Positions 1 through 35,439 of a stretch of DNA of 35,439 nucleotides are shown here, in pieces (the stretch's first letter is position 1; every line of letters starts with the position of its first letter). Both the position numbers and the translations under genes were made by a program. Source of the stretch: an uncultured Methanosarcinales archaeon (lineage in GTDB: Archaea > Nanobdellota > Nanobdellia > Woesearchaeales > CAZPJY01); the NCBI GenBank assembly GCA_964587045.1, contig CAZPJY010000020.1:1-35439 (forward strand), given 5' to 3'. Under the pieces are notes generated by a model. It was not told the origin of the DNA. It saw only the letters and a program-made list of their open reading frames with translations, and did not search any database.

Positions 1-2
1 CC

Positions 3-3000
3 TACACACCAACCCTCAAACAACTAGGAACCCACAACCTAACCTGCAACATAACAGACCAAAGAAACATTTACTACTACGCAGGCGACACCACCTCCGC
101 ATCACACGCAGTCACAGTACAAAAAATACCAGCATACCCCACAGCACCCCCCAACGCAACAATAATCGACAGAGACGAGACCACAGCAGATCCAGACCAG
201 ATAGTAATAACTGTAGACTTAGCGTACGCGATAGCAGACGTCAACCTAACATTCACCGCAACCCTTCTTGACCCAGCAATGCCAGGACAGACCAACAGGA
301 CCATAGCAACCAACACAACAGACTCAAACGGCCAAACCACCATCACATTCAACCCAGACCAAACCTGGTACGCAGGCAACTACACATGGACCACACACAA
401 CAACGCAACCAACCACCAATACAACTACACATACCAAACCTACGGAACGTTGAACCTAACCTTCCTCAATGCTAGCATTAATCCAAACAGCACCTATCTC
501 CAGGGGGATTCTGTTGTCGTGGACGCTTTGCTAGAGAGTCTGGGACTTGAGAACTATACCGAGATGGAAGGTAACTACTCAACTTATGTCAATTCCACAA
601 TTACCCAGCCCAATTCGACATCCTACATGGTTTCACTGTCTTTAGACAGCGGAGACTGGAACGGAACACACCTCCTAGACACACTCGCAGAGCCTGGAGT
701 TTGGAACGACCAGATAATCTCAGACGCCAGCTATTTCTACTCTGATACTGAAGGGCCTAGGACTTTTATAGTCTACGGATACACCAATTCCATTCAACCC
801 GCTTCGAGCTTCGATATAGACAGGGACTCGGCAATACCGAGCATGGCTAACAGCGCAGTTTTCGTAGCAAGACTCACCGGCGCTTTTGCAGACCATAACA
901 TCACCATCCTGGCCAACAGCACAGATCCCTTGCTTGCCGGCGAGGAGAATCTCATCATAGGCTGGAACCTAACCAACTCCACAGGTTTTGCCGAATCATA
1001 CCTTGATCCGGACACCTCATGGCTCGCAGGGAGGTACGAGTGGTGGGGAGCAAGCAACTACTCCTTCCCCAACCAGACTAACTTCGTTGACATTTGGGGA
1101 GGCCTTGAGCTGAACTGGTCACATAACGGAACTTATCCGGTCGAGAAGTACAACCCCGGAAGCGCAGTCATGCTCAGGGGAAATCTTACAAGTTTGGGAC
1201 TTGAGAACAGGTCAATGCTCAACTCCACCTATAACGCGACCGTAAACGCAACCCTTATCCAACCCAACCAGACAGAATGGTATACGGACCTCCACTACAA
1301 CGCATCCCTTGACATGTGGGCTGGCAGCTTCATCCTGCCATTGAACGCCGAGCTTGGGAACTGGACTGTCTACCTTAACGGTTCGGCTTACTATTTCACC
1401 AACGACTCAACGTACAACAAGACTTTCGAGGTTTTCAGCTTCTCGACCAACCTGACTTTAAGGGATGATACTGATCCTCCACTCAGTGCTGTCCGAAGAG
1501 TATACCAGCTGGTAAATTTCACTGCCAACTATTCCATGGTGAATGGAAGCTCAGTGTCTACGGGAGTCTGTAACGTGACTTTCCATGACGGTGTGAACGC
1601 AACCATGGATTACGAGGCGTCAAGCGGCCTGTTCTGGTACAACAGGAGCTTTGATGCCAGCGGAACATTTACATGGTACGTCAACTGCACAGACGCGTTC
1701 TTCTTTTCCGCCAACGCAACCGACAACGTCACGATAAACAAGACACTTACCGACGCAGTCTCCACTCTGCAGACTCAGGTCGACAGGGACGAATCAAATG
1801 CTTTAGTAAGCGACAACACCACTCTGTTTGCACAGGTTCTCAGAGGACCTTCTGGCCTTAACGTCTCATTCCTGGTCAATCTCACCTCTCCGTTTGTATC
1901 CGGGCAGGAGAATCTCCTGTTGGGCTTTGGTCTGACCAATGCTAGCGGTATAGCAAATTTCACTTGGGACCCTCCATCAACCTACTACGCGGGTAACTAC
2001 TCCTGGTACGCTTACCACAATGAGTCTATGGCTAACCTGTCGCTTTGGACGGGGCTGTATGGGACTCTCGATTCCTCATTCAGCGGACCGACTGATCCTG
2101 ATGCTTCCTACTATCAGGCAAACAACGTGACAGTTGTGGCCAACCTCTCAAGCCTCGGACCTGAGAACACCACAGAGCTCAACGCGAGCTACAATTCCCT
2201 GATGAACGCAACCATGATACAGCCCAACTCATCGTCATATGAGAGGATCATGGACTTCAACGGCTCACAGTTCTCCAACACCAGCCAGCTTGCCAACGAC
2301 GCGGAGCCCGGAGTCTGGAACGCGACCCTGAACGCTTCTGCGGAGTGGTTCTTCTGGGACTGGACCGATTCGAGAACATTCATCGTCTACGGCTACGCCA
2401 ACGCAGCCGATCCTCCCAATGGGACAATCGTCGACAGGGACGGGGTATCCACGACATCTGACACGATAGACCTGGTGGCTTACCTGAAAGGAACTTTCGC
2501 AGGGACGAACGTCTCCTTCAAATCGAACCTGACATTCCCGACAATATATGATGAGACCAACCTCTCACTGGGATGGGCGATCACGAACGCGACAGGCCAT
2601 GCGACACTCACGTTCGACCCGAACATCAGCCACTACGCAGGCAGGTACCTTTGGTGGGCAGAAGGCCCGTACCAGTTCTACAACCAGACCAGGACGTATG
2701 ACGTTTACGGGGGCCTAAACGTTAGCTTCGCCTTCAATGAGACCAGCCCCAACTCAACCTATTACCTGACCGAGACCATCAAGATTGAGGCCAACCTCTC
2801 GAGCATGGGGCAGGAGAACAGGTCTGTGCTCAACTCGACTTACCTGTCCGAAGTCAACGCAACACTCGTCAGGGCCAACATGACCAATACGACCATACCG
2901 TTGAGCTATAGGTCTGACGAGATATACAACGGCTCGTATGAGGTGCCGCTCTATGACTATGTAGGGTACTGGAACGCAACACTTTACGGCATCGCCGATT

Positions 3001-3656
3001 ATTTCTTCCTCACGTTCAAGGACCAGAGGAGGTTCAATGTCAGCCTGATCCCGACGAACGCCACCCTCTGGGACGAGACTGACAACGGCACTGCCAGGTA
3101 CATAGGGGACAATGTCACGTTCTACGCCAACTACACCGACATCTGGGGCAACACCGTCCCTAACGCGACGTGCAACGCATCTTTCCATGACGGAGGCAGC
3201 GGCACCATGGTGTTCAATGAGTCAGGGATGATGTTCCATGTGTACAACCACTCCTTCAGCGAAGCAGGGACATTCATGTGGAACGTAACCTGCAATGCGT
3301 TCGGCTATGAACAGAGCACCGAAGAGGACGATGTCCTCATCTATCCGAGGACCAATATAACAGCATCAAAGATTGTGTCGAGCATAGGGGAAGACCTCTT
3401 CTCGGTCATAATAAACATCACCAACAACGCAGGTTATCAAGACCACCTCTACCTGTACGACTTCATCCCGAGCGACTATAACGTAACCTACACTTTGCTG
3501 CCGAACTCTTCTAGGCTCGTAACCGGCGGTAATGCTAGCTCATGGGACTTCTTCGTAAACCCGTCAGGATTCAGGAACATAACCTATAACCTTGAAGGAA
3601 CTGGTGACTACAACCTGAAGGACACTTTCATGATTGGTGCGGATCCGCTCTGGTGA
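3..3656 (+). CDS. Giant repetitive cell-surface glycoprotein, 5'-truncated by the window edge (>=1217 aa); Ig-like units A-B-A-B-C-A-B-A-B-C plus a terminal DUF11-like domain
   Basis: The frame is open from base 3 (YTPTLKQLG...PPNATIIDRD...DPAMPGQTN), so the track start at 279 is an internal Met. Recurring motifs: xDRD...YAGxYxW (A), SLGxEN...QPN...GxWN (B), LxDxTD...FxANY...CNxxFHDG...GTFxWxVxC (C). Very dense N-x-S/T sequons; no C-terminal TM helix. Confidence 0.85.
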   Translation, partial: YTPTLKQLGTHNLTCNITDQRNIYYYAGDTTSASHAVTVQKIPAYPTAPPNATIIDRDETTADPDQIVITVDLAYAIADVNLTFTATLLDPAMPGQTNRTIATNTTDSNGQTTITFNPDQTWYAGNYTWTTHNNATNHQYNYTYQTYGTLNLTFLNASINPNSTYLQGDSVVVDALLESLGLENYTEMEGNYSTYVNSTITQPNSTSYMVSLSLDSGDWNGTHLLDTLAEPGVWNDQIISDASYFYSDTEGPRTFIVYGYTNSIQPASSFDIDRDSAIPSMANSAVFVARLTGAFADHNITILANSTDPLLAGEENLIIGWNLTNSTGFAESYLDPDTSWLAGRYEWWGASNYSFPNQTNFVDIWGGLELNWSHNGTYPVEKYNPGSAVMLRGNLTSLGLENRSMLNSTYNATVNATLIQPNQTEWYTDLHYNASLDMWAGSFILPLNAELGNWTVYLNGSAYYFTNDSTYNKTFEVFSFSTNLTLRDDTDPPLSAVRRVYQLVNFTANYSMVNGSSVSTGVCNVTFHDGVNATMDYEASSGLFWYNRSFDASGTFTWYVNCTDAFFFSANATDNVTINKTLTDAVSTLQTQVDRDESNALVSDNTTLFAQVLRGPSGLNVSFLVNLTSPFVSGQENLLLGFGLTNASGIANFTWDPPSTYYAGNYSWYAYHNESMANLSLWTGLYGTLDSSFSGPTDPDASYYQANNVTVVANLSSLGPENTTELNASYNSLMNATMIQPNSSSYERIMDFNGSQFSNTSQLANDAEPGVWNATLNASAEWFFWDWTDSRTFIVYGYANAADPPNGTIVDRDGVSTTSDTIDLVAYLKGTFAGTNVSFKSNLTFPTIYDETNLSLGWAITNATGHATLTFDPNISHYAGRYLWWAEGPYQFYNQTRTYDVYGGLNVSFAFNETSPNSTYYLTETIKIEANLSSMGQENRSVLNSTYLSEVNATLVRANMTNTTIPLSYRSDEIYNGSYEVPLYDYVGYWNATLYGIADYFFLTFKDQRRFNVSLIPTNATLWDETDNGTARYIGDNVTFYANYTDIWGNTVPNATCNASFHDGGSGTMVFNESGMMFHVYNHSFSEAGTFMWNVTCNAFGYEQSTEEDDVLIYPRTNITASKIVSSIGEDLFSVIINITNNAGYQDHLYLYDFIPSDYNVTYTLLPNSSRLVTGGNASSWDFFVNPSGFRNITYNLEGTGDYNLKDTFMIGADPLW

Positions 3657-4508
3657 TCATATCCTGAGTAAGACTGTCCCCACGAGAGCGAGAAGGATAA
3701 GGGAAATCTGCTTCACCGATAGCTCCTCATGATAAAGCACCTTCCCTAGGACCACAACGACCACGAGGGAGATGGCCATCATAGGGGAGATGAGCGAGAG
3801 CGGGCCGGTTCGGAGCGACGTTAGCAAAGACAGGTACGCCAGGAAATTCACAATCCCTATATGTATCCCAATCCGGATGGATGCTGAGACATTATGGTAT
3901 TTCTTCCTAGGAACGAACTTATGGGACATGAACGATATGCCTACAGAAAACAGGTATGTCACCACGATGAAGAAGCTTATGTCGGTCATCATCGCGGCAT
4001 ACTTGTTCGTGATCTCCAAAGCGGCGCCGGGAATGATGACTAAGCAGGCGATTATGAATCCAAGCTTCCTGTTCCTCTTGAAATTCTTCTTGGATATGTC
4101 GTGATGGATGAAGTAGACTACGAAAAGCATGCAGAGTATCCCGAGCACATGGTTGGCCGTCAGGGTCTCCTTCAGGAACAGGAGTGACTAGAGCACCGTG
4201 AAGACTATCGCGCTTCCGGTGATCGGATAGACTATATTGGTCGGGAGGTGCTTCAAAGCCTTCATCAGCCCCAAGGTGTGCAGGTAGAACGAAAGTGCGA
4301 ACAGGGACCCTAAGATGAGTGTTAGTTGGAGAAAAGATACTGAGAATCCCTTCAGTATCCATGCGGTAGACCCGAGGATGAGGACAGTCATAATGAAGAC
4401 CAACGTGACGACATAGGGATCGCAATCCTTCTGGGTCGAGACCTTGAACAGAAATGCTTGGAGTCCGAACAGAATCACAGCACCCAAAGCGAAGATGAAC
4501 CAGTCCAT
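3657..4508 (-). pseudogene. EamA/DMT-family transporter interrupted by a single in-frame TAG at 4188-4190 (283 codons if read through)
   Basis: Track ORFs 4188..4508 and 3657..4148 share one frame: ...IVFTVL*SLLFLKETLTANHVLGIL... Both halves end in typical EamA motifs (ALKHLPTNIVYPI...LFLKETL; SLRTGPLSLISPM...LYHEEL). Confidence 0.8.
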
Positions 4509-4517
4509 GTTTGACCA

Positions 4518-5816
4518 CTAAGGGTATAGATAGACGCGTTCTGTGGATATCACATCAGGGGTAACGAATTTGGTCAGGGTGGGCGTACCAATTTTTGGAA
4601 TAAGGTTTATTCTTAGCTCTGCATCCTCACCTATGTCTCCGGGCGATTCGTAGTAGATTTTGACAACGTCCCCGCGTCCTATGTTTCCCTCGACGAAGTT
4701 GCTTCCCATGTTGAGGTATTCAACAACGAAGTAGCCCTTGCCTAGCTCCTCGGGGGTTATGTTGATGCTTAGGCCGATTGTGCTGTTGTCTGCGGTAGTT
4801 GTCCCGGATATGTCCAGGTGTCCGTAGGTGACGCCTGAGTCCGAGATGTCCTCGTTGACTTCCACTGCGGCTCCTGAGTTGATGATTGATACGCCGAGCG
4901 GGATTGCTATGTGCGCGCCCATGTAGGCAGCTGGTGCGTTGTTGCTGATGAAGAAGACCGCGTGGGTTTGGTTTATCCCAAGAGCATCGTCATTGCCATC
5001 GTCATCGAAGTCCTCGTTGAGAGTTTCAGGCATGTTGTACAGAAACATCTGGATTCCTGGCGCCCATCCCCTGATGGCGAAGTCCTGTTCTGTTGTGCCC
5101 TGGATGTGGAAGTATCCATACTCACCGATTGCGGTGTAGTTGTTGAAGATGGCCACGGGGATTGCGCCTGCGTTGGAAACATCAGCTGTGGCTCCTGCAG
5201 GGTCCTTGAGTTCTGTGTAGATGATGCCGGCTGAGCTAAGGACCCATCTTAGGTGGGTTCCGCTGTAAACTCCGGGGCATGGCCCGTCATTGTCACATAC
5301 TTCTACAGTGTCTACTGCGCTGTCGCCGTCCAGGTCCAGTATGAGGTTCCTTGGAGCAACTTGGTAGATGTATGGGTTGTTGTTGTCGACTAGGTACTCT
5401 TGAAATACTGATAGGTTCAGGAGGGTTTGTTGGTTGTATGTGTTGAACCCGTCATTTCCCAGTTCGAGTGAGGCACCTACGCCCCTGTAGCGAAGAGTGG
5501 CTGTTGATTCGACAGTGTTTATTGTTAGAAGGGTGTTTTCGAGCTTGATCGGTTCAGAACCGGCGGCAAGCTTCATGACTTGGGTGAAGTTGTTCAGTAC
5601 TCCCATGATTCCGTTTGTTGCGGATACTTCGACTACTACTGCGTGGGTTGCAATTTGATCTTCGGACTGGTCTCCTGTGGCAAGGGCTCTTTCCTGGAGG
5701 CTGCCTGCTGTTGATATTAGAACTCCTGCAGCGACAGCTGCTACGAGAAGGAAGGCTATGAAGACTATTAGGGTGCCAACTCCCATCTCCGCTTTTCTTG
5801 CTGCCGTCACTACCAT
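4518..5816 (-). CDS. arlB: Archaellin (archaeal flagellin family), 432 aa, with a ~225-aa internal insertion of two DxDxDG-type domains
   Basis: Class III signal peptide and canonical N-terminal helix RKA/EMGVGTLIVFIAFLLVAAVAAGVLI; core KLAAGSEPIKL; archaellin-like C-terminus GDVVKI...LIPKIGTPT...TPDVISTERVYLYP. Confidence 0.9.
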   Translation of the reverse strand: MVVTAARKAEMGVGTLIVFIAFLLVAAVAAGVLISTAGSLQERALATGDQSEDQIATHAVVVEVSATNGIMGVLNNFTQVMKLAAGSEPIKLENTLLTINTVESTATLRYRGVGASLELGNDGFNTYNQQTLLNLSVFQEYLVDNNNPYIYQVAPRNLILDLDGDSAVDTVEVCDNDGPCPGVYSGTHLRWVLSSAGIIYTELKDPAGATADVSNAGAIPVAIFNNYTAIGEYGYFHIQGTTEQDFAIRGWAPGIQMFLYNMPETLNEDFDDDGNDDALGINQTHAVFFISNNAPAAYMGAHIAIPLGVSIINSGAAVEVNEDISDSGVTYGHLDISGTTTADNSTIGLSINITPEELGKGYFVVEYLNMGSNFVEGNIGRGDVVKIYYESPGDIGEDAELRINLIPKIGTPTLTKFVTPDVISTERVYLYP

Positions 5817-5820
5817 TTTG

Positions 5821-5880
5821 ACTAATAGTTACTATTAGTATACAAATAGTTATATTAATATACGGATATATTTAAATATT
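5821..5880 (-). promoter_or_regulatory. Archaellin promoter: TATA box (TTTAAATA on - strand, 5869-5876) and 19-bp palindrome ACTAATAGT-T-ACTATTAGT (5821-5839)
   Basis: AT-rich intergenic region; perfect 9-bp inverted repeat 4 nt upstream of the ATG. Confidence 0.55.
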
Positions 5881-5911
5881 TATCGTTTTCCATATATAAA
5901 CAGCAAGAAAA

Positions 5912-6049
5912 CTACCTCAACTTAAGATCCTTCATTTGCTGCTCAAGCCTTGACAATACCTGATGCAACAGCGCAACGTTCCTTGTCAGCTTCTCAACGC
6001 TTTGCTCAAGCTGCTGAATTCTTTTCTCACTTGAATCTGAATCCGTCAT
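5912..6049 (-). CDS. Small coiled-coil protein, 45 aa (MTDSDSSEKRIQQLEQSVEKLTRNVALLHQVLSRLEQQMKDLKLR); below the ORF-track cutoff
   Basis: ATG at 6049 preceded by GGTGAGAGGG; overlaps the 3' end of the upstream gene by 23 nt; clear heptad pattern; fills otherwise unexplained non-AT-rich DNA. Confidence 0.7.
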   Translation of the reverse strand: MTDSDSSEKRIQQLEQSVEKLTRNVALLHQVLSRLEQQMKDLKLR

Positions 6050-7298
6050 CGTTATCCCTCTCACCTAACCAATCGTTAGCGTCCTTGATAAAATCATAAA
6101 CCCTGTGAACAAGGCCATGTACTTCAGAGTCAAGTCCCCTAACAGTTTTTTCCAACTCATCAATTTTAGACTCTCTCCTCCTAGTCTTGGGAAGGGCAAA
6201 AATTAGAATAACCGCAAGAACCAAAAGAGCCGCTATCCCAGTTATAACAAAAAGCATAAAAGACCTAACATGTAAGATGTCGTCTATCTCTGCCATTGAT
6301 CCCAGACCGGGTCCGGAATACACCAAAACCCTTATTGGATAGCTTCCCGAACCTAGGGATGAAGAATCGATTTCAACAGAAACATCCTCCGATGTGCCTG
6401 CAGGTATGCTCCCTTCAACAACATAGTCTATATCCTCAACCATTATCCGCAACCGGTATGGCATTATCTGCGAGGTGGGATTCTCCAAGCCCAATAACAA
6501 AGAGCTTTTCTGGCCTTCGAAAACTGCCTTTACGGAATGCTCCCCCAGGTCGAGGCCCGCATCAGGGGCAAGCACGGAGAAAATCGACTCGAGCTCCTCG
6601 CTTCTTTGGCCATTGAAGCTTAGGGACGCAATAATTTTATAGTTACCAAGCTCCAAGGGTATGTCTGAAAGGTTGAAGAAAATCGATTCGACTGTTCCGG
6701 GCACTAGTACCACAGGATCATTTAATGCGCCGGCAAAATAGCTCATGGATTGCTCTTCTTCGCCCACAATCCTGAAAAGTCTAACGAAAGGAAAACCCCT
6801 CACTACTGAATTTCCCTTGTTGAAAGCAGTGATTATTATCTCAGGCGGCTTGCCACTGAAAGTGTTTTGTGCCTCAATCTCGAGCATTCTCATGTTGTAG
6901 ACCACAGCGCCGGGCACTGAGAAAGTGATGTTGATACCCTCACCTTTCCCAAGCTTCGTGCTTGGAATGATGATTCCGCTATGGAAACCCGGAAAGAAAT
7001 CCTTGGGCAGTCTCGAGGTAACCTCCACATTCCTCATCCCGTTGGCTTTTATCATGAAACTCTCGGGAGAGAACGTGAAGTGCTCCCCAAGGTATGAGGA
7101 ACCGGAATCGAAACCCATAGTAACCTCCAAAGTCTGAGGCTCTCCGTTGACTACGCTTATTATGAAAGTCTTGGAGCCTGAATATTCTGTCTCCCAATCC
7201 AGCTCTGTTGGAGTGATTATCATGGAGACCGCGTTGGTTAAAGGGGTTATGAGTATTAGTAGGAACGTTATCCAAAGGGTGAAAAGTCGCTTGTCCAT
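6027..7298 (-). CDS. Membrane-anchored multi-Ig-fold protein (signal peptide, ~3 beta-sandwich domains, TM helix, cytoplasmic coiled coil); PapD/DUF916-DUF3324-like by motif
   Basis: Likely start MDKRLF at 7298; motifs ITPTEL...FSPESFMIKANGMRNV...PGFHSGII and FNKGNSVVRG...VLVPG; TM FMLFVITGIAALLVLAVILIFAL followed by KTRRRESKIDELEK. Confidence 0.75.
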   Translation of the reverse strand: MDKRLFTLWITFLLILITPLTNAVSMIITPTELDWETEYSGSKTFIISVVNGEPQTLEVTMGFDSGSSYLGEHFTFSPESFMIKANGMRNVEVTSRLPKDFFPGFHSGIIIPSTKLGKGEGINITFSVPGAVVYNMRMLEIEAQNTFSGKPPEIIITAFNKGNSVVRGFPFVRLFRIVGEEEQSMSYFAGALNDPVVLVPGTVESIFFNLSDIPLELGNYKIIASLSFNGQRSEELESIFSVLAPDAGLDLGEHSVKAVFEGQKSSLLLGLENPTSQIMPYRLRIMVEDIDYVVEGSIPAGTSEDVSVEIDSSSLGSGSYPIRVLVYSGPGLGSMAEIDDILHVRSFMLFVITGIAALLVLAVILIFALPKTRRRESKIDELEKTVRGLDSEVHGLVHRVYDFIKDANDWLGERDNDDGFRFK

Positions 7299-7459
7299 AT
7301 ACACTATTTTCCTAGGCATTTTCCTTTAAATAGGTTTGGAATTTTTATTCCAAAATTATAATAGAATGAGAATAGAAATATTTATATAGTAGCTTTAATA
7401 TGGACATACGTATACCAATAGTTATTTTCATAGAATTCATTTGAGTGGGAGGATACAAG

Positions 7460-9313
7460 ATGAATAGGGCAAGCTTACTGGCACTGACTTTCTTCATTCT
7501 CATATGCTGTTCCATCGGAGCGGCAGGGGACACATACCTCAACATCACCGTATCTGAAGTGGTATACCAAAATATCACTTATGGTGAGTATTTCACCCTG
7601 AATGAGACTGTAAAGCTGTTCTACATCTATGGAACCCTCAACATCACGAATCCCAGCAATGAGACCATCAACGACATCTCTATCGCTTTCGAGAACACTG
7701 CAGGGATGACCAGCAACTTCACCCACATCGCTGGAAGAACCGGAAGCCATGCCTCAGGAACGCCGGGAGAGATAATGATTGTCCATGTTCCAGAGCTGAG
7801 GCCGGGTAACTACTCGACTTTCAACTATTCAATCAACGGGACCACAGTTACGCCCCCCCTCGATCTCGAATCAAACTACACGCATTCATACGTCACCAAG
7901 GTACTTGCTGGAGAGTATTTCAACGTGACAGACAAAGTGACCAACCAGCTTTGGACCCAGCAGACAATCAGCAACATCGACATCCTTATCGAATCGTGGA
8001 ACGTGACCTGGAATACCTCAATCTACAACTTCACGTTAGACACGCTCTGGGAGACAGGAAATTACGTAAATGTCACCAACAACTCTGACCGGCTGTGGAC
8101 TTGGGCCGCAAATGGGGGAACGCTTGTTTACAACCAGTCTGCCAACATCTCATACCAGGTAGGCGCACCCATTGCTGTACCGACCTCAGCGACTTATCCA
8201 GCAATATTCCAGACCCTTCAGTACAAGGTAAGCTACACAGCATCTAACTTAACGGTCTCATCAATCAATGCGACTGCTAGAGCGCTGTACAACTTCACCA
8301 AAAGGATAGCAAAACCGCAGGACCAGCTGGAGAACCACAACGTCACCTGGGAGACTGACTCTGCCGTTTACTCAGACACCCAGATTAATTATGTCCTCAA
8401 CAACGTGACAATATGGGTCACCTACGATATGAATCCAGCCAACTACACCGGGATTACAACGGAGTACCTGCCCAACACGAGGGTCAACCAGACTAACAGG
8501 TGGACGCCGACAAGCCCATGGTATTTCAACTATACCGACGGTCACAACTCGACCTACCCACCACCCATAATCTGGATGAAGCCAGAGTACCTAATCGAGA
8601 ACGCTTATGGGCAGATCATCAACCAGTCAGTAACAGTAAACGGGAAGGACACCTACATCAAGTACATATATGTCATACACGGCTACTGGCTTGAGGTATA
8701 CAAGAACGTGACAAGCATAGGCGAGGACTTATACAACATCACGGTATGGGTGCACAACAAGGGCAATGGCTGGACGCCACAGTACGCCATCGTATCGGTC
8801 TACGACTTCATACCTAATGATTTCGCAGCTTCCCAGTGGAACTACGGAGCCCCACCCAACTCGCAGTCGACCGCGATGTTCAACCAGACAGTCAACGGCA
8901 GCGGATTCACTGGCCTGTCTGTCAGGTGGGACATTGGCTTCATTGGAGGCATGAATTCGTCATTCGGACCTGATGAAGGCATCGGCATGCTCGCTGGACA
9001 GAACGACACATGGACCGCGAGCTACCGCGTCCAGGGCTCAGGGGATTACAGGGTGACTGACCTGTACGTCGTGGGTTTGGACCCCCGACAAGTCGACGGG
9101 GCCAGCAGCTCTCCTGCAATCAAGGTCATTCAGACCCTTGGCACCTACTCTTCAGAGATGGTGTTCGTGCTGATTGTCATCCTACTGCTGGGAATCAACC
9201 TGGCTAATTTCATCATGACCTCGCGGATCAAGAAGCAGCTCGACACGAGCGGCCCGACACATTTCCACAAGATCCGCCGGGAAATTGACGATCTAAAGAA
9301 AAGGATTAAATAG
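7460..9313 (+). CDS. Membrane-anchored surface glycoprotein, ~617 aa, with DUF11-like domains, C-terminal TM helix and coiled-coil tail
   Basis: GGAGGA SD before ATG 7460; signal peptide; many sequons; last extracellular domain (KNVTSIGEDLYNITV...YDFIP...GDYRVTDLYVVGLDP) matches the C-terminus of 3..3656. Confidence 0.85.
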   Translation: MNRASLLALTFFILICCSIGAAGDTYLNITVSEVVYQNITYGEYFTLNETVKLFYIYGTLNITNPSNETINDISIAFENTAGMTSNFTHIAGRTGSHASGTPGEIMIVHVPELRPGNYSTFNYSINGTTVTPPLDLESNYTHSYVTKVLAGEYFNVTDKVTNQLWTQQTISNIDILIESWNVTWNTSIYNFTLDTLWETGNYVNVTNNSDRLWTWAANGGTLVYNQSANISYQVGAPIAVPTSATYPAIFQTLQYKVSYTASNLTVSSINATARALYNFTKRIAKPQDQLENHNVTWETDSAVYSDTQINYVLNNVTIWVTYDMNPANYTGITTEYLPNTRVNQTNRWTPTSPWYFNYTDGHNSTYPPPIIWMKPEYLIENAYGQIINQSVTVNGKDTYIKYIYVIHGYWLEVYKNVTSIGEDLYNITVWVHNKGNGWTPQYAIVSVYDFIPNDFAASQWNYGAPPNSQSTAMFNQTVNGSGFTGLSVRWDIGFIGGMNSSFGPDEGIGMLAGQNDTWTASYRVQGSGDYRVTDLYVVGLDPRQVDGASSSPAIKVIQTLGTYSSEMVFVLIVILLLGINLANFIMTSRIKKQLDTSGPTHFHKIRREIDDLKKRIK

Positions 9314-9322
9314 TTTTTTTCC
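9314..9322 (+). terminator. Oligo-T tract, possible archaeal terminator or attenuator
   Basis: TTTTTTTCC immediately after the TAG at 9313. Confidence 0.35.
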
Positions 9323-9344
9323 ATTATTTCAATGAGGGGATTCA

Positions 9345-10058
9345 GTGGTGGAATATAAATTCAAGAAAGCTATACTCTTAATCATGCTCCTTCTCGCGAT
9401 TCCTGTAGCCTCAGCACGCGTGGTCGTCTTCCGCGACTACACCACCCAGACCACCCTGGAGAAGGGCAGCCTCCATATTGAAAGGATAATGACCCTTGAA
9501 AACATAGGATCTGCGCCAATAATACCGGGCGAACTGCATTTCAAGTTGCATGAGATAGTAAAAGATGAGCAGGTCGCATCAGAGGTCTCAAACCTGGTCG
9601 CCGAGAGCGAGCAGGGCAGGCAGCTCTCCACAGACATCATCAACGGGAACCGTGAAACCGACCTCATCATCGACGTGTGGGACACTCTGCTTCCCGGTTT
9701 CTACTACACTATCAAAATGGAATACGACGTCCAGTTCAAGAGCAAAGGCGTCCTTTTCTATCTCATAAACATCCCAACAGAAGAGACCACCATCCCAATC
9801 AGGCACAACACCCAGAAGTTCCTCTTGCCCAAAAGGTTCAGCGTCACGTTCGCACCGGGTGCAGAAGTATCAAAGAGCGACGACAAGCGTGTAGTCGAAT
9901 GGGTCAATCAAGAGGATATGCAGCTCGAGTATTCGATAGTCCCCTTCCCAAAGCTCCCGATAAAGGGCGTGAACGTTTTCTGGGCGATACTGATAGTGCT
10001 ACTGGTGGGCCTCTTCATCGGCACAAGGGTGCGACACTCAAAAAAACAGTTCGAATAG
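9345..10058 (+). CDS. Membrane-anchored protein, 237 aa (signal peptide, single beta-sandwich domain, C-terminal TM)
   Basis: GAGGGGA SD before GTG; hydrophobic N-terminus; TM VNVFWAILIVLLVGLFIG followed by basic residues. Confidence 0.8.
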   Translation: MVEYKFKKAILLIMLLLAIPVASARVVVFRDYTTQTTLEKGSLHIERIMTLENIGSAPIIPGELHFKLHEIVKDEQVASEVSNLVAESEQGRQLSTDIINGNRETDLIIDVWDTLLPGFYYTIKMEYDVQFKSKGVLFYLINIPTEETTIPIRHNTQKFLLPKRFSVTFAPGAEVSKSDDKRVVEWVNQEDMQLEYSIVPFPKLPIKGVNVFWAILIVLLVGLFIGTRVRHSKKQFE

Positions 10059-10062
10059 GCCC

Positions 10063-11859
10063 ATGAGATACATGATAGGCTTGGTTCTTTTAGTGGTTTT
10101 GTTACTGAGCACGCCGCTTGTATCGGCCAAGATTCTCCTTGAGATAGACATCGACGAGCACGGCAAGATAATCAGCCACTACGATGAGTATTACGTGACG
10201 AACGTCAACGGAACACTCACCCTGACCAACCCCTCCAACATGACCCTCTACGGCATGGAGATCCCTATGCAGCTGTTCCCCCTGACCATAATCGAGGACG
10301 GAACCTCTTACATTTCCGGCGACACCATCTACATCATTTCCCTCCAGCCCTATGAATCAATATCCTTCGATTACAGGATAATAGGGATCTCCTCAGGGCT
10401 GCCGACTGATGGTGATTGGGGCGTGCTCCACAGCGCCTTAAGGAGGCGAAACCCTGAGATTAAGGCCAGCCTGCCCATATCGCTCAGCAAAGCCCCAATA
10501 GAGGACCCAGCAGCAGGAGGGCTCAACCATTCCCGACTCGTGAGCGTCTTCCTGCAGAACCCCTCAGGCTTCGAGTTCAAGGTAAGGAGCCTAGCGATGA
10601 TTAAGACCACCGTCATGGACCCAAACGACGACTTGTGGACTGAGAACTTCATCCAGGAGGAGGATGACGCAGTCATCGAGCCTTTCGGCACTTTGAACTT
10701 TGATGTCTACGACAGGGACGCAAGCGAAGGAGACATCTACTGGCTCAAGACGGACATATTCCTTGATGAGATAGACATCACCGGGAACAACAGCGTAACC
10801 TACCTCACAATTGAAAACGTCACTTTGGTGGGCATTCCGGAGATCAACGAGACCATAGTCAACTTCTCGTCCGGCATGTACCTGGAAGAGGTCCTCTTCA
10901 TAAGGAAATACATCAACGACAGCCTGCTCAACCCAGGGGACATCGTGAAGGTCAGCCTGATCATGGACAACCTGGAAGGCCTCTCCAAGAACGTCAGCCT
11001 CATCGACACCCTTCCGAGAGGCTTTGAGCTGGTCGACCAGGGTGTCGGTGACAATTTTGAGAACCTCTCACTGTTCTGGAACAACGTGAAGATAGGCGGG
11101 AAGAGCAGGGTCCAGATTGACTACCTGCTGAAATACGTCGATGAGTCCTCTGTGGGGGTTGACTTTTTCCCGGCTGCTGAGATGAGCTACAAGGACGATG
11201 TGTTCCGCTCAGCAAGGGTGCTCTTCATACGGAAGTACGTCCCGCAGATGAGGGTATACCTGCAGAAGAAGATCTCATACTCCGAGTCTGGTGAGGTGGA
11301 GGTGCTCCTTGAGATACAAAATATCGGCGAGGCAGATTTGCTGAACATCCTGCTCAAGGAATATCTTGCGAGCGAGGATGTCTTCAGGGAGATAACCCAG
11401 GCTCCTGAAGAGAAGGGTTTATGGAGGATACCTCTCATCAAGAGGGGTGATACATGGCAGGTCTCCTACGTGACCAACGACAACGTCGCTGTGAGCAACC
11501 TGCCCGACCTGTACGGTGTGGAGAGCGAAGAGGTGCTGAAGACCATAATCTTCGAGACCGTGGTGAATTACTCCTTCCTGCCCTCAGCTGTTGAGGTCAT
11601 GGAGATTATAGGCCTTCTGATTATAGTAAGCCTTCCGATAGCCTATTACTTCCTTAAGAAACGGGATAAGAAGAAGCACACGGCACGCGTGAAGCATGTC
11701 CACCAGCATGTTGAGGAGGTCATCGATGAGCGGCCCAAGCAAGCGCCTTCAGAGAAGCATGATCCCAAGTACCATATGGCATCGAAAGAGGTTGCCCAGA
11801 AGGTCCATGAGACCCAGGATGATATAAAGCATCTCGAGAATCCTAATTCTGGTAAATGA
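10063..11859 (+). CDS. Membrane-anchored DUF11-like domain protein, 598 aa; paralogue of 7460..9313
   Basis: N-domain GTLTLTNPSNMTL...LQPYESISFDYRI aligns with GTLNITNPSNETI...LRPGNYSTFNYSI; DUF11 signature FIRKYI...PGDIVKVSLIMDN...VSLIDTLPRGFELV; TM and charged tail. Confidence 0.8.
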   Translation: MRYMIGLVLLVVLLLSTPLVSAKILLEIDIDEHGKIISHYDEYYVTNVNGTLTLTNPSNMTLYGMEIPMQLFPLTIIEDGTSYISGDTIYIISLQPYESISFDYRIIGISSGLPTDGDWGVLHSALRRRNPEIKASLPISLSKAPIEDPAAGGLNHSRLVSVFLQNPSGFEFKVRSLAMIKTTVMDPNDDLWTENFIQEEDDAVIEPFGTLNFDVYDRDASEGDIYWLKTDIFLDEIDITGNNSVTYLTIENVTLVGIPEINETIVNFSSGMYLEEVLFIRKYINDSLLNPGDIVKVSLIMDNLEGLSKNVSLIDTLPRGFELVDQGVGDNFENLSLFWNNVKIGGKSRVQIDYLLKYVDESSVGVDFFPAAEMSYKDDVFRSARVLFIRKYVPQMRVYLQKKISYSESGEVEVLLEIQNIGEADLLNILLKEYLASEDVFREITQAPEEKGLWRIPLIKRGDTWQVSYVTNDNVAVSNLPDLYGVESEEVLKTIIFETVVNYSFLPSAVEVMEIIGLLIIVSLPIAYYFLKKRDKKKHTARVKHVHQHVEEVIDERPKQAPSEKHDPKYHMASKEVAQKVHETQDDIKHLENPNSGK

Positions 11860-12223
11860 CTATTATCGTGGCGTTGGGCTGGCCGATTAAATCTCCGAGC
11901 TCGTCGGATTGTATAACTTCGACGTCATCCCTTCCTTCAAGTGCCAGAATCATGTCATCCGTAATGTTGTAGTTCTCCCTAAGCTGATCGATTATCTGGA
12001 GATTCAGCTCTTGAGCCTGGGCCAGGTCCTCTGAGAAATCGTACTCTGTCAGGTCAGGACTGCATTGGGCGAGCGGGATACCCCTCGCCGCGCAGGGCAT
12101 GGCGTGTTCCATCTCGGTTGCGAAGCTGACAGTCTTTTGGGATGAGCTCTCTGCGAGCTGGATTAGGGGCGAGGCTATGCCTAAGAGGATTATTGCAAAG
12201 AGCGGAAGTATCAGCACTTTCAT
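11843..12223 (-). CDS. Hypothetical protein, 126 aa, N-terminal TM/signal anchor and one Cys pair
   Basis: BRE/TATA-like GAAATGTTTATAAA about 23 nt upstream (leaderless start); hydrophobic N-terminus; convergent 17-nt overlap with the neighbouring gene. Confidence 0.7.
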   Translation of the reverse strand: MKVLILPLFAIILLGIASPLIQLAESSSQKTVSFATEMEHAMPCAARGIPLAQCSPDLTEYDFSEDLAQAQELNLQIIDQLRENYNITDDMILALEGRDDVEVIQSDELGDLIGQPNATIIVIYQN

Positions 12224-12330
12224 GTAGAATGGTGAATCAGGGAGTATTTATAAACATTTCCATTTGATACTACTATTTAGTGGTTAATTAGCCCTGAAGG
12301 ATATTATAAGCACAAGTCCGGAACAAATGG

Positions 12331-12360
12331 GAGAAAAAAAAGAGAAAAAAACAAAGACAA
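12331..12360 (-). terminator. Long oligo-T terminator of the 12363..13064 gene
   Basis: The minus strand reads TTGTCTTTGTTTTTTTCTCTTTTTTTTCTC directly after the TAA. Confidence 0.65.
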
Positions 12361-12362
12361 CT

Positions 12363-13064
12363 TTACCCTAGCTCAGCATAGAAATAATAGTCTGCTGTGC
12401 CGGAATTTGTGGTAGGCACCATGAGCTGGAAGTCCACTGCACTTCCTTCGAAGCCGTTGGCGTCGTTGGAGATCAATGCCATGTAGACCCATCTGTTAGC
12501 ACCGTCGTTGAGGAGAGCCATCTCGCCTGCGAAATCGCTCCCGTCATCCTGCCAAGCATGCTCGGTGTTGAGGCTGCCTGAGCAGTCCACTGAGTTGCCC
12601 GCGATGGTGTAAGCACCAGCCGCATTTTCCGTGTAGGTGCTCGCCACGCTGTCATCTTCGCCAGTGAGCCCTAGCTCAGTGTCCTCGCTTGCCATGCCTC
12701 CGCACGCCATGCCGCCAAACGCAGGTGTTGTCGTATTCCTTGTTGCATAGACCTCGCCTGAAGGGGTCAGCACAGACCAGTTGTAGAACTGATCCCCTGA
12801 GTCGTCCTCAAGCACGATCCAACCAGTTACCTGGCCCCAATAGCCCTGCCAGTTGTCTGACTGTGTCCTAGCGCTTATGTCCAGCTCGGTCACGTTACCG
12901 CCTTGCGCTGTGTTGGTTGGACCGACACCAGCTGCAGGTCCATCCTCTCCAACTCCTGCTGAAAGACTGCTTGCCTCAAGAGGAGCTGCAACAGCGGTAA
13001 GGGCATAGAGGACTAAGGTCAGAGCTGCTATGAATAGCACGCCATAAACCCATGTCCTTCCCAT
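12363..13064 (-). CDS. Secreted single-domain protein, 233 aa, GGNVT...WQGYWG...YYFYAEL family; candidate major filament subunit
   Basis: Signal peptide; perfect GGAGGTGA SD; own TATA box and strong terminator; clearly homologous to 24307..25017 and to domains of 13223..14665 and 25600..32973. Confidence 0.85.
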   Translation of the reverse strand: MGRTWVYGVLFIAALTLVLYALTAVAAPLEASSLSAGVGEDGPAAGVGPTNTAQGGNVTELDISARTQSDNWQGYWGQVTGWIVLEDDSGDQFYNWSVLTPSGEVYATRNTTTPAFGGMACGGMASEDTELGLTGEDDSVASTYTENAAGAYTIAGNSVDCSGSLNTEHAWQDDGSDFAGEMALLNDGANRWVYMALISNDANGFEGSAVDFQLMVPTTNSGTADYYFYAELG

Positions 13065-13200
13065 CCTATCACCTCCAATACGTATTGGATTAGTATCTGC
13101 AGATAATCTACTCTATCTGCTATTAATATCCTATTATGTATACTAGTATTTAAATATTTCTATTTAGATATAAAAATCATCCATAATAACATTTAAATAG
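13065..13200. promoter_or_regulatory. Divergent promoter region with TATA boxes (- strand ~13147-13154; + strand 13192-13199), TACATAATAGG motif (- strand 13130-13140), palindromes and SD
   Basis: GAAATATTTAAATA on the - strand; palindromes TCCAATACGTATTGGA (13074-13089) and TATCTGCAGATA (13094-13105); GGAGGTGA near 13069-13076 on the - strand. Confidence 0.65.
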
Positions 13201-13222
13201 AATGGTAGGCAGGAATTTGCAC

Positions 13223-14665
13223 ATGAGGAGGGAGTATTATTTCTTGGCGGGGGTATTCCTTTTGCTTTCCCTCACTATCGTTTTCTTGGCCAAACCGAGC
13301 GTGCTGTTCTACCTGCTGGCCGGAGGGGGGAACGTGACAGCTCTGAACATGACAGCCACCGAGCCCGCTAATGTATGGCATGGTGTGTACGGCAGCCTGA
13401 CTGTCAGCCCTGGCGCGACAGACCTCATGATATCTGGAAGCGGCTTGAGCATTGTCAGCATTAAGTACGTGGGCGGATGCAATGACACTGAGGTATATGC
13501 CGTGCCGAACAGCTCGATAGACTGGAGCTCCCTCGAGAACGCTTCGCCCGCATTTCTGGATTCCTGGCTCAACATCAGCGTCTCAGATTACCAATCCGCG
13601 AGCAATACCTTCACGCAATTGGTCAACTTCAGCGTCAACGGAACGAACATGACTCTTTACGCCACGTATACCAACTCCCCAACCCAGATGTTCGCCTTGG
13701 GTCTTCTCAGACAGAACCAGACCCCTGTCTTTGTCTCGGCCACAGATTTCAACGGGACATCCTTTAACGGAAGCCCTGCTGATTTCCAATTCATGCTCCC
13801 GGTTCTGAACAATAAGAGCCTGGATTACAATTTATACACGGATCAGGCAGACGACTGTGCATCATGCAGCATACCCATCAACATCACAGCCCAGCAACCT
13901 GCCAACAAGAGTCATGTGCTCCTCAAGTGGACCAACGGCACGAGGTCCGAGTCGTTCCGGGTCTATTATATTGACGACCCGAAAGGGGCAGATGGTTTCA
14001 GGAGGCTGAACTTCACCAGCGCGACTGTCGTGACGAACATAACAGCGACCAACTGGACTGATACGACTGCCGGCAACATCTCAGAAAGGTACTATAGGGT
14101 GGGCACTTACTACAACGGCCAGGTGTGCGTCTCGAACCAGACCTTTGCCAGGTATGACTATTTCATGGAGCCTACTTGGAACATGGTGTCAGTCCCCATC
14201 GCCATGGAGAGCCATTACGTCTACGACGTCTTCTACTCAATAAACGGGTCCTATTCGACCGTGTACCTCTTCAACAACACGGCGGACGGTTACAGGATAT
14301 ATATCAGCCCAAGTCTGAACACGTTCAATCTGACCGAGAGGGGCTCTGTATACTGGATAGCTGTCAACAAAAACGCGAGCTGGATAATCGCGGGTGAGGT
14401 CATCCCAAGCATGATCCTTGAGATGGAAGCTGATTACAATCTCATCTCCTTCCCCCCTATCGACGGAAACAACTCCGTCCCGTACGTCCTTGACTCGATA
14501 AATGGCAGCTACTCAGCCATCTACCATTACAACAACACCGACGACAGCTACAGGATCTACATCAATCCTGTAGTGAATTTCTTCTCCACCTTTGACCCCT
14601 TAGGAGGGTACTGGATAAAGATGAATTCCAATGAGACATTCAACTTCAGCTACCAATTCACGTAG
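13223..14665 (+). CDS. Secreted/anchored protein, ~480 aa: GGNVT-family domain + FN3-like domain + two [W/Y]NxxSxP...SINGSY...YWI repeats
   Basis: Likely leaderless ATG 24 nt after TTTAAATA; AGGGNVTALNM...WHGVYG...ADFQFMLP; FN3-like VLLKW...FRVY...WTD...YYRV; tandem C-terminal repeats at ~14150-14662. Confidence 0.8.
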   Translation: MRREYYFLAGVFLLLSLTIVFLAKPSVLFYLLAGGGNVTALNMTATEPANVWHGVYGSLTVSPGATDLMISGSGLSIVSIKYVGGCNDTEVYAVPNSSIDWSSLENASPAFLDSWLNISVSDYQSASNTFTQLVNFSVNGTNMTLYATYTNSPTQMFALGLLRQNQTPVFVSATDFNGTSFNGSPADFQFMLPVLNNKSLDYNLYTDQADDCASCSIPINITAQQPANKSHVLLKWTNGTRSESFRVYYIDDPKGADGFRRLNFTSATVVTNITATNWTDTTAGNISERYYRVGTYYNGQVCVSNQTFARYDYFMEPTWNMVSVPIAMESHYVYDVFYSINGSYSTVYLFNNTADGYRIYISPSLNTFNLTERGSVYWIAVNKNASWIIAGEVIPSMILEMEADYNLISFPPIDGNNSVPYVLDSINGSYSAIYHYNNTDDSYRIYINPVVNFFSTFDPLGGYWIKMNSNETFNFSYQFT

Positions 14666-15278
14666 GGGATGGCTCTTACTTACCATCCTCATCCTGCTGG
14701 CTTTGCCCCTAATCTCTGCGGTGGGATGGTCACCGATAGGTGTGCAAGGATTCGTGGAAGGCACGGATTCAGCCACCGTGAGCGTCGAAGCGAGGCAACC
14801 CGGAACAGGTAACCTGCTGTTCAGCGGACCACCGTTCATGGCCAACGGGCAGGGCGGGTTCGTAAACGCAGTCACCATCGAGGCAGCGGAGCCAAAGGCT
14901 GATTTGTACGTTACCGTGCGGGATACCAGGACCGGGGCAGAGTACACGGTGACAGTGCCTGACGTCCCTGCATTTGGGATGGTAAGCCTCAACTTCTCAT
15001 TAAGGGATGGGGCCTGGACTCAGGGACAAGCAGCGGTAAGTGACACTGGCGGCCCAGTAGGGGATCTCTACAAGCAAATCGACGCCGAGATCGATGCAGG
15101 TGTGGATCCACTTGACATAGCAGAGAAGTATGACATACCTGTCGCTGAAGGGAGGGAGGTGCCTGCAAGGGTTGAGACGCCAGCCGGGTCTTCTGATGTG
15201 CATATTTGGCTGATGATACTGGTGTTTGTGCTGATTCTGGTCCTGATCCATGTCACACTGTCAAAAAAGGAGTACTGA
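14631..15278 (+). CDS. Membrane-anchored protein, 215 aa (signal peptide, PxxVxGxV-type beta domain, linker, C-terminal TM)
   Basis: Hydrophobic signal WLLLTILILLALPLISA; TM IWLMILVFVLILVLIHV followed by SKKEY; start position uncertain. Confidence 0.7.
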   Translation: MRHSTSATNSRRGWLLLTILILLALPLISAVGWSPIGVQGFVEGTDSATVSVEARQPGTGNLLFSGPPFMANGQGGFVNAVTIEAAEPKADLYVTVRDTRTGAEYTVTVPDVPAFGMVSLNFSLRDGAWTQGQAAVSDTGGPVGDLYKQIDAEIDAGVDPLDIAEKYDIPVAEGREVPARVETPAGSSDVHIWLMILVFVLILVLIHVTLSKKEY

Positions 15279-15279
15279 T

Positions 15280-15410
15280 TTTCATTTTTTAATGAAATAT
15301 TCACTAATTAAAGTATTATATATTTTATAATAATAAATTTTTCTAATAGTTAATTTTATATACTAGTATCATTATTATACTCATTAGAGTGTTTTTCATT
15401 AGTAAGTGAA
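15280..15410 (+). promoter_or_regulatory. AT-rich promoter with two TTCATT-N4-ARTGAA inverted repeats (15280-15297, 15395-15410)
   Basis: TTTCATT-TTTT-AATGAAA and TTCATT-AGTA-AGTGAA flank a TATA-like TTTTATATA at ~15354-15362. Confidence 0.5.
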
Positions 15411-15421
15411 GTGGGAATAAA

Positions 15422-15988
15422 GTGTTGCGACTTAATAGCCCGAAGACATATGGCACCCTTTCCTATATTCTAAACCATGTCACCTTCACCCAAAGCGAGA
15501 TAGCCGCTTCACAGGGCATTTCTGTCGGCAGGGTAAACAAGGTCGTGCAATGGCTTGTGGAAAAAGGTATAGTTTCTAAGGAGGGTGGCAAGTACAAGCT
15601 AAACCAACCCAACAAGCTCATCGAACTTATATCCTTTGCGATGCCAACACCGTCAGTAAGAACCTTCGAGGTCAACCTTTCAAAAGAGGAGGCCCATAAT
15701 ACCATCAAGAGCAGGGCTATACTCTGCCGGGAAAGCGCCCTTGAGACCATCCAGAACAAGGAAATCAGCTCAGACCTCCATCTCTACCCGACTGACGAAT
15801 CCCTCATGAAGGACCTGAACATGCTCGAGCGTGGTCCTCTGAAGATACACCTGTACCCATTCGATCCCAATCTCCAGGCGGTTGAGGGCCACACCATACC
15901 GGTAAGGACCATGATAGACCTGATAGCGGACGGCAAAGGGCATCTCGCCAACGAGCTTGCAAAAAAGATATGGGGGACGCTACAATGA
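15422..15988 (+). CDS. Winged-helix transcriptional regulator, 188 aa, with a C-terminal domain reminiscent of AbiEi-type antitoxins
   Basis: FTQSEIAASQGISVGRVNKVVQWLVEKGIV..EGGKYKL is a wHTH; C-terminal PVRTMIDL...ANELAKKI. Confidence 0.75.
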   Translation: MLRLNSPKTYGTLSYILNHVTFTQSEIAASQGISVGRVNKVVQWLVEKGIVSKEGGKYKLNQPNKLIELISFAMPTPSVRTFEVNLSKEEAHNTIKSRAILCRESALETIQNKEISSDLHLYPTDESLMKDLNMLERGPLKIHLYPFDPNLQAVEGHTIPVRTMIDLIADGKGHLANELAKKIWGTLQ

Positions 15989-18900
15989 AAAGAACGACTT
16001 GGCTCTTCCTAATCGCATGCTTGCTCATCCCGATAGTCCACGCCCTCCCACAGCCCATAATCATTTACGGAAACCTGACAGGACCCTGCGTCATCGGTGC
16101 AAACATCTCATGCACCTCCTATTGGGGAGGTTTCATGGGAGACACCAGCCGAATCTACCAGGAGGACTTCTATATTACAGACGGGTCCTACTTCAATCCT
16201 TTCGGTAAAGCTGTCATGTACGTCTGCTCATTGAACTACCTCGACGACCTCTGGCCAGGGGGCACGCCGTGGGGTGCCGATATCGAGATCAATGTCTCGA
16301 ATCCTGCCTGTGGTGCCAGCTTCTTTGGCGAAGTCCTCCAGTATAACCAGACCTCAAGCTTCGAGAAGTACGTCAACGTCAACGCCACATCCACATTCAC
16401 AACAGACATCCCGGTCAATAGCTCCTTTACCAACGACAACACCACCTTCCTGGACTGGACTGTTGATTCGACCGATGCCCTGAACTACACGCTGTTCATA
16501 GATGATGAGATTTCAGTTTCCTCACCGTTCGTCCAGCAGATTGCAAATATTGGTGCTTCGAGTTATACTCTGAACAGCAGCCAGGCGCTACCCGACGATG
16601 ATTATTACTGGAGGGTCCTCGCCTACGATTCGAGGGGCTATTGGGCCCAGGTCTCGGGGCTGGGGATCTTCACTGTCACCACGATACCGCCAAATATCAC
16701 CAGCGTAAGCCCGGCTAACAGGACTTGGAGGAACAACCCAAACGTCGCCTTGCAGGTCACCACGGATAAACCAGCGGAATGCAGGTATGCCAACAATTCA
16801 GGAGTGCCGTTCGCAAACAAGGCAGTGATGGCTGGAGGGGGGACCCAGATCCACACGGCAAATGTCGTTTTGCCAAACCAGGGACCGCACAACGATTACT
16901 TCTTCCAATGCAACGATTCGGCAGGCAACCTCAATCCAAGCGAGGTCCTGCTCTCCCTTTACCTCGACTCGATGGCTCCGGATCCGAGCAACGCGAGCGT
17001 GTTAATAGCGGGAGGCGCATACTATGCAACATCCACGACTCTGACATTCACATGGAGCGGGTTCACCGACCCGGGATATCCTGAGAACTCAACCAACATC
17101 ACCAGTTACATCTACAGCTTCAACAACAATGGAGGCACGGCTATAGGCACATTCGACCCATCATCTCCGGGATCGCTCAGCAGCGCACCGCAGGGCAATG
17201 TAAGCGTCTACGTATGGGCCAGGGACTCCATAGCCAATTACGGACTCGCCGTGTCCGATTGGATCTACGTCGACTCTATCGCACCGCAGTTCGAAAACAT
17301 ATCTACCTCCCCAATGAGCCTGTGGTTCAACTACACAGGCAACTACACCGTCACGCTAACGATAAACGATAACCTCAACGGGAGCCCTGCCTTCAGGTAC
17401 TGGATTGGGAATGACACCTCGACGATCTGGGCCAACATGACCTCCTTGGGAGGGAACAATTACAGGATCTCGGTACCAAACCAGGCGGCCCCAAACGACT
17501 GGTTCAACCGCAGGAACGAATACCTCAACATCGAAATGAACGCTACCGACGTTGCGGGCGTGATCAACACGACAGTGCTACAGGCACTGATCAACATAGA
17601 CAACACGGCACCGGTTATGGGCATCGTAGGTAACAAGGTGGCCTACGAAGACCAGCTCCTGAGGTTCAACGTGACCGCATCAGATGCCGAGAACAACACA
17701 TTGACATTCACTTCGAACCAGACTGGCATATCAGTAGTGAAGTACACCAACAACCTAGCGGGATACAGCTGGACACCAACAGCAAGTCAAGTTGGGCTGC
17801 ACGCGGTGAACATCTCAGTAAGCGACGGTGTGCTGCATGATGAGGAGATAATACTGATAACAGTAATCGAAACCAACGACGCTCCGATCCTTGAAGAGAT
17901 GGGGACCCTCACAGCCTATTTGAGCCAGTACTTCGAATACCAGATAAACGCTTCAGACCCAGAAAATGACCCAATGTTCTACACAAGCAACTCGACCCTG
18001 TTCAATGTAGACTACTACACTGGGCTGATAGGCTACTACCCTCAGCTCGCAGATGCAGGAAGCTATCACTTCAACTTCACGGTCGAGGACGACCAAGGGC
18101 TCGCCGATTCAGAGATGGTCACCTTCAACGTAAGGTACTGCGGAGACGGAATCTGCACATCCTACTACGAAAACGTTTCAGCCTGCCCGATGGACTGCGA
18201 AAGCAGTGCGGTACAAGAGCAGCTCGCGGTCCTGATCTACCCTAGGAACTGCATCAACAGCAGTTTCCAGATAAAGTCTGTGAAGCTGGTCGAGCGGGCC
18301 ACCTGCGACGTCAAGGGCAGGATAATAAATGGTATGGAAGTCTGCGGCAACATGAGCGATGCGACCATCAAGGTTTACAACTACACCAAGGACAAGTACT
18401 TACTTTATGACGAGATGATAACCGACTCCTACGGCGACGCTTCCTTCTACCCTGAGAGGTTAGGATGGTACAAGATTGAGGTCGCAAAGGGAGGCTATAC
18501 GACTGTCTTAGGTTACGCACACGTCAACGACTGCATAATGCTCGGCAGGAACGAACCCACAATCCCCATCAGCACCACTGAGCCGGAAGAGACTAAGGAG
18601 CCAAGCAAGCCGTCCGTGATAGAAAAGCCTGAAGCAGAACCGGGAGAGACAATGTGGCAGCTTGTCGGGGACGTACTGATAATGGTGGCAGCTCTGGTTC
18701 TGCTCCCGATAATAATAGTCTTAGGAGCGCTGGTTGGCGCGTATTACATCATCGCCAAGTACTTCCCGAAAATAAGGCAGAAGGTCGACGAGTACATAGA
18801 AAAAGCGCTCTTTGCAATCAAGCTGAAATACCTCAGCGCAGTACTTGGGTTCTATGACCCGAAGCTGAAGCGGTTCGGCGTGGTTTACAGGAACTGGATG

Positions 18901-19269
18901 TTTTACAGGGTTGGATTCAAGGGGAAATGCATACTGCTTTCGAAAGACGAACCCCTAGGCAAGATTGCTGACACGTCGATTATCATGGTAAACCCGTGGA
19001 AATACAAGATTGTCAACTATGCAATCAAGGAGCCGAAGGCAGAACCTGACAATATACTGATGCGAGTGGAGTACGGACGCAGGGGGCTCATCTTCTCATA
19101 TGAGGACATGATCCCTGTGAAAATCATCATATCAGAAGAGGATGAGCTCGAGAAAAGGGTAAAGGAAGCCGTCCTTAACAGGGGCTGGATTAAGGCCGCG
19201 ACCGGTTTCGTTTCAACCAGGTCCAAGGCCATCTTTCTCCAAATGAAGTCCTATCTCACTCGGAAGTGA
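15985..19269 (+). CDS. Large type I membrane protein, ~1094 aa: Ig/FN3-like domains, two cadherin-like repeats, CGDGxC...CPxDC motif, TM helix, ~170-aa cytoplasmic domain
   Basis: ATGA overlap with the regulator; signal peptide MKRTTWLFLIACLLIPIVHA; NTAPV...EDQLLRFNVTASDAENNTLTF and NDAPIL...INASDPEND; YCGDGICTSYYENVSACPMDC; long hydrophobic segment at ~18660-18750. Confidence 0.85.
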   Translation: MKRTTWLFLIACLLIPIVHALPQPIIIYGNLTGPCVIGANISCTSYWGGFMGDTSRIYQEDFYITDGSYFNPFGKAVMYVCSLNYLDDLWPGGTPWGADIEINVSNPACGASFFGEVLQYNQTSSFEKYVNVNATSTFTTDIPVNSSFTNDNTTFLDWTVDSTDALNYTLFIDDEISVSSPFVQQIANIGASSYTLNSSQALPDDDYYWRVLAYDSRGYWAQVSGLGIFTVTTIPPNITSVSPANRTWRNNPNVALQVTTDKPAECRYANNSGVPFANKAVMAGGGTQIHTANVVLPNQGPHNDYFFQCNDSAGNLNPSEVLLSLYLDSMAPDPSNASVLIAGGAYYATSTTLTFTWSGFTDPGYPENSTNITSYIYSFNNNGGTAIGTFDPSSPGSLSSAPQGNVSVYVWARDSIANYGLAVSDWIYVDSIAPQFENISTSPMSLWFNYTGNYTVTLTINDNLNGSPAFRYWIGNDTSTIWANMTSLGGNNYRISVPNQAAPNDWFNRRNEYLNIEMNATDVAGVINTTVLQALINIDNTAPVMGIVGNKVAYEDQLLRFNVTASDAENNTLTFTSNQTGISVVKYTNNLAGYSWTPTASQVGLHAVNISVSDGVLHDEEIILITVIETNDAPILEEMGTLTAYLSQYFEYQINASDPENDPMFYTSNSTLFNVDYYTGLIGYYPQLADAGSYHFNFTVEDDQGLADSEMVTFNVRYCGDGICTSYYENVSACPMDCESSAVQEQLAVLIYPRNCINSSFQIKSVKLVERATCDVKGRIINGMEVCGNMSDATIKVYNYTKDKYLLYDEMITDSYGDASFYPERLGWYKIEVAKGGYTTVLGYAHVNDCIMLGRNEPTIPISTTEPEETKEPSKPSVIEKPEAEPGETMWQLVGDVLIMVAALVLLPIIIVLGALVGAYYIIAKYFPKIRQKVDEYIEKALFAIKLKYLSAVLGFYDPKLKRFGVVYRNWMFYRVGFKGKCILLSKDEPLGKIADTSIIMVNPWKYKIVNYAIKEPKAEPDNILMRVEYGRRGLIFSYEDMIPVKIIISEEDELEKRVKEAVLNRGWIKAATGFVSTRSKAIFLQMKSYLTRK

Positions 19270-21509
19270 TGCTGATGCACTCGACCAGGGGAGAGGGAGG
19301 TGTAGGTGTGCTTTTGATTTTCATAGTCACACTCATAGGAGTGGCAGCCGCTATCGGAGTCCTGTATTCCAGCTCAGAAGACGCCCAGCAGGACATGCTA
19401 ACTGACGCAAAAGGGATGAGGAACTCCCTCGTGGCAGGACTGAACATCCTCCAGGTAATGGGCAGCAACGGCGCTCTAGGAGAGCTGCAGAACGTGTCGT
19501 TCATCCTGGGTCTCGGGCCCAACTCCGGAACCATAGACCTAAAAGATGTGACAGTGCTGCTCAACACCGAGCACGGAAGCACCACCTTGGCCTACCGGGG
19601 CGCTGATGGCATAGTTGACCTCGGAAGCGATGGCTTCGACACCCTAAACGCCATGGACCTGTCCGAACAGAGGGTCAACCAGATAGAATACGGGACTGTG
19701 GACAGCAAGTTCCTGTCCCTACCCATAAGCATTAATCCTGACGGTACTTTCGATCCTGCTCCGACTTTTGGGAATGTTTACGTCTACAACAGCCTCTCCA
19801 ACCAACAGAAGCCCCGCCTGGTCTCTGACTCGACGGACAGGCTGCTCGCGGTATGGGAGGACTATTCAGGAAACCCGGACATCTTCGCATCATTCTCAGC
19901 CGATTACGGCAACAACTGGAGCGCTCCAGTGGCTGTTGACAACACGGCCTTCGCCCAGTACACCCCTGACATCGCAGTATCGGACGACGATGTCTTCTAT
20001 GTCGTGTGGATGGAGAGCAACGCTGTAAGAATATCCAACAGCACCGACGGCGGCGTGTCATGGAGCATCCCGGCCCAGGTCAACACCGCTGGGACCGGGA
20101 CAGATCCTGCGATAGCGATTAGGTCGGATGGCAGGATATTCGTTGTGTGGGATGCGGGCAACGAGGTCTACATGTCCTACTCAGACAACGGCGGCGGGAC
20201 ATGGCAGCCCCGCATACTGATAGACGATGGGGGCCAGCTGCAGAACTACCCAGACATCGACGTCGACTCTGAAGGGGATGTGGTCGCGGTCTGGGAGGAG
20301 AGGATAAGCCCCGCCAACTACGACGCGATGGTCTCCAACTCGAGCGACGGAGGCAACACATGGAGCCCGAGCGTGACCATACACGACGCATCCCTCACGC
20401 ATCAGTTCAACCCCGAGATATCGATAGCCGGCACCAGGATCCAGGCGGCATGGGTGGACTACCGCGGCGGCAATCAGGACATTTACTCAGCCTATTCGGA
20501 TGACGACGGGAGGACGTGGTCCAACAACCAGACTGTGCACACGGTGACTGTGGGAAACCAAAGGGACATGAGCATCAGCACAAGGGGTGACATGACAGCC
20601 ATCCTGTTCGAGGGCGGTGTCGGGACATACAACATCTTCATGGCCATCTCATATGACGGCGGGGATACCTGGCTCAAGGACTTGAAGGTGGACACGACTT
20701 CAGGGGTACTTTGCAACAACCCCTGGGTCTATATCGGGGAAGACGGCAACGTGAACATGATCTGGTATGACAACAGGTATGCCAGGAATGATGTGTGGTT
20801 CGACAAGTTCGGCGGCGATTTCTTCCTGATAAACAGCACCCATGCAAATTTCTACAGCAAGGACGGCCAGATGTACGCTGTGGACCTAGAGGCTGACCTT
20901 AGCTCTGTGCCCAAAAGTGTCTCAATCGAAAAGCCCATCGGACCTTATGGCTACCTGACAGTTGAGGGAACGACCAATACAGCGAACACCATAGAGCCTC
21001 AGATGACATTCAACGTAAGGGATGCTGGAACACCCATCGAGGACATAGACCTGGACGGCCAGGGCGACCTGCTGTACCTCAACACGACCCACCTGACATT
21101 CGTCATCAGCTCAGATGCATCGCCGACTGAGGTAGCACTTGGGACCAAGACGACATTCCCGCCATCGGACATTTCAGTATCCCAAAACATCGGTTCCTAC
21201 GCGAGCCTCGAAATCAGCGGCACCACAACAGGATTCTACTCCCTTGAGGGCACCACCGCGATTCTGACCCCGAAAGCAATGGGCAGTGGCTTCTTCGTGG
21301 CAGAGCCTTACGGTGTCGGTGACGACTACATGCCAGGGCACCTCAACAAGGGCGACATAGTGAAAGTCCATCTCGAGGCGGCCGAACCGCTCGCCAAGGG
21401 CGAGAAAGGCACAATCAAGGTAATCCCAAAGTCCGGGATGCCTGCGGTAGTTAGTTTCACAGTTCCGACACTTTTATATGAGGAGGACACAGTCCTGTAC
21501 ATGAGCTGA
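19269..21509 (+). CDS. Divergent archaellin-family protein, ~746 aa, with an inserted Asp-box (BNR) beta-propeller at ~19760-20810
   Basis: TRG/EGGVGVLLIFIVTLIGVAAAIGVL class III-like N-terminus; core aligns with 4518..5816 (TLAYRG...LGSDGFDTLN vs TLRYRG...LGNDGFNTYN; GxGxF...GDxVKx...IPKxGxP); six SxDxGxxW-type boxes. Confidence 0.85.
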   Translation: MLMHSTRGEGGVGVLLIFIVTLIGVAAAIGVLYSSSEDAQQDMLTDAKGMRNSLVAGLNILQVMGSNGALGELQNVSFILGLGPNSGTIDLKDVTVLLNTEHGSTTLAYRGADGIVDLGSDGFDTLNAMDLSEQRVNQIEYGTVDSKFLSLPISINPDGTFDPAPTFGNVYVYNSLSNQQKPRLVSDSTDRLLAVWEDYSGNPDIFASFSADYGNNWSAPVAVDNTAFAQYTPDIAVSDDDVFYVVWMESNAVRISNSTDGGVSWSIPAQVNTAGTGTDPAIAIRSDGRIFVVWDAGNEVYMSYSDNGGGTWQPRILIDDGGQLQNYPDIDVDSEGDVVAVWEERISPANYDAMVSNSSDGGNTWSPSVTIHDASLTHQFNPEISIAGTRIQAAWVDYRGGNQDIYSAYSDDDGRTWSNNQTVHTVTVGNQRDMSISTRGDMTAILFEGGVGTYNIFMAISYDGGDTWLKDLKVDTTSGVLCNNPWVYIGEDGNVNMIWYDNRYARNDVWFDKFGGDFFLINSTHANFYSKDGQMYAVDLEADLSSVPKSVSIEKPIGPYGYLTVEGTTNTANTIEPQMTFNVRDAGTPIEDIDLDGQGDLLYLNTTHLTFVISSDASPTEVALGTKTTFPPSDISVSQNIGSYASLEISGTTTGFYSLEGTTAILTPKAMGSGFFVAEPYGVGDDYMPGHLNKGDIVKVHLEAAEPLAKGEKGTIKVIPKSGMPAVVSFTVPTLLYEEDTVLYMS

Positions 21510-21514
21510 TACAG

Positions 21515-23170
21515 ATGAAACCTGCCTTGATACTCATGCTTCTCCTCATCATCCCAGCAGCATCAGCTTTCGACCAGGTGGTGGTCAACTCCCAGGACTG
21601 GAGGGATGTCTACGCCGGGATTACATACGGCGAGAGGAACAACATACCAGTTAATTTCATGACCGACCTGAAGAGCCAGCTCACCTTCACCCAGACCCTT
21701 GACCGGATCAGGACAGACCTGCTGCTCATACAGTCCCCGAGCGAGGTCTATGCTGTGGCATACGGCCAGGTGCTGGCAGACCTCGGCTTCCAGGTCACAG
21801 TCCTCGAGGAAGATAACAATCCTATGGAGATCATGAGGCTGCTTTCCCAGGAGAAGGGAATCAGCTCCTTCATCATATTGGACGACTCCTACGGCTACAA
21901 CAGCATATCGGTGGCTCCCTACGCGGCAGTGGCCAACAAGGGTGTGCTCTTCGCAAACAGGAACAACATCGATGATGTGAGGGGCCTGCTCGACGAGTAC
22001 GGAAATGATGTGCTCATTTATGGAGAGGTTGACCGGGAGGTCAAGGACGCCCTGTCCGGCTACGACCCAGAGGTCCTGAACTTGGGAAGCAGATTCGACA
22101 ACAATATCGAGATGGTCAGGAGATACCTTAAGGTAAAACCTACCAGCCAGGTTTTCCTGACCAATGGGGAATTCATCGAGAGGGAGCTGCTTTCAGGCTC
22201 CTATCCAATCCTCTTCATAGGCAAGGATAACGTGCCTGACCAGGTGATAGAATTCATAAATGAGGGATATTTCTCCGTCGGCGTTCTCGTCGGAAACGAT
22301 CTGCTCCAGACCTCGCTTTTCATCAAGGATCAGACCGGGCTCCACACCTTCGTCAAGTTCGCGAGGTCAGCCAGGATACCCAGTTCCCCTATCGAGAAGA
22401 TCGAGGGTCTCGACCTGCAGTACATGCCCAGGATCATGCTCTCAATCGATGTTGCATCATTGAGGTACAATTACCTGACCAAACAGCTCGAGATGGTCGT
22501 GCAGAACAAGGCTGATCTCGTGACGTATTTCCGCTCCACCATTCTCGTGAGGTCGGACGGCGAGTCCATTGCTACACTGGGGGACCCTGTGCCTGTCTTC
22601 GTCGACAAGAACGAGTTCAAGACCATCACCTACCCGCTAGAAACCCTAGGTCAGAACCTGACGGCAGAAATCCTGTTCTCGTACGGTGAGGGAAGCAAGT
22701 CGCTTGAGCAAGCCGCGCAGACCAGTCTGCCAGTTGAAAGGATTGAGATCCAGGATGACTCCGATGTGGGGATCACCGGTGCTGTGTATGCCAAGAACAA
22801 GGGCGTACTCTATGTGGTGGTCGAAAACAGAGGAGGTGTGGACGCTTACGTCGATGCAGAAGTTATTGGGCTCATCGTGGATGGCGACCCCACCACTGTG
22901 AGTGTTAGGGGTACTTATTTGGTACAGGCTCATGACTCCGCAAGGTTGCCTATTAGTGTCACCCTGACCGAGGCTGACCTTATTGACAATCCGACTGTTT
23001 CAGCACAGATCTATTTCGGCGAACGGGAGAACGTTCTGGTCAAGAGGTCATCTGCGGAGGTCAATCTCGAGATCAGCCAAGTCGATTATATTACCATCGG
23101 CCTGGTCACCCTTTCAGTTCTGGTAGTCCTGCTGATATTGCTAATTCTGATTAAACGCAGGAAGAAGTGA
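21515..23170 (+). CDS. Membrane-anchored protein, 551 aa, with CWB2 (cell-wall-binding repeat 2)-like alpha/beta repeats and two Ig-like domains
   Basis: VVVNSQDWRDVYAG, ILDDSYGYNSISVAPYAA...VLFA, LGSRFDNN, VFLTNGEF...YPILFIG..VP resemble CWB2 units; C-terminal TM plus KRRKK. Confidence 0.7.
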   Translation: MKPALILMLLLIIPAASAFDQVVVNSQDWRDVYAGITYGERNNIPVNFMTDLKSQLTFTQTLDRIRTDLLLIQSPSEVYAVAYGQVLADLGFQVTVLEEDNNPMEIMRLLSQEKGISSFIILDDSYGYNSISVAPYAAVANKGVLFANRNNIDDVRGLLDEYGNDVLIYGEVDREVKDALSGYDPEVLNLGSRFDNNIEMVRRYLKVKPTSQVFLTNGEFIERELLSGSYPILFIGKDNVPDQVIEFINEGYFSVGVLVGNDLLQTSLFIKDQTGLHTFVKFARSARIPSSPIEKIEGLDLQYMPRIMLSIDVASLRYNYLTKQLEMVVQNKADLVTYFRSTILVRSDGESIATLGDPVPVFVDKNEFKTITYPLETLGQNLTAEILFSYGEGSKSLEQAAQTSLPVERIEIQDDSDVGITGAVYAKNKGVLYVVVENRGGVDAYVDAEVIGLIVDGDPTTVSVRGTYLVQAHDSARLPISVTLTEADLIDNPTVSAQIYFGERENVLVKRSSAEVNLEISQVDYITIGLVTLSVLVVLLILLILIKRRKK

Positions 23171-23213
23171 GACAAGAATTGTGCATTACTACTTGGAAAA
23201 CCTAGTTCTTTAT

Positions 23214-23288
23214 TATACTTACATAATATGATATAAATCAAAAGATTTATATACTAATTTCTGGAATAATATACTTACATCATATGAT
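23214..23288 (+). promoter_or_regulatory. Promoter with 19-bp direct repeats TATACTTACATMATATGAT (23214-23232, 23270-23288) flanking a BRE/TATA embedded in the inverted repeat ATATAAATC-AAAA-GATTTATAT
   Basis: Read directly from the sequence; one mismatch between the direct repeats. Confidence 0.65.
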
Positions 23289-23299
23289 TAGTTGATTCG

Positions 23300-24310
23300 A
23301 TGGCAGGCCGCGCACTGACAATACTAAAGCAGGACACTATTTCTCAAGATGCGCAACTCAGCAGAGTAGTCGAATTTCTGGGCAATAAGGTTGATGACCT
23401 CAGCAAAGATAGAAAAACCTCATTCTGGAGAACCATCAAAGACATCAAGGCCCAGTACACATCTGTTCCTGTAAGTATCTTCTCTCAAGAGCAGACGGTC
23501 CTAGAAGCCACAATCGCTTACCTCAAAGACCAAAGGAAACAAACCACCACAAGCATCGCAAGAAGCCTCAAACGCGACCCCCGAGAAATCCACGCAACCT
23601 ACACCCGAGCAAAAACAAAAACACCAACCCACACGACAAAAGACACAACCCGAATACCACTGCAAATACTCGAGAAACGTATCCTCTCCCCTCTCGAAGC
23701 AGTTGTCTGGCACCTAAAAAACACACAACATCTCACCCACGCCCAAATCAGCCACATTCTCGGGAAAGACCAACGCACAATATGGACCGCCTGGAACAGG
23801 GCGAGGATCAAGGATTCTCAAGAGCCGGAAATATCCGCCTGTCTTGAGGATCCGTCCATCACTGAGATTGTACGGCAAATAGAGGAAGTCTCCGCAGATA
23901 TAGGGTCATGTTTCAATGAGTTAATGGATCAAATCATCATTCATCGAAAATCGGTACCTGCGAGCATCTTCTCTCAAGAGCAGACGGTCCTAGAAGCCAC
24001 AATCGCTTACCTCAAAGACCAAAGGAAACAAACCACCACAAGCATCGCAAGAAGCCTCAAACGCGACCCCCGAGAAATCCACGCAACCTACACCCGAGCA
24101 AAAACAAAAACACCAACCCACACGACAAAAGACACAACCCGAATACCACTGCAAATACTCGAGAAACGTATCCTCTCCCCTCTCGAAGCAGTTGTCTGGC
24201 ACCTAAAAAACACACAACATCTCACCCACGCCCAAATCAGCCACATTCTCGGGAAAGACCAACGCACAATATGGACCGCCTGGAACAGGGCGAGAGGCAA
24301 AGCAACATGA
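23300..24310 (+). CDS. DNA-binding protein, 336 aa, with four sigma70-region-4-like HTH modules (two identical pairs)
   Basis: IPxxIxxxRILSPLEAVVWHLKN...LTHAQISHILGKDQRTIWTAWNRA motif, a family I recognise as common in DPANN genomes. Confidence 0.8.
   Translation: MAGRALTILKQDTISQDAQLSRVVEFLGNKVDDLSKDRKTSFWRTIKDIKAQYTSVPVSIFSQEQTVLEATIAYLKDQRKQTTTSIARSLKRDPREIHATYTRAKTKTPTHTTKDTTRIPLQILEKRILSPLEAVVWHLKNTQHLTHAQISHILGKDQRTIWTAWNRARIKDSQEPEISACLEDPSITEIVRQIEEVSADIGSCFNELMDQIIIHRKSVPASIFSQEQTVLEATIAYLKDQRKQTTTSIARSLKRDPREIHATYTRAKTKTPTHTTKDTTRIPLQILEKRILSPLEAVVWHLKNTQHLTHAQISHILGKDQRTIWTAWNRARGKAT
23477..24294 (+). repeat. 329-bp direct repeat, identical by eye: 23477-23805 and 23966-24294 (offset 489 bp = 163 codons)
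   Basis: Base-by-base comparison showed no mismatch; the flanks diverge. Confidence 0.9.
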
Positions 24311-25017
24311 TGGATAGCAGAAAGCCTGGACGTAGCAGCCGGCGCTGGCCGGTATTGTTACTTACAGTGCTGCTCTTGATGTCGCTTGTGCTGGGAGCCC
24401 CGACACCGGTGGATACATTGGCTTCTGGTGTTCCTCAAAGCCCAGCGGTCCCGGTTGCGAATGCCACGACCGCCAGAGGCGGTGCAGTGACCCAACTTGA
24501 CATCAGCTTGTACACCCAGACGCTAGTATGGCAAGGCTATTGGGGCAGGATGGTCGGTACGATTGTGCTGGAGGACGATACAGGCGACCAGCTGTTCAAC
24601 TGGAGCAACGTGGTCTCAGGAGAGGTGTTTGCGAGCAGATCGGCTACAGTCGATTTCTCATCTATCCAATGCGCAAACGCCTCAGTCGTGTTGTCAGAGG
24701 AGACCATAACCGGGACTGGCAGTGATTCGGTCAGTAGCACTTTCACCTCTCTCTCCTCGCAAGAATTCACTGTCGGAAGAACAACATTCCTCTCAGGCGC
24801 ATGTGACTATTCAAGCTACCTCTACAACAGCAGCGCGACCAAGGGGACCTATGAAGAGGTCCTGCTCCACGACACCCAAGACATGGTCTACATGTCCATC
24901 CTAGCAGAGAACGGCCAAGCATTCAACTCAAAGAGCGCCGACTTCGAGATCATCGTCCCAGAAGATGGAAGTGATGATGTCGGGACAGATTATTACTTCT
25001 ACGCTGAATTAGATTAA
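24307..25017 (+). CDS. Secreted single-domain protein, ~236 aa, GGxVT...WQGYWG...YYFYAEL family; paralogue of 12363..13064
   Basis: ATGA overlap with the regulator; signal peptide; ARGGAVTQLDIS..TQ..WQGYWG...IVLEDDTGDQLFNWS...DFEIIVP...DYYFYAELD; conserved Cys pair. Confidence 0.85.
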   Translation: MMDSRKPGRSSRRWPVLLLTVLLLMSLVLGAPTPVDTLASGVPQSPAVPVANATTARGGAVTQLDISLYTQTLVWQGYWGRMVGTIVLEDDTGDQLFNWSNVVSGEVFASRSATVDFSSIQCANASVVLSEETITGTGSDSVSSTFTSLSSQEFTVGRTTFLSGACDYSSYLYNSSATKGTYEEVLLHDTQDMVYMSILAENGQAFNSKSADFEIIVPEDGSDDVGTDYYFYAELD

Positions 25018-25048
25018 TTCTCACTTTGTAAGAAAAAATAGATAATTA

Positions 25049-25073
25049 TTTAAATAATTTCTTACATTATAAG
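25049..25073 (+). promoter_or_regulatory. TATA box TTTAAATA (25049-25056) followed 6 nt later by TACATTATAAG
   Basis: Same motif and spacing as in the promoter of 12363..13064. Confidence 0.55.
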
Positions 25074-25075
25074 TA

Positions 25076-25603
25076 ATGGTTGACAACCTAGGGATGACTT
25101 TGGATAGGGATGTACTCAGACAGGCAAACATTGAGGCAAAGGATGAGATAGCAGAGCTAAGGCGCCTTGTCGCATTCTTATCATCGAAATTTGAACTCGA
25201 AGCGGATGAGATCCTATCTCTCGCAGATGATAGTCTCCCCCTCATGGTTTTCGCACAGGGGTTACCACCATTAGAGGCTTTGGTCCGGTATATGAAGGAT
25301 GAGAGGGGGAACACCATATCAGAAGTCGCCGCAATTCTCAATAGAAGCCCAAAGACTATCTGGCACAGCTACAGGCAATCCTTGACACAGCCGTTCCATC
25401 AATCTCGTTCGGCTGGTCCGAACATCCCATTGCGTATCTTCCATGACCGGCGGTTCTCAATCCTTGAGGCGGTCTGCCACTACCTAAAGGAAAAAAAGGG
25501 ATGGTCCAATATAAGAATCTCAAGAGAATTAAACCGGGACACGAGGACAGTATGGACTGTGCTGTCGCGTCACAGGAAAAAGTATATAGGTGGTACATCA
25601 TGA
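25076..25603 (+). CDS. DNA-binding protein, 175 aa, with two sigma70-region-4-like HTH modules; paralogue of 23300..24310
   Basis: LPPLEALVRYMKD...ISEVAAILNRSPKTIW and IPLRIF..RRFSILEAVCHYLKE...ISRELNRDTRTVWT. Confidence 0.8.
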   Translation: MVDNLGMTLDRDVLRQANIEAKDEIAELRRLVAFLSSKFELEADEILSLADDSLPLMVFAQGLPPLEALVRYMKDERGNTISEVAAILNRSPKTIWHSYRQSLTQPFHQSRSAGPNIPLRIFHDRRFSILEAVCHYLKEKKGWSNIRISRELNRDTRTVWTVLSRHRKKYIGGTS

Positions 25604-28600
25604 GAAGAACCGTGCTTCTGGCCCTCAGCATCATGATTCTTATAGTACCGCTCATCGCAAACGGATTGATGCTCTCCAGCGATAAGGAATCATTCATAGC
25701 TGGAGAGCCTGTGATAATAGGCCTAAATGGATCTTACAACCTCAGCGCGCCAGTGGATGTCATAGTCGTAGATCAAAGTGGGGTTGTCTCGCTAGTGGGG
25801 TACTGTTTGCCACCCTGCAAAATTATATTTAACCCACAATTCCAATCTGTAGGCGATTATGAAATAAGCGCCATCACAGACAACGAGACCATAGCATCAT
25901 TGAACATCTCCTTTACTGACGGCCGTCCCGCAGAGGAGATAGGGGCCCTGATTAGGAAAAAGACCCTGCGAGAGGGCGAGTCCGAGGACTTCGAGATTCA
26001 ACCCGCCCGCGCAAGGGGGTCATTTTGGGTAGAGGATGCAAACGGCACAATACTCGAGAACTTAACAAAGCATGAAATAACAGGAAGGGCGCCTGGCAAA
26101 TACATCCTGAAAGGGCTCCTTAACGATAAGGAGAGGTCATCGTATGTTTCAGTAGCGTTCACGGTGGTTCAGGACCTGAATAGGATCCTCGATAAGACGA
26201 CCATCCTGTTGAGGGATGAAGAAGGTCACGACATCCCTGCCAGGGTCAGGGTGCTGAACAGGACTGAGAGGGGCGCATATGAAGTCGAATTCACACCGGA
26301 ACACGCCACTATCAACAGGGTCATCATGAAAATTCCTGACACATCCCAAGTGGCAAGATTCAGAATAGGGGAGGGTGAGGTGTCTGGTAAGTTCACCCAA
26401 TCCTACTCCATAGACCCAGAGGAGGTCAACTTGACTTCTGCTATCATATCCGTAGTGGCAAAAGGGACCAGCCTTTACAAGTGCAAGGATTGGGATTTCG
26501 ACTCTCAGGAATGCTTTGGAGCGTGGGAATTCCATAAGAAAATCGTTCCCGGTAGTGAGTATAACATCACAATCGGCCCGGATGATCCTGGGTTTGGAGA
26601 ACTCGGCAACAACTGGTCGGTTCAGAGCGGTACTTCATCGATAACCAACGGCAACAGCTTTGCGACAGCCCCAATATCAGATATCAACATTACCCGCTCA
26701 TTCATCCTCTTCAGACAAAGGATGGGAAACGGCGACAGATACCCTGACATCAGCGCTGTATATGCGACTTTCGACGACACAGACCAAATAAGGTTCACCA
26801 GGGAGGGCAGTTCAAGCTTGGTGAACATCGACTGGTATGTGGTCGAGGGAAGCGACATCCGAGTCGTGAACGGGACAACAGACTACAACGATTCAGATGT
26901 GCAGAAGGACGAGGTGATCCCAGTCGTCAACCTGAGCAACAGCTTCGTAATCGCATCTGCCAGCTGTGATGACTCGGTCGATGACCAATGGCACGAGACG
27001 TTTTGGACAGGCGAGCTTCTTAACCAGTCCGCGCTAAGGCTTCAACGCAACACCTCAGGCGCATGTGATGGTACCATTGGATGGTTCGTGGTTGAGATGA
27101 GGGATGGTTCCTCAGTCCAGACTGGAACAGCCACCCTCGGTTCGTCATCAGTCGAGACAACCGCAAGCATCCAAGATGTCAACATGTCAAGCTCTTTTCT
27201 CTATTTCACCCGCAGGACCGATGACAGCGCGACGGGACTCGCCCACACGTCAGTTTTTGGCGAGATGACAAACTCAACAACACTCACATTTAGGAGGCAG
27301 ACAGCCGCAGGGCAGACCGACATACATTGGTTCGTTGTGGAAACTGTGTGGGCTAACGTCCAACGGGGCTACTATTACACCCCAACAACTGGAACCATCA
27401 CCCGAAACGAGCCGATAGGAGATGTCAACCTCACACGCAGTTTCTCACTCCTGTCAAATGACTGTACAGGTGCGGGAGAATCGTATGCAAGACCGCACTG
27501 GACGAGCATGCTCACGAGCGAGACTAACCTTTACTTGAGTCGGGATTACACTGGGCAGAGCCAGAACCTCAGCTGGGAGGTCGTCGAGTTCGGAGAGCCG
27601 GCCATCACTGTGTTTTGGGCCAATGAGGAAAACAATCTCGGCGTAGGGAGCCTTGATGGAGGTAACCTAACAGGCAACGAGACAGTATATTCCCATGGCA
27701 CAAACAGAAATGTGAGTGTGGAATGCGTTGCCGGAAACTGCTCCTATATCCTCGATGAATGGGTGGACGGGACCGACCTGGCTGGAGGTGAGAGCGCCAC
27801 TGTCGGTTTCATATGCCTGAACGCCAGCCCTGGAGTATTCAGCGCCACTTTCAACCTCACGAGCAACCTCGACCAGTCCGCTGACCAGTACGTAGTAAAT
27901 TGTGAGATTCTCCCGCCCGTTACGGTCTTTTGGAACCAGACCAATCTGGATATCGGCGGCGGGAACGCAAGCGGCGGCTCAATCACCTCCTCTCTCGAAA
28001 TTCAATCTTTGGGTGTAAACTCGAACATAATGGTGGCCTGCACCTATGGGAACTGCTCCATTTTTTCATCTAACTGGACCAACAGCACCAGTTTAAACGA
28101 TGCCGAATCGGTGCTTACAACATTCACATGCGATGATACAATACCCGGTTCTTTTTCAGCCTTGTTTGGTGTTTGGTCAAATGAAGACACGCTGCCAAAC
28201 GAGGTGGTTTTGACCTGCGAGATGATTGACATCACACCCCCATCCCAAGTGAACGGGCTTGATAACACCTCTGTTGGATACACATGGATTACTTGGAGCT
28301 GGACCGCCCCGTCGGAGAGCGATTTCAATCATGTAGAGATTTGGATCAACGGGTCTTTTTGGGTGAACACTTCCTCAGAGAGCGTGAACATCACCGGGCT
28401 GTTGCCCTTAACGACCTATGAGATAGGAACAAGAACTGTGGATAGCAGCGGTAACGTCAACATCTCCTGGGTAAACAACACGGCAGCCACTTTGGAAAAC
28501 TTGGCACCTGCCGCGACCCTCATCGCGCCAGCCAACGGGAGCGTAAGCTCCCTCCCTTGGAGGCTGATTGAGGCGGAAGTTACTGACCCAGAGGATGGAA

Positions 28601-31600
28601 CAATCTGCGTGTGGGTATTTGGAGGGATATCGGCACCCCCCTCGGCAGAAAATCTCGTTTATAGCAATTGCAGCTTCGGTAACGCGAGTACGGTTTCGTA
28701 CAACTGGACCTCACCTGTGCTTTTGCCGACTGCGCAGACCGAAGTGCTCTGGCATTTCGACAAACTGCGCGAATATGGCGAGAATGACACATTCATCTTG
28801 GATTTCGCATACAACAGCCATGACCGCACCTGCACAACTACATGTCCGTCATTTATTGAGAACGGGGGAAAATTCGCAGGCGGGTATCACTACAATGGAT
28901 TGAACCAGTACTGGGAGCTGAACGAGCAGTACTTCAACGATCCTTTCACCCAGCGCGTCTTCCAGGCATGGATCAAACCAGAAGACACAAATGGTATCCA
29001 GACCATCTACGAGGAAGGTGGGGCCACAAATGGCTTCGCACTCCGCCTCAACGGGGCCACGCTCGAGTTCGGAACGCAGACCTCCGATGCAATTTATATA
29101 ATCTCGACACCATACATCGACACGTCTGGCTGGCACTTCGTGACCGCCCAATACGACAGCGGCAACATGACCCTCTATGTCGACGGAACCCTCGTCAACT
29201 CGACTGACACGTCAGCAGACTTCACAACAATTGCAAGCCACGGCAATGATGGCGGACTGGGTGCAACCCAAGGTTCGGACGCTTTCGACAACACAGCAGC
29301 TCAATGGTATGACGGAAGAATAGATGAGGTCCGCATCCTCAACACGCCACTTTCCCAGTTGGAAGTGATGCAAGGATACCAACTATCCATCAACACAACC
29401 TATTACTGGAGGGTAGGTATGTCCGATTCTTTCAACAGCGCATTTGGGCCGATATGGTCGTTTAACCTAGCTAATGAGACAGTCATCTGGAACTCATCCT
29501 CACTTAATTTGGGATACGGGCTACCAGAGGATGGAAACTTAACTGGCAACATCACTCTGCGCAGCTTTGGGGAAAATGAAAACATCAATGTCACATGCGT
29601 CAGCGGTAACTGCTCGGTAATCGTCGATGATTGGATCGACGGGTCCAACTTGGGTCATGATGCTGAACAATCCGTGAATTTTACGTGCATAAACATCTCA
29701 ACAGGCATCTTCTATGCTGCATTTGAACTTATCTCAGACCAGGACAGCTTGCCATCTGAGGTGAATGTTACCTGCGAGATGCTCCCCCCTGTTTTCATCG
29801 TTTGGAATCAAACAGAGCTCAATATGTTTGGCTGGTACAGTGAGGGCAACGCAACCGGCCTAGTCGATATCCATTCTAGCGGATTTAATGCAAACGTTTC
29901 GAACTGGTGTTCGGAGGGTGATTGCTCCTCAGTATCGAACGACTGGGTGAACGGAATTGACATGCCGGACGGAACCTCATATTCAGTTAATTTTTCCTGC
30001 TCCGATGCTGTACCAGGATCATTCAACTCCACTTACCTACTGACTTCATATAACGACAGCGTTCCGCACGAGCTCTCATTGGTATGCATCATGACAGACA
30101 GGCCGCCGAGCTCGGTGTTAAACCTCAGTGATCAGGATGCTGGATTGAGCTGGATAGAGTGGTCCTGGACCAACCCCACTGATATGGACTTCAACCACTC
30201 GGAGGTGTGGCTGAACGGATCCTTTGTGCTCAATACTTCAAACGAAGTCCTAAACATGACAGGCTTGGCACCTTCGACTGCCTATGTGATACAGATTATG
30301 ACCGTCGATGATGGAGGCAACATAAACACCAGTTGGGTAAACGACACGGCAGAAACTCTCCATAACGACCTACCAGAAGTGACGCACTTATCTCCCCCTC
30401 ACCAAAGTGTCGGTCCCAACGATTATAGGGATCTGGCTATAGAGGCTTATGACACGGAGGCACAATTGTTTTGCTTGCGTATTTATGGCGATACCGCAGG
30501 CTCAATCGTAGAGGAGGCCCTCCTTTACAGTAATTGCAGCTTCGAAAACGCAAGTGTGATATCGTACAACTGGACCTCACCTGTGCTTTCGCCAACTGCG
30601 CAGACCGAAGTGCTCTGGCATTTCGACAAACGGAGCGAATACGGAGAGAATACCACTTATGTGAATGATTTCACAGGGAATGGATTCAACCGCTCATGCG
30701 CCGGCTCATCCTGTCCAGTATTCATAGAGAACGGTGGAAAATTCGCAGGAGGATATCACTACAACGGACTGAACCAGTACTGGCAGCTGACAGAGCAGTA
30801 CTTCAATGACGCATTCTCAACACGCGTTTTCCAAGCATGGGTCAAACCAGAAGACACGAATGGCATCCAGACCATCTACGAGGAAGGTGGAGCAACAAAT
30901 GGCTTTGCCCTCCGCCTCAACGGAGCCACGCTCGAGTTCGGAACGCAGACCAACCAATTTATCTACATCACATCGACACCATACGAAGACACAGCAGGCT
31001 GGCACTTCGTGACCGCCCAGTACGACAGCGGCAACATGACCCTCTATATCGACGGAATTCTCTTAAACTCAACCGACACATCAGCAGACTACACAACAAT
31101 CTCGGGGCATGGCAATGAAGGCGGCTTGGGTGCCACGGAGAGTCAAGACGCGTTCGATGCTTCCGCCGGAAACTATTTCGCAGGAAAGATTGATGAGGTA
31201 CGCTTCCTCAACACACCCATCACCTCAGCTGAAGTGATGCAGGACTACCACCTTGCTGACAACTCTACTTACGGGTGGAGCGGTCGGGCATTCGACGGTT
31301 TTGGATGGACTAATGTGTCTGAGTGGGAATTCACCGTCGCTCTTGTTGATGTTGAGGTAAACGACGGCAATTTGAGCCTGTCTGTTCCATTTCCACATGA
31401 TGAGGAGAATGTCACATTGTTTGTTGAGGTTTTCAACAATTTCGCGAGCAACATCAGCAATCTATCTGTCATTTTTTGGGATGAGTCTCTTTCGCTGACA
31501 ATTGGAAACATCACCATCCCATACCTACCCGGAGGAACCAGTAAAACCGTTAACATTTCCTTTATCACCCACTTTGGTACTATGAATATTACAGCAATCG

Positions 31601-32973
31601 CGGATCCTGACGACGAGCTTGATGAGACATTCGAGGTGAACAACAATGCCTCAATCCAATTCGCCGTTGTTGATGTGTTAGGAAATGAGAGCACATTGGA
31701 TGGTAATCTGCAGGATCCCCATATCTATGTGGATGGTACTCCCCTCAACGCTAGTACTGATTATGATGGGTTAGGAAATATTAGCATCAAGAATGGAAGC
31801 CAGCTTATCACCTATTTTTATCATAACTTCTCTAAGGATATGTTGAATATTACAAATATCACTGTTAGGCTCGATAATCTTTCAGTCATCATTAAGGTGC
31901 TCAACCATCAGGATCTCACCTTGCTGGTCCCACTGGTCGATGCAAAATGCAACGTGAAGGTGTGCGAGGGGGTTGGCAACATGTCTGAGTGTGGGGATGT
32001 CAGTTATGTGTATCCAACACCCAACCTAGGATTCTGCGGTGTGGTCGTCAATGGGACTGGTGCTGAGGACCAAGAGGATCTAGAAGACGCCATGATCAAT
32101 TCCACATCGCTGACCTTCAATGACACATCACTTTTGGAAGGTAGTCCTGTGCTTGTATCTGTTGAGGTTTTCAATAAAGGGAATACAAATCTTACTGATG
32201 TTTTAGTTATGTTCTGGGATAATGCTACCGGAACGCAGATTGGAGCCAACCAATCCATCCCACTTATTGGCGTTGGAGGTTCTGTCTCCATCAATGTCAC
32301 ATGGTCCTCAAATATTGGAACCACCTTGATATGGGTATTAATTGATCCAGACCATACAATCAACGAAACCAACGAGAGTAACAACGAAATAGGGAAGAAC
32401 ATTTCCGTCTCGATGTGGGAAGTGTACTTTGGTAATATTACTGGAGGCTTGAGGCTTGCAGACTCTGAGAACCGGTCGGAATTCGAATGGACCCTGACTT
32501 CACTCATAGGCAATATCTATGTTGCTGACAGCGACAATTCGATAGACTGGTCGAAGCTCTGGCCACTCGGCCTGGATCTTTCGAACAACACGCAAAATGA
32601 CGATTTTGAGGAGGTCGATTCAGCTTTAGGAACTTCGGGCTATAATGATTCGGTCAACAGGACTTTCCTAAACAATGGCGTACCCTATGATACTGAGAGT
32701 CTGAGCCTCTTTGGTAGGACCTTGGATGCCATCAGAGTCGTGAACAGTTCAATCAACACTAATTTCAAGACAGGCATCCTGTGGGACAGCTCAGATGACG
32801 ACGGGGATACGGAGTACACCCAAGATGATGAGGACCTTGTCATGGTCTCTGGTATCAACGAGGATTCCCTTGGCGGGTATGGAAACTATGACTATGAGAT
32901 CAAAGTTATGGCTTTGCTTGATGAATATAAAGGTGGGGATGGTACTTTATATTTCTACGGGGAGCTTCGATAA
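25600..32973 (+). CDS. Giant secreted adhesin-like protein, 2457 aa: N-terminal domains, 4x VQxG...WxVVE repeats, 2x [2 Cys-rich Ig + FN3 + LamG], 2 CARDB, C-terminal GGNVT-family domain lacking its first strand
   Basis: Likely start ATG 25600 (ATGA overlap, AGGTGG SD, signal peptide). LamG: WHFD...AWIKP...WHFVTAQYD...LYVDG...GxIDEVR. CARDB: ADPDDELDETFEVNN, IDPDHTINETNESNN. Ends WEVYFGNITG...YDYEIKV...LYFYGELR with no TM helix. Confidence 0.9.
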   Translation: MRRTVLLALSIMILIVPLIANGLMLSSDKESFIAGEPVIIGLNGSYNLSAPVDVIVVDQSGVVSLVGYCLPPCKIIFNPQFQSVGDYEISAITDNETIASLNISFTDGRPAEEIGALIRKKTLREGESEDFEIQPARARGSFWVEDANGTILENLTKHEITGRAPGKYILKGLLNDKERSSYVSVAFTVVQDLNRILDKTTILLRDEEGHDIPARVRVLNRTERGAYEVEFTPEHATINRVIMKIPDTSQVARFRIGEGEVSGKFTQSYSIDPEEVNLTSAIISVVAKGTSLYKCKDWDFDSQECFGAWEFHKKIVPGSEYNITIGPDDPGFGELGNNWSVQSGTSSITNGNSFATAPISDINITRSFILFRQRMGNGDRYPDISAVYATFDDTDQIRFTREGSSSLVNIDWYVVEGSDIRVVNGTTDYNDSDVQKDEVIPVVNLSNSFVIASASCDDSVDDQWHETFWTGELLNQSALRLQRNTSGACDGTIGWFVVEMRDGSSVQTGTATLGSSSVETTASIQDVNMSSSFLYFTRRTDDSATGLAHTSVFGEMTNSTTLTFRRQTAAGQTDIHWFVVETVWANVQRGYYYTPTTGTITRNEPIGDVNLTRSFSLLSNDCTGAGESYARPHWTSMLTSETNLYLSRDYTGQSQNLSWEVVEFGEPAITVFWANEENNLGVGSLDGGNLTGNETVYSHGTNRNVSVECVAGNCSYILDEWVDGTDLAGGESATVGFICLNASPGVFSATFNLTSNLDQSADQYVVNCEILPPVTVFWNQTNLDIGGGNASGGSITSSLEIQSLGVNSNIMVACTYGNCSIFSSNWTNSTSLNDAESVLTTFTCDDTIPGSFSALFGVWSNEDTLPNEVVLTCEMIDITPPSQVNGLDNTSVGYTWITWSWTAPSESDFNHVEIWINGSFWVNTSSESVNITGLLPLTTYEIGTRTVDSSGNVNISWVNNTAATLENLAPAATLIAPANGSVSSLPWRLIEAEVTDPEDGTICVWVFGGISAPPSAENLVYSNCSFGNASTVSYNWTSPVLLPTAQTEVLWHFDKLREYGENDTFILDFAYNSHDRTCTTTCPSFIENGGKFAGGYHYNGLNQYWELNEQYFNDPFTQRVFQAWIKPEDTNGIQTIYEEGGATNGFALRLNGATLEFGTQTSDAIYIISTPYIDTSGWHFVTAQYDSGNMTLYVDGTLVNSTDTSADFTTIASHGNDGGLGATQGSDAFDNTAAQWYDGRIDEVRILNTPLSQLEVMQGYQLSINTTYYWRVGMSDSFNSAFGPIWSFNLANETVIWNSSSLNLGYGLPEDGNLTGNITLRSFGENENINVTCVSGNCSVIVDDWIDGSNLGHDAEQSVNFTCINISTGIFYAAFELISDQDSLPSEVNVTCEMLPPVFIVWNQTELNMFGWYSEGNATGLVDIHSSGFNANVSNWCSEGDCSSVSNDWVNGIDMPDGTSYSVNFSCSDAVPGSFNSTYLLTSYNDSVPHELSLVCIMTDRPPSSVLNLSDQDAGLSWIEWSWTNPTDMDFNHSEVWLNGSFVLNTSNEVLNMTGLAPSTAYVIQIMTVDDGGNINTSWVNDTAETLHNDLPEVTHLSPPHQSVGPNDYRDLAIEAYDTEAQLFCLRIYGDTAGSIVEEALLYSNCSFENASVISYNWTSPVLSPTAQTEVLWHFDKRSEYGENTTYVNDFTGNGFNRSCAGSSCPVFIENGGKFAGGYHYNGLNQYWQLTEQYFNDAFSTRVFQAWVKPEDTNGIQTIYEEGGATNGFALRLNGATLEFGTQTNQFIYITSTPYEDTAGWHFVTAQYDSGNMTLYIDGILLNSTDTSADYTTISGHGNEGGLGATESQDAFDASAGNYFAGKIDEVRFLNTPITSAEVMQDYHLADNSTYGWSGRAFDGFGWTNVSEWEFTVALVDVEVNDGNLSLSVPFPHDEENVTLFVEVFNNFASNISNLSVIFWDESLSLTIGNITIPYLPGGTSKTVNISFITHFGTMNITAIADPDDELDETFEVNNNASIQFAVVDVLGNESTLDGNLQDPHIYVDGTPLNASTDYDGLGNISIKNGSQLITYFYHNFSKDMLNITNITVRLDNLSVIIKVLNHQDLTLLVPLVDAKCNVKVCEGVGNMSECGDVSYVYPTPNLGFCGVVVNGTGAEDQEDLEDAMINSTSLTFNDTSLLEGSPVLVSVEVFNKGNTNLTDVLVMFWDNATGTQIGANQSIPLIGVGGSVSINVTWSSNIGTTLIWVLIDPDHTINETNESNNEIGKNISVSMWEVYFGNITGGLRLADSENRSEFEWTLTSLIGNIYVADSDNSIDWSKLWPLGLDLSNNTQNDDFEEVDSALGTSGYNDSVNRTFLNNGVPYDTESLSLFGRTLDAIRVVNSSINTNFKTGILWDSSDDDGDTEYTQDDEDLVMVSGINEDSLGGYGNYDYEIKVMALLDEYKGGDGTLYFYGELR
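28696..31218 (+). repeat. Intragenic LamG-encoding repeat, 28696-29349 and 30562-31218 (offset 1866-1869 bp), part of a ~622-aa duplicated unit
   Basis: Long near-identical DNA stretches such as TCGTACAACTGGACCTCACCTGTGCTTT and ATCCAGACCATCTACGAGGAAGGTGG occur in both copies. Confidence 0.85.
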
Positions 32974-33089
32974 TATAATTAAATGATTATAATTTTATAA
33001 TAATAAAGTAAAATATAATAAAAATAGATATAATAATATAATTAAATAGTTATAATAATATTTTCTTATAAGGTAAAAATCAACAAATG

Positions 33090-33174
33090 ATTATAACAAA
33101 AAAGTTATAATAATATAGAAAATTCAATACTAAATAGAAAAATATTTATATTATTATATCAAAAAAGTTATAAT
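33090..33174 (+). promoter_or_regulatory. Two 22-bp operators ATTATAWC-AAAAAA-GTTATAAT (33090-33111, 33153-33174) flanking BRE/TATA GAAAAATATTTATA
   Basis: The first copy is a perfect 8-bp inverted repeat, the second has one mismatch; they start 63 bp apart. Confidence 0.7.
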
Positions 33175-33188
33175 TGGGCTACCAGTGA

Positions 33189-33752
33189 GTGCTAATGAAG
33201 TGGGATTTTGAGCAAAAGGTTCTCTCTTTGTATCAATCAAACCTATTTGACGTCCACTCGATAAACCAGATCGCAACGCTTCTCAAGAAGAAATATCCGT
33301 TCGTCAACAAGAAAGTATCAGATCTCGTGCAGGAGGGCGTGCTGACCAAAATCCCTGTGGGCAGAGCCCACCTGTGCATGCTGAACCTCGCAAGCGAGAA
33401 GACCATCTTGTTACTTGCATTGAACGAACTCGCGAAGAAGCAGCGTTTGGATCCAAAGACGGTCAGCTTGATAGATGAAGCCATCGGCGGCATGGTCGAT
33501 GCCACTGCCTACATCGAAGGCAAAGGCCGTATAGTCGTGGTGAGCGCAAAACCAGTCAAGCTCATTGTCACAGGTTACCTGGTCTCAAGCATAACCTATG
33601 AGCAGTTCGAAAAGAACTTGCTCGAGAGCGACAAGCCATTGACGGACTTCGTCGTGATAAGAGGCTACGAGACCTTCTACAGGACGGTAGCCAAACTCGC
33701 TGGGGAGCTCAAGCAAAAGCACAACCCGCTGATGAGGGAGCTAGGAAGATGA
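33189..33752 (+). CDS. Winged-helix regulator, 187 aa, with a degenerate nucleotidyltransferase-like C-terminal domain
   Basis: SINQIATLLKKKYPFVNKKVSDLVQEGVLTKIPVGRAHLC is a wHTH; the VVIRGYETFY tail matches HTH-NTase proteins but GS..DxD is absent; start may be ATG 33195. Confidence 0.7.
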   Translation: MLMKWDFEQKVLSLYQSNLFDVHSINQIATLLKKKYPFVNKKVSDLVQEGVLTKIPVGRAHLCMLNLASEKTILLLALNELAKKQRLDPKTVSLIDEAIGGMVDATAYIEGKGRIVVVSAKPVKLIVTGYLVSSITYEQFEKNLLESDKPLTDFVVIRGYETFYRTVAKLAGELKQKHNPLMRELGR

Positions 33753-35439
33753 GGAACATGAACAGTTTCGGAACCGCACTCATCCTCTTCATAGTCATCT
33801 TCCTATCCCACCCAGTCACAGCTGAATACATGTCGCTGGACAAGACGACCTACCTAATCAACGACAAGGTGTACATAGACGTCACTGTGCCCCAGAACAC
33901 GCAGTTCAACATGTCGATCATAAGCGATGCCGAGACCTACCGCTACCCGTACAACGGGTACGTGACCATCAGCGGCACCAAGACGTATGTCTACAGCCCG
34001 CTCGCATCTGGTAACTATAATATATACGCCAATTTCAAGAAGGACACAATCACTAGAGAGCAGCTGTCCTTCGCCGTGACCGCAACCGACACGTCTGAGG
34101 AGGACCTGCCCCTCAAGGTCAGGATAAGCCTAGACTCCCCGACACTGCAGACCGGAGAGGAGGCAGATTTCAAGGCAGTGGTTAGCGGAGGAAAACCGCC
34201 ATATACCTACTACTGGAATTTCGACGACGGAAGCACGGGTACAGGCCAGTCCGTTCGCCACGCATACCCAAGCGAAGGGACTTACACCCTCAGGGTGACG
34301 GCATCGGACTCCGAGGACCAGGACTCTGCCTACTCGGTCAAGATAACCGTAAAGGACGTGCTCTTCCCGCTGACGGTGGTAGTGAAGGATGAAAACGGCG
34401 ACGCAATCGTCGGGGCAAGGCTCGTGATAGACGGGCAGATCAGATATACAGGATCAGACGGCAAGGCCGTGTTCAACGACGTAGCCGGGGCAGTCAGCAT
34501 CGAGGCGAGCAGGGACGGATACGACACTCTTTCCCAAGAGATAACCGTATCATCAGCCAAAACGGTGACAATAGTTATGACAGAAGACGAGTTCACACCG
34601 GTCGACGAGCCGCTCCTGGTGGAGCCGCGCTACCCGATTGGCGGCACTGAAGTCACCACAAACGAGATCAGCTTCAGGTTCATCCCGACAGATGACGAGA
34701 CGATCAGGGAGTGCAAGCTGTACCTCAGCGAGGGAATGGAGGTCGGCTGGAGGCTTAAGGGGAGCACCAAGTCGATAACCCCATCCAAGGAGAACACAAT
34801 CACCATAGACGGCCTGGATAACGGCGAATACACTTGGAGGGTCAAATGCCAGAACGCACGAGGGCTCGAGGGGTTCACCAACGAGCAGTCCTTCATAATG
34901 AAGAAGGGCTCTGTAAAGAGCCTCACACAGGCTGCGCAGCCGACCATAACTGAGAATCCCAAAGGAGCCGAGCCGGTTACCGCGACTAACGCANNNNNNN
35001 NNNATCTGCTCACACAGATCAGCAAGCTGGAGAGCGACTACAACAGCCTCAGCTCCCTTACCAAGGAGGTCGCCTTCGCCCTGGACTATCCCGGACAGCT
35101 AGAGGCAGCCAGGAATCAGCTTGATAGGATCGAGCGGGACTACGAACTGGTGGAGCATACCGAATTGAGCCAGTCTGTCAAGGAGAAGAGGATGTATGAG
35201 CTTGAGGAGGACATGGAGTCCCTGAAGAACTCGACCCCGGCTGACATCTCGGTGGTGGAGAGGGATGATTACTACTGGTACGCGACCTCATCAGACGTCA
35301 AGCACGACACGGACCTTTACCTCGAGGCGACAGGCAAGAGGCTGTCCAACTCCCTCAAGGGCGACTTATACCAGCAGAACATAGACGCGCAGGAATACCT
35401 GACCATACTTACCAAAGCTTGGGTTATTGAGATAACCTA
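33749..35439 (+). CDS. Large secreted protein, 3'-truncated (>=563 codons): PKD domain, carboxypeptidase-regulatory-like domain, Ig-like domain, helical region; absent from the ORF track
   Basis: ATGA overlap; MRNMNSFGTALILFIVIFLSHPVTA signal; PKD GGKPPYTYYWNFDDG...HAYPSEGTYTLRVTASD; VKDENGDAIVGARL...TGSDG; the frame stays open across the N gap to the window end. Confidence 0.85.
   Translation, partial: MRNMNSFGTALILFIVIFLSHPVTAEYMSLDKTTYLINDKVYIDVTVPQNTQFNMSIISDAETYRYPYNGYVTISGTKTYVYSPLASGNYNIYANFKKDTITREQLSFAVTATDTSEEDLPLKVRISLDSPTLQTGEEADFKAVVSGGKPPYTYYWNFDDGSTGTGQSVRHAYPSEGTYTLRVTASDSEDQDSAYSVKITVKDVLFPLTVVVKDENGDAIVGARLVIDGQIRYTGSDGKAVFNDVAGAVSIEASRDGYDTLSQEITVSSAKTVTIVMTEDEFTPVDEPLLVEPRYPIGGTEVTTNEISFRFIPTDDETIRECKLYLSEGMEVGWRLKGSTKSITPSKENTITIDGLDNGEYTWRVKCQNARGLEGFTNEQSFIMKKGSVKSLTQAAQPTITENPKGAEPVTATNAXXXXLLTQISKLESDYNSLSSLTKEVAFALDYPGQLEAARNQLDRIERDYELVEHTELSQSVKEKRMYELEEDMESLKNSTPADISVVERDDYYWYATSSDVKHDTDLYLEATGKRLSNSLKGDLYQQNIDAQEYLTILTKAWVIEIT
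34994..35003. other. Scaffold gap (10 N)
   Basis: Run of N in the sequence; true length unknown. Confidence 0.95.

Follow-up and report, generated by a model that had tools for sequence, protein, structure and literature searches.

A modular archaellin with a nested, predicted seven-bladed Asp-box propeller in a Woesearchaeota-like archaeon

What is an archaellin that carries a beta-propeller in the middle of its chain: a filament subunit, a surface adhesin or an enzyme? The question is raised by a gene (positions 19269 to 21509, + strand) in a window of 35,439 nucleotides, the whole stretch of DNA analyzed here. Its frame is open throughout and encodes a modular archaellin of 746 amino acids (aa), hereafter P0001. 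A Pfam scan, which had been proposed as a check, placed both expected domains above their cut-offs, Arch_flagellin (PF01917) with 54.4 bits (cut-off 29.5, matched in two stretches) and BNR_2 with 54.6 bits (cut-off 31.4). The architecture that a sequence-only reading had first described, an archaellin with a nested seven-bladed propeller, was confirmed.

Architecture of the gene product

All parts of P0001 are given here with their positions on the + strand. The protein starts with a predicted class III leader (aa 1 to 8; 19269 to 19292), recognized by the positions that PMC10117864 gives for archaellins: a charged residue at −2 (R7), glycine at −1 (G8), glycine at +3 of the mature part (G11) and a hydrophobic stretch (aa 12 to 32). 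A divergent N-terminal archaellin helix (aa 9 to 54; 19293 to 19430) and the predicted N-terminal half of the beta-sandwich core (aa 55 to ~135; 19431 to 19673) follow, and the predicted C-terminal half of the core is found at the other end (aa 669 to 746; 21273 to 21506). The two ends had been taken for halves of one archaellin core, and they were indeed predicted to fold together, behind a helix modeled at aa 11 to 54: the model of aa 55 to 746 superposed on Methanocaldococcus jannaschii FlaB1 (5YA6) with a Z of 17.4 and an rmsd of 2.2 over 141 residues. Archaellins came first in a structural ranking of this core, ahead of ArlF/G (Z 13.1 and 10.7), and occupied all ten best rows of a Foldseek search.

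Two accessory modules are present, and the propeller sits in a DxDxDG-type loop of the first. The start of this module A up to the degenerate loop (aa 151 to 160; 19719 to 19748) is followed by the insert of 355 aa (aa 161 to 515; about 19749 to 20813), in close agreement with the ~350 aa (~19760 to 20810) estimated before, and by the module-2-type remainder of module A (aa 516 to 585; 20814 to 21023). Module B is intact (aa 586 to 668; 21024 to 21272). For the right side of the proposed split, the profiles bore the claim out: a profile of four two-module archaellins aligned with aa 6 to 161, up to the acidic loop, and resumed from aa 492/516, and with a 30-sequence profile the N-side alignment ended at aa 139. 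Since the short pre-insert piece alone scored against neither module profile, it is residue register that carries the left half of the split: aa 151 to 159 and 516 to 525 line up with aa 589 to 608 of the intact module, and no more than one residue is left over.

The modules had also been called homologous to those of a two-module archaellin paralog without insert (P0002, 432 aa; 4518 to 5816, − strand), which has a canonical N-helix. The homology stood, but both modules of P0001 resemble module 2 of the paralog and neither resembles module 1. Residues 516 to 588 scored 43 bits against module 2 of the paralog family versus 12 bits against module 1, are 35% identical to the second module of P0001 itself, and are without the Cys pair that module 1 carries in 31 of 31 two-module archaellins. 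As mixed archaellin and propeller alignments were misaligned, the full-length model was built with no alignment over the propeller, where its pLDDT is below 50; elsewhere, pLDDT is 44 to 48 at aa 141 to 160, 52 to 82 in the module A remainder and mostly above 90 in module B. For this reason, the model does not give the junction geometry or the refolding of module A.

P0001 shares a class III-type leader, a long N-terminal helix and a two-ended beta-sandwich core with the PF01917 archaellins M. jannaschii FlaB1 (5YA6), H. salinarum 9EQ7 and M. villosus 7OFQ, and differs from them in its 746 aa, its two accessory modules, the nested propeller, a relaxed helix and a gene outside the arl cluster. 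The premise that archaellins have ~200 to 250 aa understates the background: modular forms of 300 to 460 aa are common among relatives, and large archaellins with outer domains are described in PMC13357602.

Filament core, N-terminal helix and gene neighborhood

Identity of the P0001 helix to the consensus is 0.33, versus a median of 0.90; 11 of 66 modular archaellins are at or below 0.5. Because many near-invariant residues are gone and TIGR02537, the canonical conserved N-terminal helix matched by four paralogs, was missed, P0001 may not polymerize. Ten other two-module archaellins are similarly relaxed, however, and the relaxation therefore looks like a feature of the class; as read from the helix, it suggests a minor subunit. 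The word "minor" in the sequence-only reading was thus a fair inference from the helix and from the gene's place outside the arl cluster, but it does not follow from bulk alone. The lattice offers 2785 to 4177 Å² per subunit at a radius of 80 to 120 Å, large enough for a propeller, which is ~45 Å across, and a steric argument for a position at the tip was not supported.

The gene lies among surface-protein genes. Upstream, the stop of a gene for an Ig/PKD-domain surface protein of 1099 aa (15970 to 19269, + strand) overlaps the archaellin ATG, and the two genes are probably cotranscribed; 5 nt downstream, a predicted surface protein of 551 aa is encoded (21515 to 23170, + strand), which occurs widely across the order without a link to archaellins. 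No conserved gene neighborhood was found. Elsewhere in the genome, contig C10 carries genes for ArlF/G, ArlH, ArlI and ArlJ together with three archaellins (ArlH and ArlI passed their cut-offs; ArlJ and ArlF/G scored strongly but fell short of theirs), and an A24 peptidase and an STT3/AglB match are also encoded; PF06847 was not found in the same genome. Besides P0001 there are six further archaellins, and another archaellin of the genome has, in the corresponding variable region, an insert resembling a peptidase.

Could P0001 have left the filament, its pilin-like helix now anchoring a cell-surface adhesin or binding protein in the membrane, as in stator subunits and class III-signal sugar-binding proteins? 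The divergent helix and the missed TIGR02537 are consistent with this, as is the coupling of the gene to those of membrane-anchored surface proteins instead of arl genes, and PMC13705601 reports class III-signal substrate-binding proteins to be widespread in archaea. Yet the whole core is kept, C-terminal strands included, and ranks closer to archaellins than to ArlF/G, 20 columns are invariant across the core and 61 relatives, and the relaxed helix looks like a trait of the class; we consider a nonfilament protein unlikely.

A structural role, with the propeller as a sheath or shield that alters filament stiffness or hides virus receptors and P0001 as a conditionally expressed alternative archaellin, appears less probable again. 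PMC13357602 describes outer domains of Haloarcula ArlA2 and ArlB that form sheaths and are proposed to be environmental adaptations, and the lattice area would permit full occupancy; a major subunit should, however, keep its helix contacts, which P0001 does not, and propellers of this family are typically those of surface proteins.

Fold and residue conservation of the insert

With the Asp-box consensus described in PMC2716378, all six Asp-boxes that had been proposed were found at equivalent blade positions (aa 210, 258, 305, 358, 410 and 461; nt 19896 to 20672), ~50 aa apart, whereas two or more appeared in none of 10,000 shuffles and a single one in 70. The seven blade starts were likewise located (P182, P233, P280, P328, P382, D433 and P485), the D433 blade being without the Pro; blade 6 has lost both Pro and Trp. 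AlphaFold2 predicted a closed propeller of seven blades for aa 161 to 515 (pLDDT 93.9, pTM 0.93), the number previously called probable; in this model, blade 7 seems to be closed by a short strand from the N-terminus.

The best structural match of the insert is CylK (7RON; Z 38.4, rmsd 2.5 over 335 residues), described as a seven-bladed propeller (PMC8916777), and TM is ~0.7 to 0.74 to GH145-like and Photorhabdus lectin propellers versus ~0.58 to sialidases. CylK, BT3686 (5MUL), PL25, the Photorhabdus lectins and repeats related to TIGR04275 and NF053835 agree with it in fold, number of blades and repeat pattern, but the insert is only ~14% identical to the solved seven-bladed propellers and none of their catalytic sets is evident in it. 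By sequence, it is a member of a common family of surface-protein repeats akin to TIGR04275 and NF053835, with scores below the family cut-offs, and an Atlas search returned only unnamed or BNR clusters.

Conservation was analyzed across 55 homologous propellers, which are only 22 to 33% identical to the insert and may not share a function with P0001. The columns that are conserved hold the Pro, Trp, Ser, Asp and Gly that recur from blade to blade. Fewer than half of the 55 retain any given Arg, Lys, His or Glu of the insert, none of its three His residues is conserved among them, and the best-kept Tyr residues (56%) recur at one blade position. GH33 sialidases carry a RIP motif, an Arg triad and catalytic Asp, Glu and Tyr. 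They are six-bladed (PMC2716378), whereas the insert is predicted to have seven blades and, at the level of sequence, has no Arg two residues before any of its blade-start Pro residues and no conserved Arg or Glu.

These data bear on the idea of a glycan-cleaving hydrolase or lyase, which would make an enzymatic archaellum comparable to flagellinolysin flagella. According to PMC2716378, most solved Asp-box propellers are glycosidases; the insert matches sialidases in sequence, seven-bladed PL25 and GH145-type enzymes reach a Z of ~29, PMC5595980 reports ten bacterial flagellins with sialidase-annotated inserts, and the peptidase-type archaellin is present in the same genome. Besides the blade number and the missing RIP-type Arg and conserved catalytic-type residues, it speaks against an enzyme that the sialidase matches follow the Asp-box repeats, that the BT3686 family model (NF052497) gave 15 bits against a cut-off of 700, and that CylK is described to require Arg105 from a domain P0001 is without (PMC8916777). 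An enzyme is, in our estimate, marginally less probable than a sheath, and the glycan-cleaving option of the sequence-only reading was not upheld: the residues present argue that the propeller is probably noncatalytic. PMC2716378 describes Asp-boxes as structural and most propellers as binding at the top face. Glycan binding and host attachment are plausible, the likeness to lectins being one of fold to the Photorhabdus lectins only.

Occurrence, integrity and likely role

A search for archaellin-propeller architectures in archaeal genomes had been proposed as a check; no second one was found in any protein, genome or metagenome search. A word search of 5.8 billion proteins (8000 candidates scored) gave 33 matches, all but the query propeller-only. 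In a HMMER search of 1.84 billion representatives, no propeller match among the best 150 of 12,274 carried an archaellin domain, and besides the query these contained three plain two-module archaellins. The insert matched 12 of 401 genomes of the order (among them G182 [L037], unpublished and used only for this negative count), with an archaellin at 0 of 13 other loci; the archaellin profile matched 64 of the 401, and among the matches listed (at most four candidates scored per genome, 204 matches beyond those listed) no frame exceeded 619 aa. A metagenome pattern scan gave one weak propeller locus, and none of 1401 candidates of 757 to 2160 aa with the paralog's N-terminus was an archaellin-propeller protein, which is weak evidence. 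In the open literature, with subscription literature outside the scope, a search for archaellins with an inserted domain gave no papers, and "archaellin" met "propeller" in the swimming sense only, judged from titles and abstract starts.

A chimeric join near 19750 or 20810 had been named as fatal to the reading; no such joint or loose end was seen, the right junction lying in an uncovered gap (20798 to 20820). A recent foreign origin was unsupported by codon use, as the insert-to-flank difference in GC3s (0.09) was reached by 7 of 81 long genes. In a tree of modular archaellins (8 of 74 rows with more than 35% gaps dropped), P0001 was unplaced on a long branch (support 44 to 71); in one further alignment of relatives, the query row was the C part of P0001 only. 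As the form is a singleton, selection on it is not measurable. An assembly chimera or a neutral, decaying fusion, to which the singleton form, the long branch, the unbridged right junction and the eroded blade 6 might point, is highly improbable against a left junction spanned by a public contig with no mismatch, an open frame with module register restored across both junctions, no second propeller copy in the genome for a misjoin, an insert GC3s (0.74) ordinary for this genome and six intact Asp-boxes.

The reading we favor, at about an even chance, is an intact archaellin with a predicted normal core and a predicted seven-bladed propeller in an outer loop, likely a minor subunit displaying a probably noncatalytic binding domain. 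Once the A24 peptidase had cut off the 8-aa leader, the protein would be built in by the ArlHIJ motor as an occasional copy, either among the major one-module archaellins or at a filament end. The pair of small beta modules would serve as a stalk for the propeller, whose variable top face would bind its ligand, a glycan or protein displayed by a surface, by another cell or by a host. As to origin, the likely course is a duplication of the single accessory module, after which one of the copies took up a propeller drawn from the pool common to surface proteins; the closeness of the propeller's two ends would be why it was tolerated.

Precedents exist in large archaellins with outer domains, in flagellins whose inserts are annotated as sialidases, and in modular pilins. 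Haloarcula marismortui ArlA2 and ArlB (PMC13357602) and the Natrialba magadii ArlB3 insertion (PMC10117864) are described with outward-facing extra domains in the central variable region, as in P0001. The Haloarcula proteins are, however, ~450-aa major subunits whose outer domain is reported as without convincing structural homologue (the word "propeller" was not found in the text of the PMC13357602 supplements), whereas the P0001 insert is a recognizable propeller nested in an accessory module. Flagellinolysin and the sialidase-annotated flagellins (PMC5595980) are likewise secondary filament subunits whose hypervariable region displays a borrowed domain; bacterial flagellins are nonhomologous to archaellin, and activity is reported there for the peptidase form. 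Streptococcus sanguinis PilB and PilC (PMC10628169), of the same type IV filament superfamily, are minor subunits with grafted vWA and lectin modules, proposed to sit at the tip, in place of an Asp-box propeller looped into an archaellin.

The weight of the finding is that of a single gene, read from sequence and models. Archaella are mostly regarded as organelles for swimming, and PMC13357602 assigns no clear function to the outer archaellin domains described so far. A binding-type fold on one archaellin and a peptidase on another of the same genome suggest functionalized archaella paralleling flagellinolysins and modular pilins, and the accessory-module loop seems to tolerate a large insert. 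For DPANN archaellins, high expression and a suspected part in contact with hosts are reported (PMC11606122), and the 355-aa propeller is a compact, expressible domain that may serve as a probe for the ligand or host of these archaea. It is a long shot that Woesearchaeota-like DPANN archaea use archaellin as a plug-in display platform, with P0001 as a host-recognition adhesin on the archaellum. If so, P0001 and the peptidase-bearing paralog together would give a filament able to find, hold and process the surface of a partner, and the ligand of the propeller would point to the host of the lineage.

A predicted propeller nested within an archaellin

The gene at 19269-21509 (forward strand) is a single uninterrupted ORF encoding a 746-aa protein, hereafter the propeller archaellin. 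Pfam placed archaellin matches at its N and C ends and BNR repeats between them, within an insert at aa 161-515 (ca. 19749-20813). This insert contains six Asp-boxes spaced by ~50 aa, whereas none of 10,000 shuffles reached two. AlphaFold2 with 55 homologues predicted a seven-bladed propeller (pLDDT 93.9), the last blade of which, judged by secondary-structure pattern, is probably closed by a short N-terminal strand of the insert; the insert ends would then meet, as fits insertion into a loop. The top structural match of the model was CylK (Z 38.4), followed by other propellers at Z ~29, and six-bladed sialidases fitted more poorly by TM-score. A full-length model, whose alignment consisted of archaellin homologues only, was confident for both ends, with block means of 64-98 over aa 11-140 and of 87-97 over aa 591-746; across the propeller it was poor. 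Its N and C parts formed one predicted core, matching FlaB1 at Z 17.4. Pfam, the shuffles and AlphaFold2 thus agree with the sequence-only reading of archaellin halves enclosing a nested seven-bladed Asp-box propeller.

The salt-marsh metagenome run X1, shallow, available as contigs rather than reads and possibly non-independent of the assembly source, contains DNA near-identical to the window. One X1 contig spans 19686-20192 without mismatch, crossing the left junction with no sign of a chimeric join near 19750. X1 pieces stop at 20797 and start again at 20821, and therefore leave the right junction unbridged; neither joints nor loose ends were seen. A misjoin is disfavoured because the frame is open, residue register is restored, no second propeller copy was found in the genome, and codon use at the insert resembles that of the host genome.

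The genome, of which the window is one contig (C20), measures 1.6 Mb with a completeness rating of 100%. In their source databases, the closest relatives of its archaellins mostly bear the labels Candidatus Woesearchaeota or Nanoarchaeia, which suggests a Woesearchaeota-like DPANN identity, although many records are titled uncultured Methanosarcinales. Downstream in the window lie a 551-aa predicted surface protein with no Pfam match (21515-23170) and an HTH-type ORF (23300-24310) made of two near-identical repeats of ~110 aa each, which may reflect either genuine duplication or an artefact of assembly. Homologues of the 551-aa protein occur in 54 of 151 genomes searched in the order, often close to homologues of the HTH gene and of a 248-aa gene. 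A 2490-aa surface protein (25501-32973) has duplicated LamG, FN3 and CARDB domains, and its C-terminus resembles the window's 233-aa and 248-aa small secreted proteins.

Accessory modules and the insertion site

Archaellin relatives carry zero, one or two small DxDxDG-led beta modules between the core halves, giving ~200, 305 or 430 aa. The propeller archaellin has two such modules, and the first (module A) holds the propeller in its acidic loop. Beyond the insert, module A scored 43 bits to module 2 of the paralogs versus 12 bits to module 1, was 35% identical to the protein's own second module (module B), and lacked a Cys pair present in 31/31 two-module relatives. These data argue that a single module was more likely duplicated independently than inherited from the insert-free 432-aa paralog at 4518-5816 (reverse strand), for whose modules Pfam reported no family. 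Since the short pre-insert stretch gave no score by itself and the larger archaellin profile ends at aa 139, the left boundary is based on residue register. Splitting of the first module at its acidic loop, as originally read, therefore holds with a register-based left bound, and the proposed homology to the paralog's modules is narrowed to the module-2 type.

One- and two-module archaellins are widespread (window 4518-5816; L011, L012, L024, L045-L058, L126-L139); a Cys pair is invariant in module 1 of this family, and several two-module members have relaxed N-helices. Four window genes at 6027-11859 (430, 622, 237 and 598 aa; no clear Pfam family) recur next to two-module archaellins in several relatives (L050-L054, L127, L128, L131, L139), possibly as a conserved surface module.

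Archaellum machinery and subunit status

Contig C10 of the genome encodes ArlF/G, ArlH, ArlI, ArlJ and three archaellins. The gene complement also includes an A24 peptidase and an STT3 match; a PF06847 domain was not found in the genome. Seven archaellin-length paralogues were found, the propeller archaellin among them. A 458-aa gene without an NCBIfam match (L125:1456-2832, contig C10) stands inside the arl cluster at a position that might be expected to hold ArlCDE or ArlX-like parts; only one ArlF/G-like gene was seen among ORFs of at least 100 aa. Archaellum genes are described as usually scattered in Nanobdellati (PMC13705601), which weakens a position-based case for minor status.

The predicted leader has a charged residue at -2 and Gly at -1 and +3, as described in PMC10117864. 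The N-terminal helix is distant from consensus and did not match TIGR02537; comparable relaxation was found in 10 other relatives among 66, all of the two-module size class, which suggests a mark of a minor-subunit class rather than simple decay. We infer that the protein is processed and incorporated as a minor subunit. A lattice calculation with the 5.54 Å rise given in PMC13357602 did not support a tip position forced by bulk. In another genome, an archaellin (G029:C15:3462-4298) is broken by a single TGA stop.

Propeller function and parallel architectures

The propeller repeat family is very large (12,274 matches), is related to TIGR04275 and NF053835, and the examples examined were secreted or anchored surface proteins. 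The sequence-only reading had offered glycan binding or glycan cleavage. Non-catalytic binding is favored, because residues conserved among the homologues track the blade repeat rather than an active site, and, according to PMC2716378, Asp-boxes are structural and propeller ligands are bound mostly at the variable top face. Against this reading, the same source counts glycosidases as the majority of solved Asp-box propellers, and the conservation was read from distant homologues. For the predicted binding, a glycan ligand is a guess from fold neighbors.

The search for further archaellin-propeller proteins yielded no second case among the matches listed from protein databases, genomes of the order and a metagenome pattern scan. 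Archaellins of ~510 aa with a metallopeptidase-like insert in the variable region occur in this genome (L006:1486-3021, contig C33) and two others (L096:5974-7509 and L099:5968-7524), with weak Reprolysin/M64 matches under Pfam cut-offs. In P0020, a 735-aa database match, a prepilin-type N-terminus of the bacterial kind (N_methyl, PilV-like) is followed mid-protein by repeats of the propeller family seen here, which makes it a counterpart among pilins to the propeller archaellin.

Published accounts include large archaellins bearing outer domains (PMC13357602), a central insertion in N. magadii ArlB3 (PMC10117864), bacterial flagellins with peptidase and sialidase-annotated inserts (PMC5595980) and modular pilins carrying adhesins (PMC10628169). 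The propeller archaellin resembles the outer-domain archaellins, flagellins and pilins but differs in its propeller insert. Searches of the open-access literature turned up no account of a beta-propeller in an archaellin. Archaellins are reported as strongly expressed in Woesearchaeota, with a proposed role in host contact (PMC11606122). The architecture is judged real and well supported, its frame, domains and fold, like the genome's machinery, being backed by sequence or by prediction, and the propeller archaellin is a new form among functionalized type IV filament subunits.
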